Source: a virus (lineage: Duplodnaviria > Heunggongvirae > Uroviricota > Caudoviricetes). Taken from it: a DNA stretch of 42,729 bases. The notes below the pieces were generated by a model. It did no database searches. It had not been told where the DNA came from and saw only the letters and a list, made by a program, of their open reading frames with translations. A program made the position numbers and the translations under genes. The stretch lies in the IMG/VR virus record IMGVR_UViG_2541047951_000003; one strand, 5' to 3'. This document shows positions 1-42,729 of this stretch, in pieces (positions within the stretch are counted from its first letter, which is position 1; each line of letters begins with the position of its first letter).

Positions 1-1143
1 CTATGCTGTTTTGATATCTACGATAATCCAGTCTTTACCACGATCATCATTGTATCGGTCGGTCATTTTTCTGGATTTATGGCCTAACAACTTTTGCGTA
101 TCCAGACCCTGTTCCCGATATAACCGTTCTGACAGAGATCGCTGCTCATGAAATGTGGGCGCAGTTCCTTGCTCCCATTTTATGCCACATTTTTCCCGGG
201 CCTTTTTAAAAGCCGTTGTCAGAGTATTCGCAGAAACCTGGTCTCCTCTGTTTGCTTGAGAGGTAGTGTGACGGTAATGGACCAGATATTTACTAACAAC
301 AGCATCCCTGCACTGAGATATAACTTCACGAAGGGTAATATTCAGAGCATCGCATTTCAGGTTAAGCGGAATAGCAAGTTTTGAACCGGTTTTTTCCTGA
401 GTAATGTGCAACATGTCGTCCCATATATCAGAGAATTTCAAATTGCAGATATCGCCTAAACGTTGTCCAGTAACAAGAGCAAGTAGCATGCCGCATTTTA
501 AATAGGGCTGCCGTCTGCTTACGCTGTCAAATATTGCCTGCCATTCGGGCAGTGACAATCTTTGGCGGTTTACTCGATTTCGTGGTTGTTTTGTTGCCTG
601 CGCTGGGTTAAATCCTGGCGGAACATGTCCTGCGTGTTGTGCTTCTTTGAAGACGTCGATCAACACCATTCTCACGACTTGCGCCATCCTGTTATGACCT
701 TCAGCCTTTACAGCATCAATTATTTCGGCAATATCAAGTGCGGTAATATCCTTGAGGTGTTGCATTCCACAATGCTCACGGAAAAGACGAATGGGTTTGC
801 CTTTTTGCCGATAGGAGTTGGGTCTTAGTTCATTATGTTGCAGCCTGTCCTCTTGGATAGAAATATATTTATCAAGCCATTCTGTCACCGTAATGTCTGA
901 GCGCCTGCCTTTCATTCTTTCCAGACGCTCATTGACGCTTAATATTTGTCTGGTACGTTGTTCAGCAATAATGGTATTTGCTTCAGTAGCAACTTGTTTT
1001 GCTTCATTCTCATCAGTTCCTAAGCTATGAAAACGACCGGATAGTGGATGTTTGTATTGCCAATATACCTTTCCGGTTCGCTTATCTAATTTGCAATATA
1101 AATTGGGTATAGAGATTTTGTGAGATCGGGGTCTAGCAGCCAT
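1..1143 (-). CDS. int: Tyrosine site-specific integrase (lambda Int family); stop codon at window positions 1-3
   Basis: 380-aa ORF with C-terminal catalytic-domain signature (HxLRH-like 'TFHEQRSLSERLY', 'LLGHKS...RY'); first gene after xis as in lambda; 11-nt overlap with xis. Confidence 0.9.
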   Translation of the reverse strand: MAARPRSHKISIPNLYCKLDKRTGKVYWQYKHPLSGRFHSLGTDENEAKQVATEANTIIAEQRTRQILSVNERLERMKGRRSDITVTEWLDKYISIQEDRLQHNELRPNSYRQKGKPIRLFREHCGMQHLKDITALDIAEIIDAVKAEGHNRMAQVVRMVLIDVFKEAQHAGHVPPGFNPAQATKQPRNRVNRQRLSLPEWQAIFDSVSRRQPYLKCGMLLALVTGQRLGDICNLKFSDIWDDMLHITQEKTGSKLAIPLNLKCDALNITLREVISQCRDAVVSKYLVHYRHTTSQANRGDQVSANTLTTAFKKAREKCGIKWEQGTAPTFHEQRSLSERLYREQGLDTQKLLGHKSRKMTDRYNDDRGKDWIIVDIKTA

Positions 1144-1369
1144 CAGCGATTATCCTTTGGAGTTTTGGGTTTGCGTTTATTGGGAGTTGCGGTTCTGCAA
1201 GCGTTCCTACAAAACGGGAATTTCGGTCAATCATCCAGTAGCGACCAACTTTTATAGCGGGTGGGGCCATCATTTTCCCTTGCGCGTATTTTTTCAGAAC
1301 TCGCTCACTTGGTGCTAAGTCCCCAAATTCTTCTTTAGCCCAGTCCTGTAAAGTGATTAGTCGAGACAT
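1133..1369 (-). CDS. xis: Excisionase (lambda Xis-like)
   Basis: 78 aa; 'ITLQDW' and 'PPAIKVGRYWMI' parallel lambda Xis 'LTLQEW' and 'PPPVKDGREYLF'; overlaps int start. Confidence 0.75.
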   Translation of the reverse strand: MSRLITLQDWAKEEFGDLAPSERVLKKYAQGKMMAPPAIKVGRYWMIDRNSRFVGTLAEPQLPINANPKLQRIIADGC

Positions 1370-1508
1370 TTGTCCTCCTCTTAGCTGCTGAGGGAGTTTG
1401 TGACCGATATATCTGACATGATATTAAGCTCATGGCAGGTACATCTCTTGACTGGTCATAGAGATAAATTTAATGCTGAGAAATGCAGTATTGAATTTAT
1501 CAATTTTT

Positions 1509-1748
1509 CTATTTCCTGCGCATGTCACGTAACTTCTTAATGTGTTCTGCCGTTTCGATCTCTTCTGCTATCCGATCTGCATCAGCTTTATTCACAGGTT
1601 CAAAGTCATGATTAAAGCGGAACATGCTGGCGATACATGTTCTGCCTTTTCGGATGTAGTGAACTTTGTTGTGGGTAGAACGCAGGATTTTGCAGGGAGT
1701 GCCGTGGTGGTCGACGTACCAGGTGTTAGGGTCAATCACTCTGAACAT
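1509..1748 (-). CDS. Hypothetical protein, 79 aa
   Basis: ORF in same-strand run between xis and a TraR-like gene; overlaps upstream ORF by 17 nt; no recognised motif. Confidence 0.5.
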   Translation of the reverse strand: MFRVIDPNTWYVDHHGTPCKILRSTHNKVHYIRKGRTCIASMFRFNHDFEPVNKADADRIAEEIETAEHIKKLRDMRRK

Positions 1749-2058
1749 TCTTGACCTTGTGTTGTGCGGATTGATATTCAGTGCTGATATTCACCTTTAT
1801 AGCGAACACCTTTACCGGTTTATCGCCAAAGTGCGGATGTGTGATTGTCTTCACTTCATATCCGTCATACGGAACATCAATTCTGCGACTGGAATCGTCG
1901 CGCTTCGGATATCCCTTTGTGATAATCAGGCGGTCATATTCCCGGAACATAATTCGCTTATTCCAGTAGTCATTACACAAGCGATACTCTTCCGTTTTCT
2001 CTCCGCGAATCATGGCATCGAAGTATTCACTTTTAACAGCAAGTTGCAGGTTAGCCAT
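1732..2058 (-). CDS. Hypothetical protein, about 108 aa, possibly ASCH/PUA-like fold (weak)
   Basis: ORF coupled to upstream gene (TGATG overlap; track start at 2061 is GTG, ATG at 2058); N-terminal 'F-x2-I-x2-G-x-K-T-x-E-x-R' pattern reminiscent of ASCH domains. Confidence 0.5.
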   Translation of the reverse strand: MANLQLAVKSEYFDAMIRGEKTEEYRLCNDYWNKRIMFREYDRLIITKGYPKRDDSSRRIDVPYDGYEVKTITHPHFGDKPVKVFAIKVNISTEYQSAQHKVKNVQSD

Positions 2059-2279
2059 CACTTAATCCCCCTTTGTTTGCGGATAAGCTCCAGATCTTGC
2101 TGGCAACTGGCGCAAGTCCGACAACCCTGAACGGCCAGGCGTCTTCGTTCATCTATCGGATCGCCACACTCACAACAATGAGTGGCAGATACAGCCAGGT
2201 AGTTCAGGCGGCGCATTTTTATTGCTGTGTTGCGCTGTAATTCTTCTATTTCTGATGCTGAATCAATGATGTCTGCCAT
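2058..2279 (-). CDS. TraR/DksA-family C4 zinc-finger protein
   Basis: 73 aa with 'CxxC...(17)...CxxC' (CECGDPIDERRRLAVQGCRTCASC) typical of TraR/DksA family. Confidence 0.7.
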   Translation of the reverse strand: MADIIDSASEIEELQRNTAIKMRRLNYLAVSATHCCECGDPIDERRRLAVQGCRTCASCQQDLELIRKQRGIK

Positions 2280-2331
2280 CTTTCATTAATCCCTGAACTG
2301 TTGGTTAATACGCTTGAGGGTGAATGCGAAC

Positions 2332-2355
2332 AATAAAAAAGGAGCCTGTAGCTCC
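2332..2355 (-). terminator. Candidate rho-independent terminator (minus strand)
   Basis: GGAGC-loop-GCTCC stem at 2341-2355 followed on the minus strand by a T-run (plus-strand A-run 2334-2340). Confidence 0.4.
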
Positions 2356-2585
2356 CTGATAATTTTGCTTTTCATGTTCATCGTTCCTTAAAGACGCCGT
2401 TTAACATGCCGATTGCCAGGCTTAAATGAGTCGGTGTGAATCCCTTCAGCGTTACCGTTTCGCGGTGCTTCTTCAGTACGCTACGGCAAATGTCATTGAC
2501 GTTTTTGGAAACTGCTGTCTGACTTTTTTGATTTCAGAATTAGCCTGACGGGCAATGCTGCGAAGGGCGTTTTCTTGCTGAGGTG

Positions 2586-2669
2586 TCACTGAACAAGCCC
2601 CATGTCGGCAAGCATAAGCACACAGAATATGAAGCCCGCTGCCAGAAAAATGCATTCAGTGGTTGTCAT
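2586..2669 (-). CDS. Small hydrophobic peptide, 27 aa (MTTTECIFLAAGFIFCVLMLADMGLVQ)
   Basis: ATG overlaps stop of upstream 63-aa ORF (ATGA); single predicted membrane helix; below the 60-aa track threshold; found by manual translation. Confidence 0.3.
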   Translation of the reverse strand: MTTTECIFLAAGFIFCVLMLADMGLVQ

Positions 2670-2857
2670 ACCTGGTCTCTCTCATCTGCTTCTGCTTTCG
2701 CCACCATCATTTCCAGCTTTTGTGAAAGGGATGTGGCTAACGTATGAAATTCTTCGTCTGTTTCTGCTGGTATTGGCACAAACCTGACTCCAATTTGAGC
2801 AAGGCTATGTGCCAAATCAATACTCGTTCTTAACTCAACAGGAGATGCTTTGTGCAT
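2666..2857 (-). CDS. Hypothetical small protein, 63 aa (lambda orf63-like position)
   Basis: ORF in the small-ORF cluster downstream of exo on the pL-operon strand. Confidence 0.5.
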   Translation of the reverse strand: MHKASPVELRTSIDLAHSLAQIGVRFVPIPAETDEEFHTLATSLSQKLEMMVAKAEADERDQV

Positions 2858-3018
2858 ACCGCCCCCCGTTTATTATTTATCTCCTCAGCCAGCCGCTGGG
2901 CTTTCAGCGGATTTCGGATAACAGAAAGACCGTGAAATACCCAGCCTCGCTTTGTAACGGAGTAGACGAAAGTGATCGCGCCTACCCGGATATTATCGTG
3001 AGGATGGGTCATCGCCAT
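2830..3018 (-). CDS. Hypothetical small protein, 62 aa (lambda orf60a-like position)
   Basis: ORF immediately downstream of exo on the same strand, overlapping exo stop. Confidence 0.5.
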
Positions 3019-3689
3019 TGCTCTCCAAATACAAAACCAATTTCAGCCAGTGCTTCGTCCATTTTTTCGATGAACTCCGGCACCATCTCGTCAAAACTCG
3101 CCATGTACTTTTCATCCCGCTCAACCACGACATAATGCAGGCCTTCACGCTTCATTCGTGGGTCATAGTTGGCAAAGTACCAGGCATCTTTTCGTGTCAC
3201 CCACATGCTGTACTGCACCTGGGCCATGTAAGCCGACTTTATGGCCTCGAAACCACCGAGCCGGAACTTCATGAAATCCCGGGAGGTAAACGGGCATTTC
3301 AGCTCAAGGCCATTGCCGTCACTGCATAAACCATCGGGAGAGCAGGCGGTGCGCATACTTTCGTCGCGATAGATGATCGGGGATTCAGTAACATTCACGC
3401 CGGAAGTGAATTCAAACAGGGTTCTGGCGTCGTTCTCGTACTGTTTTCCCCACGCCAGCGCCTTAGCATTAACTTCCGGAGCCACACCGGTGCAAACCTC
3501 AGCCAGCAGGGTGTGGAAGTAGGACATTTTCATGTCAGGCCACTTCTTTCCTGAGCGGGGCTTTGCTATCACGTTGTGAACTTCTGAAGCGGTGATGACG
3601 CCGAGCCGTAATTTGTGCCATGCATCATCCCCCTGTTCGACAGCTCTCACGTCGATCCCGGTACGCTGCAGGATAATGTCCGGTGTCAT
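3009..3689 (-). CDS. exo: Lambda exonuclease (Red-alpha)
   Basis: 226 aa, near-identical to my recollection of lambda Exo ([37 protein letters not shown]...). Confidence 0.95.
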
Positions 3690-4471
3690 GCTGCCACCTT
3701 CTGCTCAGTGGCTTTCTGTTTCAGGAATCCAAGAGCTTTCACTGCTTCGGCCTGTGTCAGTTCTGACGATGCGCGAATGTCGCGGCGAAATATCTGGGAA
3801 CAGAGCGGCAATAAGTCGTCATCCCATGTTTTGTCCAGGGCAATCAGCAGAGTGTTAATCTCCTGCATGGTTTCATCGTTAACCGGAGTGATGTCGCGTT
3901 CCGGCTGACGTTCTGCAGTGTATGCGGTATTTTCGACAATGCGCTCGGCTTCATCCTTGTCATAGATACCAGCAAATCCGAAGGCCAGACGGGCACACTG
4001 AATCATGGCTTTATGCCGTAACATCCGTTTGGGATGCGACTGCCACGGCCCCGTGATTTCTCTGCCTTCGCGGGTTTTGAATGGTTCGCGGCGGCATTCA
4101 TCCATCCACTCGGTAACGCAGATCGGATGATTGCGGTCTTTGCGGTAAATCCGGCATGTACATGATTCATTGTCCTGCTCAAAGTCCATACCATCAAACT
4201 GCTGGTTTTCATTGATGATGCGGGACCAGCCATCAACGCCCACCACCGGAACAATGCCGTTCTGCTTATCAGGGAAGGCGTAAATTTCTTTCGTCCACGG
4301 ATTAAGGCCGTACTGGTTGGCGACGATCAACAATGCGATGAACTGCGCATCGCTGGCATCACCTTTAAATGCCGTCTGGCGAAGAGTGGTGATCAGTTCC
4401 TGTGGGTCGACAGAATCCATGCCGACACGTTCAGCCAGCTTCCCTGCCAGCGTTGCGAGTGCTGTACTCAT
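3686..4471 (-). CDS. bet: Recombination protein Bet (Red-beta single-strand annealing protein)
   Basis: 261 aa, matches lambda Bet ([59 protein letters not shown]...). Confidence 0.95.
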
Positions 4472-4476
4472 CCGTT

Positions 4477-4773
4477 TTATACCTCTGAATCAATATCAGC
4501 CTGATGGTGAGCAATGGTTTCAACTATGTACCGGATGTGTTCTGCCATGCGCTCCTGAAACTCAACATCGTCATCAAACGCACGGGTAATGGCTTTTTTG
4601 CTGGCCCCGTGGCGTTGTAAATGATCGATGCATAGCGATTCAAACAGGTGCTGGGGCAGGCCTTTTTCCATGTCGTCTGCCAGTTCTGCCTCTTTCTCTT
4701 CACGGGCGATCTGCTGGTAGTGACGCGCCCAGCTCTGAGCCTCAAGACGATCCTGAATGTAATAAGCGTTCAT
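4477..4773 (-). CDS. gam: Gam (RecBCD inhibitor), short GamS form of 98 aa
   Basis: [60 protein letters not shown]... matches lambda Gam C-terminal 98 aa. Confidence 0.9.
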
Positions 4774-4848
4774 GGCTGAACTCCTGAAAATGGCTGTGAA
4801 AATATCGCCCGCGAAATGCCAGGCTGATTAGGAAAACAGGAAAGGGGG

Positions 4849-4992
4849 TTAGTGAATGCTTTTGCTTGATCTCAGTTTCAGTATTAATATCCATTTTTTA
4901 TAAGCGTCGACGGCCTCACGAAACATCTTTTCATCGCCAATAAAAGTGGCGATAGTGAATTTAGTCTGGATAGCCATAATTGTTTGATCCAT
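4849..4992 (-). CDS. kil: Kil (host-killing/FtsZ inhibitor), 47 aa
   Basis: [47 protein letters not shown]; ATG at 4992 with AGGAG upstream; the track's 89-aa ORF is an upstream extension. Confidence 0.8.
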
Positions 4993-5125
4993 TTTTTGGG
5001 ACTCCTGGCTGATTAAGTATGTCGATAAGGCGTTTCCATCCGTCACGTAATTTACGGGTGATTCGTTCAAGTAAAGATTCGGAAGGGCAGCCAGCAACAG
5101 GCCACCCTGCAATGGCATATTGCAT
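4961..5125 (-). CDS. cIII: CIII (FtsH inhibitor stabilising CII), 54 aa
   Basis: Manual translation gives [54 protein letters not shown], matching lambda CIII; overlaps kil start as in lambda. Confidence 0.8.
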   Translation of the reverse strand: MQYAIAGWPVAGCPSESLLERITRKLRDGWKRLIDILNQPGVPKNGSNNYGYPD

Positions 5126-5197
5126 GGTGTGCTCCTTATTTATACATAACGAAAAACGCCTCGAGTGAAGCGTAATTGGTATGCGGTAACGCCGCGC

Positions 5198-5566
5198 TCA
5201 GGCGGCCTTGATAGTCATATCATCTGAATCAAATATTCCTGATGTATCGATATCGGTAATTCTTATTCCTTCACTACCATCCATTGGAGGCCATCCTTCC
5301 TGACCATTTCCATCATTCCAGTCGAACTCACACACAACACCATATGCATTTAAGTCGCTTGAAATTGCTATAAGCAGAGCATGTTGCGCCAGCATGATTA
5401 ATACAGCATTTAATACAGAGCCGTGTTTATTGAGTCGGTATTCAGAGTCTGACCAGAAATTATTAATCTGGTGAAGTTTTTCCTCTGTCATTACGTCATG
5501 GTCAATTTCAATTTCTATTGATGCTTTCCAGTCGTAATCAATGATGTATTTTTTGATGTTTGACAT
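5198..5566 (-). CDS. ea10: Ea10-like early protein, 122 aa
   Basis: Position between cIII and ral, length 122 aa, sequence consistent with lambda Ea10. Confidence 0.7.
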   Translation of the reverse strand: MSNIKKYIIDYDWKASIEIEIDHDVMTEEKLHQINNFWSDSEYRLNKHGSVLNAVLIMLAQHALLIAISSDLNAYGVVCEFDWNDGNGQEGWPPMDGSEGIRITDIDTSGIFDSDDMTIKAA

Positions 5567-5583
5567 CTATTCATATCCTCATA

Positions 5584-5612
5584 GATAAAAAATCGCCCTC
5601 ACACTGGAGGGC
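5584..5612 (-). terminator. Candidate rho-independent terminator (minus strand) between ral and ea10
   Basis: GCCCTC-loop-GAGGGC stem at 5595-5612 followed on the minus strand by a T-run. Confidence 0.4.
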
Positions 5613-5748
5613 AAAGAAGATTTCCAATAATCAGAACAAGTCGGCTCCTGTTTAGTTACGAGCGACATTGCTCCGTGTATTCACTCGTTGGAATGAATAC
5701 ACAGTGCAGTGTTTATTCTGTTATTTATGCCAAAAATAAAGGCCACTA

Positions 5749-5949
5749 TCAGGCAGCTTTGTTGTTCTGTTTACCAAGTTCTCTGGCAATCATTGCCGTC
5801 GTTCGTATTGCCCATTTATCGACATATTTCCCATCTTCCATTACAGGAAACATTTCTTCAGGCTTAACCATGCATTCCGATTGCAGCTTGCATCCATTGC
5901 ATCGTTTGAATTGTCCACACCATTGATTTGTATCAATAGTCGTAGTCAT
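5749..5949 (-). CDS. ral: Ral (restriction alleviation protein), 66 aa
   Basis: MTTTIDTNQWCGQFKRCNGCKLQSECMVKPEEMFPVMEDGKYVDKWAIRTTAMIARELGKQNNKAA matches lambda Ral. Confidence 0.85.
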   Translation of the reverse strand: MTTTIDTNQWCGQFKRCNGCKLQSECMVKPEEMFPVMEDGKYVDKWAIRTTAMIARELGKQNNKAA

Positions 5950-6019
5950 ACGGATAGTCCTGGTATTGTTCCATCACATCTTGAGGATGCTCTTCGAACT
6001 CTTCAAATTCTTCTTCCAT
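5933..6019 (-). CDS. Small acidic ORF, 28 aa (lambda orf28-like): MEEEFEEFEEHPQDVMEQYQDYPYDYDY
   Basis: Manual translation; overlaps ral start; same position as lambda orf28. Confidence 0.45.
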   Translation of the reverse strand: MEEEFEEFEEHPQDVMEQYQDYPYDYDY

Positions 6020-6162
6020 ATATCACCTTAAATAGTGGATTGCGGTAGTAAAGATTGTGCCTGTCTTTTAACCACATCAGGCTCGGTGGTTCTCGTGTAC
6101 CCCTACAACGAGAAATCGGATAAACTCTATTCACCCCTACAGAGAGCAAAAGAGAAACGCCG

Positions 6163-6744
6163 ATGAACAACTCATGGTGGCAGGAACTAATGCATTTTTT
6201 CCTGCAAGGAATGACACTTAAACAGTTGATTCATATGCTAATCATCCTGATCATATTGATTATTGTTATGCCGGTAAGCGTAAAAGAATGGATAAACCTG
6301 CATAATCCAGAAATCCTTCCTCATTACTGGATGTATTACATCCTGTTGTTTTGCGTTAGCTATGTGCTTAACGGCGTTGTTAATTCCGCTTATCACGCTG
6401 TGACTGAAAGAATTGAGGTATTCGCTGCTCAGAAGCGCAAATCTAAAGAAGAAAAATATGTGCAAGATTTGTTTGATTCGTTAACTCTTGGAGAAAGAGC
6501 GTATTTGGCATTCGCTGTAGCCGCTAATAACCAGCTACAAACGGAAAAGGGCGCTCATGAATCAATTTCATTGCTCAAAAAAGGACTCCTCGTTCGAAGG
6601 CCTCCTGCTGTTGGATATCCTGATACCGACCGTTTCGTTATCCCTGAAAGCTATAGACATGAGTGCTACATTAGGTTTGCCGGGAAGGCAGACAGCCTTA
6701 TGGATGAACTTATCGCTCAGGATAAGCATGGCAAAAACAAGTAA
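6163..6744 (+). CDS. sieB: Superinfection exclusion protein B (SieB)
   Basis: 193 aa with hydrophobic N-terminal membrane segments (LIHMLIILIILIIVMPV...), matches lambda SieB; opposite strand to N as in lambda. Confidence 0.85.
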   Translation: MNNSWWQELMHFFLQGMTLKQLIHMLIILIILIIVMPVSVKEWINLHNPEILPHYWMYYILLFCVSYVLNGVVNSAYHAVTERIEVFAAQKRKSKEEKYVQDLFDSLTLGERAYLAFAVAANNQLQTEKGAHESISLLKKGLLVRRPPAVGYPDTDRFVIPESYRHECYIRFAGKADSLMDELIAQDKHGKNK

Positions 6745-6760
6745 TTAGCAAATGAATTTA

Positions 6761-7033
6761 TCATCTCGCCGTCAGTTGTTTTGATTTCCGGTAGCCTGCC
6801 GCGTAAAGAGCTACGTTCGGAAGACAAGTTGAACCTTCATATTTTCTGGTCAACGTTGTCAGAGTTATCACTTCTGCTCTCATTGCTGGTTTGAGCTTGC
6901 ATTGCAAGACCACTCGTGAAGGGGTTGGCCTGTGTAGCTTGTCGGAGCTGATCGCCTCCTGACTTTGCAGATTTGCGCGACGAGCTCTACGGCGAGAAGC
7001 TGCGGTGCCTTTAAATTCTGTTTTTCTGGACAT
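6761..7033 (-). CDS. N-type transcription antitermination protein (non-lambda allele), about 90 aa
   Basis: ATG at 7033 with GGAGG 6 nt upstream; N-terminal arginine-rich motif 'KGTAASRRRARRANL' fits the N-protein ARM pattern (lambda 'QTRRRERRAEK', phi21 'GTAKSRYKARRAEL'); positioned after pL/nutL; rest of protein unlike lambda N. Confidence 0.65.
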   Translation of the reverse strand: MSRKTEFKGTAASRRRARRANLQSQEAISSDKLHRPTPSRVVLQCKLKPAMRAEVITLTTLTRKYEGSTCLPNVALYAAGYRKSKQLTAR

Positions 7034-7131
7034 GGATTCCTCCCGAATAAACTTTGGCGATGCAATCTCGAAGCTCCTCCTGAGACGGTTGCTTCGGCAT
7101 TGCATCCCACAGCTTATGTGGTTGGGTGATC

Positions 7132-7177
7132 TGGCTTTTCAGCCACGTAGTCGAGAGTCGACGTTGTTTAAAGAGCC
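7132..7177 (-). promoter_or_regulatory. nutL candidate: boxA-like GGCTCTTTA (7169-7177 on minus strand) followed by boxB-like hairpin GGCUGAAAAGCC (7132-7145)
   Basis: Read on minus strand: boxA-like element then stem-loop with GAAAA loop upstream of the N-like gene; parallels lambda nut architecture. Confidence 0.5.
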
Positions 7178-7199
7178 TGCCAGTCTGTTCCATTTGGCT

Positions 7200-7330
7200 T
7201 CCAGCGTCCTGCTGACGGTTAAATAGTACGATATGTACTTTACAAGATCAATACAATTTGTTGTAAGTTGGCGTGGTTTTTTATAACGCTTTGTATTTAA
7301 TAGTGTTGTTTTTTAGCGTGGATGTATTGC
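7200..7330 (-). promoter_or_regulatory. Probable pL/oL region
   Basis: Intergenic AT-rich region upstream of N with repeated TTGTAT/TACAA motifs also present in the cI-cro intergenic region; exact operator boundaries not resolved. Confidence 0.35.
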
Positions 7331-7436
7331 CTCGGCGATGTAAGGAGAGATCAGAATTGCGTGGTTTAGTGGGTTGCATCTATTTATTTTTCAATAAATA
7401 TAATTGGTTATGTGTTTTTAGGTGGGCGAACGTGAG

Positions 7437-7464
7437 GCAAAGAAAACCCGGCGCTGAGGCCGGG
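7437..7464 (-). terminator. Rho-independent terminator after the rex-position cassette (minus strand)
   Basis: CCCGGC-GCTGAG-GCCGGG stem (7447-7464) followed on the minus strand by TTTTCTTTG. Confidence 0.55.
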
Positions 7465-7469
7465 TTGTA

Positions 7470-8222
7470 TTATGCTGCAAGTCTCTTAACCCAAGTCTCT
7501 CTTTTGGAGAATGGTAGAACTTGGCTTGATTCATGGAAGAGTAAGGAGAGTTGTTGCATTTGATCACCAATTGCTTCGCTGTCTATAACAACAAATCTGT
7601 TGTTATACTCCTCACTTGAAGCTTTAAGATCAATTAGTTTCCCAAGCAATGAGTAAGCACTATTCCAGCTTCCTCCGTGTTTCACGCTTGATGTAAAAAC
7701 GTATTTAGGTATGTCGGTTTTTATTGTTACAGGGACGGTAATTTGATGTCCACTCAAGCCATATACGTTTTCACGAAGAGAAAGTGCGTCTCTAAGCTCT
7801 GTGTGATATAGATAATCAATAACCATACTTTCAAACTTTTCAGCTTGAACTGGCTGATACCAGTCTAACGACAAAGTTGATGCGAGTATACCAGCTCTAA
7901 TTATGTTCGATGTAATCGCACCGACATCCTTTTCTGTTGCCCAAGCAATGATTTCTCCTCGAGCATTGAGTTCTGCGCCTTCTTTAAGCAGTAATTGTCG
8001 TATCTCATCAAGTCGTTTTTTGGTAAGCGAGATCCCTCTTGCCTCCATATTCATTAAGGCATCGCATCTGTCACTAACTAAATACCTACCATTGACTTCA
8101 CGGATAAAGGCACCGACATGCTCTCCATCATCACAGTAAGTGAATGGACTGATAATTCTCAAGGTCTTGCCTATTGGATGGCATTCGAAACCTAGTTGTG
8201 AGATCACTGTTGAGCACATCAT
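7470..8222 (-). CDS. Hypothetical protein, 250 aa; second gene of a two-gene cassette in the rexAB position
   Basis: Long ORF, ATG(8222) overlaps the upstream gene's stop (ATGATG/TGA); AT-rich by eye; no obvious TM helices; no motif recognised. Confidence 0.75.
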   Translation of the reverse strand: MMCSTVISQLGFECHPIGKTLRIISPFTYCDDGEHVGAFIREVNGRYLVSDRCDALMNMEARGISLTKKRLDEIRQLLLKEGAELNARGEIIAWATEKDVGAITSNIIRAGILASTLSLDWYQPVQAEKFESMVIDYLYHTELRDALSLRENVYGLSGHQITVPVTIKTDIPKYVFTSSVKHGGSWNSAYSLLGKLIDLKASSEEYNNRFVVIDSEAIGDQMQQLSLLFHESSQVLPFSKRETWVKRLAA

Positions 8223-8776
8223 ATTCCAAACCCCATTTGCCCCGACTCATCTTCAAGCGGTAAAGGTATTCTCCCAGAGTAAGTTATGTTCAGATGTTTA
8301 CAGAAGTAATTCCAATACCCTACCAGGTCATCTGGGTTTATGTCATCTTCGATTGGAAACGCTATTCTATCACTATAGTATCCAGCTTCTTCATAGTATA
8401 CATGGTAGTGAGCACCGTAAATGATATCTTGGTACTTCGGATGATCGACCTTGTAACTATTCGTGTGTTTGTCAAAGTGATAGGTATCTACCGCGAAAAC
8501 CCTCTTGTTATGATAGAAAGCAATAATATTTATTTTAGGGTAAGAAATCGGGTCATCAGGTTCTGAATCCTGATCTGGTTTCCATTTCAGTTCAAACTTT
8601 AGCCCTTGTATAGGTATACAATCCTCATCCAAGGGGATGATATGGGCTTGTAGCCACATATCAGAGCGACTTGGTTTCTGTTTCCATTTAACGCCAGAAA
8701 AGTTAACTATTTTTTTACAATAAAGTACTTTATCAACTTCTACTTGGCTTGGCTGATAATCATCTATTTTTGCCAA
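8219..8776 (-). CDS. Hypothetical protein, 185 aa (start probably TTG); first gene of the rex-position cassette
   Basis: ORF begins 38 nt after cI stop on the same strand; first in-frame start is TTG at 8776 (next Met at codon 40); Tyr/His/Asp-rich; no motif recognised. Confidence 0.65.
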   Translation of the reverse strand: MAKIDDYQPSQVEVDKVLYCKKIVNFSGVKWKQKPSRSDMWLQAHIIPLDEDCIPIQGLKFELKWKPDQDSEPDDPISYPKINIIAFYHNKRVFAVDTYHFDKHTNSYKVDHPKYQDIIYGAHYHVYYEEAGYYSDRIAFPIEDDINPDDLVGYWNYFCKHLNITYSGRIPLPLEDESGQMGFGI

Positions 8777-8815
8777 TGTTTACCGCCCTGTAAATTGTAG
8801 ATAAAAGTGGTTTCA

Positions 8816-9475
8816 TCACCCAAACGTCTCTTCAGGCCATTGGCTGGCGATAACTTTCCCCACAACGGAACAACTCTCATTGCATGGGATCATTGGGTAT
8901 TGTGGGTTTAGTGGCTGTAGAAACACCTGACCGCTATCCCTGATCAGTTTCTTGAAGGTAAATTCATCACCACCAAGTCTGGCTATGCAGAAATCGCCGG
9001 GCTCAACAGCTTGCTCAGGGTCAACCAGAATTAACATCCCGTCAGGAAAGCTGGGTTTGGAACCTGTTGGTGCGGTCATTGAGTTACCTTCAACCTCAAG
9101 CCAGAATGCAGAGTCACTGGCTTTTTTGGTTGTGCTTACCAATCTCTCCGCATCGCCTTTGGTAAAGGTTCTGAGTTCTGGAGAGAACATCCCAGCCTGA
9201 ACATGAGAAAAAACAGGGTACTCATATTGTTTTTTAACTGGGGCCGATGAGTATTCGCCAACAGGTGAAAATGTCCCGTCGTGGTTGAATGATATGTTAT
9301 CAATACCAAGGTATTTAAACACCACACCAATATCACTAAGAGATGGATGACGAGATCCGCGCAACCAGTGTCCAATCCCACCCTGCGTCATACCTAGCTC
9401 TTCGGCTAACTTCTCTTGAGTTATGCCGAGCTCTTTCATTCTGGATCTAGCCAGTTCATACCATTTCATTTTCAT
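8816..9475 (-). CDS. cI: CI repressor (HTH N-terminal domain of non-lambda specificity + lambda-type LexA-like C-terminal domain)
   Basis: C-terminal about 130 aa ([22 protein letters not shown]...[12 protein letters not shown]) matches lambda CI; N-terminal HTH ([23 protein letters not shown]) differs; start taken at MKMKWY (9475) or 9469. Confidence 0.85.
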
Positions 9476-9586
9476 GTCCTTATTATTACGCTCTGTACTG
9501 GAACCATCCATGCACAATGTGTATTTTTACTTGTATTCGCAAAGTACATATTGTATTTTTTTATTCGTGTTTACTATGGAGGGCAT
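9476..9586. promoter_or_regulatory. Divergent cI-cro control region (pRM/pR with operators)
   Basis: 111-bp AT-rich intergenic region between divergent cI and cro; three TGTATT(T) repeats at 9518-9528, 9531-9537, 9551-9562 and a TACA-N3-TGTA dyad at about 9545-9555. Confidence 0.5.
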
Positions 9587-9802
9587 ATGAGCAACCTACG
9601 AAAATATCGAGAGTCACTGAATATCTCTCAAACAACACTTGCTAAGGCAGTTGGATGCACACAGGGAGCTATCGGACATTGGGAATCTGGTCGTCGCTTC
9701 CCAGACCTTAAAACATGCCGTGCTCTTGTTGCGTGCCTAAACAAGTTAGGCGCAAAAGTCAGTCTTGATGACGTGTTCCCGCCGGAACACAAAGCCGCTT
9801 AA
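9587..9802 (+). CDS. cro: Cro-like HTH repressor (XRE family), 71 aa
   Basis: ATG at 9587 with GGAGGG upstream; HTH 'ISQTTLAKAVGCTQGAIGHWESG'; divergent from cI; not lambda Cro sequence. Confidence 0.8.
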   Translation: MSNLRKYRESLNISQTTLAKAVGCTQGAIGHWESGRRFPDLKTCRALVACLNKLGAKVSLDDVFPPEHKAA

Positions 9803-9812
9803 TAAGCGGATC

Positions 9813-9857
9813 CGCTCTTTGTAACAACGGACATTCGTCCTACGTCGCTGAAAAGCG
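9813..9857 (+). promoter_or_regulatory. nutR candidate: boxA CGCTCTTT (9813-9820) and boxB-like hairpin UCGCUGAAAAGCGA (9844-9857)
   Basis: boxA-like octamer just after cro stop followed by stem-loop with GAAAA loop, upstream of cII. Confidence 0.5.
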
Positions 9858-9943
9858 AGTTCCAAGATATCTGACCAACTAAGGCCATATGCGTTTCCAC
9901 GCATACCTTTCAACTAACTATTCACTATTGGAAATCTTAAGAA

Positions 9944-10240
9944 ATGGAAAGAACAAGTTACAGCAAACTATCACAGCGTGACGTTGATCGCGCAGAAACA
10001 GATTTACTTATCAATCTGTCAGCTATTACCCAGCGCGGTCTGGCAAAGATGATTGGCTGTCATGAATCGAAGATAAGCAGAACGGACTGGAGATTTATTG
10101 CTTCGGTCTTGTGTGCTTTCGGAATGGCATCAGACATCAGTCCGATTAGCAGGGCTTTTAAGTATGCGCTTGATGGACTCACCAATAAAAAACGCCCGGC
10201 GGCAACCGAGCGTTCTGAACAAATCCAGATGGAATTCTGA
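9944..10240 (+). CDS. cII: CII transcriptional activator (chimeric: non-lambda N-terminus, lambda-identical C-terminus)
   Basis: 98 aa; C-terminal 'LTNKKRPAATERSEQIQMEF' matches lambda CII; N-terminal two-thirds differs. Confidence 0.85.
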   Translation: MERTSYSKLSQRDVDRAETDLLINLSAITQRGLAKMIGCHESKISRTDWRFIASVLCAFGMASDISPISRAFKYALDGLTNKKRPAATERSEQIQMEF

Positions 10241-10272
10241 GGTCATTACTGGATCAATCCACAGGAGTCATT

Positions 10273-11172
10273 ATGACAAATACAGCAAAAATACTCAACT
10301 TCTGCAGAGGTAACTTTGCCAAACAGGAGCGTAATGTGGCAGATCTCGATGATGGTTACGCCAGACTATCAAATATGCTGCTTGAGGCTTATTCAGGCGC
10401 AGATCTGACCAAGCGACAGTTTAAAGTGCTGCTTGCCATTCTGCGTAAAACCTATGGATGGAATAAACCAATGGACAGAATCACCGATTCTCAACTTAGC
10501 GAGATTACAAAGTTACCCGTCAAACGGTGCAATGAAGCCAAGTTAGAACTCGTCAGAATGAATATTATCAAGCAGCAAGGCGGCATGTTTGGACCAAATA
10601 AAAACATCTCAGAATGGTGTATCCCTCAAAACGAGGGAAAATCCCCTAAAACGAGGGATAAAACATCCCTCAAATTGGGGGATTGCTATCCCTCAAAACA
10701 GGGGGACACAAAAGACACTATTACAAAAGAAAAAAGAAAAGATTATTCGTCAGAGAATTCTGGCGAATCCTCTGACCAGCCAGAAAACGACCTTTCTGTG
10801 GTGAAACCGGATGCTGCAATTCAGAGCGGCAGCAAGTGGGGGACAGCAGAAGACCTGACCGCCGCAGAATGGATGTTTGACATGGTGAAGACCATCGCGC
10901 CATCAGCCAGAAAACCGAATTTTGCAGGGTGGGCTAACGATATCCGCCTGATGCGTGAACGTGACGGACGTAACCATCGCGACATGTGTGTACTGTTCCG
11001 CTGGGCATGCCAGGACAACTTCTGGTCCGGTAACGTGCTGAGCCCGGCCAAACTCCGCGACAAGTGGACCCAGCTCGAAATCAACCGTAACAAGCAACAG
11101 GCAGGTGTGACAGCCTGCAAACCAAAACTCGACCTGACAAACACTGACTGGATTTACGGGGTGGATTTATGA
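10273..11172 (+). CDS. O: Replication initiator protein O
   Basis: 299 aa, matches lambda O (MTNTAKILNF...); contains the ori iterons. Confidence 0.95.
   Translation: MTNTAKILNFCRGNFAKQERNVADLDDGYARLSNMLLEAYSGADLTKRQFKVLLAILRKTYGWNKPMDRITDSQLSEITKLPVKRCNEAKLELVRMNIIKQQGGMFGPNKNISEWCIPQNEGKSPKTRDKTSLKLGDCYPSKQGDTKDTITKEKRKDYSSENSGESSDQPENDLSVVKPDAAIQSGSKWGTAEDLTAAEWMFDMVKTIAPSARKPNFAGWANDIRLMRERDGRNHRDMCVLFRWACQDNFWSGNVLSPAKLRDKWTQLEINRNKQQAGVTACKPKLDLTNTDWIYGVDL
10621..10750 (+). repeat. ori-lambda: four about 18-19-bp iterons (ATCCCTCAAAACGAGGGA-type) plus adjacent AT-rich region, inside O
   Basis: Direct reading: atccctcaaaacgaggga / aatcccctaaaacgaggga / atccctcaaattggggga / atccctcaaaacaggggga followed by A-rich stretch. 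Confidence 0.85.
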
Positions 11173-11870
11173 AAAACATCGCCGCACAGATGGTTAATTT
11201 TGACCGTGAGCAGATGCGTCGGATCGCCAACAACATGCCGGAACAGTACGACGAAAAGCCGCAGGTACAGCAGGTAGCGCAGATCATCAACGGTGTGTTC
11301 AGCCAGTTACTGGCAACTTTCCCGGCGAGTCTGGCTAACCGTGACCAGAACGAACTGAACGAAATCCGCCGCCAGTGGGTTCTGGCTTTCCGGGAAAACG
11401 GGATCACCACAATGGAACAGGTTAACGCAGGAATGCGCGTAGCCCGTCGGCAGAATCGACCATTTCTGCCATCACCCGGGCAGTTTGTTGCATGGTGCCG
11501 GGAAGAAGCATCCGTTATCGCCGGACTGCCAAACGTCAGCGAGCTGGTTGATATGGTTTACGAGTATTGCCGGAAGCGAGGCCTGTATCCGGATGCAGAG
11601 TCTTATCCGTGGAAATCGAACGCGCACTACTGGCTGGTTACCAACCTGTACCAGAACATGCGGGCCAATGCGCTGACTGACGCGGAATTACGACGCAAGG
11701 CTGCCGATGAACTGACCTGTATGACAGCGCGAATTAACCGTGGTGAGACGATACCTGAACCAGTAAAACAACTTCCTGTCATGGGCGGCAGACCTCTAAA
11801 TCGTGTTCAGGCGCTGGCGAAGATCGCAGAAATTAAAGCTAAGTTAGGACTGAAAGGAGCAAGTGTATGA
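11169..11870 (+). CDS. P: Replication protein P (DnaB helicase loader)
   Basis: 233 aa, matches lambda P; ATGA overlap with O. Confidence 0.95.
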   Translation: MKNIAAQMVNFDREQMRRIANNMPEQYDEKPQVQQVAQIINGVFSQLLATFPASLANRDQNELNEIRRQWVLAFRENGITTMEQVNAGMRVARRQNRPFLPSPGQFVAWCREEASVIAGLPNVSELVDMVYEYCRKRGLYPDAESYPWKSNAHYWLVTNLYQNMRANALTDAELRRKAADELTCMTARINRGETIPEPVKQLPVMGGRPLNRVQALAKIAEIKAKLGLKGASV

Positions 11871-12157
11871 CGGGCAAAGAGGCAATTATTCATTACCTGG
11901 GGACGCATAATAGCTTCTGTGCGCCGGACGTTGCCGCGCTAACAGGCGCAACAGTAACCAGCATAAATCAGGCCGCGGCTAAAATGGCACGGGCAGGTCT
12001 TCTGGTTATCGAAGGTAAGGTCTGGCGAACGGTGTATTACCGGTTTGCTACCAAGGAAGAACGGGAAGGAAAGATGAGCACGAACCTGATTTTTAAGGAG
12101 TGTCGCCAGAGTGCCACGATGAAACGGATATTGGCGGTATATGGAGTTAAAAGATGA
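11867..12157 (+). CDS. ren: Ren (Rex exclusion escape protein)
   Basis: 96 aa, matches lambda Ren (MTGKEAIIHYLGTHNSFCAPDVAALTG...). Confidence 0.9.
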   Translation: MTGKEAIIHYLGTHNSFCAPDVAALTGATVTSINQAAAKMARAGLLVIEGKVWRTVYYRFATKEEREGKMSTNLIFKECRQSATMKRILAVYGVKR

Positions 12158-12182
12158 CCATCTACATCACTGAGCTAATAAC

Positions 12183-12214
12183 AGGCCTGCAGGTAATCGC
12201 AGGCCTTTTTATTT
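12183..12214 (+). terminator. Rho-independent terminator (tR2-like) between ren and ninB
   Basis: AGGCCTGC-aggtaatc-GCAGGCCT stem followed by TTTTTATTT. Confidence 0.6.
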
Positions 12215-12230
12215 GGGGGAGAGGGAAGTC

Positions 12231-12671
12231 ATGAAAAAACTAACCTTTGAAATTCGATCTCCGGCACATCAGCAAAACGCTATTCACGCAGTACAGCAAA
12301 TCCTTCCAGACCCAACCAAACCAATCGTAGTAACCATTCAGGAACGCAACCGCAGCTTAGACCAAAACAGGAAGCTATGGGCCTGCTTAGGTGACGTCTC
12401 TCGTCAGGTTGAATGGCATGGTCGCTGGCTGGATGCAGAAAGCTGGAAGTGTGTGTTTACCGCAGCATTAAAGCAGCAGGATGTTGTTCCTAACCTTGCC
12501 GGGAATGGCTTTGTGGTAATAGGCCAGTCAACCAGCAGGATGCGTGTAAGCGAATTTGCGGAGCTATTAGAGCTTATACAGGCATTCGGTACAGAGCGTG
12601 GCGTTAAGTGGTCAGACGAAGCGCGACTGGCTCTCGAATGGAAAGCGCGATGGGGAGATCGGGCTGCATGA
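12231..12671 (+). CDS. ninB: NinB (Orf) recombination mediator
   Basis: MKKLTFEIRSPAHQQNAIHAVQQILPDPTKPIVVTIQERNRSLDQNRKLW... matches lambda NinB; track ORF starts 6 codons upstream. Confidence 0.9.
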   Translation: MKKLTFEIRSPAHQQNAIHAVQQILPDPTKPIVVTIQERNRSLDQNRKLWACLGDVSRQVEWHGRWLDAESWKCVFTAALKQQDVVPNLAGNGFVVIGQSTSRMRVSEFAELLELIQAFGTERGVKWSDEARLALEWKARWGDRAA

Positions 12672-13195
12672 CTATCAAATCAAATACGCCAGCACACGAC
12701 AAGGACTGCTGGCAAACGCCGCTTTGGCTTTTTGATGCACTGGATATTGAGTTTGGATTCTGGCTGGATTCGGCAGCGAGCGACAAAAATGCTCTGTGCG
12801 CTCACTGGCTAACTGAGGACGACGACGCGCTCAATTCTGAGTGGGTAAGCCACGGTGCAATCTGGAATAACCCACCGTACAGCAATATCAGGCCGTGGGT
12901 GGAAAAAGCCGCTGAGCAGTGTATACAACAGCGACAGACGGTAGTGATGCTTGTGCCAGAGGATATGTCTGTCGGATGGTTCAGCAAGGCTCTGGAGAGT
13001 GTTGACGAAGTTCGTATTATCACTGATGGACGGATTAATTTTATCGAACCATCGACAGGGCTGGAGAAGAAGGGAAACAGCAAAGGCTCCATGCTGCTGA
13101 TTTGGCGACCGTTCATCAGTCCTCGACGGATGTTTACTACCGTATCCAAAGCGGCATTGATGGCGATCGGGCAGGGCGTCAGGAGGGCTGCATGA
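12668..13195 (+). CDS. Phage DNA N6-adenine methyltransferase (Dam-like), about 175 aa
   Basis: ATGA overlap with ninB stop; 'NPPY' catalytic motif ([11 protein letters not shown]) typical of N6-adenine MTases; occupies the ninC position. Confidence 0.75.
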
Positions 13196-13368
13196 GACGA
13201 CAGCGACGAAGCATCACCGACATAATCTGCGAAAACTGCAAATACCTTCCAACGAAACGCTCCAGAAATAAACGCAAGCTAATCCCAAAAGAATCTGACG
13301 TAAAAACCTTCAATTACACAGCCCACCTGTGGGATATCCGGTGGCTAAGATATCGTGCGAGGAAATGA
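13192..13368 (+). CDS. ninE: NinE
   Basis: [58 protein letters not shown] matches lambda NinE; ATGA overlap with MTase stop. Confidence 0.8.
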
Positions 13369-13712
13369 CAATGGATTATTCACAGTTAAGTGATTTTGAA
13401 ATTAACAGAATGGTAGGAGACATAATTTTTAAAGGCCTTTGGGCAAGTAAACCGGAAACATCAGGGAATAACACCAACAAATGGTATTACGGAAATGCTG
13501 ATACAACTTTTGAGCCATTAAATCATTTGCCTGACTACTGCAATGATCCGAGCGCTTCATGGCCGATTATTGAGAAATACAGGATTTCTATCTTAGACCA
13601 GTTAACTGAATGGTGTGTGGATGCAAAAGGCGTAAGCCCAATATTTGATACCAGACCTCTCCGCGCCGCCATGATTGTCTTTCTCCTGATGCAGGAGGCC
13701 AATAATGCTTAG
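13365..13712 (+). CDS. Hypothetical nin-region protein, about 115 aa
   Basis: ATGA-coupled to ninE (ATG 13365); no recognised motif. Confidence 0.55.
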
Positions 13713-13899
13713 CCCATCTCAATCCCTTCAATACCTGAAAGAAAGCATAGAGCGGGCTTCAATGTGCACAGAGTGGATTCTATCTAGGTTTAGCGCATAC
13801 AGAAGATTGCCGGTAAAGGGCATGCCAAGCAAGTCGATGCTGCATATGCAAAAGAATGCGCGCTGGAAGGTATGGCGAGAACACAGGTTATGTGGCTGA
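13705..13899 (+). CDS. NinF-like protein (N-terminal similarity only)
   Basis: N-terminus [18 protein letters not shown] resembles lambda NinF, but the Cys-rich motif I expect in lambda NinF is absent. Confidence 0.45.
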
Positions 13900-13918
13900 A
13901 AGAGGGGGTTATTAAGGC

Positions 13919-14281
13919 GTGAATACCTACAGCATCACATTACCCTGGCCTCCGAGCAATAATCGCTATTACCGCCATAATCGCGGGCGCACGCACGTCA
14001 GCGCAGAGGGGCAGGCATACCGCGATAACGTCGCCCGAATCATTAAAAACGCAATGCTGGATATCGGCCTGGCTATGCCTGTGAAAATCCGCATTGAGTG
14101 CCACATGCCGGATCGCCGTCGCCGTGACCTGGATAATCTGCAAAAAGCCGCTTTTGACGCACTCACTAAAGCAGGTTTCTGGCTGGATGATGCTCAGGTC
14201 GTTGATTACCGCGTTGTGAAGATGCCTGTTACCAAAGGTGGGAGGCTGGAACTGACCATCACCGAAATGGGGAATGAATGA
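13919..14281 (+). CDS. rusA: RusA Holliday-junction resolvase (GTG start)
   Basis: 120 aa, matches DLP12 RusA ([35 protein letters not shown]...); first codon GTG. Confidence 0.9.
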
Positions 14282-14418
14282 TGTTTGAGTTTAATATGGC
14301 AGAACTTCTTCGCCACCGCTGGGGGCGTCTGCGCTTATATCGTTTCCTCGGTTCTGTTTTGACCGATTACCGAATACTGAAGAATTACGCCAAAACCCTG
14401 ACAGGAACAGGAGTATGA
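14278..14418 (+). CDS. ylcG: YlcG-like small protein, 46 aa
   Basis: Manual translation [46 protein letters not shown]; overlaps rusA stop; same position as ylcG in DLP12. Confidence 0.5.
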
Positions 14419-14503
14419 AGTCAGAGATAACAATCAACTAATACTGTTTTGTTGATTTTTGCTTGTAATTGGCGTTCTGGTCTGATTTTTGTGGAGTAAG
14501 TTG

Positions 14504-14887
14504 ATGCGTGATATTCAGATGGTTCTTGAGCGTTGGGGTGCGTGGGCGGCTAATAATCATGAAGATGTGACCTGGTCGTCCATTGCCGCCGGTTTTAAGG
14601 GATTAATTCCTTCAAAAGTAAAATCTCGCCCGCAATGTTGTGACGATGACGCGATGATCATTTGCGGGTGCATGGCCCGTCTGAAAAAGAACAACAGCGA
14701 TTTACACGATTTATTAGTAGATTATTATGTATGTGGTATGACATTCATGTCACTGGCAAGTAAGCATTGCTGCTCGGATGGTTATATCGGGAAAAGGTTA
14801 CAGAAGGCTGAGGGCATAATTGAAGGGATGTTAATGGCATTAGATATCCGGTTAGATATGGATATCGTTGCTAATAATTCTAATTGA
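14504..14887 (+). CDS. quuD: Late-gene antiterminator Q (QuuD / phage 21-82 type)
   Basis: [33 protein letters not shown]... matches DLP12 QuuD; Cys-rich zinc-binding region ([12 protein letters not shown]). Confidence 0.85.
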
Positions 14888-14914
14888 TATGCAATTGTTT
14901 ACTAAAAGTTATTA

Positions 14915-14947
14915 AAAATGGGGCGTGGAAACGCCCCCAAAATAAAG
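14915..14947 (-). terminator. Candidate terminator (minus strand) downstream of porin gene
   Basis: GGGGCG-tggaaa-CGCCCC stem (14919-14936) followed on the minus strand by ATTTTTAATAA. Confidence 0.4.
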
Positions 14948-15024
14948 GGTAATATATAACAGAAGGTTTATATAGTAAGAAGCAAGGTAGTGCTTCTAAA
15001 GGAAGTGGCTTGAGGGCTCCACTT

Positions 15025-15064
15025 ATATGTTGCGGAGGCAAAGCCTCCCGCAACATATCTTTTT
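15025..15064 (+). terminator. Candidate rho-independent terminator (plus strand), possible tR'
   Basis: 15-bp near-perfect stem ATATGTTGCGGAGGC/GCCTCCCGCAACATAT followed by CTTTTT; about 140 nt downstream of Q. Confidence 0.45.
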
Positions 15065-15075
15065 CGTAAGTCAGA

Positions 15076-16158
15076 TTAGAACTGATAAACCAGACCTACA
15101 GCGACGATGTCGTCGGTATCAATACCAGCTGTTTTGGTAAACTTACTATCGTCAATTAAGTTGATTTTGTAATCAACAAAAGTGGACATGTTTTTATTAA
15201 AGTAGTAAGTAGCACCGACATCGACATACTTGACTAAGTCTCGGTCACCATGAACACCAAGGTCTTTACCTTTTGACTGAAGGTAAGCAACAGATGGACG
15301 CAGACCGAAGTCAAACTGATATTGTGCTACTGCTTCAAAGTTTTGTGCTTTGTTTGCAATATGGTTATTACCAAAAACGGTCATATTCTGAGTTTCAGAA
15401 TATGTGGTAGCCAGATAGATATTGTTCGCATCATATTTCAGGCCTGCAGCCCATACTTCCGCATTTTTGCCGGAGGCATTGAATTTGCTCTTACCATAGG
15501 CGACCTGACCGTCAGTGCGATCTGATTTAGCATAGGTTGCACCCACGCCGAATCCTTCATACTCATAAGTAGTGGAGAAACCGAAACCATCACCATTGGC
15601 TTCAGTTACGTCAGTGCGGTCATTTTTACCCTGATACTGAGCAGCAAAGTTCAGGCCATCGACCAGACCAAAGAAGTCGTTGTTACGATAAGTTGCAACA
15701 CCAGTAGTGCGACCAGTCATGAACACATCTGTTTGGGTCCAGGTATCACCACCGAATTCTGGCAGAACGTCAGTCCACGCACCGATGTCGTATGCTACAC
15801 CGTAGTTACGGCCGTAATCGATTGAGCCGTAATCACCAAATTTCAGGCCTGCAAATGCAAGACGGGTTTTGTCTTTGGAAGAACCTTGAGATTCAGCACG
15901 GTTGCCTTTGAATTCATATTCCCACTGACCGAAACCAGTCAGTTGATCGTTGATTTGGGTTTCACCTTTGAAGCCAAGACGGGCATAAGTAGTATCACCA
16001 TCATCTGCATCATTAGAGGAGAAGTAGTGCTTGGCATTAACTTTCCCGTATAGATCCAGCTTGTTACTGTCTTTATTATAAATTTCAGCTGCCTGAGCAG
16101 ACATCGCCATCAGTACTGATGCAGCTACAGCAGAAATTGCCACTGTTAATTTTTTCAT
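15076..16158 (-). CDS. nmpC: Outer-membrane general porin (NmpC/OmpD/OmpC family), intact
   Basis: Signal peptide [23 protein letters not shown]; porin hallmarks incl. C-terminal ...VAVGLVYQF; located between Q and the lysis genes on the opposite strand, as nmpC is in DLP12. Confidence 0.9.
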
Positions 16159-16584
16159 TGTACGCCCTTTTTTTGAACTATTATTAAAAAATGATGTCAC
16201 TGCGCGATAAATATTCATCTAATCAATGTGATTATTTCAAGATGTAAGTTTTAGTTTCTCATTTAATTTGTGAAGTAGATCTCTATTTTTATCTGAACCT
16301 TTTCTATCTAATCCTATTCATGGCTCTTGTCTGAACAAAAATAAATCTATTAGCTAATTTATATTAATGGCACTTATTTATAAGTGCTCTATAATTCTTT
16401 AGCTTAATTTAAACAAACTAAAAATAACATTGGAAATTATTAACTGGTTATTTGTTGAAGTTTTCTTATGCATTTGTGGTGGTGTTTTGAACACTCGGTG
16501 GCATTCTCACAAATATCATTTAGTAGTTTACGTACGTAAAAAATTGGTTATGCTGTTAAGAGTGGTTACTTCGTCACACAGCTT

Positions 16585-16617
16585 AAACCCGCCGTCGAGC
16601 GGGTTTTTCCATTTTTT
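16585..16617 (+). terminator. Candidate rho-independent terminator upstream of holin (alternative tR')
   Basis: AAACCCGC-cgtcga-GCGGGTTT stem followed by TTCCATTTTTT. Confidence 0.4.
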
Positions 16618-16746
16618 GAGTCTCGATATTAGCTGATAACCCAATACCTGAGTTATTCACTGACTCCGAATCTGTTACGTTTCTGCCTTTATTGCGATAC
16701 GTAGTATCCCCTTAATTTACACCCGCTTTGTCTGCGAGGTGGGGTT

Positions 16747-16962
16747 ATGAAATCCATGGATAAGTTAACAACGGGTGTCGCCTATGGTACCTCAGCAGGT
16801 AGTGCCGGGTACTGGTTTTTACAGTTGCTCGATAAAGTCACGCCCTCACAGTGGGCGGCAATAGGTGTGCTGGGTAGCCTGGTATTTGGCCTGCTGACGT
16901 ACCTGACAAACCTTTATTTCAAGATTAAAGAAGATAAGCGCAAGGCTGCGAGAGGTGAATAA
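16747..16962 (+). CDS. S: Pinholin S21 (dual-start motif MKSM)
   Basis: 71 aa, matches phage 21 S / DLP12 EssD ([28 protein letters not shown]...). Confidence 0.9.
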
Positions 16963-17459
16963 TGCCTCCATCATTACGAAAAGCCGTTGCTGCTGCTATT
17001 GGTGGCGGAGCAATTGCTATAGCATCAGTGTTAATCACTGGCCCAAGTGGTAACGATGGTCTGGAAGGTGTCAGCTACATACCATACAAAGATATTGTTG
17101 GTGTATGGACTGTATGTCACGGGCATACAGGAAAAGACATCATGCTCGGTAAAACGTATACCAAAGCAGAATGCAAAGCCCTCCTGAATAAAGACCTTGC
17201 CACGGTCGCCAGACAAATTAACCCGTACATCAAAGTCGATATACCGGAAACAATGCGCGGCGCTCTTTACTCATTCGTTTACAACGTGGGTGCTGGCAAT
17301 TTCAGAACATCGACGCTTCTTCGCAAAATAAACCAGGGCGATATCAAAGGCGCATGTGATCAGCTACGTCGCTGGACATATGCTGGCGGTAAGCAATGGA
17401 AAGGTCTCATGACTCGTCGTGAGATTGAGCGTGAAATCTGTTTGTGGGGTCAGCAATGA
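16962..17459 (+). CDS. R: SAR endolysin (lysozyme R21 type)
   Basis: 165 aa; N-terminal Gly/Ala-rich SAR segment ([20 protein letters not shown]) followed by lysozyme domain; matches R21/RrrD. Confidence 0.9.
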
Positions 17460-17917
17460 ACAGAGTAACCGCGATTATCTCCGCTCTGGTTATCTGCATC
17501 ATCGTCTGCCTGTCATGGGCTGTTAATCATTACCGTGATAACGCCATTACCTACAAAGCCCAGCGCGACAAAAATGCCAGAGAACTGACGCTGGCGAACG
17601 CGGTAATTACTGACATACAGATGCGTCAGCGTGATGTTGCTGCGCTCGATGCAAAATACACGAAGGAGTTAGCTGATGCGAAAGCTGAAAATGATGCTCT
17701 GCGTGATGATGTTGCCGCTGGTCGTCGTCGGTTGCACATCAAAGCAGTCTGTCAGTCAGTGCGTGAAGCCACCACCGCCTCCGGCGTGGATAATGCAGCC
17801 TCCCCCCGACTGGCAGACACCGCTGAACGGGATTATTTCACCCTCAGAGAGAGGCTGATCACTATGCAAAAACAACTGGAAGGAACCCAGAAGTATATTA
17901 ATGAGCAGTGCAGATAG
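17456..17917 (+). CDS. Rz: Rz i-spanin
   Basis: [43 protein letters not shown]... matches lambda Rz; ATGA overlap with R. Confidence 0.85.
17676..17858 (+). CDS. Rz1: Rz1 o-spanin lipoprotein (embedded in Rz, +1 frame)
   Basis: 60 aa, lipobox VVGC, Pro-rich; matches lambda Rz1. Confidence 0.75.
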
Positions 17918-17948
17918 AGCTGCCCATATCGATGGGCAACTCATGCAA

Positions 17949-18242
17949 TTATTGTGAGCAATACACACGCGCTTCCAGCGGAGTATAAATGCCTAAAGTA
18001 ATAAAACCGAGCAATCCATTTACGAATGTTTGCTGGGTTTCTGTTTTAACAACATTTTCTGCACCACCACAAATTTTTGCTGCATCGACAGTTTTCTTCT
18101 GCCCAATTCCCGAAACGAAGAAATGATGGGTGATGGTTTCCTTTGGTGTTACTGCTGTAGGTTTGTTTCCAACAGTAAACGTCTGTTGAGCACATCCTGT
18201 AATAAGCATTGCCAGAGCGGCAGAAAACAACATTTTTTTCAT
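17949..18242 (-). CDS. bor: Bor lipoprotein (serum-resistance lysogenic-conversion protein)
   Basis: MKKMLFSAALAMLITGCAQQTF... 97 aa from ATG 18242, matches lambda Bor/BorD. Confidence 0.85.
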   Translation of the reverse strand: MKKMLFSAALAMLITGCAQQTFTVGNKPTAVTPKETITHHFFVSGIGQKKTVDAAKICGGAENVVKTETQQTFVNGLLGFITLGIYTPLEARVYCSQ

Positions 18243-18408
18243 CTTATTATCCTGCATTGTTAAAAACGGCAGAATCCTATGTGACAACAATTAAACGATA
18301 GTTAAATGGATTGATGAAAATTAAAACTACACAGGTGGGCTCAGACTATTGGAGGAAGTTGGGGACACTCAGAATCCTGTGGAATGAAATAAACCGGTCT
18401 ATCCGTCC

Positions 18409-18413
18409 ATTAC
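18409..18413. repeat. IS2 target-site duplication (ATTAC), left copy
   Basis: 5-bp ATTAC directly flanks both IS2 ends (18409-18413 and 19745-19749). Confidence 0.8.
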
Positions 18414-18424
18414 TGGATTTGCCC

Positions 18425-19330
18425 CTATATTTCCAGACACCTGTTATCACTTAACCCATTACTGGCTTGCTGCCGCAGATATTCCCGTGGCGAGCGATAA
18501 CCCAGTGCACTATGCGGATGCCATTCGTTATAATGCTCGAACGCCTCTGCAAGGTTCTTTGCTGCCGTTAACCCGTCTGGTTTGGGCATGACACTGATGT
18601 AGTCACGCTTTATCGTTTTCACGAAGCTCTCTGCTATGCCGTTACTCTCCGGACTCCGCACCGCCGTGCTCTTCGGTTCAAGCCCCAACATCCGGGCAAA
18701 CTGCCGTGTTTCATTAGCCCGGTAGCATGAACCATTATCCGTCAGCCACTCTACTGGAGACGCCGGAAGCTCGTTGCCGAAGCGGCGTTCCACCGCTCCC
18801 AGCATGACGTCCTGTACTGTTTCACTGTTGAAGCCGCCCGTAGTGACCGCCCAGTGCAGTGCCTCACGGTCACAGCAGTCCAGCGCGAACGTGACTCGCA
18901 GTTTTTCTCCGTTATCACAGCGGAACTCGAACCCGTCAGAGCACCATCGCTGATTACTTTCTTTCACAGCCACTCTGCCTGTATGTGCCCGTTTCGATGG
19001 CGGTACAGCAGGTTTTCGCTCAAGCAACAGCGCATTCTGGCGCATGATCCGGTAAACACGTTTGGCATTGATCGCAGGCATACCATCAAGTTCTGCCTGT
19101 CTGCGAAGCAGCGCCCATACCCGACGATAACCATACGTGGGCAGCTCTCCGATAACATGGTGTATACGGAGAAGCACATCCGTATCATCAGTGTGACGAC
19201 TGCGGCGGCCATCCATCCAGTCATCGGTTCGTCTGAGAATGACGTGCAACTGCGCACGCGACACCCGGAGACAACGGCTGACTAAGCTTACTCCCCATCC
19301 CCGGGCAATAAGGGCGCGTGCGCTATCCAC
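18425..19330 (-). CDS. insD: IS2 transposase OrfB (InsD, DDE integrase core)
   Basis: 301 aa, matches IS2 InsD; overlaps insC in -1 frame (programmed frameshift fusion typical of IS3 family). Confidence 0.9.
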
Positions 19331-19653
19331 TTTTTTGCCCGTCCATATTCAACGGCTTCTTTGAGGAGTTCATTTTCCATCGTTTTCTTGCCGAGCAGGC
19401 GCTGGAGTTCTTTAATCTGCTTCATGGCGGCAGCAAGTTCAGAGGCAGGAACAACCTGTTCTCCGGCGGCGACAGCAGTAAGACTTCCTTCCTGGTATTG
19501 CTTACGCCAGAGAAATAACTGACTGGCTGCCACACCGTGTTGCCGGGCAACGAGGGAGACCGTCATCCCTGGTTCAAAGCTCTGCTGAACAATTGCGATC
19601 TTTTCCTGTGTGGTACGCCGTCTGCGTTTCTCCGGTCCTAAGACATCAATCAT
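19288..19653 (-). CDS. insC: IS2 OrfA (InsC, HTH)
   Basis: [52 protein letters not shown]... matches IS2 InsC (121 aa). Confidence 0.9.
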
Positions 19654-19744
19654 CTGCTCTCCAATGACTAGTCTAAAAACTAGTATTAAGACTATCACTT
19701 AAATAAGTGATATTGGTTGTCTGGAGATTCAGGGGGCCAGTCTA

Positions 19745-19749
19745 ATTAC
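19745..19749. repeat. IS2 target-site duplication (ATTAC), right copy
   Basis: Identical 5-mer to 18409-18413 immediately outside the IS2 terminus. Confidence 0.8.
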
Positions 19750-20058
19750 CCTTTTAGCTGCGCTGTATCGTCGCCGTATTCCCGCATTAACCATGACCGT
19801 AGCCCGACGGGGAATTCCTTCTGCGTGAGTGTGCGGGAATAATTAAAAACGATGCACACCGGGTTTTTACCGCGTTAATGATTCGCGGGTTTATCCCGGT
19901 GCGATGGTGGAAGAAACAGGAAGCTGTATTACAGAAAGTGCTACTACTGTATCCCGATGCGATGTATGTAATGTGAGTCAGATAATGGCACAGGATGTGG
20001 TGATGTGGCAGTCTGGAACACAGGATATATTGTCAGAATAAGACCCGTAGGAATAAAA

Positions 20059-20385
20059 ATGAAAAGACGCCTTTTACTACTTTTTCTGTTATCTGTCCTG
20101 GCAGTGGGATGCTCGCAGCAAAAAGCTGATGAGCCCCGGCAATTAGTGACGGTGTATCCACGATATCCGGAATATGCTGCAGCAAATTATATCAAGGGGC
20201 TGGTTGAGGTTAAGTTCGATATTGGTGCTGATGGGACTGTGACACGGATCGTTTTTCTCCGCTCAGAGCCTCATAATTTGTTTCGTGATGAAGTGGTGAA
20301 GGCCATGGCGAAATGGCGATTTGAAAAGAATCGCCCCTGTCAGGGAGTGAAGAGACAATTTATCTTTACGCCGTCACGTCCTTGA
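20059..20385 (+). CDS. Lipoprotein with TonB-C-terminal-like domain (hypothetical)
   Basis: Signal peptide with lipobox (MKRRLLLLFLLSVLAVGC); mature part shows 'P-x-YP-x-A...G-x-V-x-V-x-F-x-I...DG-x-V' pattern reminiscent of TonB_C fold. Confidence 0.55.
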   Translation: MKRRLLLLFLLSVLAVGCSQQKADEPRQLVTVYPRYPEYAAANYIKGLVEVKFDIGADGTVTRIVFLRSEPHNLFRDEVVKAMAKWRFEKNRPCQGVKRQFIFTPSRP

Positions 20386-20507
20386 TGCTTCCAGGTAGAG
20401 AGGGGCTGGAAGCAGGAGAAAAATGAAAGAGCCAGCGGTTATATTTTTGTCATGGCTGACGAGGAATGATGGAAGAAGGCGTTGTATGCCACACAACGCC
20501 TCACTGT

Positions 20508-20687
20508 TCATTTCTTCTTTTTCTCTGGTGGAACCCGATGAATAAGAGTTGCACTGGTTTCCGATGAGATGGCGATATACTCGGGCAAAGTATGCTGGCA
20601 GTTTTCCAACTGGTCAAAAATACCTGCTCTCGTCTGTTGCAATGCCTGCAGCATGCGGCGGCAATGCGCCTTGCTTTTACTAACCAT
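20508..20687 (-). CDS. Hypothetical small basic protein, about 59 aa (start uncertain)
   Basis: Part of track ORF 20508-20861; internal ATG chosen to avoid overlap with upstream secreted-protein ORF. Confidence 0.3.
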   Translation of the reverse strand: MVSKSKAHCRRMLQALQQTRAGIFDQLENCQHTLPEYIAISSETSATLIHRVPPEKKKK

Positions 20688-20748
20688 CTTTCCTTCCTCT
20701 ATCAGTCGCTGCGTGAACTCATCATGGAATACCAGGTAAATGCGGATG

Positions 20749-21000
20749 TTATCGGTTTTGGCTACGCAGCATAGTACAAAACGGACAGGTGCATCCCGGG
20801 ACGGGGGAGGCGTCACATGTCCCTGTGATGGTTGTTCCGGGTAATGTACTGTGTGGGGCATAAAAATGTCCGATAATTTTACTTTCTACCGCAGTTAGTT
20901 GATTCGTTGGTCCTGGTAGCACATTGGGCGAGGATTTAAATGCCAGGCAACTGAAGGATGATGTCGCAAGGGAGATAGCGAGAATATTTCTGATTTTCAT
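20749..21000 (-). CDS. Hypothetical secreted Cys-rich small protein, 83 aa
   Basis: ATG at 21000; signal peptide MKIRNILAISLATSSFSCLA; five Cys in the C-terminal third. Confidence 0.45.
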   Translation of the reverse strand: MKIRNILAISLATSSFSCLAFKSSPNVLPGPTNQLTAVESKIIGHFYAPHSTLPGTTITGTCDASPVPGCTCPFCTMLRSQNR

Positions 21001-21148
21001 TTGATGATGCCTCTGTGTGAAATGACGGTAAACGACGCACTTGTGCCGGCACATAATAGCAAGCACCATAATAGATCAGATTCGATTCTTGCTGTAAGTG
21101 ATAATTATTCTCGTTTTCGGGTCCTTTCCGTCGATCCAACAGGTTACG

Positions 21149-21160
21149 GGGCGGCGACCT
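21149..21160 (+). other. cosN cohesive-end sequence GGGCGGCGACCT (12-nt overhang site)
   Basis: Exact lambda cohesive-end 12-mer followed by CGCGGTTTTTCACTATTTATGAAAATTTT, about 180 bp upstream of nu1. Confidence 0.8.
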
Positions 21161-21336
21161 CGCGGTTTTTCACTATTTATGAAAATTTTTCAGGGAAAAT
21201 CGTGTCGGTACTTCTCGAATATAACTTTTTGTTTTTTTTAATATTGCATCCGTAAAGGTCCGACATGAAAGTGTCCGAAAATGCCTTTTTCTGGCGTTTT
21301 CATGTCGGGCCTTGTATTTGATAATGGGTTGTTTTC

Positions 21337-21885
21337 ATGAAGGTTAATAAAAAGAGGCTTGCCGAAATTTTCAACGTGGACCCGCGGACGATTGAACGCT
21401 GGCAGTCTCAGGGACTCCCTTGCGCCTCCAAAGGTAGTAAGGGCATTGAATCTGTATTTGATACTGCCATGGCAATTCAGTGGTATGCGCAGAGGGAAAC
21501 TGATATCGAAAACGAAAAGCTCCGCAAAGAACTGGCCGATTTGCGTGCGGCAGCGGAGTCAGATTTACAACCCGGCACCATTGACTATGAACGCTACCGG
21601 CTCACAAAAGCGCAGGCAGATGCGCAGGAACTGAAAAATGCCCGTGAAGACGGAGTAGTGCTGGAAACTGAACTGTTTACCTTCATTCTGCAACGTGTGG
21701 CACAGGAGATTTCGGGGATACTTGTGCGTGTGCCGTTGACATTACAGCGTAAATATCCGGACATTTCACCATCACACCTTGATGTGGTGAAAACTGAAAT
21801 CGCGAAAGCCTCCAATGTTGCAGCTAAGGCCGGTGAAAACGTGGGCGGGTGGATCGATGATTTCAGACGCGCAGAAGGCAGCTAA
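21337..21885 (+). CDS. nu1: Terminase small subunit (Nu1-like)
   Basis: 182 aa; [28 protein letters not shown]... parallels lambda Nu1 (winged-HTH N-terminus, 'IENEKLRKE', '[29 protein letters not shown]'). Confidence 0.9.
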
Positions 21886-23785
21886 TGCAGCCGGTGCGAT
21901 AGCTACAGGGCTTTTATCTCTCATTATTCCTGTTCCACTGACGACAGTTCAGTGGGCCAATAAACATTATTACCTTCCTAAAGAGTCGTCTTATACCCCG
22001 GGGCGATGGGAAACACTGCCGTTTCAGGTTGGCATCATGAACTGTATGGGCAACGATCTGATTCGCACGGTTAACCTGATTAAATCTGCCCGTGTTGGTT
22101 ATACAAAGATGTTGCTGGGAGTGGAGGCTTATTTTATTGAGCATAAATCACGCAACAGCCTTCTTTTTCAGCCCACGGACTCAGCTGCTGAAGATTTTAT
22201 GAAATCTCATGTTGAGCCAACGATAAGGGATGTTCCTGCATTGCTGGAGCTGGCTCCATGGTTCGGAAGAAAACACCGCGATAATACGCTCACCCTGAAG
22301 CGTTTTTCCTCCGGTGTGGGGTTCTGGTGTCTGGGTGGTGCGGCAGCAAAAAACTACCGTGAAAAATCCGTGGATGTGGTCTGTTATGACGAGCTTTCCT
22401 CGTTCGAACCGGATGTTGAAAAAGAGGGTTCGCCAACCCTGCTGGGGGATAAACGTATTGAGGGCTCTGTATGGCCAAAATCCATTCGCGGCTCGACGCC
22501 TAAAATCAAAGGCTCCTGCCAGATCGAAAAAGCCGCTAACGAGTCGGCACACTTCATGCGTTTTTATGTGCCCTGTCCGCACTGTGGGGAGGAGCAGTAT
22601 CTGAAATTTGGCGATGATGCCTCGCCTTTCGGTCTTAAGTGGGAGAAGAATAAGCCAGAAAGTGTTTTCTACCTTTGTGAGCATCATGGCTGTGTGATCC
22701 ATCAGTCTGAGCTTGACCAGAGTAACGGGCGGTGGATCTGTGAAAACACGGGCATGTGGACTCGTGACGGTCTGACATTTTTCAGCGCCGCGGATAATGA
22801 AATTCCGCCGCCGCGCTCCATCACTTTCCATATCTGGACGGCGTACAGTCCGTTCACCACCTGGGTACAGATTGTCTATGACTGGCTGGATGCACTGAAA
22901 GATCCCAACGGCCTGAAAACCTTTGTGAACACCACGCTGGGCGAGACCTGGGAAGAGGCTGTGGGCGAAAAACTCGATCACCAGGTGCTGATGGATAAGG
23001 TTGTGCGTTACACGGCGGCGGTGCCTGCCCGGGTGGTTTATCTGACGGCGGGCATTGACTCGCAGCGAAACCGTTTTGAGATGTATGTCTGGGGATGGGC
23101 TCCGGGAGAGGAAGCCTTTCTGGTGGATAAAATCATCATTATGGGGCGTCCCGATGAGGAAGAGACGCTGTTACGTGTGGATGCGGCGATCAACAAAAAA
23201 TACCGCCATGCAGACGGAACCGAAATGACCATTTCCCGTGTCTGCTGGGACATCGGGGGGATCGATGGCGAAATCGTTTATCAGAGGTCAAAAAAACACG
23301 GTGTTTTCCGGGTGCTGCCGGTAAAAGGCGCATCTGTCTATGGCAAGCCGGTGATCACCATGCCAAAAACCCGCAATCAGCGGGGCGTGTATCTGTGTGA
23401 AGTGGGGACGGACACCGCAAAAGAAATTCTCTATGCCCGTATGAAAGCCGATCCCACGCCTGTGGATGAAGCCACGTCGTATGCTATCCGTTTTCCTGAT
23501 GATCCGGAGATTTTTTCGCAGACAGAGGCGCAGCAACTGGTCGCGGAAGAGCTTGTGGAGAAGTGGGAAAAAGGAAAGATGCGTCTGCTGTGGGATAACA
23601 AAAAGCGGCGTAACGAAGCGCTGGACTGCCTGGTGTATGCCTACGCGGCATTACGTGTGTCCGTGCAACGCTGGCAGCTTGATCTGGCTGTACTGGCAAA
23701 ATCCCGGGAAGAAGAGACGACCCGGCCAACCCTTAAAGAACTGGCAGCGAAGCTGTCCGGAGGAGTGAATGGTTACAGTCGCTGA
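21857..23785 (+). CDS. A: Terminase large subunit (gpA)
   Basis: Strong match to lambda gpA throughout (e.g. [17 protein letters not shown], Walker motifs, [17 protein letters not shown]); start ATG 21857 overlapping nu1. Confidence 0.95.
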
Positions 23786-23975
23786 ACTGCAGGCGCTGCG
23801 TCAGGCGCGCCTTGATTTATTAACCGGTAAACGGGTGGTGTCTGTCCAGAAAGATGGTCGCAGAATTGAATATACGGCGGCTTCTCTGGATGAGCTTAAC
23901 CGGGCGATCAATGATGCGGAGTCGGTACTGGGGACAACCCGGTGTCGCCGTCGTCCGCTGGGAGTGAGGTTATGA
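23769..23975 (+). CDS. W: Head-tail joining protein W
   Basis: 68 aa; LTGKRVVSVQKDGRRIEYTAAS parallels lambda gpW. Confidence 0.85.
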   Translation: MVTVAELQALRQARLDLLTGKRVVSVQKDGRRIEYTAASLDELNRAINDAESVLGTTRCRRRPLGVRL

Positions 23976-25564
23976 AACGAACGCCTGTCCTGATTGATGT
24001 GAACGGCGTTCCGCTTCGTGAGAGTCTCAGCTACAACGGGGGCGGTGCAGGATTTGGCGGGCAAATGGCTGAGTGGTTGCCACCGGCGCAGAGTGCCGAT
24101 GCGGCCCTGCTGCCCGCGTTGCGTCTGGGGAATGCCCGGGCAGATGATCTGGTGCGCAATAACGGAATAGCGGCTAATGCGGTGGCTCTGCATAAGGATC
24201 ACATTGTCGGGCATATGTTTCTGATCAGCTACCGTCCGAACTGGCGCTGGCTGGGGATGCGGGAGACCGCAGCAAAAAGCTTTGTCGATGAGGTGGAGGC
24301 GGCCTGGTCGGAATACGCCGAAGGGATGTTTGGCGAGATCGACGTGGAAGGAAAACGCACGTTCACGGAATTTATCCGTGAAGGTGTGGGCGTTCATGCG
24401 TTTAACGGCGAAATCTTTGTGCAGCCGGTCTGGGATACGGAAACCACGCAGTTATTCCGTACGCGTTTTAAAGCCGTGAGTCCGAAACGGGTGGACACGC
24501 CTGGACACGGTATGGGGAACCGTTTTCTGCGGGCCGGTGTGGAGGTCGATCGATATGGCCGTGCCGTCGCGTACCATATCTGTGAGGATGATTTTCCGTT
24601 CTCTGGTAGTGGACGATGGGAACGGATCCCGCGTGAACTTCCCACCGGGCGTCCGGCCATGCTGCATATTTTCGAGCCGGTGGAGGACGGGCAGACCCGT
24701 GGGGCTAATCAGTTTTACAGCGTCATGGAACGGCTGAAGATGCTCGATTCCCTGCAGGCAACACAGCTTCAGTCGGCCATAGTGAAGGCGATGTATGCAG
24801 CGACGATTGAAAGTGAACTTGATACCGAAAAGGCCTTTGAATATATCGCCGGCGCGCCACAGGAGCAGAAGGATAATCCGCTTATTAATATTCTGGAGAA
24901 GTTTTCCAGCTGGTATGACACGAATAACGTGACACTGGGCGGTGTCAAAATTCCGCACCTTTTCCCTGGTGATGATCTGAAACTACAGACTGCGCAGGAT
25001 TCAGACAATGGATTTTCTGCGCTTGAACAGGCGCTGCTGCGGTATATCGCCGCCGGTCTTGGCGTTTCCTACGAACAGTTGTCCCGTGATTACTCGAAGG
25101 TCAGTTACTCAAGTGCCCGCGCCTCCGCCAATGAGTCGTGGCGCTATTTTATGGGGTGGCGAAAATTTATTGCGGCCCGGCTGGCCACGCAGATGTTTTC
25201 CTGCTGGCTGGAAGAGGCACTTCTTCGGGGGATTATTCGTCCGCCACGGGCACGTTTTGATTTTTATCAGGCGCGATCAGCCTGGTCACGGGCAGAGTGG
25301 ATTGGTGCCGGAAGAATGGCCATTGACGGGCTCAAGGAAGTCCAGGAATCAGTGATGCGCATTGAGGCCGGACTGAGCACGTATGAGAAAGAGCTGGCGC
25401 TGATGGGCGAGGATTATCAGGACATTTTCCGCCAGCAGGTCAGGGAATCTGCTGAGCGGCAAAAAGCCGGACTCTCACGTCCGGTGTGGATAGAGCAGGC
25501 GTATCAGCAGCAGATAGCGGAGAGTCGCAGGCCGGAAGAGGAGACAACACCACGTGAGACGTAA
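23972..25564 (+). CDS. B: Portal protein (gpB)
   Basis: About 530 aa with lambda gpB-like sequence; ATGA overlap with W. Confidence 0.9.
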   Translation: MKRTPVLIDVNGVPLRESLSYNGGGAGFGGQMAEWLPPAQSADAALLPALRLGNARADDLVRNNGIAANAVALHKDHIVGHMFLISYRPNWRWLGMRETAAKSFVDEVEAAWSEYAEGMFGEIDVEGKRTFTEFIREGVGVHAFNGEIFVQPVWDTETTQLFRTRFKAVSPKRVDTPGHGMGNRFLRAGVEVDRYGRAVAYHICEDDFPFSGSGRWERIPRELPTGRPAMLHIFEPVEDGQTRGANQFYSVMERLKMLDSLQATQLQSAIVKAMYAATIESELDTEKAFEYIAGAPQEQKDNPLINILEKFSSWYDTNNVTLGGVKIPHLFPGDDLKLQTAQDSDNGFSALEQALLRYIAAGLGVSYEQLSRDYSKVSYSSARASANESWRYFMGWRKFIAARLATQMFSCWLEEALLRGIIRPPRARFDFYQARSAWSRAEWIGAGRMAIDGLKEVQESVMRIEAGLSTYEKELALMGEDYQDIFRQQVRESAERQKAGLSRPVWIEQAYQQQIAESRRPEEETTPRET

Positions 25565-27059
25565 TCTTTCACACATTATTGCCGCAGCATTCAATGAACC
25601 GCTGCTTCTGGAGCCCGCCTATGCGCGGGTTTTCTTTTGCGCGCTCGGGCGCGAGATGGGGGCAGCAAGTCTTTCGGTACCACAACAGCAGGTACAGTTT
25701 GATGCTCCCGGAATGCTGGCTGAAACGGACGAGTACATGGCCGGAGGTAAACGACCGGCCCGTGTTTACCGGGTGGTGAACGGTATTGCTGTACTGCCGG
25801 TGACCGGCACGCTGGTGCACCGGCTGGGTGGTATGCGGCCATTTTCCGGAATGACAGGCTATGACGGCATTGTCGCCTGTCTTCAGCAGGCAATGGCGGA
25901 TAGCCAGGTGCGGGGCGTACTGCTGGACATTGACAGTCCGGGCGGGCAGGCCGCCGGCGCGTTTGACTGCGCTGACATGATTTACCGCCTCCGTCAGCAG
26001 AAGCCGGTCTGGGCACTGTGCAATGACACGGCCTGTTCTGCAGCCATGCTGCTGGCGTCGGCCTGCTCCCGACGGCTGGTTACCCAGACATCCCGTATCG
26101 GCTCCATTGGCGTGATGATGAGCCATGTCAGCTATGCCGGTCATCTGGCGCAGGCCGGTGTGGATATCACGCTGATTTACTCAGGGGCGCACAAGGTGGA
26201 TGGCAATCAGTTTGAAGCGTTGCCGGCAGAGGTTCGCCAGGACATGCAGCAGCGGATTGATGCGGCGCGCCGGATGTTTGCCGAAAAAGTGGCGATGTAT
26301 ACCGGTCTGTCTGTTGATGCCGTCACGGGAACAGAGGCTGCCGTTTTTGAAGGTCAGTCCGGCATTGAGGCCGGGCTGGCGGATGAATTAATCAATGCGT
26401 CGGATGCCATCAGTGTGATGGCCACGGCGCTGAACAGTAATGTCAGAGGAGGCACTATGCCGCAATTAACTGCAACGGAAGCCGCCGCGCAGGAGAACCA
26501 GCGAGTGATGGGGATCCTGACATGCCAGGAAGCGAAAGGACGTGAACAGCTTGCCACGATGCTGGCAGGACAACAGGGCATGAGCGTTGAACAGGCCCGG
26601 GCGATTCTGGCCGCGGCGGCACCGCAGCAGCCGGTGGCATCCACGCAGAGTGAAGCCGATCGCATTATGGTGTGTGAAGAAGCGAACGGTCGTGAACAAC
26701 TGGCGGCAACGCTGGCGGCGATGCCGGAGATGACGGTGGAAAAAGCCCGCCCGATCCTGGCTGCTTCACCGCAGGCGGATGCCGGACCATCACTCCGTGA
26801 TCAGATCATGGCACTGGATGAGGCAAAAGGGGCTGAGGCGCAGGCTGAACAGCTGGCTGCCTGCCCGGGAATGACAGTGGAGAGCGCCCGGGCTGTGCTG
26901 GCTGCGGGATCAGGTAAGGCAGAACCGGTCTCTGCATCCACAACCGCCATGTTTGAACATTTCATGGCGAACCATTCACCGGCAGCGGTACAGGGTGGCG
27001 TGGCACAGACGTCAGCAGACGGTGATGCGGACGTGAAAATGCTCATGGCCATGCCATGA
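25554..27059 (+). CDS. C: Head maturation protease/scaffold gpC (ClpP/S49-like) with C-terminal Nu3-type scaffold repeats; GTG start
   Basis: FNEPLLLEPAYARVFFCAL..., S49 peptidase-like core matches lambda gpC; C-terminal region has three tandem Nu3-like motifs. Confidence 0.9.
   Translation: MRRNLSHIIAAAFNEPLLLEPAYARVFFCALGREMGAASLSVPQQQVQFDAPGMLAETDEYMAGGKRPARVYRVVNGIAVLPVTGTLVHRLGGMRPFSGMTGYDGIVACLQQAMADSQVRGVLLDIDSPGGQAAGAFDCADMIYRLRQQKPVWALCNDTACSAAMLLASACSRRLVTQTSRIGSIGVMMSHVSYAGHLAQAGVDITLIYSGAHKVDGNQFEALPAEVRQDMQQRIDAARRMFAEKVAMYTGLSVDAVTGTEAAVFEGQSGIEAGLADELINASDAISVMATALNSNVRGGTMPQLTATEAAAQENQRVMGILTCQEAKGREQLATMLAGQQGMSVEQARAILAAAAPQQPVASTQSEADRIMVCEEANGREQLAATLAAMPEMTVEKARPILAASPQADAGPSLRDQIMALDEAKGAEAQAEQLAACPGMTVESARAVLAAGSGKAEPVSASTTAMFEHFMANHSPAAVQGGVAQTSADGDADVKMLMAMP
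26457..27059 (+). CDS. nu3: Candidate Nu3-like scaffolding protein from in-frame internal start within C
   Basis: ATG at 26457 preceded by AGGAGG at optimal spacing; in frame with C; analogous to lambda nu3 nested in C. Confidence 0.5.
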   Translation: MPQLTATEAAAQENQRVMGILTCQEAKGREQLATMLAGQQGMSVEQARAILAAAAPQQPVASTQSEADRIMVCEEANGREQLAATLAAMPEMTVEKARPILAASPQADAGPSLRDQIMALDEAKGAEAQAEQLAACPGMTVESARAVLAAGSGKAEPVSASTTAMFEHFMANHSPAAVQGGVAQTSADGDADVKMLMAMP

Positions 27060-27095
27060 AGTCAGTGCTGACCATCAATAGGAGGTTTTTACAAT

Positions 27096-27443
27096 ATGGT
27101 GACGAAAACCATCACTGAACAGCGTGCGGAAGTACGTATTTTTGCCGGTAATGATCCGGCTCATACCGCCACAGGCAGCAGCGGGATTTCCTCGCCAACA
27201 CCGGCACTGACGCCCCTGATGCTGGATGAAGCCACCGGGAAACTGGTGGTCTGGGACGGACAGAAAGCCGGTAGTGCGGTTGGCATACTGGTACTGCCGC
27301 TTGAAGGCACAGAGACGGCGCTGACGTATTACAAGTCGGGAACCTTTGCGACGGAGGCAATCCACTGGCCTGAAAGTGTGGATGAACACAAAAAGGCCAA
27401 CGCCTTTGCTGGCAGTGCCCTGAGTCACGCGGCGCTGCCGTAA
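27096..27443 (+). CDS. D: Head decoration protein D
   Basis: 115 aa; 'DPAHTAT', 'TPLMLD', 'YKSGTF' parallel lambda gpD; AGGAGG RBS. Confidence 0.9.
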   Translation: MVTKTITEQRAEVRIFAGNDPAHTATGSSGISSPTPALTPLMLDEATGKLVVWDGQKAGSAVGILVLPLEGTETALTYYKSGTFATEAIHWPESVDEHKKANAFAGSALSHAALP

Positions 27444-27500
27444 CACGTTATCAGGCCACCGCGGTGGCCTGACTGATTTCTGAATGAAAGGAACTGATTT

Positions 27501-28529
27501 ATGGGATTGTTTACGACCCGCCAGTTACTCGGTTATACCGAACAAAAAGTTAAATTTCGTGCGCTGTTTCTGGAGCTGTTTTTCCGCCGTACGGTGAATT
27601 TCCATACCGAAGAGGTGATGCTGGACAAAATTACCGGAAAAACGCCGGTGGCGGCCTATGTCTCCCCGGTTGTTGAAGGAAAAGTGCTGCGTCATCGTGG
27701 TGGTGAAACCCGCGTGTTGCGTCCGGGCTACGTCAAGCCGAAACACGAATTTAATTACCAGCAGGCGGTTGAGCGCCTTCCTGGTGAAGATCCATCTCAA
27801 CTGAATGATCCGGCTTACCGCCGTCTGCGTATCATTACCGATAACCTCAAACAGGAAGAGCACGCGATTGTCCAGGTGGAAGAAATGCAGGCGGTAAATG
27901 CTGTGTTGTATGGCAAATACACCATGGAAGGAGACCAGTTCGAGAAAATTGAGGTCGATTTTGGCAGGTCGACGAAGAATAACATCACTCAGGGTAGTGG
28001 TAAGGAGTGGTCAAAACAGGATCGTGACACGTTCGATCCTACACATGATATTGACCTCTACTGCGACCTGGCCAGCGGTCTTGTGAATATTGCCATTATG
28101 GACGGTACCGTCTGGCGTCTTCTGAATGGTTTTAAGCTGTTCCGCGAAAAACTGGATACCCGTCGCGGCTCAAATTCACAACTCGAAACGGCAGTGAAAG
28201 ATCTGGGCGCAGTGGTGTCCTTCAAGGGGTATTACGGCGATCTGGCCATTGTGGTGGCGAAAACGTCTTATGTGGCAGAGGACGGTACCGAAAAACGTTA
28301 TCTGCCGGAGGGCATGCTGGTGTTGGGGAATACGGCGGCAGAGGGGATTCGTTGCTATGGTGCCATTAAGGATGCACAGGCGTTGTCTGAAGGAGTGGTG
28401 GCTTCTTCCCGTTACCCGAAACACTGGCTGACCGTGGGCGATCCGTCCTGTGAATTCACCATGACGCAGTCCGCTCCGCTGATGGTGCTGCCGGATCCGG
28501 ATGAGTTTGTGGTGGTACAGGTGAAATAA
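27501..28529 (+). CDS. E: Major capsid protein E
   Basis: 342 aa; strong similarity to lambda gpE (e.g. DTRRGSNS.LETAVKDLG.AVS.KG.YGD.AIVV, TMTQSAPLM). Confidence 0.95.
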   Translation: MGLFTTRQLLGYTEQKVKFRALFLELFFRRTVNFHTEEVMLDKITGKTPVAAYVSPVVEGKVLRHRGGETRVLRPGYVKPKHEFNYQQAVERLPGEDPSQLNDPAYRRLRIITDNLKQEEHAIVQVEEMQAVNAVLYGKYTMEGDQFEKIEVDFGRSTKNNITQGSGKEWSKQDRDTFDPTHDIDLYCDLASGLVNIAIMDGTVWRLLNGFKLFREKLDTRRGSNSQLETAVKDLGAVVSFKGYYGDLAIVVAKTSYVAEDGTEKRYLPEGMLVLGNTAAEGIRCYGAIKDAQALSEGVVASSRYPKHWLTVGDPSCEFTMTQSAPLMVLPDPDEFVVVQVK

Positions 28530-28580
28530 TCCGTGAGCGGGGGCGAAATGCCCCCGTGTCTTTTTTCACAGGAGGCTGAG

Positions 28581-28964
28581 ATGGCAACAAAAGAAGAAAA
28601 TCTGAATCGTCTTCGTCAACTGGCTGACCTGCTGGGGCGCGAGGCGGATATGTCGGGGAGTGCTGCGGATATTGCTCAACGTGTGTCTGAGTGGGAAGAG
28701 GAGCTTGCTGTTTCCCCGGAGGGCATTATGCACTCTGATGAGAGCGGGGCTGATCAAAATCACACAGACGATGGTGAGCAGTTGAACAACACGGATGCTC
28801 CGGATGATGTTAAAGCCGTCCGGGTACGGAAGTGCCTGCAAGTAATGGGGTATTGCCCGGAGACAGGTCGTCCCGTTGAGCTGGCGTTACGGGGTATGCG
28901 TGTTCTGGTGCCATCATCACTGGCAACGGCCATGATACAGCACGGAACGGCTGAATATGCGTGA
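28581..28964 (+). CDS. FI: DNA-packaging protein FI-like
   Basis: Position between E and FII; ATG 28581 with GGAGG RBS; acidic middle region as in lambda FI. Confidence 0.65.
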   Translation: MATKEENLNRLRQLADLLGREADMSGSAADIAQRVSEWEEELAVSPEGIMHSDESGADQNHTDDGEQLNNTDAPDDVKAVRVRKCLQVMGYCPETGRPVELALRGMRVLVPSSLATAMIQHGTAEYA

Positions 28965-29310
28965 TTTTCAGAATGCCTTTGATGCTGCCCTCGCCGGGGT
29001 AGACAGTACGATCGTTGAAGTGATGGGGCTCTGTGCGCAGTTCACCTCGGGGGCACAGTGTGGCAGCGAAGTTCAGGGGGTTTTTGATGATCCGGAGTCG
29101 CTGGGGTTTGCCGGTGGCGGGGTCCGTATTGAAGGAAGCAGCCCGTCATTATTTGTGCGGACGGATACGGTTCGTGCCGTGCGGCGTGGTGACACGCTGA
29201 CCATTAATGGTGAGATATTCTGGGTGGATCGTGTTTCTCCGGATGACGGGGGCAGCTGTTATCTCTGGCTCAACCGTGGTCAACCACCCGCAGTTAACCG
29301 GCGACGATAA
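28957..29310 (+). CDS. FII: Head-tail connector protein FII
   Basis: 117 aa; C-terminal 'WVDRVSPDDGGSCYLWLNRGQPPAVNRRR' matches lambda gpFII. Confidence 0.9.
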   Translation: MRDFQNAFDAALAGVDSTIVEVMGLCAQFTSGAQCGSEVQGVFDDPESLGFAGGGVRIEGSSPSLFVRTDTVRAVRRGDTLTINGEIFWVDRVSPDDGGSCYLWLNRGQPPAVNRRR

Positions 29311-29325
29311 ACGCAGGGTGAAATT

Positions 29326-29859
29326 ATGGCGATAAAAGGGCTTGATCAGGCGATTGACAATCTGAGCCGGGTTCGTAAAAACGCCATTCCGGCGGCTTCA
29401 GCAATGGCCATTAACCGCGTGGCCACAACGGCGATTAATCAGTCTTCATCACAGGTTGCCCGGGAGACAAAGGTTCGCCGGAAACTGGTTAAGGAACGGT
29501 CCAGACTGAAACGGGCGACGGTCAGAAATCCGAATGCCAGAATTATCGTTAACCGCGGTGATCTCCCTGTGATTAAGCTGGGGATCAGGATGCTGGGGCG
29601 TCGCCCGAACAGCATACTTAAAGCCGGTCAGCATCGGTATCAGCGGGCATTTATTCAGAGATTAAAAAATGGTCGCTGGCATGTCATGCAGCGTGTGGCC
29701 GGGAAAAACCGTTACCCCATTGATGTGGTGAAAATCCCGATGGCGGCCCCACTGAAACAGGCATTTGATGAGAATGTTGACCGTATCCGGCGTGAACGCC
29801 TGCCTAAAGAACTGGCATACGCGCTGAAACAACAACTGAGGATTGCAATAAAACGATGA
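29326..29859 (+). CDS. Z: Tail completion protein Z
   Basis: MAIKGLDQAIDNLSR... and C-terminal NGRWHVMQRVAGKNRYPIDVVKIPMA match lambda gpZ. Confidence 0.85.
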   Translation: MAIKGLDQAIDNLSRVRKNAIPAASAMAINRVATTAINQSSSQVARETKVRRKLVKERSRLKRATVRNPNARIIVNRGDLPVIKLGIRMLGRRPNSILKAGQHRYQRAFIQRLKNGRWHVMQRVAGKNRYPIDVVKIPMAAPLKQAFDENVDRIRRERLPKELAYALKQQLRIAIKR

Positions 29860-30251
29860 AACACACTGACATTCGTGCCGCAGTGCTGGATGCACTCGAG
29901 CAGCATGAACACGGGGCGACGCTGTTTGATGGTCGCCCCGTTGTTTTTGACGAAGAGGATTTTCCTGCGATCGCGGTTTATCTGACGGATGCAGAGTATA
30001 CCGGTGAAGAGCTGGATGCAGATACCTGGCGGGCCACGCTGCATATTGAGGTGTTTTTACCGGCACAGGTACCGGATTCAGAGCTTGATCAGTGGATGGA
30101 AAGCCGGATTTACCCGGCGATGACCGCGATCCCGGCACTGGCAGGACTGATTACCACGATGGTTACGCAGGGCTATGAGTATCGTCGTGATGACGATATG
30201 GCGTTATGGAGTTCTGCAGATCTGACTTATTCCATTACATACGAGATGTGA
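29856..30251 (+). CDS. U: Tail terminator protein U
   Basis: 131 aa, high similarity to lambda gpU ([28 protein letters not shown]...). Confidence 0.9.
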
Positions 30252-30258
30252 GGACGAT

Positions 30259-31011
30259 ATGGCAACACCAAATCCCCTTGAGCCGGTAAAAGGTGCCGGT
30301 ACCACTCTGTGGGTTTACAACGGCAAGGGTGATGCTTATGCAAACCCGTTGTCAGACGATGACTGGCAGCGACTGGCTAAGGTGAAGGATCTGACGCCGG
30401 GCGAGATGACGGCAGAATCCTACGATGATAACTACCTGGATGATGAAGACGCGGACTGGACCGCGACCGGGCAGGGGCAGAAATCTGCAGGTGATACCAG
30501 TTTTACGCTGGCCTGGAAACCGGGAGAGGAAGGCCAGAAAGGGCTTATAGGCTGGTTTGAAAGCGGCGATGTCCGGGCCTATAAAATCCGTTTTCCGAAT
30601 GGCACGGTGGATGTGTTTCGTGGCTGGGTCAGCAGTATCGGTAAGGCCGTGACGGCGAAAGAAGTGATCACCCGCACGGTGAAAGTCACTAACGTGGGTA
30701 AACCTTCTGTAGCGGAAGAACGCAGCAAAATTACGCCGGTCAGTGCGATTAAGGTGACGCCGACATCCGGTACGGTGGCAAAAGGGAAAACAACCACCCT
30801 GACGGTTTCTTTTGAGCCGGAAAGTGCAACCGACAAGACGTTCAGAGCGGTTTCCGCCGATCCGTCGAAAGCCACCATTAGTGTGAAAGATATGACAATT
30901 ACGGTAAACGGCGTGGCGACAGGTAAGGTGCAGATCCCTGTGGTGAGCGGAAATGGTCAGTTCGCCGCAGTGGCTGAAGTCACCGTTACTGAAGCGGGCG
31001 CTGCAGGGTAA
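30259..31011 (+). CDS. V: Major tail tube protein V (with C-terminal Ig-like domain)
   Basis: 250 aa, similar to lambda gpV. Confidence 0.9.
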
Positions 31012-31024
31012 ACGGAGGTAATAC

Positions 31025-31456
31025 ATGTTTCTGAAAACAGAACAATTTGAATATAACGGTGTGTCTGTCACGCTTTCCGAATTGTCTGCGCTGCAGCGTA
31101 TCGAGCATCTTGCCCTCCTGAAACGGCGTGCAGAACAGGCAGAATCCTGCGGCAACCTGCAGGTAAGCGTGGAAGATCTCGTCAGAACCGGCGCGTTTCT
31201 GGTGGCGATGTCCCTGTGGCATAACCATCCACAGAAAACGCAGTCACCGTCAATGAATGAGGCCGTGATGAAGATAGAGCAGGAAGTGCTCACCACCTGG
31301 CCTGCCGATGCCATTGCCCGGGCGGAAGACGTGGTGTTGTGCCTGTCCGGGATGATCGAAGCTGTTCGTCCGGATACTGATATTACTGAAGTGGCGAAAA
31401 ATAACACGCTGACTGATGATGATTTTTCTGCGGGAAAGTCTTCGACGGCGAGCTGA
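31025..31456 (+). CDS. G: Tail assembly chaperone G
   Basis: MFLKTEQFEYNGVSVTLSELSALQRIEHLALLKRRAEQAES... matches lambda gpG. Confidence 0.9.
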   Translation: MFLKTEQFEYNGVSVTLSELSALQRIEHLALLKRRAEQAESCGNLQVSVEDLVRTGAFLVAMSLWHNHPQKTQSPSMNEAVMKIEQEVLTTWPADAIARAEDVVLCLSGMIEAVRPDTDITEVAKNNTLTDDDFSAGKSSTAS

Positions 31457-31896
31457 ACTTTGCCCTCAGACTGGCGCGTGAGATGGGGAGACCCGACTGG
31501 CGCGCCATGCTTGCCGGGATGACATCCACCGAATATGCCGACTGGCACCGTTTTTACCGCACGCATTATTTTCAGGATACCCAGCTGGATATGCATTTTT
31601 CCGGGCTGACGTACGCTGTACTCAGCCTGTTTTTTTGCGATCCGGATATGCATCCCTCTGATTTCAGTCTGCTTGTCCCCCGGCATGAGGAAGAGCAGGT
31701 GGAGAGGCCGGATGAGGACAAAATGCTGATGCAGAAAGCGGCAGGACTTGCCGGAGGCGTCCGGTTCGGTGGGGACGGAGGGCGCGATATTTTATCGTCT
31801 GCGGATGTGGCGGATGTCATGGTGGATGATGCCGCATTAATGATGGCTTCAGCGGGGATTCCGGGAGGTGTGAGATATGTCCCAGCCGGTTGGTGA
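31025..31896 (+). CDS. T: Tail assembly chaperone G-T fusion via programmed -1 ribosomal frameshift at slippery heptamer GGGAAAG (31432-31438)
   Basis: Slippery G_GGA_AAG near the end of G; -1 frame ORF (track 31483-31896) encodes lambda T-like sequence (GRPDWRAMLAGMTSTEYADWHRFY...). Confidence 0.8.
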
Positions 31897-34450
31897 TCTT
31901 GTTATTGACCTGAGTCTGGATGCTGTCCGTTTCGATGAGCAGATGAGCCGGGTAAGGCGTCATTTTTCAGGTCTGGATACCGACGCCAGAAAAACCGCCA
32001 GTGCTGTTGAACAGGGCCTGAGCCGCCAGGCGCTGGCTGCACAAAAAGCCGGGATTTCCGTCGGGCAGTATAAAGCGGCCATGCGAACCCTGCCCGCACA
32101 GTTTACGGATATCGCCACGCAGCTTGCCGGTGGTCAGAATCCCTGGTTGATCCTGCTGCAACAGGGCGGTCAGGTGAAGGACTCCTTCGGCGGGATGATC
32201 CCCATGTTCAGGGGGCTTGCCGGTGCGATCACCCTGCCGATGGTCGGGGTCACCTCGCTGGCGGTGGCGACAGGTGCGCTGGCGTACGCCTGGTACCAGG
32301 GCGACGCCACGCTTTCAGAATTTAATAAAACGCTGGTCCTTTCCGGCAATCAGGCCGGACTGACTGCCGATCGTATGCTGACGCTCTCAAGAGCCGGGCA
32401 GGCAGCAGGGCTGACGTTTAACCAGGCGAGAGAGTCACTGGCAGCCCTGGTGAATGCCGGTGTGCGTGGTGGTGAACAGTTTGATGCCATCAACCAGAGT
32501 GTCGCGCGTTTTGCGTCTGCATCCGGTGTGGAGGTGGATAAAGTCGCTGAAGCCTTCGGGAAGCTGACCACTGACCCGACGTCGGGACTGATGGCGATGG
32601 CGCGCCAGTTCCGTAACGTGACGGCAGAGCAGATTGCGTATGTTGCACAGCTGCAGCGTTCCGGAGACGAGGCCGGGGCATTGCAGGCGGCGAACGATAT
32701 CGCCACGAAAGGCTTTGATGAGCAGACCCGTCGCCTGAAAGAAAACATGGGAACACTGGAGACCTGGGCGGATAAAACAGGGAAGGCATTCAAATCGATG
32801 TGGGATGCCATTCTGGATATCGGTCGTCCGGAATCCTCAGCGGATATGCTCGCCAGTGCGCAGAAGGCATTTGATGAGGCGGATAAAAAATGGCAGTGGT
32901 ACCAGAGCCGGAGCCAGCGCCGGGGAAAGACCTCCTCTTTTCGTGCGAACCTTCAGGGGGCATGGGATGACCGGGAAAATGCCCGTCTGGGTCTGGCAGC
33001 GGCCACGCTGCAGTCGGATATGGAAAAAGCCGGTGAACTGGCGGCAAGGGACAGGGCTGAGCGTGAGTCGTCACAGCTGAAGTATACCGGAGAGGCGCAG
33101 AAGGCGTATGAGCGCCTGCAGACGCCGCTGGATAAATATACCGCCCGTCAGAAAGAGCTGAATAAGGCCCTGAAAGACGGAAAAATCCTGCAGGCGGATT
33201 ACAACACGCTGATGGCGTCGGCAAAAAAGGATTATGAATCGACGCTGAAAAAGCCGTCAGGTGTGAAGGTGTCTGCCGGTGAGCGCCAGGAAGACCGGGC
33301 GCATGCAGCCCTGCTGGCGCTTGAAACCGAGCTCAGGACGCTGGAAAAACACAGCGGTGTGAATGAGAAAATCAGCCAGCAGCGCCGGGATTTATGGGAA
33401 GCGGAAAGTCAGTATGTGGTCCTGAAAGAGGCCGCCACGAAACGGCAGTTATCTGAGCAGGAAAAATCCCTGCTGGCTCATGAGAAAGAGACGCTGGAGT
33501 ACAAACGCCAGCTGGCTGAGCTGGGAGACAAGATTGAACACCAGAAGCGGCTGAATGAGCTGGCACAGCAGGCGGCGCGGTTTGAACAGCAGCAAAGCGC
33601 GAAGCAGGCGGCAATCAGCGCAAAAGCCCGCGGCCTCACCGACCGTCAGGCGCAGCGGGAGTCGGAAGAGCAGCGCCTTCGTGAGGTGTACGGTGATAAT
33701 CCGGCTGCGCTGGCGAAGGCCACATCGGCACTGAAGAACACCTGGTCTGCGGAGGAGCAGCTTCGTGGAAGCTGGATGGCCGGGATGAAGTCCGGCTGGG
33801 GAGAGTGGGCGGAAAGTGCGACGGACAGTTTTTCGCAGGTTAAAAGTGTGGCCACGCAGACCTTTGACGGTATTGCACAGAATATGGCGGCGATGCTGAC
33901 CGGCAGTGAACAGAACTGGCGCAGCTTCACCCGTTCCGTGCTGTCCATGATGACAGAAATTCTGCTTAAGCAGGCAATGGTGGGGATTGTCGGGAGTATC
34001 GGCAGCGCTATTGGCGGGGCTGTTGGTGGCGGCGCATCCGCGTCAGGCGGTACAGCCATTCAGGCCGCTGCGGCGAAACTCCATTTTGCAACCGGAGGAT
34101 TTACGGGAACCGGCGGCAAATATGAGCCAGCGGGGATTGTTCACCGTGGTGAATTTGTCTTCACGAAGGAGGCAACCAGCCGGATTGGCGTGGGAAATCT
34201 CTACCGGCTGATGCGCGGCTATGCCACCGGCGGTTATGTCGGTGGCACCGGAAGTCCGGCGCAAATGCGGCGTTCAGAGGGTATCAGGTTTGAGCAGAAC
34301 AACAACGTGGTGATTCAGAACGACGGTACGAATGGTCTGCCAGGTCCACAGATGATGAAGGCGGTGTATGACATGGCCCGCAAGGGTGCCCGTGATGAAA
34401 TCCAGGCACAGATGCGCGATGGTGGTCTGTTCTCCGGAGGTGGACGATGA
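31877..34450 (+). CDS. H: Tail tape-measure protein H
   Basis: 857 aa, similar to lambda gpH across its length, including C-terminal ...GGLFSGGGR. Confidence 0.95.
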   Translation: MSQPVGDLVIDLSLDAVRFDEQMSRVRRHFSGLDTDARKTASAVEQGLSRQALAAQKAGISVGQYKAAMRTLPAQFTDIATQLAGGQNPWLILLQQGGQVKDSFGGMIPMFRGLAGAITLPMVGVTSLAVATGALAYAWYQGDATLSEFNKTLVLSGNQAGLTADRMLTLSRAGQAAGLTFNQARESLAALVNAGVRGGEQFDAINQSVARFASASGVEVDKVAEAFGKLTTDPTSGLMAMARQFRNVTAEQIAYVAQLQRSGDEAGALQAANDIATKGFDEQTRRLKENMGTLETWADKTGKAFKSMWDAILDIGRPESSADMLASAQKAFDEADKKWQWYQSRSQRRGKTSSFRANLQGAWDDRENARLGLAAATLQSDMEKAGELAARDRAERESSQLKYTGEAQKAYERLQTPLDKYTARQKELNKALKDGKILQADYNTLMASAKKDYESTLKKPSGVKVSAGERQEDRAHAALLALETELRTLEKHSGVNEKISQQRRDLWEAESQYVVLKEAATKRQLSEQEKSLLAHEKETLEYKRQLAELGDKIEHQKRLNELAQQAARFEQQQSAKQAAISAKARGLTDRQAQRESEEQRLREVYGDNPAALAKATSALKNTWSAEEQLRGSWMAGMKSGWGEWAESATDSFSQVKSVATQTFDGIAQNMAAMLTGSEQNWRSFTRSVLSMMTEILLKQAMVGIVGSIGSAIGGAVGGGASASGGTAIQAAAAKLHFATGGFTGTGGKYEPAGIVHRGEFVFTKEATSRIGVGNLYRLMRGYATGGYVGGTGSPAQMRRSEGIRFEQNNNVVIQNDGTNGLPGPQMMKAVYDMARKGARDEIQAQMRDGGLFSGGGR

Positions 34451-34776
34451 AAACCTTCCGCTGGAAAGTGAAACCCGGGATGGATGTGACATCGGCTCCT
34501 TCCGTCAGGGAGGTGCGCTTTGGTGATGGCTATTCCCAGCGTGCGCCTGCCGGGCTGAACGCTGACCTGAAAACGTACAGCGTGACGCTGTCTGTCTCCC
34601 GTGAGGAGGCCACGGCGCTGGAGTCGTTTCTGGCTGAGCACGGGGGCTGGAAGGCCTTTCTGTGGACGCCGCCTTATGGTTACAGGCAGATAAAGGTGAC
34701 CTGCGCAAAATGGTCGTCGCAGGTCAGTATGTTGCGTGTTGGGTTCAGCGCAGAGTTTAAACAGGTGGTGAACTGA
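34447..34776 (+). CDS. M: Tail tip protein M
   Basis: 109 aa, matches lambda gpM (MKTFRWKVKPGMDV...). Confidence 0.9.
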   Translation: MKTFRWKVKPGMDVTSAPSVREVRFGDGYSQRAPAGLNADLKTYSVTLSVSREEATALESFLAEHGGWKAFLWTPPYGYRQIKVTCAKWSSQVSMLRVGFSAEFKQVVN

Positions 34777-35474
34777 TGCAGGATATCCGGCAGGAAACAC
34801 TGAATGAATGCACCCGTGCGGAGCAGTCGGCCAGCGTGGTGCTCTGGGAAATCGATCTGACAGAGGTCGGTGGAGAACGTTATTTTTTCTGTAATGAGCA
34901 GAACGAAAAAGGTGAGCCGGTCACCTGGCAGGGGCGACAGTATCAGCCGTATCCCATTCAGGGGAGTAGTTTTGAACTGAATGGCAAAGGCACCAGTACG
35001 CGCCCCACGCTGACGGTTTCTAACCTGTACGGTATGGTCACCGGGATGGTGGAAGATCTGCAGAGTCTGGTCGGCGGAACGGTGGTCAGGCGTAAGGTTT
35101 ACGCCCGTTTTCTGGATGCGGTGAACTTCGTCAACGGAAACAGCGACGCCGATCCGGAGCAGGAGGTGATCAGCCGCTGGCGCATCGAGCAGTGCAGCGA
35201 ACTGAGTGCGGTCAGTGCCTCCTTTGTACTGTCCACACCGACGGAAACGGATGGTGCCGTTTTTCCGGGGCGCATCATGCTGGCTAATACCTGCACCTGG
35301 ACCTATCGCGGTGATGAGTGCGGTTATCACGGTCCGGCGGTCGCGGATGAATATGATCAGCCGACTTCCGATATCACGAAGGATAAATGCAGCAAATGCC
35401 TGAGCGGCTGTAAGTTTCGCAATAACGTCGGCAACTTTGGCGGCTTCCTTTCCATTAACAAACTTTCGCAGTAA
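34776..35474 (+). CDS. L: Tail tip protein L
   Basis: 232 aa, similar to lambda gpL. Confidence 0.9.
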   Translation: MQDIRQETLNECTRAEQSASVVLWEIDLTEVGGERYFFCNEQNEKGEPVTWQGRQYQPYPIQGSSFELNGKGTSTRPTLTVSNLYGMVTGMVEDLQSLVGGTVVRRKVYARFLDAVNFVNGNSDADPEQEVISRWRIEQCSELSAVSASFVLSTPTETDGAVFPGRIMLANTCTWTYRGDECGYHGPAVADEYDQPTSDITKDKCSKCLSGCKFRNNVGNFGGFLSINKLSQ

Positions 35475-35479
35475 ATCCC

Positions 35480-36223
35480 ATGACAGAGACAGAATCAGCG
35501 ATTCTGGCGCATGCCCGGCGATGTGCGCCAGCGGAGTCGTGCGGCTTCGTGGTGAGAGCGCCGGAGGGGGAAAGATATTTTCCCTGCGTGAATATCTCCG
35601 GTGAGCCGGAGGCGTATTTCCGGATGGCTCCGGAGGACTGGCTGCAGGCAGAGATGCAGGGTGAGATTGTGGCGCTGGTCCACAGTCATCCCGGTGGTCT
35701 GCCCTGGCTGAGTGAGGCCGACCGGCGGCTGCAGGTGCAGAGTGATTTGCCGTGGTGGCTGGTCTGCCGGGGGGCGATTCATAAGTTCCGCTGTGTGCCG
35801 CATCTCACCGGGCGGCGCTTTGAGCACGGGGTGACGGACTGTTACACGCTGTTCCGGGACGCTTACCATCTGGCGGGGATTGAGATGCCGGACTTTCATC
35901 GTGAGGATGACTGGTGGCGTAACGGCCAGAATCTCTATCTTGATAATCTGGAGGCCACAGGGCTGTATCAGGTGCCGTTGTCAGCGGCGCAGCCGGGCGA
36001 TGTGCTGCTGTGCTGCTTTGGTTCATCGGTGCCGAATCATGCCGCTATTTACTGTGGTGACGGCGAGCTGCTGCACCATATTCCTGAACAACTGAGTAAA
36101 CGAGAGAGGTATACCGACAAATGGCAGCGACGCACACACTCCCTCTGGCGTCACCGGGCATGGCACGCATCTGCCTTTACGGGGATTTACAACGATTTGG
36201 CCGCCGCATCGACCTTCGTGTGA
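35480..36223 (+). CDS. K: Tail tip assembly protein K (MPN/JAB + NlpC/P60-like)
   Basis: Contains 'HSHP' JAB-type motif and Cys/His residues typical of lambda gpK. Confidence 0.85.
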   Translation: MTETESAILAHARRCAPAESCGFVVRAPEGERYFPCVNISGEPEAYFRMAPEDWLQAEMQGEIVALVHSHPGGLPWLSEADRRLQVQSDLPWWLVCRGAIHKFRCVPHLTGRRFEHGVTDCYTLFRDAYHLAGIEMPDFHREDDWWRNGQNLYLDNLEATGLYQVPLSAAQPGDVLLCCFGSSVPNHAAIYCGDGELLHHIPEQLSKRERYTDKWQRRTHSLWRHRAWHASAFTGIYNDLAAASTFV

Positions 36224-36792
36224 AAACGGGGGCTGAAGCCATCCGCGCACTGGCCACACAGCTCCCGGTGTTTCGTCAGAAACTGAGCGACGGCTGGTAT
36301 CAGGTACGGATTGCCGGGCGGGACGTCAGCACGTCCGGGTTAACGGCGCAGTTACATGAGACTCTGCCTGATGGCGCTGTGATTCATATTGTTCCCAGAG
36401 TCGCCGGGGCCAAGTCAGGTGGCGTATTCCAGATTGTCCTGGGGGCTGCCGCCATTGCCGGATCATTCTTTACCGCCGGAGCCACCCTTGCAGCATGGGG
36501 GGCAGCCATTGGGGCCGGTGGTATGACCGGCATCCTGTTTTCTCTCGGTGCCAGTATGGTGCTCGGTGGTGTGGCGCAGATGCTGGCACCGAAAGCCAGA
36601 ACTCCCCGTACACAGACAACGGATAACGGCAAACAGAACACCTATTTCTCCTCACTGGATAACATGGTTGCCCAGGGCAATGTTCTGCCGGTTCTGTACG
36701 GTGAAATGCGCGTGGGGTCACGCGTGGTTTCTCAGGAGATCAGCACGGCAGACGAAGGGGATGGTGGTCAGGTTGTGGTGATTGGTCGCTGA
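36121..36792 (+). CDS. I: Tail tip assembly protein I
   Basis: 223 aa, matches lambda gpI (MAATHTLPLASPGMARICLYGDLQRF...). Confidence 0.85.
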   Translation: MAATHTLPLASPGMARICLYGDLQRFGRRIDLRVKTGAEAIRALATQLPVFRQKLSDGWYQVRIAGRDVSTSGLTAQLHETLPDGAVIHIVPRVAGAKSGGVFQIVLGAAAIAGSFFTAGATLAAWGAAIGAGGMTGILFSLGASMVLGGVAQMLAPKARTPRTQTTDNGKQNTYFSSLDNMVAQGNVLPVLYGEMRVGSRVVSQEISTADEGDGGQVVVIGR

Positions 36793-36852
36793 TGCAAAAT
36801 GTTTTATGTGAAACCGCCTCCGGGCGGTTTTATCGTTTATGGAGCATGAGGA

Positions 36853-39800
36853 ATGGGTAAAGGCAGCAGTAAGGGGCATACCCCGCGCGAAGCGAAGGAC
36901 AACCTGAAATCATCCCAGATGCTGAGCGTGATAGACGCCATCAGCGAAGGGCCGGTTGAAGGTCCGGTGGATGGATTAAAAAGCGTGCTGCTGAACAGTA
37001 CGCCGGTGCTGGACAGTGAGGGGAATACCAATATATTCGGCGTCACGGTGGTGTTCCGGGCCGGTGAGCAGGAGCAGACTCCGCCGGAGGGATTTGAATC
37101 CTCCGGCTCCGAGACGGTGCTCGGTACAGAAGTGAAATATGACACGCCGATCACCCGGACCATCACCTCGGCAAACATTGACCGTCTGCGTTTTACTTTC
37201 GGCGTGCAGGCACTGGTGGAAACCACCTCAAAGGGGGACAGGAATCCATCGGAAGTCCGCCTGCTGGTTCAGATTCAACGTAACGGTGGCTGGGTGACGG
37301 AAAAAGACATCACCATTAAGGGCAAAACCACGTCGCAGTATCTGGCCTCGGTGGTGGTGGATAACCTGCCGCCGCGCCCGTTTAATATCCGGATGCGCAG
37401 GATGACGCCGGACAGCACCACAGACCAGCTGCAGAACAAAACGCTCTGGTCGTCATACACCGAAATCATCGATGTGAAACAGTGCTACCCGAACACGGCA
37501 CTGGTCGGCGTACAGGTGGACTCGGAGCAGTTCGGCAGCCAGCAGGTGAGCCGTAATTATCATCTTCGCGGGCGCATTCTGCAGGTGCCGTCGAACTATA
37601 ACCCGCAGACGCGGCAATACAGCGGTATCTGGGACGGAACGTTTAAGCCAGCATACAGCAACAACATGGCCTGGTGTCTGTGGGATATGCTGACCCATCC
37701 GCGCTACGGCATGGGGAAACGTCTTGGTGCGGCAGATGTGGATAAATGGGCGCTGTATGTCATCGGCCAGAATTGCGACCAGTCAGTGCCGGACGGCTTT
37801 GGCGGCACGGAGCCGCGCATCACCTGTAATGCGTACCTGACCACACAGCGCAAGGCGTGGGATGTGCTCAGTGATTTTTGCTCGGCGATGCGCTGTATGC
37901 CGGTATGGAACGGGCAGACGCTGACGTTCGTGCAGGACCGACCGTCGGATAAGGTGTGGACCTATAACCGCAGTAATGTGGTGATGCCGGATGATGGCGC
38001 GCCGTTCCGCTACAGCTTCAGCGCCCTGAAAGACCGCCATAATGCCGTTGAGGTGAACTGGATTGACCCGGATAACGGCTGGGAGACGGCGACAGAGCTT
38101 GTGGAGGACACGCAGGCCATTGCCCGTTACGGTCGTAACGTCACGAAGATGGATGCCTTTGGCTGTACCAGCCGGGGGCAGGCACACCGCGCCGGGCTGT
38201 GGCTGATTAAAACGGAACTGCTGGAGACGCAGACCGTGGATTTCAGCGTCGGCGCAGAAGGGCTTCGCCATGTACCGGGCGATGTCATTGAAATCTGTGA
38301 TGATGACTATGCGGGGATCAGCATCGGCGGGCGCGTGCTGGCGGTGAACAACCAGACGCGGACACTGACGCTCGACCGTGAAATCACGCTGCCATCCTCC
38401 GGCACCACGCTGATAAGCCTGGCTGACGGACAGGGGAATCCGGTCAGCGTGGAGGTCCAGTCCGTCACCGACGGCGTGAAGGTAAAAGTGAGCCGTGTTC
38501 CTGACGGCGTTGCAGAATACAGCGTGTGGGGGCTGAAGTTGCCAACGTTGCGCCAGCGCCTGTTCCGCTGTGTGAGTATCCGTGAGAACGATGACGGCAC
38601 GTATGCCATCACTGCCGTGCAGCATGTACCGGAAAAAGAGGCCATCGTGGATAACGGGGCGCACTTTGACAGCGACCAGAGCGGCACGGTGAATGGTGTC
38701 ACGCCGCCAGCGGTGCAGCACCTGACTGCCGAAGTCACCGCAGACAGCGGGGAATATCAGGTGCTGGCGCGCTGGGACACGCCGAAGGTGGTGAAGGGGG
38801 TGAGCTTTATGCTTCGCCTGACCGTGGCAGCGGATGACGGCAGTGAGCGGCTGGTCAGCACGGCCCGGACGACGGAAACCACATACCGCTTCAGGCAACT
38901 GGCGCTGGGGAACTACAGGCTGACAGTCCGGGCGGTAAATGCGTGGGGGCAGCAGGGCGATCCGGCATCGGTATCGTTCCGGATTGCCGCACCGGCAGCG
39001 CCGTCGCAGATTGAGCTGACACCGGGGTATTTTCAGATAACCGCCACGCCGCATCTTGCGGTTTATGATCCGACGGTACAGTTTGAGTTCTGGTTCTCGG
39101 AAAAGCGGATTGCGGATATCAGGCAGGTTGAAACCACAGCACGCTATCTTGGCACGGCGCTGTACTGGATAGCCGCCAGTATCAATATCAAACCGGGCCA
39201 TGATTATTATTTTTACATCCGCAGTGTGAACACCGTTGGCAAATCGGCATTTGTGGAGGCTGTTGGCCAGCCGAGTGATGATGCATCCGGCTATCTGAAT
39301 TTTTTCAAAGGAGAGATAGGGAAAACCCATCTGGCTCAGGAGTTGTGGACGCAGATTGATAACGGTCAGCTTGCGCCTGACCTGGCTGAAATCAGGACGT
39401 CCATTACGGGTGTCAGCAATGAAATCACGCAGACCGTCAATAAGAAACTGGAAGACCAGAGTGCAGCGATCCAGCAGATACAGAAGGTTCAGGTTGATAC
39501 AAATAATAACCTGAACAGCATGTGGGCTGTGAAGCTGCAGCAGATGCAGGACGGACGCCTTTATATCGCGGGTATTGGTGCCGGTGTTGAGAATACTCCT
39601 GACGGTATGCAGAGTCAGGTGCTGCTGGCGGCGGACAGGATTGCGATGATTAATCCTGCGAATGGCAACACAAAGCCGATGTTTGTTGGGCAGGGCGATC
39701 AGATATTCATGAACGAAGTGTTCCTGAAATATCTGACGGCTCCCACCATTACCAGCGGTGGCAATCCCCCAACGTTTTCACTGACACCTGATGGTCGACT

Positions 39801-40335
39801 TTCTGCGAAAAATGCGGATATCAGCGGTAACGTGAACGCGAACTCCGGGACGCTCAACAACGTCACGATTAATCAGAACTGTCGGATTCTGGGAAAACTG
39901 TCAGCTAACCAGATTGAAGGTGATATTGTCAAAACGGTGGGAAAAGCCTTTCCGAGAAATGGCAGTTATGCCAGCGGTACAATAACGGTCACTGTGTACG
40001 ATGACCAGGCTTTTGACCGTCAGATAGTAGTCCCCCCCGTTCTGTTTCGTGGGGGTAAGCATGAAAACTTCAACAGCAACAACCAACAGTCATACTGGTA
40101 TTCAACCTGTAAGCTGCAGGTACTGAAGAACGGACAGGAAATCTTTCAGCAACCCGCGACGGATGTCAGCAGGGTATTTTCATCAGTCATTGATATGCCT
40201 GCCGGACACGGCCATGTCACCCTGACTTTCAATGTTTCTTCATATGGTGCTAATAACTGGACGCCAACGACCAGTATCAGCGACCTTCTTGTTGTTGTGA
40301 TGAAGAAATCTACAGCCGGTATCAGTATCAGTTGA
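36853..40335 (+). CDS. J: Central tail fibre / host-specificity protein J
   Basis: 1160 aa, lambda gpJ-like over most of its length; C-terminal receptor-binding region appears diverged from lambda. Confidence 0.95.
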
Positions 40336-40353
40336 ATTTTATAACCCAGATAC

Positions 40354-40380
40354 GGGCGCCAGAAATGGCGCCTTTTTTAT
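40354..40380 (+). terminator. Rho-independent terminator after J
   Basis: GGGCGCC-agaaat-GGCGCC stem followed by TTTTTTATTT. Confidence 0.55.
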
Positions 40381-40387
40381 TTGTGGA

Positions 40388-42454
40388 GTGAATATGGCAG
40401 TACAGATTTCAGGCGTGCTGAAAGACGGTGCAGGAAAACCGATACAGAACTGCACCATTCAGCTCAAAGCAAAACGTAACAGCACCACGGTTGTGGTGAA
40501 CACGGTGGCCTCAGAAAATCCGGATGAAGCCGGACGTTACAGCATGGATGTCGAGTATGGCCAGTACAGCGTTATCCTGCTGGTTGAAGGTTTTCCGCCT
40601 TCACATGCCGGGGCCATCACCGTGTATGAGGATTCTAAGCCGGGGACATTGAATGATTTTCTGGGCGCTGCAACAGAAGATGATGTTCGTCCGGAGGCAC
40701 TGTATCGTTTTGAAAAGATGGTGGAAGAGGTGGCACGCAACGCTGAAGCCGCCTCTCAGAGCGCAGCGGCAGCAAAGAAATCAGAAACAGCAGCGGCATC
40801 GTCCAGGAATGCGGCGAAAACATCAGAGACGAATGCAGGTAACAGCGCGAAAGCGGCAGCTTCTTCAAAAACAGCCGCACAAAACGCAGCAACAGCGGCA
40901 GAACGTTCAGAGACAAATGCCCGTGCGTCAGAAGAAGCCTCCGCAGACAGTGAAGAGGCTTCCCGCCGTAATGCAGAGTCAGCCGCTGAAAATGCCGGAG
41001 TCGCCACCACAAAAGCGCGGGAGGCCGCAGCAGACGCAACAAAGGCCGGGCAGAAAAAGGATGAGGCTCTGTCGGCAGCGACACGGGCTGAAAAGGCGGC
41101 AGACCGCGCAGAAGTCGCAGCGGAAGTGACTGCAGAGCCCTATGCGAATATAGTGCCGCCGCTGCCTGATGTGTGGATACCGTTTAACGATTCACTGGAT
41201 ATGATTGCGGGTTTTTCTCCGGGCTATAAAAAAATAGCTATTGGTGACGATGTGGTTCAGGTCGCCAGTGATAAACAGGTTAATTTCAGTCGCGCATCAA
41301 CGGCAACATATATCAACAAATCTGGCGAACTGAAAACGGCGGAAATTAATGAGCCGCGATTTGAGTGTGATGGCCTGCTTATTGAGGGACAAAGAACGAA
41401 CTACATGCTCAATTCGGAAAGTCCAGCCAGCTGGGGGAAGTCATCAAACATGGATGTGCCCGAAACCGGGACAGATAGTTTTGGTTTTACTTATGGAAAG
41501 TTTGTCTGCAACGATTCTCTGGTTGGGCAAACTTCGGCTATTAATATGGCATCAATTGCTGCAACAAAGTCAGTTGATGTCTCAGGCGATAACAAGTACG
41601 TGACAACCTCATGCCGTTTTAAAACAGAACGACAGGTAAGGTTACGTATACGGTTTGATAAGTATGATGGTAGTGCAACAACTTTTCTTGGCGATGCGTA
41701 CATTGATACGCAAACGCTTGAAATTAATATGACAGGTGGGGCTGCCGGCAGAATTACGGCACGAGTCAGGAAGGATAAGACCACAGGCTGGATTTTTGCA
41801 GAGGCAACGATTCAGGCAATTGATGGTGAGTTAAAAATAGGCTCTCAGATACAGTATTCTCCTGAGCGGGGTGGGGCAACAGTATCTGGTGACTATATTT
41901 ATCTTGCCACCCCACAAGTAGAGAATGGGCCGTGTGTATCATCATTTATTATTTCAGGAGGCAGCGCAACGACAAGAGCCAGTGATTTGGTTAGTATCCC
42001 CACCAGAAATAATCTTTATAAGTTACCATTTACTTTTTTACTTGAGATTCATAAAAACTGGGATATTGCACCAAACGCCGCACCCCGCGTGTGGGATATA
42101 GCAGCAGCCAATACCGGGCAATCAGCAATTGCAGCAATCAACAGAGGTAGTGGTAAGTTATATATGAGTCTGTCAAACCCTTCAGGCTTGTATGTTAATA
42201 GCGCAGCGACAGATGTATTTGCAGAGAAAACCACATTTGGATGTATTGCAAAAGCTGATGGTCACTTTCATGTGGTGACAAATGGTAAAGCGGTTAATGA
42301 AGTTTATTGTGAATATAATGGCGTGACCGCTGATAAAAATATCCGATTTGGAGGGCAGACGAATACTGGAGAACGACATCTGTTTGGCCATATTCGCAAT
42401 TTCCGCATATGGCATAAAGAATTAAATGACAGGCAATTAAAAGAGGTCGTATGA
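40388..42454 (+). CDS. stf: Side tail fibre protein (Stf-like N-terminal domain, Ala-rich coiled-coil, distinct C-terminal domain)
   Basis: N-terminal about 130 aa (MAVQISGVLKDGAGKPIQNCTIQLKAKRNSTTVVVNTVASENPDEAGRYSMDVEYGQYSVILLVEGFPPSHAG) matches lambda/Rac Stf N-terminus; followed by Ala/Ser/Glu-rich repeats and an unrelated C-terminal domain. Confidence 0.85.
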   Translation: MNMAVQISGVLKDGAGKPIQNCTIQLKAKRNSTTVVVNTVASENPDEAGRYSMDVEYGQYSVILLVEGFPPSHAGAITVYEDSKPGTLNDFLGAATEDDVRPEALYRFEKMVEEVARNAEAASQSAAAAKKSETAAASSRNAAKTSETNAGNSAKAAASSKTAAQNAATAAERSETNARASEEASADSEEASRRNAESAAENAGVATTKAREAAADATKAGQKKDEALSAATRAEKAADRAEVAAEVTAEPYANIVPPLPDVWIPFNDSLDMIAGFSPGYKKIAIGDDVVQVASDKQVNFSRASTATYINKSGELKTAEINEPRFECDGLLIEGQRTNYMLNSESPASWGKSSNMDVPETGTDSFGFTYGKFVCNDSLVGQTSAINMASIAATKSVDVSGDNKYVTTSCRFKTERQVRLRIRFDKYDGSATTFLGDAYIDTQTLEINMTGGAAGRITARVRKDKTTGWIFAEATIQAIDGELKIGSQIQYSPERGGATVSGDYIYLATPQVENGPCVSSFIISGGSATTRASDLVSIPTRNNLYKLPFTFLLEIHKNWDIAPNAAPRVWDIAAANTGQSAIAAINRGSGKLYMSLSNPSGLYVNSAATDVFAEKTTFGCIAKADGHFHVVTNGKAVNEVYCEYNGVTADKNIRFGGQTNTGERHLFGHIRNFRIWHKELNDRQLKEVV

Positions 42455-42729
42455 AAGATTTAACTTTGAAGTTTCATGACAAACTGCAGTTTAAGGCCTT
42501 CCTGTCATCTCTTGACTGGGAGGAGGATGAAGACCTCCAGAATAAACTGTTAGTCGATGAAATTGGTTTCACCTACACAGAAACAGGGGTAACAGAAGAG
42601 GGAGAACCTGTCTGTGTCCGGAATGACGGTTATTTTGTCAACATTCGCATTCTTGATGACTTGTTTGATGTTTCTGTATTCTCTGATTATGTCGTGGAGC
42701 TGGAAACACCGCTTCGGGAATGGAGCTGA
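42451..42729 (+). CDS. Hypothetical protein, 3'-partial at window end (possible tail-fibre accessory/chaperone)
   Basis: ATGA overlap with stf stop; acidic; ORF runs off the window; no recognised motif. Confidence 0.4.
   Translation: MKDLTLKFHDKLQFKAFLSSLDWEEDEDLQNKLLVDEIGFTYTETGVTEEGEPVCVRNDGYFVNIRILDDLFDVSVFSDYVVELETPLREWS

What the first reader, a model, noticed from the sequence alone, without database searches (positions are those of the whole stretch)
6761..7177. Divergent N-type antiterminator with arginine-rich motif, and matching nutL/nutR boxA-boxB candidates
The 90-aa protein upstream of sieB has an N-terminal ARM (KGTAASRRRARRANL) fitting the N-protein family pattern, but the rest is unlike lambda, 21 or P22 N as I recall them. 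Candidate nut sites are present on both sides of the immunity region: nutL with boxA-like GGCTCTTTA plus hairpin GGCUGAAAAGCC (7132-7177, minus strand) and nutR with boxA CGCTCTTT plus hairpin UCGCUGAAAAGCGA (9813-9857). The two boxB stems differ although the loops are the same (UGAAAA), which is unusual if one ARM must recognise both.
Basis: partly seen in the sequence, partly recalled or inferred. Interest (0 to 1): 0.45.

Follow-up and report, generated by a model that had tools for sequence, protein, structure and literature searches.

The report
Known Stx-phage-type N antiterminator and nut sites
This is the ordinary early-gene "N" anti-termination switch of a lambda-like E. coli phage, with a protein and two RNA target sites already annotated in the Shiga-toxin phage VT2-Sakai; its one mildly unusual trait is that the RNA hairpin it binds has a plain four-base loop.

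Summary
A 90-aa ORF (6761..7033, minus) has an N-terminal arginine-rich motif. Two sites of identical layout lie downstream of pL (7176..7132, minus) and between cro and cII (9813..9858, plus).

None of it is new. The protein matches Pfam N_peptide over its full length (E 1.5e-32). It is 100% identical to the annotated N of phages ev017 and PhiR63_2, and 98.9% identical to VT2-Sakai N. Both nut sites are base-for-base those annotated in VT2-Sakai as putative nutL and nutR. It is 41% identical to H-19B N, which has been tested experimentally.

The protein is not "unlike P22": its last 24 residues are 79% identical to P22 gp24.

Each boxB folds as a 5-bp stem with a GAAA tetraloop. The two differ by one flipped base pair (G-C to C-G), far from the loop. 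That is normal; P22-type and phi21-type nutL and nutR stems differ more.

Across about 155 related loci, ARM type and boxB loop type co-vary without exception. RRRxRRAxLQ goes with GNRA tetraloops and RRRERLKAKA with GACAA. This N therefore belongs to a distinct specificity class that I found no test of.

Verdict: already known, low interest.

The parts
6761..7033 (-). Gene N: a 90-aa transcription antiterminator. ARM at residues 11-25 (AASRRRARRANLQSQ). Central LHRPTPSR motif. C-terminal CLPNVALYAAGYRKSKQLTAR module.
   Evidence: Pfam PF25694 N_peptide, E 1.5e-32, 112.5 bits against a 27.9 cutoff, residues 1-90. PHROG 271 'anti-termination protein N-like', E 2.3e-24. 100% identical to ev017 and PhiR63_2 N, 98.9% to VT2-Sakai N, 41% to H-19B and 933W N. 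Alignment A1.
7168..7176 (-). nutL boxA, GCUCUUUAA
   Evidence: Sequence. Identical to the VT2-Sakai annotated 'putative N-utilization leftward' site. Conserved in all 79 loci of the first IMG/VR set in which nutL could be read.
7150..7162 (-). nutL spacer hairpin, GUCGA-CUC-UCGAC
   Evidence: Folds at -4.9 kcal/mol, z -2.1. Among relatives only the loop varies (CUC, AACUC, AACAC, AAUC, AGCAC) and the stem is kept. H-19B nutR RNA has 'two hairpins', spacer and boxB, by RNase T1 footprinting (PMC3526286).
7132..7145 (-). nutL boxB, UGGCU-GAAA-AGCCA: 5-bp stem with a GNRA tetraloop
   Evidence: Folds at -7.1 kcal/mol, z -3.4. Stem covariation is shown on alignment A3. Always paired with this ARM class.
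7223..7251 (-). Probable pL promoter: -35 TTGATC, 17-nt spacer, -10 TACTAT. The conserved transcript 5' end ...CAGCAGGACGC follows.
   Evidence: The position corresponds to the VT2-Sakai annotated 'putative major leftward promoter'. CAGCAGGACGC is shared with lambda, P22 and VT1-Sakai. It falls below the consensus-scan threshold. Inferred by homology only.
9813..9821 (+). nutR boxA, CGCUCUUUG
   Evidence: Sequence. Identical to the VT2-Sakai annotated 'putative N-utilization rightward' site.
9829..9840 (+). nutR spacer hairpin, GGAC-AUUC-GUCC
   Evidence: Folds at -5.2 kcal/mol, z -2.5. Identical in H-19B nutR.
9845..9858 (+). nutR boxB, UCGCU-GAAA-AGCGA: 5-bp stem with a GNRA tetraloop
   Evidence: Folds at -6.5 kcal/mol, z -2.7. 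Present in all 96 related loci of this ARM class where nutR was found. H-19B nutR differs by one extra C in the loop (GACAA).
9888..9913 (+). Probable tR1 region. It includes the hairpin AUGCGUUUCCACGCAU, between nutR and cII.
   Evidence: Corresponds by offset to the VT2-Sakai annotated 'putative rho dependent terminator for pR transcript'. Inferred.

Best explanation
This is the early (N-type) processive antitermination module of a lambdoid coliphage. The window is about 99.5-99.9% identical to phages PhiR63_2 and PhiR57_1 (95% of the first 25 kb covered) and 99.4-99.8% to ev017 and ev207 (74-79% covered).

Proposed mechanism:
- After repressor loss, pL transcribes nutL and then N, and pR transcribes cro and then nutR.
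- In the nascent RNA, each boxB folds into a 5-bp stem closed by U-A and capped by a GAAA tetraloop.
- The N-terminal arginine-rich helix of N (AASRRRARRANLQSQ) binds the loop and the three invariant loop-proximal pairs (G-C, C-G, U-A).
- NusB-NusE bind the boxA GCUCUUU.
- The central region of N (LHRPTPSR) recruits NusA, and the conserved C-terminal module (CLPNVALYAAGYRKSKQLTAR) contacts RNA polymerase.
- The RNA-tethered complex lets polymerase read through tR1 and the leftward terminators. This gives expression of ea10, cIII, kil, gam, bet and exo to the left, and cII, O, P and Q to the right.

What is shown here: family membership, identity to annotated N and nut sites, hairpin folding, stem covariation, and strict co-variation of ARM type with boxB loop type.

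What is inferred: RNA binding, the Nus contacts and antitermination itself. These rest on experiments with the 41%-identical H-19B N and with lambda and P22 N.
For: Family membership:
- Pfam N_peptide matches the full length, E 1.5e-32.
- PHROG 271, E 2.3e-24.

Identity to annotated sequences:
- Identical or near-identical to annotated N genes.
- Both nut sites are identical to VT2-Sakai's annotated nutL and nutR.

Synteny:
- The order sieB, N, nutL, pL/oL, two accessory genes, cI, cro, nutR, cII, O, P is as in lambda, P22 and VT2-Sakai.

The sites themselves:
- The composite nut pattern occurs 2 times against 0.01 expected.
- Both boxB hairpins fold.
- Six distinct tetraloop boxB sequences are 100% paired. 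The two outer pairs show compensatory changes (U-A, A-U, C-G; and G-C, C-G). The three inner pairs are invariant.

Co-variation of ARM and loop:
- 113 loci carry RRR[AE][RH]RA.LQ ARMs. All 111 readable nutL and all 96 nutR found are GNRA tetraloops.
- 42 loci carry RRRERLK-type ARMs. 34 nutL and all 29 nutR found are GACAA.
- No locus mixes the two classes.

Link to experiment (H-19B, PMC3526286):
- H-19B N has ARM 12-RSRRRER-18, and its mutants R3H, R15C, R15P and R18P are defective. R3, R15 and R18 are conserved here.
- Its last 27 residues form the RNAP-binding CTD. The last 21 are identical here.
- H-19B nutR has the same spacer hairpin.

Viability:
- Phage records with a 100%-identical N and nut region name a laboratory host, E. 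coli ECOR13. This implies viable phages.
Against: No experiment on this particular N and nut pair was found in the searchable literature. In VT2-Sakai the nut sites are labelled only 'putative'.

The protein lacks about 37 residues that H-19B N has between the HRPT motif and the C-terminal module.

NusA-binding similarity to lambda is weak: LHRP against VNRP, within a BLASTP hit of E 5e-4 for a single comparison.

Minimum-energy folds of the whole 61-nt nut RNAs pair boxA with the 3' half of boxB instead of forming boxB, although the z-scores are only -1.3 and -1.6.

The loci counted are highly redundant. Only about 4-5 independent lineages stand behind the tetraloop class.

The six sequences used for the covariation count were chosen by hand, and some were first picked up with a search that required perfect pairing.
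Confidence: 0.93

Rival explanations
1. The 90-aa protein is a decayed, non-functional remnant of a longer H-19B-type N (127 aa), and the nut-like sequences are relics.
For: Relative to H-19B and 933W N it lacks about 37 internal residues. The whole-nut minimum-energy folds do not favour boxB.
Against: The 90-aa form is kept at 98-100% identity in at least 80 fetched IMG/VR loci, out of 452 stretches that encode a relative. It is also in isolated phages with a named laboratory host.

Functional N proteins of similar size exist: P22 gp24 is 100 aa and VT1-Sakai N is 90 aa.

Both nut sites are invariant in boxA, stems and boxB, while flanks and the spacer loop vary.

nutR is retained behind at least four different cro 3' ends.
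Confidence: 0.03
2. N is functional, but its ARM recognises the spacer hairpin, or the alternative boxA:boxB long-range helix, rather than the GAAA boxB hairpin.
For: Both nut sites carry a second, conserved hairpin in the spacer. In H-19B, N with NusA and NusG protects both spacer and boxB from RNase H (PMC3526286). boxA GCUCUUU is complementary to the AAAAGC of boxB, and the minimum-energy folds use that pairing.
Against: The spacer hairpins of nutL and nutR share no stem or loop sequence (GUCGA-CUC-UCGAC against GGAC-AUUC-GUCC). One ARM could not read both by sequence.

The same nutR spacer hairpin serves phages with different ARM classes (H-19B and VT2-Sakai), whereas the boxB loop switches with the ARM in every locus.

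In lambda the spacer is the NusA site (PMC3526286 introduction).
Confidence: 0.04

Closest known systems
N protein and putative nutL/nutR of Stx2 phage VT2-Sakai (AP000422.1 and AP000363.1; also Stx2 phages 1717, 2851 and the PA series)
   Same: N is 90 aa and 98.9% identical, with one substitution (L47R). nutL and nutR are base-for-base identical from boxA through boxB. The gene order is the same.
   Different: The operators and immunity genes between nutL and nutR differ: cI N-terminal domain and accessory genes. The window phage is of the PhiR63_2/ev017 type rather than an annotated Stx phage.
H-19B and 933W N with H-19B nutR (experimentally characterised: Neely & Friedman 1998 and 2000; Sen laboratory, PMC3526286)
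   Same: Same Pfam family. N-terminal MxRxTxFKG...SRRR and the last 21 residues are conserved, and R3, R15 and R18 are retained. The nutR spacer hairpin, the CUACG linker and the boxB stem UCGCU/AGCGA are identical.
   Different: 41% identity overall. H-19B N is 127 aa with an extra block of about 37 aa. Its ARM continues RRRERLKAKALANG rather than RRRARRANLQSQ. Its boxB loop is the pentaloop GACAA rather than GAAA. H-19B boxA is CGCUAUUU.
Phage lambda N with boxB (GNRNA pentaloop that folds as a GNRA tetraloop with one base extruded)
   Same: The ARM is strikingly similar: AASRRRARRANLQSQ against AQTRRRERRAEKQAQ, 10 of 16 identical when the alignment is extended one residue to lambda W18. This includes the whole Arg patch 6-11. 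The one difference inside the patch is at E9, reported as largely inert (PMC12027372). The U-A closing pair and the C-G next pair are shared. The loop here is lambda nutR's GAAAA minus one A.
   Different: There is no Trp at the position of lambda W18 (Glu here). The loop is a tetraloop, not a pentaloop, so no base is extruded. The C-terminal half is of P22 type, not lambda type.
P22 gp24 (N) with boxB GACAA (PDB 1A4T)
   Same: The C-terminal 24 residues are 79% identical. The boxB upper stem GCU/AGC is shared, and N lies next to sieB in both.
   Different: The ARM is different (GNAKTRRHERRRKLAIER). The loop is a pentaloop with a looped-out C contacted by His and Arg (PMC12550061). There is no spacer hairpin in the P22 nut sites.
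Salmonella phage epsilon34 gp43 (N-like), predicted by Villafane et al. 2008 to have a 'novel BoxB specificity'
   Same: Same ARM class (AAGRRRERRAALQN). The nutL boxB is a GAAA tetraloop, CGGCU-GAAA-AGCCG. The nutR boxB is identical.
   Different: It is 120 aa, with the H-19B-like central block. It has an H-19B-type nutL spacer hairpin and no canonical boxA.

Membership tests
Lambdoid phage N antiterminator (Pfam PF25694 N_peptide; PHROG 271) | Profile match above the curated threshold over the whole protein | tested here: met
   112.5 bits against a gathering score of 27.9, E 1.5e-32, residues 1-90 on profile positions 5-100. PHROG 271, E 2.3e-24.
Lambdoid phage N antiterminator (Pfam PF25694 N_peptide; PHROG 271) | N-terminal arginine-rich motif | tested here: met
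   Residues 13-19 are SRRRARR. They align with H-19B 12-RSRRRER-18 and lambda R6-R11 (PMC3526286).
Lambdoid phage N antiterminator (Pfam PF25694 N_peptide; PHROG 271) | First gene of the pL operon, next to the immunity region | tested here: met
   The order sieB, N, nutL, pL, accessory genes, cI, cro, nutR, cII, O, P matches the annotated lambda, P22 and VT2-Sakai maps.
Lambdoid phage N antiterminator (Pfam PF25694 N_peptide; PHROG 271) | C-terminal RNA-polymerase-binding module | tested here: met
   The last 21 residues, CLPNVALYAAGYRKSKQLTAR, are identical to H-19B N, where the last 27 residues are the RNAP-binding CTD (PMC3526286). Conservation is shown; binding is not.
Lambdoid phage N antiterminator (Pfam PF25694 N_peptide; PHROG 271) | Central NusA-binding segment | tested here: inconclusive
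   EAISS..LHRPT.SR is shared with H-19B N. There is only a weak LHRP/VNRP match to the lambda N segment.
Lambdoid phage N antiterminator (Pfam PF25694 N_peptide; PHROG 271) | nut-dependent and Nus-dependent read-through of terminators | not testable with these tools
   This needs reporter or in vitro transcription assays. No published test of this N type was found.
nut site (boxA, spacer, boxB) | boxA matching the consensus GCUCUU(U/A) | tested here: met
   nutL has GCUCUUUAA and nutR has GCUCUUUG.
nut site (boxA, spacer, boxB) | boxB hairpin with a GNRA-type loop, supported by covariation | tested here: met
   Folds at -7.1 and -6.5 kcal/mol. All cells are paired and 2 of 5 pairs show compensatory changes. 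Versions slid by 1-3 columns give 12-53% paired.
nut site (boxA, spacer, boxB) | One site in each early transcript: downstream of pL, and between cro and cII | tested here: met
   Exactly two matches in the window, on the expected strands and at the expected positions. They equal the VT2-Sakai annotated sites.
nut site (boxA, spacer, boxB) | boxB co-varies with the ARM of the cognate N | tested here: met
   There are no discordant loci among about 155. The loci are redundant, so this rests on about 4-5 independent lineages.
Lambda-type N and boxB specificity class | GNRNA pentaloop with an extruded base, and Trp18 stacking | tested here: not met
   The loop is 4 nt (GAAA), and Glu is at the position aligned with lambda W18.
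P22 and H-19B-type specificity class | GACAA pentaloop with a looped-out C | tested here: not met
   The loop lacks the C. The ARM differs after RRR.
phi21-type specificity class | CUAACC hexaloop boxB | tested here: not met
   VT1-Sakai has CUAACC loops at both nut sites, and its N is annotated in that record as similar to phi-21 N. The window does not have them (PMC12550061).

The most novel reading that the evidence does not exclude
The VT2-Sakai, epsilon34 and window-type N and nut pair may be a distinct specificity class for which I found no experimental test. Its boxB would be a bona fide GNRA tetraloop (GAAA, once GCAA) with no extruded base, read by a lambda-like ARM that lacks the stacking tryptophan. 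It would be the 'minimal' natural version of the GNRA-mimic loops solved for lambda, P22 and phi21. If so, this N should discriminate against GACAA boxB and perhaps partly accept lambda's GAAAA. Because in lambda the extruded base has been linked to NusA recruitment (from memory: Legault et al. 1998), it might also depend differently on host factors.
Probability: 0.55. Interest if true: 0.3.

Novelty: already known. Interest (0 to 1): 0.12.

Why it matters
It matters little beyond correct annotation. NCBIfam has no model that hits this protein. In the complete E. coli genomes listed, no feature under the match is named N; all but the repressor are 'hypothetical protein'.

This N and nut module is very common in E. 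coli prophages, including Stx2 phages of O157:H7. There, early antitermination lies upstream of Q and so of toxin expression.

The one point of modest scientific value is comparative. The family offers natural, strictly co-varying ARM and boxB pairs (GAAA, GACAA, GAAAA, CUAACC) on otherwise homologous backbones. That makes a ready-made set for studying peptide-RNA specificity or for building orthogonal RNA tethers.

Tried and rejected
Rfam. A scan of 6500..10400 at E up to 1 gave no match. nut sites are evidently not modelled, so this is uninformative.

PDB sequence search with N. No hit at E up to 10. Solved N peptides are short and belong to other ARM classes.

NCBIfam. No hit.

MAFFT alignment of whole nut sites (A2). 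It was not structure-aware across the variable spacer loops, so I did not use it for pair counts. I used an ungapped boxB alignment (A3) instead.

My first hairpin-tabulating script. It missed all tetraloops because of a greedy regular expression. I corrected it.

IMG/VR contig L062. It joins this N and nutL to lambda cro and lambda nutR, and looked like natural evidence of cross-recognition of lambda boxB. I rejected it as evidence because the arrangement is absent from 5,426 complete E. coli genomes and 50,697 phage records. The junction also lies in the cI C-terminal domain, which the two phage types share almost identically, so it may be an assembly chimera.

Literature. The full text of Neely & Friedman 2000 is not held. 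What their 'alternative NUT RNA structures' are could therefore not be compared with the boxA:boxB pairing seen. Searches for a test of VT2-Sakai-type N or of a tetraloop boxB found nothing.

Full report
**What is there**

The window is a lambdoid coliphage genome. Its first 25 kb match Escherichia phages PhiR63_2 and PhiR57_1 at 99.5-99.9% identity over 95% of the query. They match ev017 and ev207 at 99.4-99.8% over 74-79%.

Around the finding the gene order is:
- sieB (6163..6744, plus strand; Pfam SieB)
- a 90-aa ORF (6761..7033, minus strand)
- two accessory genes (7470..8776, minus strand)
- a cI-type repressor (8816..9475, minus strand; HTH plus Peptidase_S24)
- cro (9587..9802, plus strand)
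- cII (9944..10240; Phage_CII), then O and P

This is the standard immunity region of a lambda-like phage, and the 90-aa ORF sits where gene N sits.

The ORF begins MSRKTEFKGTAASRRRARRANLQ and is preceded by a strong ribosome-binding site.

The composite pattern GCTCTTT, 15-45 nt, CTGAAAAG occurs exactly twice in 42.7 kb, at 7135..7176 on the minus strand and 9814..9855 on the plus strand. Shuffles predict 0.01 matches.

Both sites have the same 42-nt layout:
- nutL: boxA GCUCUUU, ACAAC, a small hairpin, the linker CUACG, then boxB.
- nutR: the same order with a different small hairpin.

Folded alone, each boxB forms a 5-bp stem closed by U-A and capped by GAAA:
- nutL: UGGCU-GAAA-AGCCA, -7.1 kcal/mol, z -3.4.
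- nutR: UCGCU-GAAA-AGCGA, -6.5 kcal/mol, z -2.7.

**It is a member of the N family and is already annotated**

Family and identity:
- The protein matches Pfam PF25694 (N_peptide) over its full length: 112.5 bits against a cutoff of 27.9, E 1.5e-32. It also matches PHROG 271, 'anti-termination protein N-like'.
- The 601-bp region is 100% identical in phages ev207, ev017, PhiR57_1 and PhiR63_2. All but one of those records annotate the gene as antitermination protein N.
- It is about 94% identical at the DNA level in VT2-Sakai, Nil2, 1717, 2851 and many Stx2 phages of O157:H7.
- At the protein level it is 98.9% identical to VT2-Sakai N, which is also 90 aa. It is 41% identical to H-19B and 933W N, which are 127 aa.

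The VT2-Sakai record AP000422.1 annotates 'putative N-utilization leftward' and 'putative N-utilization rightward' features, together with pL, operators and a rho-dependent tR1. Its sequences from boxA through boxB are identical to those in the window.

The protein is common. In IMG/VR, 452 stretches encode a relative of it, and the best 80 are 98-100% identical.

**It is not 'unlike P22'**

The alignment of nine N proteins shows a modular protein:
- A variable N-terminal ARM.
- A central segment, EAISS..LHRPT.SR, shared with H-19B N.
- A C-terminal module, CLPNVALYAAGYRKSKQLTAR, identical to H-19B N, 92% identical to VT1-Sakai N and 79% identical to P22 gp24.

In H-19B N the last 27 residues form the RNA-polymerase-binding domain. 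The ARM is 12-RSRRRER-18, and the mutations R3H, S11F, R15C, R15P and R18P abolish antitermination (PMC3526286). R3, R15 and R18 are conserved in the window protein.

Compared with H-19B N, the window protein lacks an internal block of about 37 residues. P22 N (100 aa) and VT1-Sakai N (90 aa) lack it too.

Unexpectedly, the ARM is closest to lambda's. AASRRRARRANLQSQ aligns with AQTRRRERRAEKQAQ (BLASTP E 5e-4 for the pair). The only difference inside the Arg patch falls at lambda E9, which deep mutational scanning found largely inert (PMC12027372). The position of lambda W18 is Glu here.

**The differing stems are normal and support the hairpin**

In P22, nutL boxB is GCGCU-GACAA-AGCGC. nutR has the same GACAA core on a different stem, CCGC/GCGG.

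VT1-Sakai N is annotated in its record as similar to phi-21 N. There the CUAACC loop sits on CUCAAC/GUUGAG at nutL and on UCACC/GGUGA at nutR.

I compared six distinct tetraloop boxB sequences: window nutL and nutR, POCJ13 nutL, epsilon34 nutL and nutR, and an Enterobacter adelaidei prophage nutL. The result:
- Every cell is a standard pair.
- The outermost pair is U-A, A-U or C-G.
- The second pair is G-C or C-G.
- The three pairs next to the loop (G-C, C-G, U-A) never vary.
- Sliding the 3' partners by 1-3 columns drops pairing to 12-53%.

Two caveats apply. The set is small and hand-picked, and part of it was first found with a search that required perfect pairing.

The pattern of variable base and invariant top fits what is known for lambda. 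There the loop and the closing U-A pair are what N reads (PMC12027372).

**ARM and boxB loop co-vary strictly**

I tabulated every fetched locus that has an N homologue beginning M[ST]R[RK]T.

| ARM class | Examples | Loci | nutL | nutR |
|---|---|---|---|---|
| RRR[AE][RH]RA.LQ | VT2-Sakai-like, POCJ13, epsilon34-like, Enterobacter | 113 | 111 readable, all GNRA tetraloops (110 GAAA, 1 GCAA) | 96 found, all UCGCU-GAAA-AGCGA |
| RRRERLK[AV][KQ]A | H-19B, 933W and sal5-like | 42 | 34 GCGCU-GACAA-AGCGC; 7 deviant GCUCCGUCAACGAGC; 1 unreadable | 29 found, all GACAA loops |

No locus mixes the classes.

The epsilon34-like and H-19B-like proteins are homologous outside the ARM. Their nutR sites are nearly identical apart from the one-base difference in the loop. 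ARM and loop have therefore switched together on a common backbone.

Outside these two classes:
- A lambda-like ARM in Winslowiella goes with GCGCU-GAAAA-AGCGC.
- P22-like ARMs in E. albertii and Lonsdalea go with GACAA.

The counts are inflated by near-identical prophages. About 4-5 independent lineages support the tetraloop class.

Villafane et al. (2008) had already predicted a 'novel BoxB specificity' for epsilon34 N from its divergent N-terminus (PMC2629481).

**Mechanism**

The best explanation is canonical N antitermination, as set out in the Best explanation section. Two details are specific to this subfamily.

First, there is a conserved second hairpin in the spacer: GUCGA-CUC-UCGAC at nutL and GGAC-AUUC-GUCC at nutR, against GAUUC-N6-GAAUC in H-19B nutL. 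These have three unrelated stem sequences at one position, flanked by invariant ACAAC and CUACG. This agrees with the 'two hairpins' footprinted in H-19B nutR RNA (PMC3526286).

Second, the boxB loop is a true tetraloop rather than the pentaloops and hexaloop that mimic a GNRA fold in lambda, P22 and phi21 (PMC12550061; PMC12027372).

RNA binding, Nus factor use and read-through are inferred from the H-19B, lambda and P22 experiments. They are not shown for this protein.

**Rivals**

A decayed remnant is unlikely. The module is strongly conserved and is present in isolated phages.

Recognition of the spacer hairpin instead of boxB is unlikely for two reasons. The two spacer hairpins share no sequence. 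And the same nutR spacer serves phages with different ARMs, whereas the boxB loop tracks the ARM.

**Novelty and score**

Gene and sites are already in GenBank with the right names, so the finding is 'already known'.

The only residue of novelty is that I found no experimental test of this specificity class. It is also the simplest natural boxB. That makes a tidy hypothesis for peptide-RNA recognition work, not a surprise. Interest is 0.12.

Noticed in passing
window 7470..8222 (-) and 8219..8776 (-): Two overlapping genes occupy the rexA/rexB slot between cI and pL. One is 250 aa with a DUF1828 domain and the other is 185 aa and weakly DUF6978-like. They hit the PADLOC candidate defence system PDC-M24 (M24B E 4.7e-10; M24A E 4.8e-4) and PHROGs 1960 and 2017 of unknown function. 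A likely prophage-encoded defence pair.
   Followed up: partly
window 8816..9475 (-): The repressor is a hybrid. From residue 83 on, its C-terminal 137 residues (linker end plus the Peptidase_S24 domain) are identical to lambda cI except for one residue. The N-terminal HTH domain is unrelated in detail. This shared segment is a hot spot for recombination or for assembly chimeras between lambda-type and Stx-type prophages.
   Followed up: partly
L062 (IMGVR_UViG_2531839234_000006), 1..4150: A 6.8-kb contig joins VT2-Sakai-type N and nutL to lambda cro, lambda nutR (GCCCUGAAAAAGGGC) and lambda cII, with the junction inside cI. If real, this N would have to use a lambda boxB. The arrangement is absent from 5,426 complete E. 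coli genomes and 50,697 phage records, so it may be a chimera.
   Followed up: yes
window 7040..7117 (-), the N leader between nutL and the N start codon: A long imperfect hairpin, GGGAUGCAAUGCCGAAGC...GCUUCGAGAUUGCAUCGCC, sits just upstream of the N ribosome-binding site. The 161-nt fold has z -3.3. It occupies the place of the RNase III-processed hairpin of the lambda N leader (from memory). Its conservation was not examined.
   Followed up: no
window 7125..7185 (-) and 9805..9865 (+): In minimum-energy folds of the whole nut RNAs, boxA (GCUCUUU) pairs with the loop and 3' half of boxB (AAAAGC) and encloses the spacer hairpin. This would compete with boxB formation. The z-scores are only -1.3 and -1.6. 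It may relate to the 'alternative NUT RNA structures' in the title of Neely & Friedman 2000, which I could not read.
   Followed up: partly
L090 (Salmonella phage 103203_sal5) about 4880..4900, and six similar IMG/VR loci including L133 and L136: These have an H-19B-like ARM (RARRRERLKAKALAN). Their nutL boxB position reads GCUCCGUCAACGAGC, which has no perfect 5-bp stem and a loop core of GUCAA. Their nutR is UCGCU-GACAA-GGCGA, with a U-G closing pair. Unexplained.
   Followed up: no
window 7011..7193 (-): A 60-aa ORF spans nutL and the N leader. In several Stx-phage records a 'hypothetical protein' is annotated under this region alongside N. It is probably not a real gene.
   Followed up: no
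L088 (mEpX2) about 4700..4730, L089 (ECP1) and L095: Another N class has the ARM DDNARNRRRARRQAQREQ. It goes with a boxB-like hairpin, CCCGC-CGAAAU-GCGGG, at both nutL and nutR. ECP1 N combines this ARM with the middle and C-terminal parts of VT1-Sakai N, which illustrates module shuffling inside the N gene.
   Followed up: no

What the first reader, a model, noticed from the sequence alone, without database searches (positions are those of the whole stretch)
7437..8815. Uncharacterised two-gene cassette in the rexAB position of the immunity region (candidate lysogen-expressed exclusion/defence system)
Two translationally coupled ORFs (185 aa at 8219-8776, then 250 aa at 7470-8222, minus strand) sit exactly where lambda carries rexA-rexB: directly downstream of cI on the same strand (38-nt gap, so probably co-transcribed from pRM) and upstream of a hairpin+T-run terminator (7437-7464) and pL/oL. 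The second gene's ATG overlaps the first gene's stop (ATGATG/TGA). The block is visibly more AT-rich than the flanking phage backbone. Neither protein resembles RexA/RexB or any other family I can recognise. Neither has an obvious membrane helix, unlike RexB. The first gene apparently starts at TTG. The region is flanked by lambda-identical sequence (cI C-terminal domain on one side; sieB/ral on the other, beyond a non-lambda N), suggesting module replacement at a known defence-island hotspot. Lysogen-expressed genes at this locus in other lambdoid phages typically mediate abortive infection or superinfection exclusion.
Basis: partly seen in the sequence, partly recalled or inferred. Interest (0 to 1): 0.85.

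Follow-up and report, generated by a model that had tools for sequence, protein, structure and literature searches.

The report
Untested two-gene defence candidate replacing rexAB
A lambda-like phage carries, exactly where lambda has its rexAB exclusion genes, a conserved pair of soluble proteins of unknown function that two computational resources already flag as likely anti-phage defence genes but that, as far as I could find, nobody has tested.

Summary
Two overlapping minus-strand genes sit between the cI stop codon and a strong terminator: A (8219-8776, 185 aa, TTG start) and B (7470-8222, 250 aa). Lambda homology breaks within a few bases of each end, so the pair replaces rexA-rexB.

Both genes are real. 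The unsaturated pair gives dN/dS 0.12 and 0.06. The A-then-B order holds in all 13 related loci, down to 21-30% identity. A cI-type repressor lies upstream in nine of them.

B is a chaperone-like DUF1828 domain fused to a PD-(D/E)xK-fold (DUF1829) domain that lacks the canonical catalytic motif. A has no fold match, but has an invariant Asp/His/Asn cluster and a conserved disordered tail.

The pair is not unnoticed. B is homologous to the PADLOC candidate PDC-M24B. Both exact proteins are listed as "Predicted novel defense gene" by DefensePredictor, but were not among its 94 tested units.

The cassette occurs in 4.4% of complete E. coli genomes, including Nissle 1917. My verdict is a well-supported but untested defence candidate, with about 0.5 probability of being a defence system. 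The proposed mechanism, a toxin-antitoxin-like module with A as effector and B as regulator, is inferred only.

The parts
8816..9517 (-). cI repressor (HTH_3 + Peptidase_S24). Its C-terminal part is 93% identical to lambda cI at the DNA level. It is the upstream gene of the presumed pRM transcript.
   Evidence: Pfam Peptidase_S24 E 1.3e-28 and HTH_3 E 2.1e-10. Window 8815-9226 is 93.4% identical to lambda cI. Annotated as cI in PhiR57_1.
8777..8815 (-). 39-nt cI-A spacer with no terminator-like site. It holds the right-hand breakpoint of lambda homology, at 8815.
   Evidence: One weak promoter-like site (8794-8766, 9 of 12 matches) lies here, but such sites are no more frequent in the region than chance (5 found, 6.5 expected).
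8219..8776 (-). Gene A, 185 aa, TTG start. A soluble, mostly beta protein with no known fold. It has an invariant D97/H104/N106/H123/H125 cluster and a conserved but disordered C-terminal tail (PLEDESGQxG). Identical to the RefSeq product WP_001062368.1 by inference from 100% DNA identity to the Nissle locus.
   Evidence: DefensePredictor log-odds 4.90-5.42. Nissle locus annotation.
7470..8222 (-). Gene B, 250 aa, whose ATG overlaps the stop codon of A. The N-terminal DUF1828 domain (about 1-121) has a YbjN / type-III-secretion-chaperone-like fold. The C-terminal domain (about 130-250, DUF1829) has a PD-(D/E)xK fold without the canonical catalytic motif. The C-terminus is conserved as LAA-COOH. 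Identical to WP_000968518.1 by inference from 100% DNA identity to the Nissle locus.
   Evidence: HHpred DUF1828 99.5% and DUF1829 98.8%, and log-odds 5.64, in PMC13092281 Table S5. Nissle locus annotation.
7437..7466 (-). Intrinsic terminator of the cI-A-B unit, homologous to 933W tM and to the stretch just downstream of lambda rexB. It starts 3 nt after the B stop codon.
7345..7466 (-). Left conserved flank, 90% identical to the lambda sequence immediately downstream of rexB. The left-hand breakpoint of the module swap is at 7466.
   Evidence: with lambda coordinates.
7221..7241 (.). Operator-like palindrome (AGTACATATCGTACT) in the oL/pL region, matched by a related copy in oR at 9541-9561. 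The two copies delimit the immunity region that contains the cassette.
   Evidence: Inverted repeat I1, 21 nt, 86% complementary. Sequence.

Best explanation
The cassette is a two-protein cytoplasmic anti-phage (exclusion or abortive-infection) module. It is carried as exchangeable cargo in the rexAB slot of lambdoid prophages and is expressed in lysogens on the cI transcript from pRM.

Proposed working, all inferred:
1. A and B are made in a fixed ratio through translational coupling. A is kept low by its weak GTG/TTG start codon.
2. A is the enzymatic effector. It has an orphan beta-rich fold and an invariant Asp/His/Asn cluster that looks like a metal or active site.
3. B is the adaptor or regulator. 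Its chaperone-fold DUF1828 domain holds A, possibly through A's conserved disordered C-terminal tail. Its DUF1829 domain, a PD-(D/E)xK fold without the catalytic motif, binds nucleic acid or a phage cue.
4. B may be proteolytically labile through its conserved LAA C-terminus.
5. Infection by a heterologous phage removes or titrates B, or changes the complex. That frees A to stop phage or host processes.

Shown here: gene structure, selection, synteny, folds and family links. Inferred: co-transcription, complex formation, which protein is the effector, the trigger, and the defence function itself. My confidence of 0.5 is for 'this is a defence or exclusion system'. The specific assignment of A as effector and B as regulator deserves about 0.25.
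For: Position and anatomy:
- The pair replaces rexA-rexB between conserved flanks.
- No terminator-like site lies between cI and A, and a strong terminator follows B.
- The same slot holds stk in 933W and rexAB in lambda.

Real, co-functioning genes:
- The only unsaturated pair gives dN/dS 0.12 (A) and 0.06 (B).
- A lies directly upstream of B in all 13 related loci, down to 21-28% (A) and about 31% (B) identity.
- Of the 10 related loci whose junction was read plus the window, 8 of 11 have a 4-nt ATGA overlap, and 8 of 11 A genes start with GTG or TTG.
- A cI-type HTH + S24 repressor lies upstream on the same strand in nine related loci, although those repressors are highly diverged.

Independent defence predictions:
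- All nine diverse B proteins hit only PADLOC PDC-M24B (best E 1.8e-15).
- Some A relatives hit only PDC-M24A / DUF6978, and weakly (best E about 1e-4).
- Both exact proteins are 'Predicted novel defense gene' in DefensePredictor, with log-odds 5.64 and 4.90-5.42.
- Tested units with similar log-odds validated at 10 of 26 (my count).
- A cI-plus-hypothetical unit (DS-34) did validate there.

Retention: both genes are intact in the decayed Nissle 1917 prophage, whose left arm is replaced by IS elements.

Assignment of roles:
- A keeps D97, N106, H123 and H125 invariant, and H104 in at least 90% of sequences, at 21% identity.
- B's nuclease-fold domain has no conserved D...(D/E)xK. K173 varies, and only S157, G158, T177, D198 and D214 persist.
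- A's tail has pLDDT below 50 yet is nearly invariant.
- B ends in LAA in 21 of 28 relatives.
- DUF1829 occurs in the non-kinase partner of the validated HipAD/DS-6 system, which is hypothesised to be antitoxin-like.
Against: - I found no experimental evidence of any kind for this pair: no expression data and no phenotype.
- It was not among the 94 units DefensePredictor tested.
- At its score most tested units failed (16 of 26).
- PADLOC PDC candidates validate only about half the time or less: 4 of 8 in PMC12881386 and 0 of 2 in PMC12409345.
- The link of A to PDC-M24A / DUF6978 is weak and partial. It scores 22 bits against a gathering threshold of 29.6 and covers only the C-terminal half.
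- No coordinates were available, so I did not show that the conserved residues cluster in space.
- The LAA-degron and tail-docking ideas rest on resemblance recalled from memory, not on tests.
- Resistance phenotypes of related prophages have been attributed to other elements: the repressor in Nissle and the sRNA svsR in NC101.
Confidence: 0.5

Rival explanations
1. Same defence function, opposite wiring. B is the effector, a non-canonical PD-(D/E)xK-fold nuclease that cuts phage or host nucleic acid. Its DUF1828 domain is the sensing or auto-inhibitory module, and A is the sensor or regulator.
For: - HHpred places the domain in the PDDEXK clan.
- 13 of the further validated DefensePredictor systems contain PD-(D/E)xK domains.
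- Invariant S157-G158-(H159), T177, D198 and D214 could form a variant site. From my own knowledge, the NgoMIV/Cfr10I family has its catalytic acid relocated to a helix.
- A evolves faster than B (for example 70% against 84% identity in Salmonella), as sensors often do.
Against: - No conserved acidic residue lies in strands 2 or 3, and K173 is not conserved in distant members.
- A carries the more convincing invariant polar cluster.
- In the one validated DUF1829 system, the DUF1829 protein is not the catalytic component.
Confidence: 0.2
2. Not primarily anti-phage. The pair is a toxin-antitoxin-like addiction or stabilisation module, or a regulator of lysogeny and induction, that benefits the prophage itself. 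This would be comparable to the non-exclusion roles proposed for lambda RexB (from my own knowledge).
For: - The pair has a tight two-gene architecture with overlap and a weak start codon on the first gene.
- B has a conserved LAA-like C-terminus.
- The pair is strictly linked to the repressor gene across genera.
- It is retained in a defective prophage, as addiction modules are.
- Most similarly scored predictions failed to protect.
Against: - Both defence predictors flag it.
- The slot is a documented home of exclusion functions: annotated RexA/RexB-like exclusion proteins in lambda and stk in 933W, a kinase reported to exclude HK97 (from my own knowledge).
- TA modules and abortive-infection systems are not mutually exclusive.
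Confidence: 0.2
3. A lysogenic-conversion or otherwise neutral moron with no role in phage-phage conflict, carried along with the immunity region.
For: No phenotype is known. The AT-rich composition (39.6% GC) marks it as foreign cargo, but says nothing about function.
Against: - Strong purifying selection acts on both genes.
- Synteny and gene overlap are conserved across Enterobacterales and beyond.
- The cassette is present in 239 of 5,426 complete E. coli genomes at high identity.
- The proteins are soluble and cytoplasmic with enzyme-like conservation, which is unlike typical surface conversion factors.
Confidence: 0.1

Closest known systems
Lambda RexA-RexB
   Same: Identical genomic slot, between the cI stop codon and the terminator upstream of oL/pL, on the cI strand. 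Also a two-gene unit, presumably expressed in lysogens from pRM. Annotated in lambda as exclusion proteins.
   Different: No sequence or family relationship: Pfam finds no RexA or RexB match. RexB is a multi-pass membrane protein (from my own knowledge), whereas neither protein here has a hydrophobic segment. The folds are unrelated.
PADLOC candidate system PDC-M24 (A + B)
   Same: A two-gene A-then-B system. B aligns end to end with PDC-M24B (residues 2-249 on profile positions 4-254 of 256; E 4.7e-10). All nine diverse B relatives hit only this family. A and some of its relatives hit only PDC-M24A.
   Different: The A match is weak and covers only the C-terminal half (E about 5e-4). PDC-M24 is itself an untested candidate, predicted by embedding within known defence loci, and I found no text that mentions it. 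This clade is tied to prophage immunity regions instead.
HipAD / DS-6 (DefensePredictor; Brenes & Laub 2025)
   Same: A validated two-protein E. coli defence system whose second protein carries DUF1829, the domain assigned by HHpred to B's C-terminal half. It is hypothesised to work as a toxin-antitoxin pair, with the DUF1829 protein binding the toxin and DNA.
   Different: The partner there is a HipA-family kinase and the N-terminal domain is DUF3037. Here the partner is an orphan-fold protein and the N-terminal domain is DUF1828. No kinase is present.
933W cI-stk region
   Same: The same slot and the same terminator. A 62-nt stretch that includes it (window 7402-7464) is 98% identical to 933W, where its stem is annotated tM. 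The cargo lies downstream of cI.
   Different: The cargo is four unrelated ORFs, including a eukaryotic-like Ser/Thr kinase.
PD-(D/E)xK nuclease-based defence proteins in general (restriction enzymes, Can2/Card1)
   Different: The defining catalytic D...(D/E)xK residues are not conserved in this family. There is no CARF, methylase or helicase partner.

Membership tests
Lambda RexAB | RexA-family sensor protein (Pfam PF15969) | tested here: not met
   A Pfam scan of both proteins at E up to 1 gives no RexA hit.
Lambda RexAB | RexB-type polytopic membrane protein | tested here: not met
   The maximum 19-residue hydropathy is 0.45 (A) and 1.19 (B). Both AF2 models are soluble globular folds.
Lambda RexAB | Location directly downstream of cI, on its strand, before the terminator that precedes oL/pL | tested here: met
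PADLOC PDC-M24 | Protein matching the PDC-M24B profile | tested here: met
   E 4.7e-10 over the full length. 9 of 9 diverse relatives match, with best E 1.8e-15 and no other PADLOC family hit.
PADLOC PDC-M24 | Adjacent protein matching the PDC-M24A profile | tested here: inconclusive
   E 4.8e-4, 18 bits, covering only residues 104-163. Three PDC-M24A models are hit by 3, 3 and 1 of 15 relatives. PADLOC's own score cut-offs are not available here.
Pfam DUF1828 (PF08861) | Score above the gathering threshold | tested here: met
   33.5 bits against 22 for B residues 26-110. 9 of 9 relatives match.
Pfam DUF1829 / PDDEXK clan | Profile match to DUF1829 | tested here: inconclusive
   hmmscan gives no hit for the window protein, and 1 of 9 relatives hits at E 0.049. 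HHpred in PMC13092281 Table S5 gives 98.8% probability for residues 155-241.
Pfam DUF1829 / PDDEXK clan | PD-(D/E)xK alpha-beta-beta-beta-alpha-beta fold | tested here: met
Pfam DUF1829 / PDDEXK clan | Conserved catalytic acidic residues and lysine (D...(D/E)xK) | tested here: not met
   There is no invariant acidic residue in strands 2 or 3, and K173 varies. Only S157, G158, T177, D198 and D214 are invariant in the domain's core strands, loops and helix, with H159 conserved in most sequences.
Pfam DUF6978 (PF22398) | Score above the gathering threshold | tested here: not met
   22 bits against 29.6 for A, covering only profile positions 81-133. 5 of 15 relatives hit, with best E 1.1e-4.
Type II toxin-antitoxin / TA-based abortive infection | One toxic protein neutralised by a labile partner through direct binding | not testable with these tools
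   Only indirect hints exist: gene overlap, a weak start codon on A, LAA-COOH on B, and a conserved disordered tail on A.
HipAD / DS-6 | HipA-family kinase partner | tested here: not met
   Neither protein has a kinase domain in Pfam or NCBIfam.

The most novel reading that the evidence does not exclude
A-B is a new type of repressor-linked abortive-infection module. Its effector (A) would be an enzyme with a previously unseen fold and a His/Asp metal site. A is held inactive by a pseudo-nuclease (B) that combines a secretion-chaperone-like domain, gripping A's conserved C-terminal peptide, with a catalytically dead PD-(D/E)xK domain. B's LAA C-terminus would make it a ClpXP-timed fuse. If true, the module would also account for part of the unexplained lambdoid-phage resistance of E. 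coli Nissle 1917, and possibly of NC101's NC-SV prophage.
Probability: 0.15. Interest if true: 0.75.

Novelty: new variant of a known kind. Interest (0 to 1): 0.55.

Why it matters
- **A new effector fold.** If the pair protects against phages, it adds an uncharacterised mechanism, with an orphan-fold putative enzyme, to the set of systems that prophages swap in and out of the classic rexAB slot.
- **Presence in widely used strains.** The cassette is in about 4% of complete E. coli genomes, including the probiotic Nissle 1917, the reference strain ATCC 25922 and the species type strain. Its activity would therefore bear on phage therapy and on engineering in those strains.
- **Bearing on two published observations.** Bury et al. 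2018 concluded that unidentified genes of Nissle prophage 3, beyond the repressor, must contribute to resistance against lambda and Stx phages. The NC101 study attributes prophage-mediated protection to an sRNA at the 3' end of cI, directly next to where this cassette sits in a close relative of that strain.
- **A ready test case.** The pair is a cheap way to test two computational defence predictors.

Tried and rejected
- **PDB sequence searches.** Neither single sequences nor family profiles found a real relative. A hits the designed six-blade propeller SAKe6AC-LB at E 4e-6 (single sequence) and 3e-12 (profile), but no individual stretch passes. I rejected it as weak repeat matches summed together.
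- **AFDB50 fold search.** The library was not available.
- **Model coordinates.** They are not exposed, so I could not test whether the conserved residues cluster in space.
- **NCBIfam.** Nothing meaningful.
- **Rfam.** A scan of 6500-10200 at E up to 0.1 found nothing, so I could not locate an svsR/C0293-like RNA this way.
- **Internal promoter between cI and A.** There is one weak consensus match, but the region holds no more such sites than shuffled sequence does. I make no claim about it.
- **Literature.** Searches for PDC-M24, DUF1828, DUF6978 and the RefSeq accessions or locus tags found nothing relevant in main texts. Brenes & Laub 2025, the source of the PhiR phages, could not be retrieved by DOI or PMID.
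- **dN/dS against the window.** Synonymous sites are saturated in most pairs, so I relied only on the L004-L005 comparison.
Full report
**What the window is.** The window is a lambda-like temperate phage. Its first 25 kb are 99.9% identical to Escherichia phage PhiR63_2 and 99.5% to PhiR57_1. Those phages belong to the temperate panel that PMC13190303 cites to Brenes & Laub 2025. The annotated relative shows the standard lambdoid order around the finding: exo-bet-gam-kil-cIII-ea10-ral, sieB, N, two hypothetical proteins, cI, cro, cII, O, P.

**Checking the observation.**
A is 8219-8776(-), 185 aa, starting at TTG. B is 7470-8222(-), 250 aa.
- B's ATG overlaps A's TGA in a 4-nt ATGA.
- The cI stop codon and A's start are separated by 39 nt. 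No terminator-like site lies between them.
- Three bases after B's stop codon comes an 8-bp, GC-rich hairpin followed by a T-run. It folds at -16.8 kcal/mol with z = -3.2. Its homologue in 933W is annotated 'tM; putative terminator for pM transcript'.
- An operator-like palindrome shared by 7224-7238 and about 9543-9557 marks oL and oR.
- The order on the minus strand is therefore oR/pRM, cI, A, B, terminator, oL/pL.
- Neither protein has a hydrophobic segment.
- The cassette is AT-rich: 39.6% GC against 50.3% for the window. The neighbouring sieB and ea10 genes are equally AT-rich.

**Module replacement.** Against lambda, DNA homology (93%) runs through the C-terminal part of cI and stops at 8815, one base below the cI stop codon. 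It resumes (90%) at 7466-7345, which corresponds to the lambda sequence immediately downstream of rexB. The cassette therefore occupies precisely the rexA-rexB interval. In 933W the same interval, bounded by the same terminator, holds four unrelated ORFs including the stk kinase.

**Are the genes real and linked?**
- A has full-length relatives of 183-187 aa at 59-71% identity in Klebsiella, Salmonella, Yersinia, Buttiauxella and Xenorhabdus. B has relatives at 47-84% across Enterobacterales and in Aeromonas.
- In the one pair where synonymous sites are not saturated (two Providencia species), dN/dS is 0.12 for A and 0.06 for B.
- A lies immediately upstream of B in all eight species-representative genome loci and in five metagenomic loci. 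This holds down to 21-28% identity for A and about 31% for B.
- I read the A-B junction in 10 of these related loci. With the window that makes 11, and 8 of the 11 have the 4-nt ATGA overlap.
- Gene A starts with GTG or TTG in 8 of those 11.
- An HTH + S24-peptidase repressor sits upstream on the same strand in all seven genome loci with enough flank and in two metagenomic loci. Those repressors share as little as 34% identity with this cI, or none detectable. One small gene is sometimes inserted between the repressor and A.
- The family is rare. An exhaustive profile search of 1.84 billion cluster representatives found only 20 A-family members at E up to 0.001.
- Within E. coli the cassette is common. 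It is present at 80% coverage or more in 239 of 5,426 complete genomes, including Nissle 1917, ATCC 25922 and the type strain.
- In Nissle the prophage has lost its left arm to IS elements and cI is annotated in fragments, yet A and B are intact.

**What the proteins look like: B.**
- B passes Pfam's DUF1828 threshold.
- Its AF2 model (pLDDT 83) has two domains.
- An independent HHpred annotation in PMC13092281 assigns residues 155-241 to DUF1829, clan PDDEXK, at 98.8%.
- The catalytic signature is absent. Across divergent members no acidic residue is conserved in strands 2 or 3, and K173 varies. What persists is G155-x-S157-G158-(H159), P164, T177, D198 and D214.
- B's C-terminus is LAA-COOH in 21 of 28 close relatives. 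The other seven end in LVA, LCA, LCT or IAS.

**What the proteins look like: A.**
- A's model (pLDDT 82, pTM 0.81) is a mostly beta protein with two helices.
- It has no Pfam family above threshold.
- At 21% identity it still keeps K22, W31, R92, D97, N106, G121, H123, H125, F158 and P173 invariant. H104 is kept in at least 90% of sequences. The D...HxN...GxHxH pattern lies on neighbouring strands and looks like a metal or active site.
- Its last 13 residues are predicted disordered (pLDDT below 50), yet they are almost invariant (PLEDESGQxG). A GQ-x-x-LL-like motif persists in distant members. That is typical of a docking peptide.

**Links to known or predicted systems.**
- In PADLOC-DB, B aligns end to end with the candidate PDC-M24B (E 4.7e-10). 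All nine diverse relatives hit only that family (best E 1.8e-15).
- A, and a minority of its relatives, hit only PDC-M24A and its Pfam counterpart DUF6978. These hits are weak and cover only the C-terminal half. The pair is best described as a divergent sister clade of PDC-M24.
- PDCs are untested candidates, predicted from recurrent embedding in known defence loci. When a few were tested, 4 of 8 and 0 of 2 protected. PDC-M24 itself appears in no searchable text.
- The Nissle locus, 100% identical in DNA to window 7400-8850, annotates the two genes as WP_000968518.1 (B) and WP_001062368.1 (A). DefensePredictor's supplementary tables (PMC13092281) list both accessions as 'Predicted novel defense gene', with log-odds 5.64 and 4.90-5.42.
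- Neither accession is in that paper's complete list of 94 experimentally tested units.
- By my count from that list, units with log-odds within 2 of 5.64 validated at 10 of 26, or 38%.
- Two precedents from the same study are relevant. A 'cI + hypothetical protein' unit (DS-34) did protect. DUF1829 was newly implicated in defence through DS-6/HipAD, where the DUF1829-containing protein is the non-catalytic partner of a HipA-like kinase and is hypothesised to act like an antitoxin that also binds DNA.

**How it most likely works.**
- Shown: a conserved, selected, translationally coupled pair of soluble proteins in the lysogen-expressed slot of lambdoid immunity regions. Two independent predictors flag it.
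- Inferred: the pair is co-transcribed with cI from pRM, forms a complex, and acts against superinfecting phages.
- On wiring, conservation patterns favour A as the enzyme and B as the adaptor or regulator. A has an invariant polar cluster. B has a degenerate nuclease fold, and its chaperone-type domain is of a kind known to bind extended peptides.
- A's conserved disordered tail is an obvious candidate ligand for that chaperone-type domain.
- The weak start codon on A and the LAA terminus on B fit toxin-antitoxin logic, in which the neutraliser must be in excess and may be labile. LAA resembles the end of the ssrA tag recognised by ClpX, which I recall from memory and did not test.
- I put about 0.5 on 'a defence or exclusion system' and about 0.25 on this particular wiring.
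- The main rival keeps the function but makes B a non-canonical nuclease effector. Other rivals are a prophage-stabilising TA or regulatory module, and neutral cargo.

**Novelty and significance.**
PADLOC's candidate family and DefensePredictor both already point at it.
- What remains open is everything functional. No accessible paper tests it. A's fold and putative active site are unlike anything solved.
- I could not read Brenes & Laub 2025, so an experimental test there cannot be excluded.
- The cassette may bear on two published puzzles. Bury et al. 2018 concluded that prophage-3 genes other than the repressor must contribute to Nissle's resistance to lambda and Stx phages. The NC101 study assigns prophage NC-SV's protective effect to an sRNA at the 3' end of cI. 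Strain SF-468, which that paper compares with NC101, carries this cassette at 100% identity. The cassette may therefore lie directly downstream of that sRNA and contribute to the whole-prophage deletion phenotype. I did not verify this.
- I rate it a new variant of a known kind, namely repressor-linked prophage defence cargo, and of moderate interest.

Noticed in passing
window 8816-8900 (3' end of cI) and the adjacent cassette 7470-8776: A 2026 paper (PMC12803456) attributes the phage protection given by the lambdoid prophage NC-SV of E. coli NC101 to svsR, a 77-nt sRNA 'at the 3' end of the cI gene'. Strain SF-468, which that paper compares with NC101, carries the A-B cassette at 100% identity (H40). 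NC-SV may therefore have A-B directly downstream of svsR, and this could contribute to the whole-prophage deletion phenotype. An Rfam scan found no sRNA family here.
   Followed up: partly
L017 (E. coli Nissle 1917, NZ_CP007799.1 1328725-1336175): The Nissle prophage carrying this cassette is decayed. An integrase fragment and IS3-family elements replace the whole exo-bet-gam-ral arm, and cI is annotated as two fragments (a 198-nt HTH ORF and a 'LexA family protein, missing N-terminus' pseudogene). sieB, N, A and B remain intact. Bury et al. 2018 report that this prophage's repressor gene is highly expressed and protective.
   Followed up: partly
window 8774-8776, and A-gene starts in L002-L014: Gene A uses a non-ATG start codon in 8 of 11 loci: GTG in seven, TTG in the window, ATG in three. 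The first residues (Met-Ala-Lys) are invariant in the 18 close relatives, and B almost always starts with ATG. This is a conserved weak start on the first gene of a coupled pair.
   Followed up: yes
window 7470-7481 (B C-terminus); alignments A2 and A4: B ends in Leu-Ala-Ala-COOH in 21 of 28 close relatives, and in LAA or IAA in 6 of 9 divergent ones. This resembles the C-terminal end of the ssrA degradation tag and may be a ClpXP degron. It is a resemblance only and was not tested.
   Followed up: partly
L009 (Actinomadura rugatobispora JCM 3366, 518-bp contig): A 518-bp contig in an actinomycete assembly encodes the A-B junction at 64% and 82% protein identity to the enterobacterial cassette. 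This is most likely contamination of that assembly, not a genuine actinobacterial copy.
   Followed up: no
L010 / L011 (metagenomic contigs): The most distant A-B pair (A 23% identical) lies on an element that encodes a D5_N/DUF5906 primase-helicase and an SRAP protein, not next to an S24 repressor. The module therefore also travels on other mobile elements, possibly satellites.
   Followed up: no
window 6163-6744 (+): The sieB gene is present, but it gives no DNA-level match to lambda sieB. The adjacent ral-ea10-cIII block is 98% lambda-like, and the N gene shares only its last 66 nt with 933W N. Module boundaries in this early-left region are mosaic on a sub-kilobase scale.
   Followed up: partly
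L007 5999-6004 (Pantoea latae): In this locus the B reading frame, as aligned by tblastn, begins at a GTA codon, and the nearby ATG is in another frame. The true start of B, or a sequencing error, is unresolved there.
   Followed up: no

Follow-up and report, generated by a model that had tools for sequence, protein, structure and literature searches.

The traits described for IS2 comprise inverted repeats of 41 and 42 bp, an A6G window, an OrfAB transposase, and a junction promoter, Pjunc, with an obligatory 17-nt spacer; OrfA represses another promoter of the element, PIRL, which is weak (Lewis et al., PMC3299598). The right inverted repeat (IRR) supplies the −35 element of fusion promoters at ampC and acrEF (PMC9330008). 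The polarity of IS2 reflects Rho-dependent terminators, and the element serves as a Rho-termination cassette in the galEP3 (gal3) reporter (PMC8141534). [quoted passage not shown] IS elements in lambdoid prophages are commonplace. Among records with IS2, PhiR11_1 (recorded with a K-12 propagation host) has an intact copy after stf, Stx2c_JNE082642 has one inside stx2A that disrupts the coding sequence, and the muskdeer13-4 prophage has one between ylcG and Q. These sites differ from the one described here, and none of the three records has IS2 in the spacer between the iss and TonB-C genes. Neither of the two phage records, PhiR11_1 (IS2 after stf) and Stx2c_JNE082642 (IS2 inside stx2A), offered a direct functional analogue.

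The stretch of DNA analyzed here (the window, 42,729 nt) is a lambda/phage-21-like prophage of the type that close relatives carry beside icd, and is near-identical to the prophages of S88 and CEA212U up to ∼28 kb; relative to S88, the tail module at 28.7–33 kb has been replaced (79–82% identity). The integrase gene is followed by the exo/bet/gam, repressor, O/P, and nin regions and then by Q; beyond Nu1 lie the terminase, head, and tail genes as far as J (36853–40335), and then an ORF for a 688-aa fiber. The features that bear on the insertion are the following:

1–1143, minus strand: integrase, with an identical counterpart at the icd site of S88 and CEA212U.
14489–14887: Q, Pfam Phage_antitermQ, 81% identical to the Q of 933W and 100% identical to that of phage ev207.
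15076–16158, minus strand: porin accessory gene, 1.1 kb.
16747–17917: S/R/Rz lysis genes.
17949–18242, minus strand: iss/bor lipoprotein gene, Pfam Lambda_Bor (1e-30), named iss in RefSeq, 100% identical to phage 21 bor.
20059–20385, plus strand: accessory lipoprotein gene with a TonB C-terminal domain, Pfam TonB_C (7e-13), annotated in phage 21, divergent from iss.
21119–21148, plus strand: cosQ (GGGTCCT) and the phage 21 right cohesive end, with the cosN cut at ∼21148, 1404 bp to the right of IS2.
21337–21885, plus strand: Nu1 terminase small subunit gene, Pfam Phage_Nu1 (1e-80), the first morphogenetic gene downstream.

The element occupies an AT-rich spacer of ∼325 bp between the divergent iss/bor and orf45/TonB-C genes. 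The iss start codon lies 171 nt past the IRR tip, and iss and the IS2 genes are co-directional; on the other side, a 45-codon ORF (orf45) that precedes the TonB-C gene starts 155 nt from IS2. IS2 interrupts no feature annotated in phage 21 and leaves coding sequences and cos elements intact, unlike in the stx2A case. Rfam families were searched for in 14400–21400 and none was found.

The element itself and its parts were located as follows:

18414–19744, minus strand (IRL-to-IRR sense): complete IS2, 1331 bp, by alignment to K-12 IS2A.
18414–18454, minus strand: IRR, 41 bp, with 40 of 41 positions as in K-12 IS2A, the mismatch being IS2 position 1305.
19703–19744, minus strand: left inverted repeat (IRL), 42 bp, with 41 of 42 positions as in K-12 IS2A and the first 41 nt identical.
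18425–19330, minus strand: insD/orfB, 301 aa, an open ORF with the rve DDE catalytic domain (Pfam).
19288–19653, minus strand: insC/orfA, 121 aa, helix-turn-helix regulator and N-terminal part of OrfAB (ORF and Pfam).
19330–19336, minus strand: slippery A6G window at which a programmed −1 frameshift yields the OrfAB transposase, retained at IS2 position 409.

Global alignment to IS2A of K-12 MG1655 (NC_000913.3, 381260–382590) was colinear over the full length, all 1331 of 1331 columns, with 97.6% identity, 32 substitutions, and no indels. Read on the plus strand, IS2 opens at 18414 with TGGATTTGCCCC (IRR), or in a longer read TGGATTTGCCCCTATATTTCCAGACA, and closes at 19744 with GGGGCCAGTCTA (IRL), or in a longer read TCTGGAGATTCAGGGGGCCAGTCTA (the IRL in reverse complement); with IRR at the left and IRL at the right, the sense strand of IS2 is thus the minus strand. 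InsC is 100% identical to K-12 InsC1 and matches HTH_Tnp_1 (1.8e-19), whereas InsD differs from K-12 InsD1 by eight conservative-looking amino acid substitutions, contains no stops, and matches rve (4.8e-19), rve_3 (9e-18), and HTH_21, every one of these Pfam matches being above the cut-off. The DDE triad motifs WCSD, LTD, and AES were located in InsD, and D132, D198, and E234 were assigned as the putative catalytic residues from these motifs and the usual DDE spacing. The open frame that holds InsC extends over 19288–19698 on the minus strand, of which 19288–19653 is the ATG-initiated part; insC and insD overlap and are both open, which is the two-ORF, −1 frameshift layout of IS2, and PGAP labels the near-identical copy in CEA212U as an intact “IS3 family transposase, programmed frameshift.” TGGAAA in the IRR (18435–18430, facing outward) and TAGACT in the IRL are both intact; TGGAAA was taken as the −35 element of Pjunc after the minicircle junction had been reconstructed and scanned for the best match. 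By all sequence criteria tested, the element is IS2 (IS3 family, IS2 group), and this copy is intact and probably still active. It resembles K-12 IS2A in its 1331 bp, InsC, A6G window, inverted repeat lengths, and 5-bp duplication, and differs from it in the substitutions given above, in being of an ExPEC-type variant, and in its new insertion site. The variant is common: 646 records reach at least 99% identity, with 3–8 places per genome (median, 4), and copies in hundreds of ExPEC-type genomes are 99.6–99.9% identical to the one in the window.

Direct repeats flank the element and were confirmed both by reading the sequence and by script:

18409–18413, no strand: left target-site duplication, ATTAC, 5 bp.
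19745–19749, no strand: right target-site duplication, ATTAC, 5 bp.

The corresponding empty site was present in the closest relatives. In S88 and in phage 21 (OL657228) it reads CCGTCCATTACCCTTTTAGC, with a single ATTAC and 100% identical flanks; bor and its upstream sequence in phage 21 are 100% identical to window 17949–18413, and the last 1404 bp of that phage are 100% identical to window 19745–21148, up to cosN, whereas its Q/porin segment differs from that of the window. Icd prophages of the S88/IHE3034/UM146 type likewise have the empty site with one ATTAC, and S88 is identical to the window in both flanks. When a 4-kb query around IS2 was used, many genomes matched over 2665 bp instead of 4001 with 100% identical flanks, the IS2-free matches including S88, IHE3034, UM146, APEC O18, and ATCC 11775. 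Occupied and empty sites thus differ by exactly 1336 bp, that is, 1331 + 5, and because of this exact difference and the single ATTAC of the empty site, a chance repeat is excluded. The first-pass annotation had read the element as a complete IS2 with intact insC and insD, set between perfect 5-bp ATTAC repeats by simple transposition; comparison with the reference element (1331 against 1331 bp, both ORFs open, both inverted repeats kept) upheld this reading, and the single-copy site that it had anticipated in related prophages was found in S88 and phage 21. The best explanation, and very probably the correct one, is a recent, simple copy-out/paste-in insertion of an intact IS2 into the iss–TonB-C spacer of an icd-type prophage. 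To judge from its sequence, the event is an ordinary, textbook simple insertion of a known element, with nothing beyond known kinds.

The IS2 genes lie on the strand opposite to S/R/Rz/Nu1/A...J, and the element is downstream of Q and S/R/Rz and upstream of Nu1, which is the placement expected of a polar insertion. The original description of the site, on the path of the late transcript between bor and the cos/terminase genes and antisense to late transcription, agrees with the Pfam map, with the phage 21 right end at 21148, and with IS2 genes on the minus and late genes on the plus strand. The consequence that the first-pass annotation drew from it was a likely polar effect on head and tail gene expression that may render the prophage defective. 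Such an effect would mean that antisense IS2 brings about Rho-dependent termination of late transcription before Nu1, so that neither heads nor tails are made, and this reading has several properties of the element in its favor. The plus strand of IS2, read by late transcription, contains 29.4% C vs. 23.8% G and six rut-like 80-nt windows that are C-rich and G-poor, whereas no such 80-nt windows were found on the IS2 sense strand, and the GC skew is negative across IS2, unlike in the flanks. Rho sensitivity is thus expected of the strand that late transcription reads. Antisense IS2 presumably corresponds to the classical polar orientation I, with which this C/G asymmetry agrees. The insertion also triples the part of the late transcript that is without translation on the sense strand, from ∼650 nt in phage 21 (antisense bor included) to ∼1990 nt with IS2, although this longer stretch may be regarded as a change of degree, not of kind.

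A polar insertion also presupposes a polymerase that is sensitive to termination, and from knowledge of the family the polymerase in question would not be of this type, the late operon being Q-dependent and a gene with the Phage_antitermQ domain being present. In galEP3, as in the window, IS2 stands between a promoter and downstream genes, presumably in the same relative orientation; however, gal is transcribed by unmodified polymerase, whereas the late transcript of the window is Q-antiterminated. Q-modified polymerase passes terminators of both classes and suppresses polarity (the documented cases are those of lambda and 82/21, and the window has a 933W-type Q), native late transcripts of the phage 21 type already cross antisense iss, and no intrinsic terminator was predicted on the plus strand inside IS2. 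The late transcript would also traverse the 1.1-kb antisense porin gene, provided that pR′ lies directly after Q. The promoter was not located by homology to 933W, the sequence downstream of Q being unrelated; one candidate for pR′, TTGCTA-16-TGCAAT, overlaps the Q stop codon, and another, ATGGCA-17-TATAAT, lies at 16367–16395, with a strong terminator at 16585–16606. On induction, Q-modified RNA polymerase would be expected to read through the 1.3 kb of antisense IS2 as it does through antisense iss. Such read-through, with head and tail gene expression at most modestly reduced and not abolished, is the outcome that we consider probable; if antitermination by Q were leaky, part of the transcripts could conceivably be lost to Rho, given the C-rich strand and the length of untranslated RNA. 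A polar effect that renders the prophage defective is doubtful on known biology and is at best a minority possibility, and the prophage is not to be called defective from IS2 alone.

At the level of length and order, the ORF map has long ORFs of the expected sizes and arrangement from int to J and stf, and near-identical relatives are annotated with the full lambdoid gene set. In the S88 prophage, attL and attR (icd and the duplicated fragment of icd) are ∼47.3 kb apart, a length that includes the sitABCD cargo; on this basis, the IS2-bearing prophage, the right end of which lies outside the window, was estimated at ∼48.7 kb. The capacity for packaging is limited in lambda, and ∼48.7 kb is near lambda’s own length; a genome of this size should be packageable, and a packaging limit on the phage is unlikely. 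For the lysogen the insertion would be near-neutral. In the long term, IS2 could act as portable homology and as a transposition hot spot, and may seed deletions or rearrangements in the prophage.

A second alternative is that IS2 has been kept for a regulatory, adaptive reason, altering the expression of iss, by read-out or a fusion promoter, or that of the TonB-C gene, which IS2 would cut off from elements upstream. IS2 points in the direction of iss transcription, and its IRR, a known donor of −35 elements, faces the iss upstream region, in the activating orientation known from the ampC and acrEF fusion promoters and from Pjunc. The fusion promoter at ampC was reportedly described by Jaurin and Normark in 1983. 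In addition, a second, independent IS2 was found 112 bp closer to iss in three genomes, AH21I008 (blood, Australia), ESBLEC_HM50 (rectal swab, Malaysia), and AHB22 (blood, United Kingdom). It has the same orientation as the window IS2 and is flanked by the duplication GATAG, which corresponds to window 18297–18301. When the same flanks were searched with IS2 reversed, no opposite-orientation copy was found in the iss–cos stretch, and the search returned only the IS2 upstream of Q in muskdeer13-4.

The junction in the window nevertheless argues against a fusion promoter. Pjunc, in the reconstructed minicircle junction, reads TGGAAA-17-TAGACT (8/12 matches), whereas the window has TGGAAA (18435–18430)-17-TAATGG (18412–18407), and TAATGG is not plausible as a usable −10 element by its sequence; the outward-facing −35 hexamer of the IRR and the 17-nt spacing are thus without a −10-like flank, and no Pjunc-like fusion promoter is present. 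Promoter scans gave no site that reached the scan threshold (9/12) at either the window junction or the GATAG-site junction, and a scan for a native iss promoter gave no clear one. PIRL, for its part, is weak and under OrfA repression, as noted above. Both the ATTAC and the GATAG target fall where the GC content of the region is lowest (37.5% GC), which makes target preference an adequate explanation, and two independent events are too few to separate a hot spot from selection. Retention of IS2 for a regulatory benefit is accordingly judged improbable. For the source strain in particular, a regulatory effect on iss, which could act through weak read-out alone, is unlikely, and it appears quite improbable that IS2 repeatedly targets the iss spacer of ExPEC icd prophages with a bias in orientation and that read-out from it adaptively raises Iss. 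If that were true, a fusion promoter in the GATAG-site lineage, or weaker read-through in the window lineage, would raise the serum-survival lipoprotein Iss, and the insertions would be adaptive regulatory mutations and not neutral hits or prophage-inactivating lesions.

The simple insertion preferred here was also assessed by its distribution. A 702-nt query reconstructing the empty site found the uninterrupted junction in 817 of 5,426 complete Escherichia coli genomes, whereas the occupied ATTAC site was found in one complete genome only (CEA212U, France) and in one IMG/VR contig of 7.7 kb that is 99.77% identical to window 17755–25452. The IS2 copies of CEA212U and the window are one base apart, at 19522, and the difference is synonymous. 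Three of the four genome matches with 100% coverage were rejected as carriers of the shared insertion, their IS2 being at a different site; in AH21I008, a fixed-offset comparison with the window diverges from 18303 onward, which places IS2 there at another site. IS2 is multi-copy, and misjoins classically arise at repeats, yet misplacement by the assembler has a negligible probability here and was rejected, given the perfect 5-bp duplication, the exact 1336-bp difference from empty sites, and the recurrence of both junctions in the independent CEA212U genome and the independent IMG/VR contig. Judged from these comparisons, the insertion is real, recent, and lineage-restricted.

For annotation, the label IS2 is appropriate, and the duplication and the empty site can be recorded alongside it. 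The prophage exists without IS2, with IS2 at the ATTAC site, and with IS2 at the GATAG site, which makes a clean natural test case; the trio is suited to measuring how far a 933W-type Q suppresses IS2 polarity and what effect IS2 has on the virulence-associated iss. At the GATAG site, the junction reads TGGAAA-17-TATCGT, with 8/12 matches (below the scan threshold of 9/12), and TATCGT lies ∼50 nt upstream of the iss ATG, which would give a leader of ∼46 nt if transcription started ∼7 nt after TATCGT. With spacing and match count equal to those of Pjunc, this junction would recreate a Pjunc-like promoter aimed at iss.

A second, independent IS2 insertion, flanked by a GATAG target duplication, lies near iss in related prophages, at a site corresponding to window 18297-18301, 112 bp to the left of the window's own IS2 site and in the same orientation as the window's IS2. 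It was present in three genomes (L001 20899-22238, L011, and L012), from Australia (AH21I008), Malaysia (ESBLEC_HM50), and the UK (AHB22). At its right inverted repeat (IRR), the junction reads TGGAAA-17-TATCGT, with ∼50 nt separating the -10-like hexamer from the iss ATG downstream, and is a candidate fusion promoter for iss, resembling Pjunc, the IS2 minicircle-junction promoter. Two further lambdoid prophages carried IS2 elsewhere: the related prophage of E. coli muskdeer13-4 has a sense-oriented copy that separates ylcG from Q (L009 1592-2820), another IS2 on a lambdoid transcription path, here the delayed-early pR transcript; in Stx2c_JNE082642 it lies within stx2A near the 3′ end, antisense to that gene (L014 3501-4831), yielding a StxA fusion with IS2-derived terminal residues, with stxB downstream.

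Many genomes had mosaic breakpoints rightward of the window's IS2 site, at distances of ∼10 bp (window ∼19759) and 110-150 bp, in the stretch between bor and cos that holds two small genes:
19904-20041, orf45, which accompanies the lipoprotein gene
20059-20385, plus strand, small lipoprotein gene with a TonB C-terminal domain
The lipoprotein is identical to that of phage 21. Farther right, the head-tail joining and tail-shaft module (28700-33070) was only 79-82% identical to those of S88, CEA212U, and AH21I008, whereas the prophage outside it was >99% identical to the same three genomes; judging from these identities, the module is a mosaic replacement, and the IS2-bearing left arm is therefore found with two different tail modules. 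A cluster of eight SNPs relative to the same genomes, at 22000-23000 in the terminase large-subunit gene, sits in an otherwise near-identical 28 kb and may be a small recombination patch.

The region from Q to the holin contained an antisense accessory gene and two potential late-promoter sites:
14869-14937, late-promoter candidate TTGCTA-16-TGCAAT, overlapping the Q stop and followed by a GC hairpin (14920-14937)
15076-16158, minus strand, full-length OmpC/NmpC-like porin gene (Pfam Porin_1, 1.9e-151)
16367-16395, late-promoter candidate ATGGCA-17-TATAAT, with a strong intrinsic terminator ∼200 nt further on (16585-16606)
The Q-porin-holin layout is the same as that of quuD-nmpC-essD in the K-12 DLP12 prophage. 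Comparison of the window with 933W revealed no homology of the sequence 3′ of Q to the 933W pR′ region. The late promoter could be at either site (14869-14937 or the 16367-16606 region), the second of which, with its terminator, is arranged like lambda 6S.

Replication gene O (10273-11172, 299 aa) was intact in the window, CEA212U, and AH21I008, whereas that of S88 is annotated as frameshifted. As cargo, the S88 icd prophage (L007) also has the iron/manganese transporter genes sitABCD (S88 1224155-1227604). They sit past the window's right end, flanked on one side by the tail fibre genes and on the other by attR, which is a duplicate of the 3′ part of icd.

Follow-up and report, generated by a model that had tools for sequence, protein, structure and literature searches.

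A probable moron segment in the lysis-to-cos interval of a phage-21-type lambdoid prophage: genes for a predicted lipid-anchored TonB-like domain and a cysteine-rich secreted protein with possible roles in TonB-box competition and metal starvation

The stretch of DNA analysed here (the window) comprises 42,729 nucleotides of a virus of the class Caudoviricetes (IMG/VR record IMGVR_UViG_2541047951_000003), and BLAST matched the part considered in the following, the IS2 element excepted (table 1), to the right end of phage 21 with 100% identity. The alignment with phage 21 consists of two collinear blocks, with an overlap of 5 bp at the IS2 site, and a 5-bp target duplication, ATTAC, brackets the element (copies at 18409-18413 and 19745-19749). 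The J tip of the phage is also identical to that of phage 21, and 55% identical to that of lambda. The cosQ and cosN sequences mark the right and left ends of the virion DNA, with window position 21148 corresponding to the end of the phage 21 record. The first-pass annotation, made from the letters alone, had described a cluster of three small open reading frames (ORFs) between bor and IS2 on one side and cos on the other; all three frames were recovered where it had placed them, and the coordinates of bor, IS2, cosQ, cosN and nu1 agree with the setting that it described.

Table 1. Features of the interval between the spanin genes and nu1 (positions are those of the window; cells are empty where nothing applies).
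Feature	Position	Strand	Basis or remark
Rz/Rz1 spanin pair, complete	17444-17917 and 17676-17858		
bor	17949-18242	-	
IS2 insertion	18414-19744	-	context; transposase ORFs present, BLAST against phage 21
TonB_C lipoprotein gene, 108 aa	20059-20385	+	Pfam, NCBIfam, PDB alignment, pN/pS, conserved lipobox
12-bp stem-loop between the convergent genes	20476-20502		RNA fold
59-aa ORF	20508-20687	-	doubtful coding status
117-aa extended form of the 59-aa ORF	20508-20861	-	artefact of overlapping frame
83-aa secreted protein gene	20749-21000	-	conserved family, dN/dS, invariant Cys motif
Fur-box-like operator TGATAATTATTCTCG	21099-21113		12/14 match to the 7-1-7 core TGATAATnATTATCA
cosQ, GGGTCCT	21119-21125	+	annotated in the phage 21 record
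cosN cohesive-end sequence GGGCGGCGACCT	21149-21160	+	sequence
nu1	from 21337		

The plus-strand gene, the start codon of which lies 314 bp downstream of IS2, encodes a product that begins with MKRRLLLLFLLSVLAVG followed by C. This is a canonical lipobox (pattern applied, [LVI][ASTVI][GAS]C), reading LAVG before Cys19 at the end of the signal peptide, with Ser at position +2. The signal peptide (residues 1-19) is followed by a linker of about 10 residues and by a domain at residues ~24-103. The product matches the Pfam family TonB_C (PF03544) with E 7e-13 and 49.2 bits (cut-off, 24.6) and the NCBIfam model TIGR01352 with 47.4 bits (cut-off, 27.1), and the solved E. coli TonB C-terminal domain aligns to it without gaps (E 1e-14). 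Lipobox, Pfam, TIGR01352 and PDB matches thus agree with the earlier proposal of a lipoprotein with a TonB C-terminal-like domain. The gene is under purifying selection (pN/pS 0.25 with respect to a 72%-identical allele), and the lipobox is retained in alleles at 72% and 41% identity, with LVMG-C-T and LLLG-C-S in homologues. The reality of the gene, its export signal and the identity of its domain are therefore directly supported. The sequence also carries the features of outer-membrane lipoproteins, namely the lipobox, a positively charged and hydrophobic signal and no Asp at +2, so that the protein is probably sorted to the outer membrane. Phage 21 and RefSeq records label the gene product 'TonB family protein', and literature searches returned no report of a phage TonB-like lipoprotein.

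The second gene lies on the opposite strand and encodes a protein of 83 residues with a Sec signal peptide, judged by reading the sequence (MKIRNILAISLATSSFSCLA, cleaved before FK), and ~63 mature residues. Same-length homologues with 55-77% identity were found in Citrobacter, Klebsiella, Salmonella and Buttiauxella, and more distant relatives of 79-85 residues in Enterobacter and Serratia; the family, of 79-85 residues, is present in at least seven enterobacterial genera. Synonymous divergence is saturated (pS 0.47-0.85) while pN is 0.11-0.30 (omega ~0.1-0.2), and the Cys-rich secreted protein of the first-pass annotation is the product of a genuine gene. A 106-residue extension of the frame, to 21069, is interrupted by a stop codon in a 94%-identical variant, and the start of the gene is therefore the ATG at 21000. 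Members of the family share an MK(I)R... start, a hydrophobic core and a cleavage site of the type (A/C)-L/M-A before F, with Ala at the -3 position in most of 22 diverse members. The C-terminal motif is G-T-C62-x7-C70-x-C72-x-x-C75-T-M-L-R; A20, F21, C62, G69, C70, C72 and C75 are invariant across the same 22 members, with L78 and R79 nearly so (at least 90%). A short helix is predicted at residues 34-47. Pfam has no family for any of the 22 members (22/22), neither PHROG nor PADLOC contains a relative, and Bor, YlcI and DUF3950 proteins are unrelated in sequence. AlphaFold2 models were of low confidence (pLDDT 47.5 and 61), and neither Foldseek on these models nor a profile search of PDB sequences found a meaningful structural relative. 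The only NCBIfam match was to CsgA (E 2e-4, 2/22 members), which was weak and was treated as due to chance, and the label of lipoprotein that UniRef attaches to one homologue was set aside, since most of the distant members have Ala or a different residue in place of Cys18. As judged from these comparisons, the protein is a member of an uncharacterised enterobacterial family, largely missed by standard annotation.

The third frame had been presented as a gene for a basic protein of uncertain extent, and this part of the first-pass annotation did not hold. The N-terminal half of the 117-aa form is no more than the 83-aa gene read in another frame, and a stop codon interrupts it in one variant. 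The 59-aa form remains open in the 94% variant (3 synonymous and 3 non-synonymous changes); in a 97.7% variant (L004), however, a frameshift falls close to its codon 6. Relatives of the 59-aa ORF are only near-identical or frame-broken, with inconsistent lengths, and the ORF is missing beside every 83-aa homologue outside this module. It is unmatched in Pfam and NCBIfam and shows no similarity to DUF3950 or YlcI proteins, and its PHROG (4843) contains self-like entries only, as does that of a plus-strand 60-aa ORF. Two apparent diverged homologues of the 117-aa form, P0043 and P0044, were discarded as evidence, as both stem from short contigs full of indels (51-60 gap openings in 1.2 kb). Most likely, on these comparisons, the ORF is not a conserved gene; the sequence may belong to the 3' untranslated region of the 83-aa gene transcript, or be a young module-specific ORF. 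It could be translated because a strong ribosome-binding site precedes it (GAGGAAGGAAAG-ATG) and it is open in one diverged variant.

The stem-loop of table 1 begins 6 nt past the stop codon of the 59-aa ORF and ~90 nt past that of the TonB_C gene. The 91-nt stretch that contains it (20440-20530) has a minimum free energy of -23.3 kcal/mol (z = -3.1), matched by 1 of 200 shuffled sequences. It is likely to be a bidirectional terminator-like hairpin, as predicted by folding, with imperfect U-tracts on both strands. An alternative is that 20386-20748 encodes a functional product, namely the 59-aa basic protein or a 3'-end RNA of the 83-aa gene transcript that ends at this hairpin. The stability of the hairpin directly after the stop codon would fit such a product, as would the Shine-Dalgarno sequence before an ORF that is open in the 94% variant, and a block of 146 bp (20463-20608) is free of substitutions with respect to the same variant, with flanks that differ by 3-10%. 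However, three substitutions fall in that block in L004, in which the ORF is also frameshifted, diverged homologues were not found, and no other locus with the 83-aa gene has the element. Furthermore, Rfam returned nothing relevant in a gathering-threshold scan of the whole window or in a sensitive scan of 19700-21340, so that 20386-20748 matches no known RNA family. A functional product from this region is thus considered unlikely, and the non-conserved status of the third ORF is preferred.

These results also bear on the public annotation of the interval, a point that the first-pass annotation had missed. RefSeq and the curated phage 21 record omit the 83-aa gene, and a plus-strand ORF is called there instead. 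The latter (20592-20774; PGAP WP_000881610.1, CPT_21_75) was rejected as a conserved gene, 9 of its 10 substitutions being non-synonymous, with stop codons introduced by two. CPT_21_74 (20423-20545), which has its start codon deleted in one variant and a stop in another, and CPT_21_72 (19904-20041), which has a stop codon in one variant, were likewise rejected. From these patterns of substitution, the public annotation of 20400-21100 is mostly one of wrong frames. The plus-strand ORFs in public records between 20400 and 20800 fail conservation tests, and the conserved minus-strand gene is left out.

The distribution of the two genes is mosaic. In TA464-type prophages the 83-aa gene is paired with DUF3950 and the TonB_C gene is absent; the latter, in turn, has ylcI-like genes as its neighbours in Stx1a-type phages and a Klebsiella phage. 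Each gene is therefore found without the other in different prophages, and both behave as mobile cargo. As to the other hallmarks of morons, the 83-aa gene has an operator-like motif and the hairpin, and the TonB_C gene, for which no promoter was found, fits only partly. Thus, the earlier suggestion of lysogenic-conversion morons stands for two exported-product genes with the distribution of mosaic cargo; it does not extend to the third ORF, which is not conserved, and is weakened for the TonB_C gene, which is perhaps a late gene. Neither a consensus nor a looser scan revealed a recognisable promoter or Fur box upstream of the TonB_C gene, and in three lineages (phage 21, Lys8385Vzw/Stx1a phages and a Klebsiella phage) it lies downstream of the lysis cassette on the late-gene strand. 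With no recognisable promoter of its own and this orientation, it is probably expressed for the most part from the late transcript, and it may be a late-transcribed rather than a classical lysogenic-conversion gene.

An alternative is that the TonB_C lipoprotein is a lysis or other late accessory (for example an outer-membrane or peptidoglycan tether acting with the spanins) rather than a competitor of TonB. Such a role would explain why the gene directly follows the lysis genes, on the late strand, in all three lineages and why a promoter of its own was not found, and the better of its only two PHROG matches (1267 and 34172) is labelled 'Rz-like spanin' (1267, E 5e-43). However, that label is probably annotation by neighbourhood, the interval between lysis genes and cos is a general insertion hot spot for cargo (bor, ylcI, DUF3950 genes), the prophage already has a full Rz/Rz1 pair, and the lipoprotein lacks the short proline-rich features of o-spanins. 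A lysis role is accordingly considered very unlikely. The narrower assignment as an Rz1-like o-spanin was rejected, given the globular domain and the separate Rz/Rz1 pair. The distance from that pair to the TonB_C gene is ~2.1 kb in the window and ~0.8 kb in phage 21, with bor (plus IS2 here) in between.

Competition for TonB boxes, as the likeliest action of the TonB_C lipoprotein, is made plausible by its anatomy when compared with the TonB C-terminal domain (residues ~150-239; PDB 1U07, 2GSK and 2GRX). Residues 151-231 of E. coli TonB align to the lipoprotein without gaps at ~41% identity, and the YP motif and the beta-3 region, which pairs with TonB boxes, are kept. Unlike TonB, the lipoprotein has neither the N-terminal ExbB/ExbD-coupled membrane anchor nor the proline-rich spacer, and has a lipoprotein signal instead; neither ExbB/ExbD coupling nor energy transduction is therefore possible. 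Consistent with this architecture, its score against the full-length TonB equivalog models of NCBIfam is 69 bits, with cut-offs of 265-448 (e.g. 315). By being anchored at the inner face of the outer membrane, the lipoprotein would engage the TonB boxes of TonB-dependent transporters through pairing of beta-strands and would compete with host TonB, so damping the TonB-dependent entry of phages, colicins and siderophores.

A separate observation concerns two positions in the alignment with TonB 152-239. Q160 and R166 of E. coli TonB, which are implicated in contacts with the TonB box, each correspond to a Tyr in the lipoprotein, and the two replacements count against the idea of a TonB-box decoy.

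Upstream of the 83-aa gene, a Fur-box-like palindrome lies 86-100 bp from the ATG and 6 bp from cosQ. It is the sole match of at least 12/14 to the Fur core in the 42.7-kb window (0.23 expected), and overlapping 19-mers at 21094-21118 match the Fur consensus at 14/19 and 15/19. The homologous site is a perfect TGATAATAATTATCA in TA464-type prophages, in the DLP12 prophage of K-12 and in an O157 prophage. Sites of this kind at nohB and nohA are strong Fur clusters, and binding at the nohA site was confirmed by gel shift (PMC2189734). The window copy (12/14) is a weaker variant than the experimentally bound sites. Literature searches on Fur control of ylcI or ynfO gave nothing beyond the assignment to nohA/nohB, and consensus and looser promoter scans found no convincing -35/-10 pair for the 83-aa gene.

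The cos-proximal block with the Fur-like box is kept in 4253 of 5426 E. coli genomes (~78%), whatever the gene to its left, and the box may therefore serve nu1/noh or packaging, and not the leftward gene. Accordingly, the palindrome could belong to the packaging site or to a rightward nu1/noh promoter, with the phage 83-aa gene being constitutive or silent. Its closeness to cosQ, its retention with cos regardless of the left gene, the published assignment to nohA/nohB and the missing clear leftward -35/-10 pair all agree with this explanation. However, a leftward gene (that for the 83-aa protein, ylcI or a ynfO-like gene) lies 86-160 bp downstream of the box in every prophage case examined, nu1 or noh is at least 225 bp away with cos in between, and nu1 is normally transcribed from the late promoter, as in lambda. 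An operator with no bearing on the 83-aa gene therefore appears rather unlikely, and Fur control of the window's copy of the gene is put forward as a candidate mode of regulation.

A possible connection with metals is suggested also by the chromosomal relatives. A ATGTTATAATATAACAT-like Zur palindrome, the consensus of which agrees with published candidate sites, was searched at six non-phage loci of five genera (Buttiauxella, two species, Citrobacter, Salmonella, Klebsiella and Serratia). A Zur-like box, with matches of 14-17/19 (each P ~0.01), is the top-scoring site of each 6.6-12 kb locus and lies at most 120 bp upstream of the gene, or operon, of the 83-aa homologue. In Klebsiella, the homologue is found between genes for PyrC and HemB paralogues and that for a ZnuA-type transporter. 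Phage copies of the gene lack the Zur box, the best match at the window's copy being 10/19, and have the Fur box adjoining cosQ upstream of them instead. Thus, the operators (the Fur box at cosQ and the Zur-like boxes at the chromosomal homologues) suggest metal regulation, which the first-pass annotation had overlooked. The 83-aa gene would then be derepressed under metal limitation, and its product may bind or handle a metal, most likely zinc, in the periplasm, or help the envelope to adapt to metal starvation in some other way. In so oxidising a compartment, however, a metal site made of four cysteines would be unusual, and these residues may simply form two disulfides.

The layout of the 83-aa product (signal peptide, variable 'pro' region and invariant Cys-rich C-terminus) also brings to mind a pre-pro-peptide toxin or signal, resembling heat-stable enterotoxins or guanylin mimics, from which a Cys-rich tail of ~22 residues would be released to act on host cells or competing bacteria, which would make the gene a virulence moron. 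The company that it keeps is in line with this, since it adjoins bor/iss in E. coli, is found together with bor in one island of Salmonella salamae, arizonae and diarizonae and, at the salamae loci with called genes, the island also has an omptin, an NEL effector and a SPATE autotransporter. However, no enterotoxin or other toxin family of Pfam or NCBIfam is matched, and relatives occur in non-pathogenic Buttiauxella and in Serratia plymuthica at housekeeping loci of the chromosome, behind Zur-like boxes and beside metal transporters. The cysteine spacing of STa and guanylin differs from C-x7-C-x-C-xx-C. A peptide toxin is therefore deemed very unlikely, and a metal-related function of the mini-protein is preferred.

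Taken together, the interval is best read, with a probability that we put at roughly 0.6, as a moron segment of a phage-21-type lambdoid prophage that carries two convergent genes for exported proteins, a candidate TonB-box competitor and a putative metal mini-protein, with a third ORF that is non-conserved. A more far-reaching scheme, which we regard as speculative and improbable in its entirety, is that phage-21-type prophages bear a two-gene cargo suited to metal-limited, host-like conditions. In it, the lipid-anchored decoy would tune or block all TonB-dependent gates, and the Cys4 mini-protein, a captured member of a hitherto unrecognised, Zur/Fur-controlled periplasmic family, would bind zinc or otherwise act in metal acquisition, its regulation having been switched by lambdoid phages from zinc to iron through its location behind the cosQ Fur box.

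Phage-21-type prophages are present in ~22% of complete E. coli genomes, so that the module, beside bor/iss, is carried by about one-fifth of sequenced E. coli (roughly 1,200 genomes), besides phage 21 itself, a classic laboratory phage. If TonB-box competition is true, it would represent a new and general phage route to shut TonB-dependent gates, with consequences for iron uptake, colicin sensitivity and superinfection. For the orphan 83-aa family, the operators suggest a place in the responses to zinc and iron starvation, which are relevant in infection (nutritional immunity).

The proposed decoy has a precedent in the laboratory. Periplasmic TonB C-terminal fragments, in work of Howard et al. 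(J Bacteriol, 2001), reportedly are dominant-negative inhibitors of FhuA and FecA transport. Such fragments and the lipoprotein have in common a TonB C-terminal domain without the energy-coupling N-terminus; the former are soluble, over-expressed constructs, whereas the phage domain is natural, diverged (41% identity) and predicted to be lipid-anchored. Among phage products, Llp of T5 is a small lipoprotein that inactivates FhuA in superinfection exclusion (bioRxiv 10.64898/2026.03.26.714494). Llp and Cor (phi80, N15 and T1), both small phage lipoproteins, reside in the inner leaflet of the outer membrane, where they inactivate FhuA, a TonB-dependent transporter, and so exclude superinfecting phages. 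PHROG and PADLOC scans revealed no sequence relation of the cargo proteins to Llp/Cor or to PADLOC defence families. Furthermore, Llp and Cor act on a single receptor, whereas a TonB_C decoy is expected to act on the TonB box common to many transporters. With the known morons bor/iss, ylcI/ynfO and DUF3950, the present cargo shares the slot between lysis genes and cos and the mosaic distribution, and the leftward, cos-side ones (ylcI/ynfO and DUF3950) also share the cosQ-adjacent Fur box with the 83-aa gene. Finally, Zur-regulated gene clusters of gamma-proteobacteria comprise COG0523 proteins, PyrC, HemB and DksA paralogues and ZnuABC-type transporters (Haas et al. 2009, PMC2770081). The described members of these zinc-starvation islands do not include the 83-aa family, the chromosomal homologues of which lie in or beside such clusters, behind ATGTTATnnnATAACAT-type boxes.

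ORF B, the gene for an 83-residue product encoded between the TonB_C lipoprotein gene (ORF A) and cos, gave the most informative result of the analysis. The first-pass annotation had described a Cys-rich secreted protein, and this description is borne out across a family of homologues. Proteins of equal length and 55-77% identity were retrieved by sequence search from Citrobacter, Klebsiella, Buttiauxella and four subspecies of Salmonella enterica (salamae, indica, arizonae and diarizonae). Profile searching against 1.8 billion representatives contributed ~20 further clusters of 79-85 residues, among them clusters from Klebsiella/Enterobacter and Serratia. Between genera, synonymous sites are saturated and non-synonymous divergence is 0.11-0.30 (omega ~0.1-0.2). 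Common to all members are a Sec signal peptide with an invariant Ala-Phe junction at its end, a helix-prone central segment (E..I...FYS.H) and the tail G-T-C-x7-C-x-C-x-x-C-x-x-L-R, with four invariant cysteines. The named relatives are all 'hypothetical protein' save one automatic 'Lipoprotein' label, and no relative was found in Pfam, NCBIfam, PHROG, PADLOC or the PDB; confidence in the AlphaFold2 models is low (pLDDT 47 and 61), and a Foldseek search with the model returned nothing. The gene is uncalled by RefSeq PGAP and in the curated phage 21 record, and overlapping wrong frames are called in other records; a 106-aa extension was discarded, as it acquires a stop codon in a 94% variant. 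The motif P-G-C-x-C-x-x-C-x-x-L-R also recurs as a repeat, four to five times, in large, low-complexity proteins of unassigned origin from the profile search (P0063, 627 aa; P0070, 398 aa; P0065), which may be due to chance or to a shared Cys-knuckle module.

The neighbourhoods of ORF B differ among the compared loci. In TA464-type E. coli prophages it again abuts cos, next to a DUF3950 gene instead of the TonB_C gene. In the salamae loci its neighbours are a PPC-domain gene on one side and bor on the other, and the surrounding island also encodes an omptin, an NEL effector and a SPATE. The same Zur-like and Fur-like boxes recur at corresponding positions in the arizonae and diarizonae loci. 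In Citrobacter ORF B diverges from a fecI-fecR-receptor operon and in Serratia from an SBP_bac_5 importer; in K. pneumoniae it has PyrC- and HemB-paralogue genes on one side and a ZnuA-type ABC transporter on the other, and on the Klebsiella plasmid CP024459.1 it lies 0.7 kb from genes for a Fur-family regulator and a COG0523 (cobW) protein. These loci were scanned with the enterobacterial Zur consensus, which is consistent with the candidate sites listed by Haas et al. (2009) in Additional file 5. Across five genera, six non-phage loci of 6.6-12 kb each have their single best match (14-17/19) at most 120 bp upstream of the gene, with a chance probability of ~0.01 per placement; in Salmonella the top match precedes the PPC gene that precedes ORF B. 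The box is absent from the phage copies of ORF B, where the best match is 10-12/19. Clusters of PyrC/HemB paralogues and ZnuABC-type transporters have been described as Zur-regulon islands (PMC2770081). Given the placement of the predicted boxes and these described islands, the family appears to belong, unrecognised until now, to the zinc-starvation response. We favour for ORF B a periplasmic protein that would be induced by metal starvation, and put a role in metal handling at roughly one chance in three (0.35). The four cysteines would bind metal or form two disulfides; the CxxC is placed at the start of a predicted helix in the low-confidence model. Beside the plasmid copy, a degenerate remnant of cos, GGTCACCGCCCCATAAC, persists together with a Fur box that has decayed; this copy looks like a phage-derived one that landed by a zinc-regulon cluster.

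Iron, too, may be involved. The window carries a Fur-like box, TGATAATTATTCTCG, 86-100 bp upstream of the ORF B ATG and 6 bp from cosQ, the only 12/14 match to the Fur core within 42.7 kb. This predicted box is a weakened variant; the perfect palindrome TGATAATAATTATCA occupies the homologous position in TA464-type prophages, in K-12 DLP12 (upstream of ylcI) and in an O157 prophage (upstream of a ynfO-like gene). These sites are the ones that Chen et al. (2007) reported as 'nohB' (25.3 bits), third in strength among the predicted Fur clusters of K-12, and 'nohA' (22.3 bits), which was gel-shift confirmed and positive in Fur titration (PMC2189734); the literature assigns both to the nu1 homologues. 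Because cos separates the box from nu1/noh, and a leftward cargo gene (ylcI, the ynfO-like gene or ORF B) lies 90-160 bp from it in each case, this leftward gene appears a more likely target than the nu1 homologue, so that the regulated gene at the 'nohA/nohB' site may have been mis-assigned. No convincing -35/-10 pair was found for ORF B. A Fur-box palindrome, TGATAAAAATTATCA (13/14), also lies downstream of the ORF B stop codon in Salmonella salamae, diarizonae and arizonae; in salamae, where genes were called, the bor homologue starts on the far side of this palindrome from ORF B, which suggests that bor is iron-regulated there.

Coordinates of the features (in the window unless a compared locus, L, is named)
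Feature	Coordinates	Strand	Remark
Integrase	1-1143	-	
Lambda cIII thermoregulator RNA element	5080-5138	-	Rfam RF01804, 88.5 bits
Porin_1 gene	15076-16218	-	380 aa, OmpD/NmpC-like, upstream of lysis cassette
IS2	18414-19744		1331 bp
Phage 21-identical segment	19745-21148		100% identity
ORF A	20059-20385	+	108 aa
765-bp core	20386-21150		
Block unchanged in the 94% variant	20463-20608		146 bp
Hairpin	20476-20502		12 bp
ORF C, 59-aa form	20508-20687	-	
ORF C, 117-aa form	20508-20861	-	
ORF B	20749-21000	-	83 aa
Fur-like box	21099-21113		12/14 vs Fur 7-1-7 core
cosQ (GGGTCCT)	21119-21125		
Cohesive-end sequence	21149-21160		
Salmonella Fur-box palindrome, 13/14	L008 6339-6353; L020 5341-5355; L021 5604-5618		
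Literature nohA/nohB Fur site	L016 ~2010-2025; L017; L013 5866-5880		
cos remnant and decayed Fur box, plasmid	L005 ~5830-6252		

The window is a lambdoid prophage in which the lysis genes and bor are followed by cos and the head and tail genes. The segment carrying the cargo genes matches phage 21 (OL657228.1) at every position of that phage's right end and runs on into its cos/nu1, the sole local departure being IS2, bordered on either side by a 5-bp ATTAC duplication. The element is complete, lies between bor and the cargo genes and is missing from phage 21 and other near-identical phages; its insA end points at the TonB_C gene 314 bp away, and it could change transcription running into that gene. 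Neither a promoter-like site nor a Fur box was found in these 314 bp. The 765-bp core is present entire in 1222 of 5426 complete E. coli genomes, nearly always at ≥99% identity and typically with bor/iss adjacent. In the phage 21 record the region where the window has the porin gene holds tRNA-Asn and tRNA-Thr, and the window is devoid of tRNA genes; the cIII element is its only gathering-level Rfam match.

For ORF A, both the lipoprotein signal and the TonB C-terminal-like domain of the first-pass annotation held. The product starts with the canonical MKRRLLLLFLLSVLAVG-C-S, with no Asp at +2, followed by a linker of ~10 residues and the domain (Pfam PF03544, E 7e-13; TIGR01352), which matches solved E. 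coli TonB structures without gaps over residues ~151-231 (E 1e-14). Lipobox and domain are both retained in alleles of 72% (Stx1a-type phages, Lys8385Vzw) and 41% identity (a Klebsiella phage), and pN/pS is 0.25 against the 72% allele, which makes ORF A a selected gene and no 'TonB fragment'. Nor is it a TonB: it lacks the transmembrane anchor and the proline-rich spacer, scores far under the cut-off of every full-length TonB equivalog model, and has Tyr at the positions of TonB Q160 and R166. In 3/3 phage lineages it sits past the lysis cassette on the late-gene strand. Existing annotations use the names 'TonB C-terminal domain protein' and 'TonB family protein', and PHROG 1267 labels the family 'Rz-like spanin', a label taken to be a neighbourhood artefact because a full Rz/Rz1 pair exists upstream.

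[quoted passage not shown] With its short linker, ORF A would be expected to tether such a domain to the outer membrane's inner leaflet, at the place where transporters expose their TonB boxes. In work by Howard et al. in 2001, TonB C-terminal fragments in the periplasm were reportedly dominant-negative in a laboratory setting. This anatomy, the mode of TonB-box binding, the need of T1 for TonB and the dominant-negative fragments make a decoy or competitor the favoured role, albeit a tentative one with the odds against it.

ORF C is doubtful. Its 117-aa form was rejected, its N-terminal half being the alternative frame of ORF B. A strong Shine-Dalgarno sequence precedes the 59-aa core, and the hairpin, which starts 6 nt past the stop codon of this core, also lies ~90 nt 3' of the convergent TonB_C gene, in a 91-nt stretch with an MFE of -23.3 kcal/mol (z = -3.1). 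Database relatives are near-identical copies or frame-broken variants of 82-169 aa, nothing else, and ORF C is missing at every other locus with an ORF B homologue. In a 97.7% variant the frame is shifted by a 1-bp insertion near codon 6; in a 94% variant the ORF is open, with three synonymous and three non-synonymous changes, indistinguishable from neutrality. Thus, the 59-aa ORF probably either arose recently or belongs to the 3' part of the transcript of ORF B, and it is unlikely that it, or an RNA derived from it, is functional. The block containing the hairpin and the 3' half of this ORF has no substitutions relative to the 94% variant, its flanks differing by 3-10%, which could reflect recombination mosaicism or RNA constraint. 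The same two variants were used to judge three plus-strand ORFs that the curated phage 21 record lists as hypothetical proteins: 20592-20774 (also RefSeq WP_000881610.1) shows nine non-synonymous changes out of ten and two stop codons, 20423-20545 is left without a start codon and 19904-20041 gains a stop codon, so that all three are probably spurious calls.

Overall, the earlier proposal of three small ORFs acting as lysogenic-conversion genes, possibly interfering with TonB-dependent uptake, stands in part: two are real genes for exported proteins, and the third is weakened by the frameshift and the lack of diverged homologues. ORF A encodes a TonB-domain lipoprotein, as yet uncharacterised, for which a directly testable mechanism suggests itself. 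As sequence the locus is not new, since phage 21 DNA is already in GenBank and the TonB_C gene is annotated; it does contain, in ORF B, a member of a small-protein family that is conserved, mostly unannotated and marked by a coherent predicted metal-regulatory signature.

Follow-up and report, generated by a model that had tools for sequence, protein, structure and literature searches.

Nested protease and scaffold genes of a phage 21-type lambdoid prophage and the variable number of Tri units in their shared C-terminus

The gene 5/6 locus and its record in phage 21

The DNA analysed here is a single stretch of 42,729 nucleotides from a tailed virus (hereafter the window, meaning that whole stretch), and its head genes lie on the plus strand in the order portal, gene 5, shp and major capsid protein (MCP), with gene 5 in the position of lambda gene C. 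The portal gene (23942-25564; gene 4 of phage 21 and homologue of lambda B) overlaps with its 3' end the GTG start of gene 5 (25554-27059; 1506 nt), which encodes a 501-aa prohead protease/scaffold fusion homologous to lambda gpC. Directly 3' of gene 5 follow shp (27096-27443), a head decoration gene homologous to lambda D, and gene 7 (27501-28529), the MCP gene homologous to lambda E, whose product is the presumed assembly partner of the scaffold; portal, shp and gene 7 are all open reading frames annotated in two phage 21 records, M81255 and OL657228.

In the gene 5 product, gp5, an S49 peptidase occupies the N-terminal two-thirds and the scaffold part is C-terminal. The original prediction had called this reading frame a gpC homologue, and profile searches agree: residues 146-293 (25989-26432, plus strand) match the SppA-like serine peptidase family Peptidase_S49 (Pfam PF01343, E=3.7e-35), the peptidase part matches SppA (3rst, 4kwb) among PDB sequences with E about 4e-16, and the protein matches phrog_53, head maturation protease, among the PHROGs (E=1.7e-228). 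A Ser/Lys dyad is predicted at S162 (lambda S166) and K214, both invariant across nine homologues, and overall identity is 55% to lambda gpC and 66% to the gpC homologue of Gifsy-1. A search for an internal promoter within 25500-27059 returned none. Two annotation candidates in the region were set aside: the opposite-strand reading frames, annotated in no record, were treated as by-products of GC-rich coding DNA, and the CII-binding sites that OL657228 places within gene 6 were rejected, since their pattern occurs five times in the window where chance alone predicts 9.5.

From 25554 to 27059 the window is 100% identical, without a single difference, to Escherichia phage 21, both in the complete genome (OL657228.1) and in the 1993 record entitled 'Bacteriophage 21 head gene operon' (M81255.1), whose publication we take to be Smith & Feiss 1993 (Gene 126:1-7). 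M81255.1 annotates gene 5 over exactly this interval, a putative ribosome-binding site (RBS) with a nested gene 6 CDS ('gp6') from window position 26457, and the three repeats, entered as repeat_region features called 'Tri1 box', 'Tri box' and 'Tri3 box' and marked 'function unknown; putative'; in OL657228.1 the nested CDS is a 'scaffolding protein' and is related to lambda Nu3. The triplicated motif and internal start are therefore already known, as the Tri boxes and gene 6, and have been annotated in GenBank since 1993. Our search of the accessible literature found no paper on the phage 21 head genes, on gp6 expression or on the Tri boxes. What is new here is modest: the start is conserved, RefSeq has probably misplaced the start of lambda nu3, the triplication is old and limited to one clade, and copy number is polymorphic. 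Outside this segment the window differs from the phage 21 record, being in prophage order and most resembling, in its early region, the ECOR13 prophage PhiR63_2 and phage ev017. The segment itself is very common, an 801-nt query across it matching 1869 of 5426 complete E. coli genomes at up to five places per genome.

The internal start of gene 6

Gene 6 (26457-27059, plus strand; M81255.1, OL657228.1) is nested in frame within gene 5 and encodes a 200-aa scaffold, a lambda Nu3 homologue equal to the C-terminal 200 residues of gp5, with the predicted N-terminus MPQLTATEAA. As the original prediction had proposed, its ATG at 26457 belongs to the reading frame of gene 5 and lies four nucleotides after a Shine-Dalgarno (SD) sequence, AGGAGG (26447-26452, plus strand), which falls inside Arg-Gly-Gly codons (AGA GGA GGC) of gene 5 and gives the arrangement AGGAGG-N4-ATG over 26447-26459. 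Both phage 21 records place an RBS at the equivalent position and begin the nested scaffold gene at this ATG. Predicted pairing of the SD with the 16S 3' end reaches -12.0 kcal/mol, and no other start in this part of gene 5 scores as well.

Conservation of the start in the family was surveyed in gpC homologues with DNA from species-representative genomes, found with a nine-sequence alignment, by taking, within the roughly 110 codons that precede the first motif, the in-frame start with the best SD. The best SD-start is an ATG at residue 294-312 after a GGAG-type SD in 38 of 41 diverse loci, which cover Enterobacteriaceae, Vibrio, Photobacterium, Pseudomonas, Marinobacter and alphaproteobacteria. 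When 47 homologues are aligned, counting as an SD any pairing of -5.5 kcal/mol or better, the column of ATG 26457 (lambda M309) holds Met in 43, and 37 of these have an SD; the column of the lambda RefSeq nu3 start (M239, nt 5132) holds Met in five of the 47 and an SD in none. The linker around the internal start is otherwise poorly conserved. Together these counts are good comparative evidence that the internal start at 26457 is real and ancient, and the alignment suggests that the conserved lambda Nu3 is the 131-aa version from M309, not the 201-aa RefSeq CDS from M239.

The likeness to lambda C/Nu3 extends across the locus, from the portal, C/Nu3, D, E order and the S49 domain to a homologous internal SD and ATG (lambda M309, caggagggcgaATG), the unit motif and the type of C-terminal tail. 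The two differ in that lambda has one unit after a low-complexity linker of ~50 aa, within the 131-aa product from M309, whereas phage 21 has three units after a 13-aa leader in its 200-aa product; nu3 as given in RefSeq, 201 aa from M239, has a start that is not conserved. In the Salmonella prophage Gifsy-1, the gpC homologue STM2605 likewise carries three units, in an unchanged order and with the phage 21 unit of the same position as the nearest relative of each, and an internal start context as in phage 21 (gacaggaggcactATG). Its scaffold part shows about 53% identity, and its C-terminal tail is slightly longer.

Tri units: detection, predicted fold and ancestry

The last 200 residues of gp5 contain three tandem, diverged copies of a motif of ~40 aa, all on the plus strand: unit 1 (NQRVMGILTCQEAKGREQLATMLAGQQGMSVEQARAILAAAAPQ) at 26496-26627, unit 2 (ADRIMVCEEANGREQLAATLAAMPEMTVEKARPILAASPQ) at 26655-26774 and unit 3 (RDQIMALDEAKGAEAQAEQLAACPGMTVESARAVLAAGSG) at 26796-26915, which correspond to the GenBank 'Tri1 box' (window 26524-26627), 'Tri box' (26664-26774) and 'Tri3 box' (26805-26918), respectively. 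Start-to-start spacing is 53 and then 47 residues. The three peptides quoted in the original prediction proved exact, as gp6 residues 16-54, 69-104 and 116-151 (26502-26618, 26661-26768 and 26802-26909), and the triplication it proposed stands: local alignment of the segments in pairs gives BLOSUM62 scores of 101, 86 and 93, or z = 11-16 against composition-preserving shuffles (mean ~25, sd ~5, maximum 52), and none of 2000 shuffles reaches the observed score. Sixteen columns are identical across all three units. At the DNA level the units are only 55-63% identical to one another; Tandem Repeats Finder reports no tandem repeat in the DNA, and a second DNA repeat search gives short, weak matches only. 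With DNA identity this low and Tandem Repeats Finder silent, the repeat is an old one, visible at the protein level only.

The resulting Nu3-type motif reads I-[ML]-x-x-x-E-A-x-G-R-E-x-x-A-x-x-L-A-x-x-P-G-M-T-V-x-x-A-x-x-I-L-A-A. A hidden Markov model of it, for which phage 21, Gifsy-1 and lambda supplied seven units in all, matches 21-type proteins three times at 66-79 bits each, and PHROG 8399, 'head scaffolding protein', likewise matches in three stretches (E=1.6e-34). Lambda gpC (439 aa, NC_001416), when aligned to the window protein, carries a single copy of the motif, as the original comparison with lambda had stated.

Structure prediction points to a small helical module as the unit, with disordered linkers rich in Pro, Gln and Ser between units. 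In an AlphaFold2 model of gp6, which is of moderate quality (17-sequence alignment, mean pLDDT 68, pTM 0.27), each unit has three short helices; average pLDDT of 10-residue blocks is about 73-81 over the units and about 61-65 in the inter-unit linkers, with residues 58-62 below 50, and pLDDT is about 43-66 in the tail after unit 3. No relatives were found among PDB sequences for the scaffold part or for a profile of 28 units, and a Foldseek search of the gp6 model against the PDB gave nothing with E below 2.6. The C-terminal tail common to gp5 and gp6 (gp6 residues 160-200; 26934-27056, plus strand) has predicted helices at 160-173 (MFEHFM...) and 191-196 (VKMLMAMP) and aligns with lambda ...LDRLMQG...NDLLNTPV; by analogy, it may be a segment that targets the capsid interior.

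Small helical C-terminal elements that recruit scaffold or protease are familiar from P2 gpO, from the C-terminal targeting tail of the HK97 protease and from the helix-turn-helix coat-binding domain of P22 gp8, arrangements in which the protease later removes the recruiting element. PDB sequence, profile and Foldseek searches gave no sequence or fold similarity between these systems and the Tri unit, and no tandemly repeated unit is known from them. In two-hybrid assays, lambda Nu3 is reported to bind itself as well as C and E (PMC3224144), and on the basis of these interactions we infer that the Tri unit is the module through which the scaffold self-associates and/or contacts the capsid interior.

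The number of units differs across the family. Among species-representative genomes, possession of three units is restricted to Escherichia, Shigella, Trabulsiella and Providencia, to which Salmonella Gifsy-1 can be added; about 36 other species-representative loci have one unit, and short S49 homologues (~285 aa) have none. A single unit is also found in 105 of 119 representatives of 50%-identity clusters retrieved with gp6. The phage 21 units are 0.84, 0.72 and 0.60 identical to the same-position units of other three-unit proteins and 0.52-0.57 identical to their neighbours within the same protein. Since each unit is closest to its same-position counterpart, the triplication predates the split of the 21, Gifsy, Trabulsiella and Providencia members. 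The N-terminal extension NQRVMGIL is common to unit 1 and the single unit of lambda. As judged from these comparisons, the single unit is the widespread state and the triplication is an old, clade-specific expansion. Amplification also appears to have occurred recently, as indicated by an E. coli lineage (P0026) with four units, the last three of which are 82-88% identical.

Unit number and scaffold assembly

Close E. coli relatives (82-99% identity) can be sorted by length into classes, and unit content is all that distinguishes one class from another. The shortest allele, of 451 aa, has two units, a unit 1/unit 2 hybrid and unit 3; a 452-aa allele has two, units 1 and 3; alleles of 472 aa and 482 aa have two units and half of unit 2 (2.5 units); alleles of 491-501 aa have three; and a 551-aa allele has four, including a unit 3/unit 2 hybrid. 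The allele junctions resemble, and are consistent with, unequal recombination or deletion between units. Left out of this series as possible assembly chimeras or one-off rearrangements were P0093, a 657-aa protein with a large internal duplication, and P0172 and P0176, which are fusions to tail-fibre-like sequence. The 482-aa allele is the most widely seen, being listed for 3592 blocks of the assembly collection, and the 482-aa and 551-aa alleles both lie in intact head modules. The 452-aa allele, in an O157:H7 strain, adjoins a capsid gene truncated to 88 codons, the 451-aa allele lacks an upstream portal gene, and next to the 472-aa allele the portal gene is broken; degraded prophages with reduced-copy alleles include one locus with a truncated capsid gene (L086) and four with a missing or broken portal gene (L089, L091, L092 and L093). 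As several reduced-copy alleles thus sit in degraded prophages, part of the variation is prophage decay, and in such a context these alleles are no proof that fewer units function. All phage isolates of the 21 type in the phage collection have three units.

Taking the evidence as a whole, we think it very likely that genes 5 and 6 are the nested protease/scaffold pair of a phage 21-type lambdoid prophage and the counterpart of lambda C/Nu3. Full-length translation from GTG 25554 would yield gp5, with the S49 protease domain followed by the scaffold part, and a second initiation at the SD and ATG of 26457 would yield gp6, a scaffold of 200 aa with the sequence of the gp5 C-terminus. Since gp5 and gp6 have that C-terminus in common, it would bring protease and scaffold together into the procapsid. 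For lambda C/Nu3, co-incorporation of the protease through the shared C-terminus is established. The scaffold part would consist of three units of ~40 aa, disordered linkers and then the conserved C-terminal tail, and extra units may add length and valency with the assembly pathway unchanged. More tentatively, and with rather more doubt than belief, we suggest that the Nu3/Tri unit is an autonomous helical module of ~40 aa whose number (1, 2, 2.5, 3 or 4) changes, probably via unequal recombination, in E. coli prophages with near-identical capsid proteins.

Other explanations of the same features can be weighed against this account. It is very unlikely, in our judgement, that the internal ATG is unused, with a scaffold fragment arising only via proteolysis of gp5 or with gp5 as the sole product. 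The Gly-Gly encoded by the SD might be kept for protein reasons, but Met with an SD recurs in 37 of the 47 aligned homologues, from Enterobacteriaceae to Vibrio, Pseudomonas, Marinobacter and Rhodobacteraceae, despite the poor conservation of the linker. Scaffold is required in far larger numbers than protease, a need that a separate strong start fits. Lambda C and Nu3, moreover, are overlapping genes (Shaw & Murialdo 1980). The chance that the repeats themselves are accidental, a product of low complexity in an Ala/Gln-rich region, is negligible: the region is indeed Ala-rich, and neither of the DNA-level searches described above recovered more than short, weak matches, but the shuffles fall far below the observed scores, and the 16 columns identical in all three units are part of a pattern in which the same columns are conserved among 28 units from many proteins. 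Chance origin is refuted by these observations.

What the units do admits further readings. Each could be a helix-hairpin-helix (HhH)-like nucleic-acid-binding motif through which scaffold or protease contacts DNA, given that the unit has, in its second half (LAxxPGMTVExARxILAA), a likeness to the HhH consensus, that Pfam HHH matches gp6 with E=0.02, that HHH_5 or HHH matches four of 28 single units (best E 0.0016), and that HhH domains of NusA and RuvA appear among the weak PDB matches. All of the Pfam matches (PF00633/PF14520) nonetheless lie below curated thresholds (15.2 bits where 24 are required), on which ground membership of the Tri unit in these families was rejected; RuvA is matched by Foldseek at E=3.9 and NusA by the PDB profile at E about 0.7, the conserved EAKGRE loop lies outside the HhH, and the scaffold is gone before DNA enters the capsid, all of which makes a DNA-contacting role highly improbable. 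Somewhat less remote, though still improbable, is the proposal, building on the stoichiometry idea of the original prediction, that going from one unit to three alters the scaffold:capsid ratio or the geometry of the procapsid and that unit number is adaptively matched to the capsid. In its favour, the three units are position-conserved across divergent 21/Gifsy members and all 21-type phage isolates keep three, a conserved state that suggests purifying selection. Against it, the intact 2.5-unit (482 aa) and 4-unit (551 aa) alleles adjoin MCPs that are 97-98% identical to the window MCP; over the 2-, 2.5- and 4-unit alleles together the adjoining MCPs are 93.6-98% identical to it, and nothing in these sequences suggests that capsid type and unit number go together, so natural variation lends the stoichiometry idea no support.

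Returning to gene 5/6 as a nested protease/scaffold pair with repeatable units, the locus is a clean example of such a gene, and as a discovery it matters little, having been annotated since 1993. Its internal start is among the most conserved features of the family, which argues against the RefSeq start of lambda nu3. If the unit is an autonomous module, then, as a side point, lambda Nu3 would really start at M309 (131 aa), working phages would include those with the widespread 482-aa '2.5-unit' allele, and unit number would offer a natural series for the effects of scaffold valency and length on procapsid assembly. A repeatable scaffold module whose copy number is naturally variable may provide a simple genetic handle on scaffold valency.

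The start of lambda nu3 and annotated sites within gene 6

In lambda, the RefSeq nu3 coding sequence (NC_001416 5132-5737, corresponding to 833-1438 of the fetched locus 4300-6200, L003) begins at gpC M239 and yields a product of 201 aa. Across 47 gpC homologues, the M239 column carries methionine in only five and a Shine-Dalgarno sequence in none. Codon 309 of lambda gpC is also an ATG (M309, caggagggcgaATG); here the column is methionine in 43 of the 47 homologues, 37 of them with a Shine-Dalgarno sequence, and it is this residue that is homologous to the start of phage 21 gene 6, the nested scaffold gene. The conserved Nu3 product, initiated at M309, would be 131 aa long.

Within gene 6, the phage 21 genome record (OL657228.1) additionally annotates two minus-strand "CII binding sites" of the pattern TTGYN6TTGY, at 26462-26475 and 26696-26709. 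Both are chance matches, because the pattern occurs five times in the window as against 9.5 expected from shuffles.

Rearranged, reduced-copy and lambda-identical gpC loci

Several gpC homologues have unusual architectures, namely P0093 (657 aa), P0172 (721 aa) and P0176/P0177 (577 aa). In one of these, a large internal segment is duplicated, extending from a point ahead of the gene 6 start to within repeat unit 3, and in two others the C-terminal tail after unit 3 is replaced by tail-fibre-like or Gly/His-rich sequence; such variants may represent either real rearrangements or assembly chimeras. The E. coli prophage alleles with fewer than three repeat units in loci L086, L089/L091 and L092/L093 lie in degraded head modules. 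Specifically, the capsid gene of L086 (E. coli O157:H7, CP038421.1) is cut to 88 codons and adjoins tail genes, no portal gene is present upstream of the gpC allele in L089 and L091, and the portal gene of L092 and L093 is split or not called.

Over the region fetched, eight contigs (L013, L015, L016, L017, L018, L020, L030 and L051) match lambda DNA at 100% identity. They belong to assemblies labelled Neobacillus, Chromatium, Kitasatospora, Shewanella, Pseudomonas, a Chromatiales MAG and Paenibacillus. Several are about 48.4 kb long, and lambda control DNA has almost certainly contaminated these public assemblies.

The wider window

The window is in prophage order, with the integrase (1-1143, minus strand) at its left end. 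For its left 20 kb, the closest sequences are the ECOR13 prophage PhiR63_2 (100% identity at 93% coverage) and phage ev017; the best matches to this part do not include the phage 21 record. Identity of the window to phage 21 is shown for the head genes only. An OmpD/NmpC-like porin gene with a signal peptide (15076-16218, minus strand), located in the early/late junction region, is likely a lysogenic-conversion moron. The interval separating shp from the major capsid gene contains a 9-bp GC-rich hairpin with a T-rich tract after it (27451-27472, plus strand). This element looks terminator-like in a simple scan and may act as an attenuator or mRNA-stability element setting a D:E-type expression ratio.
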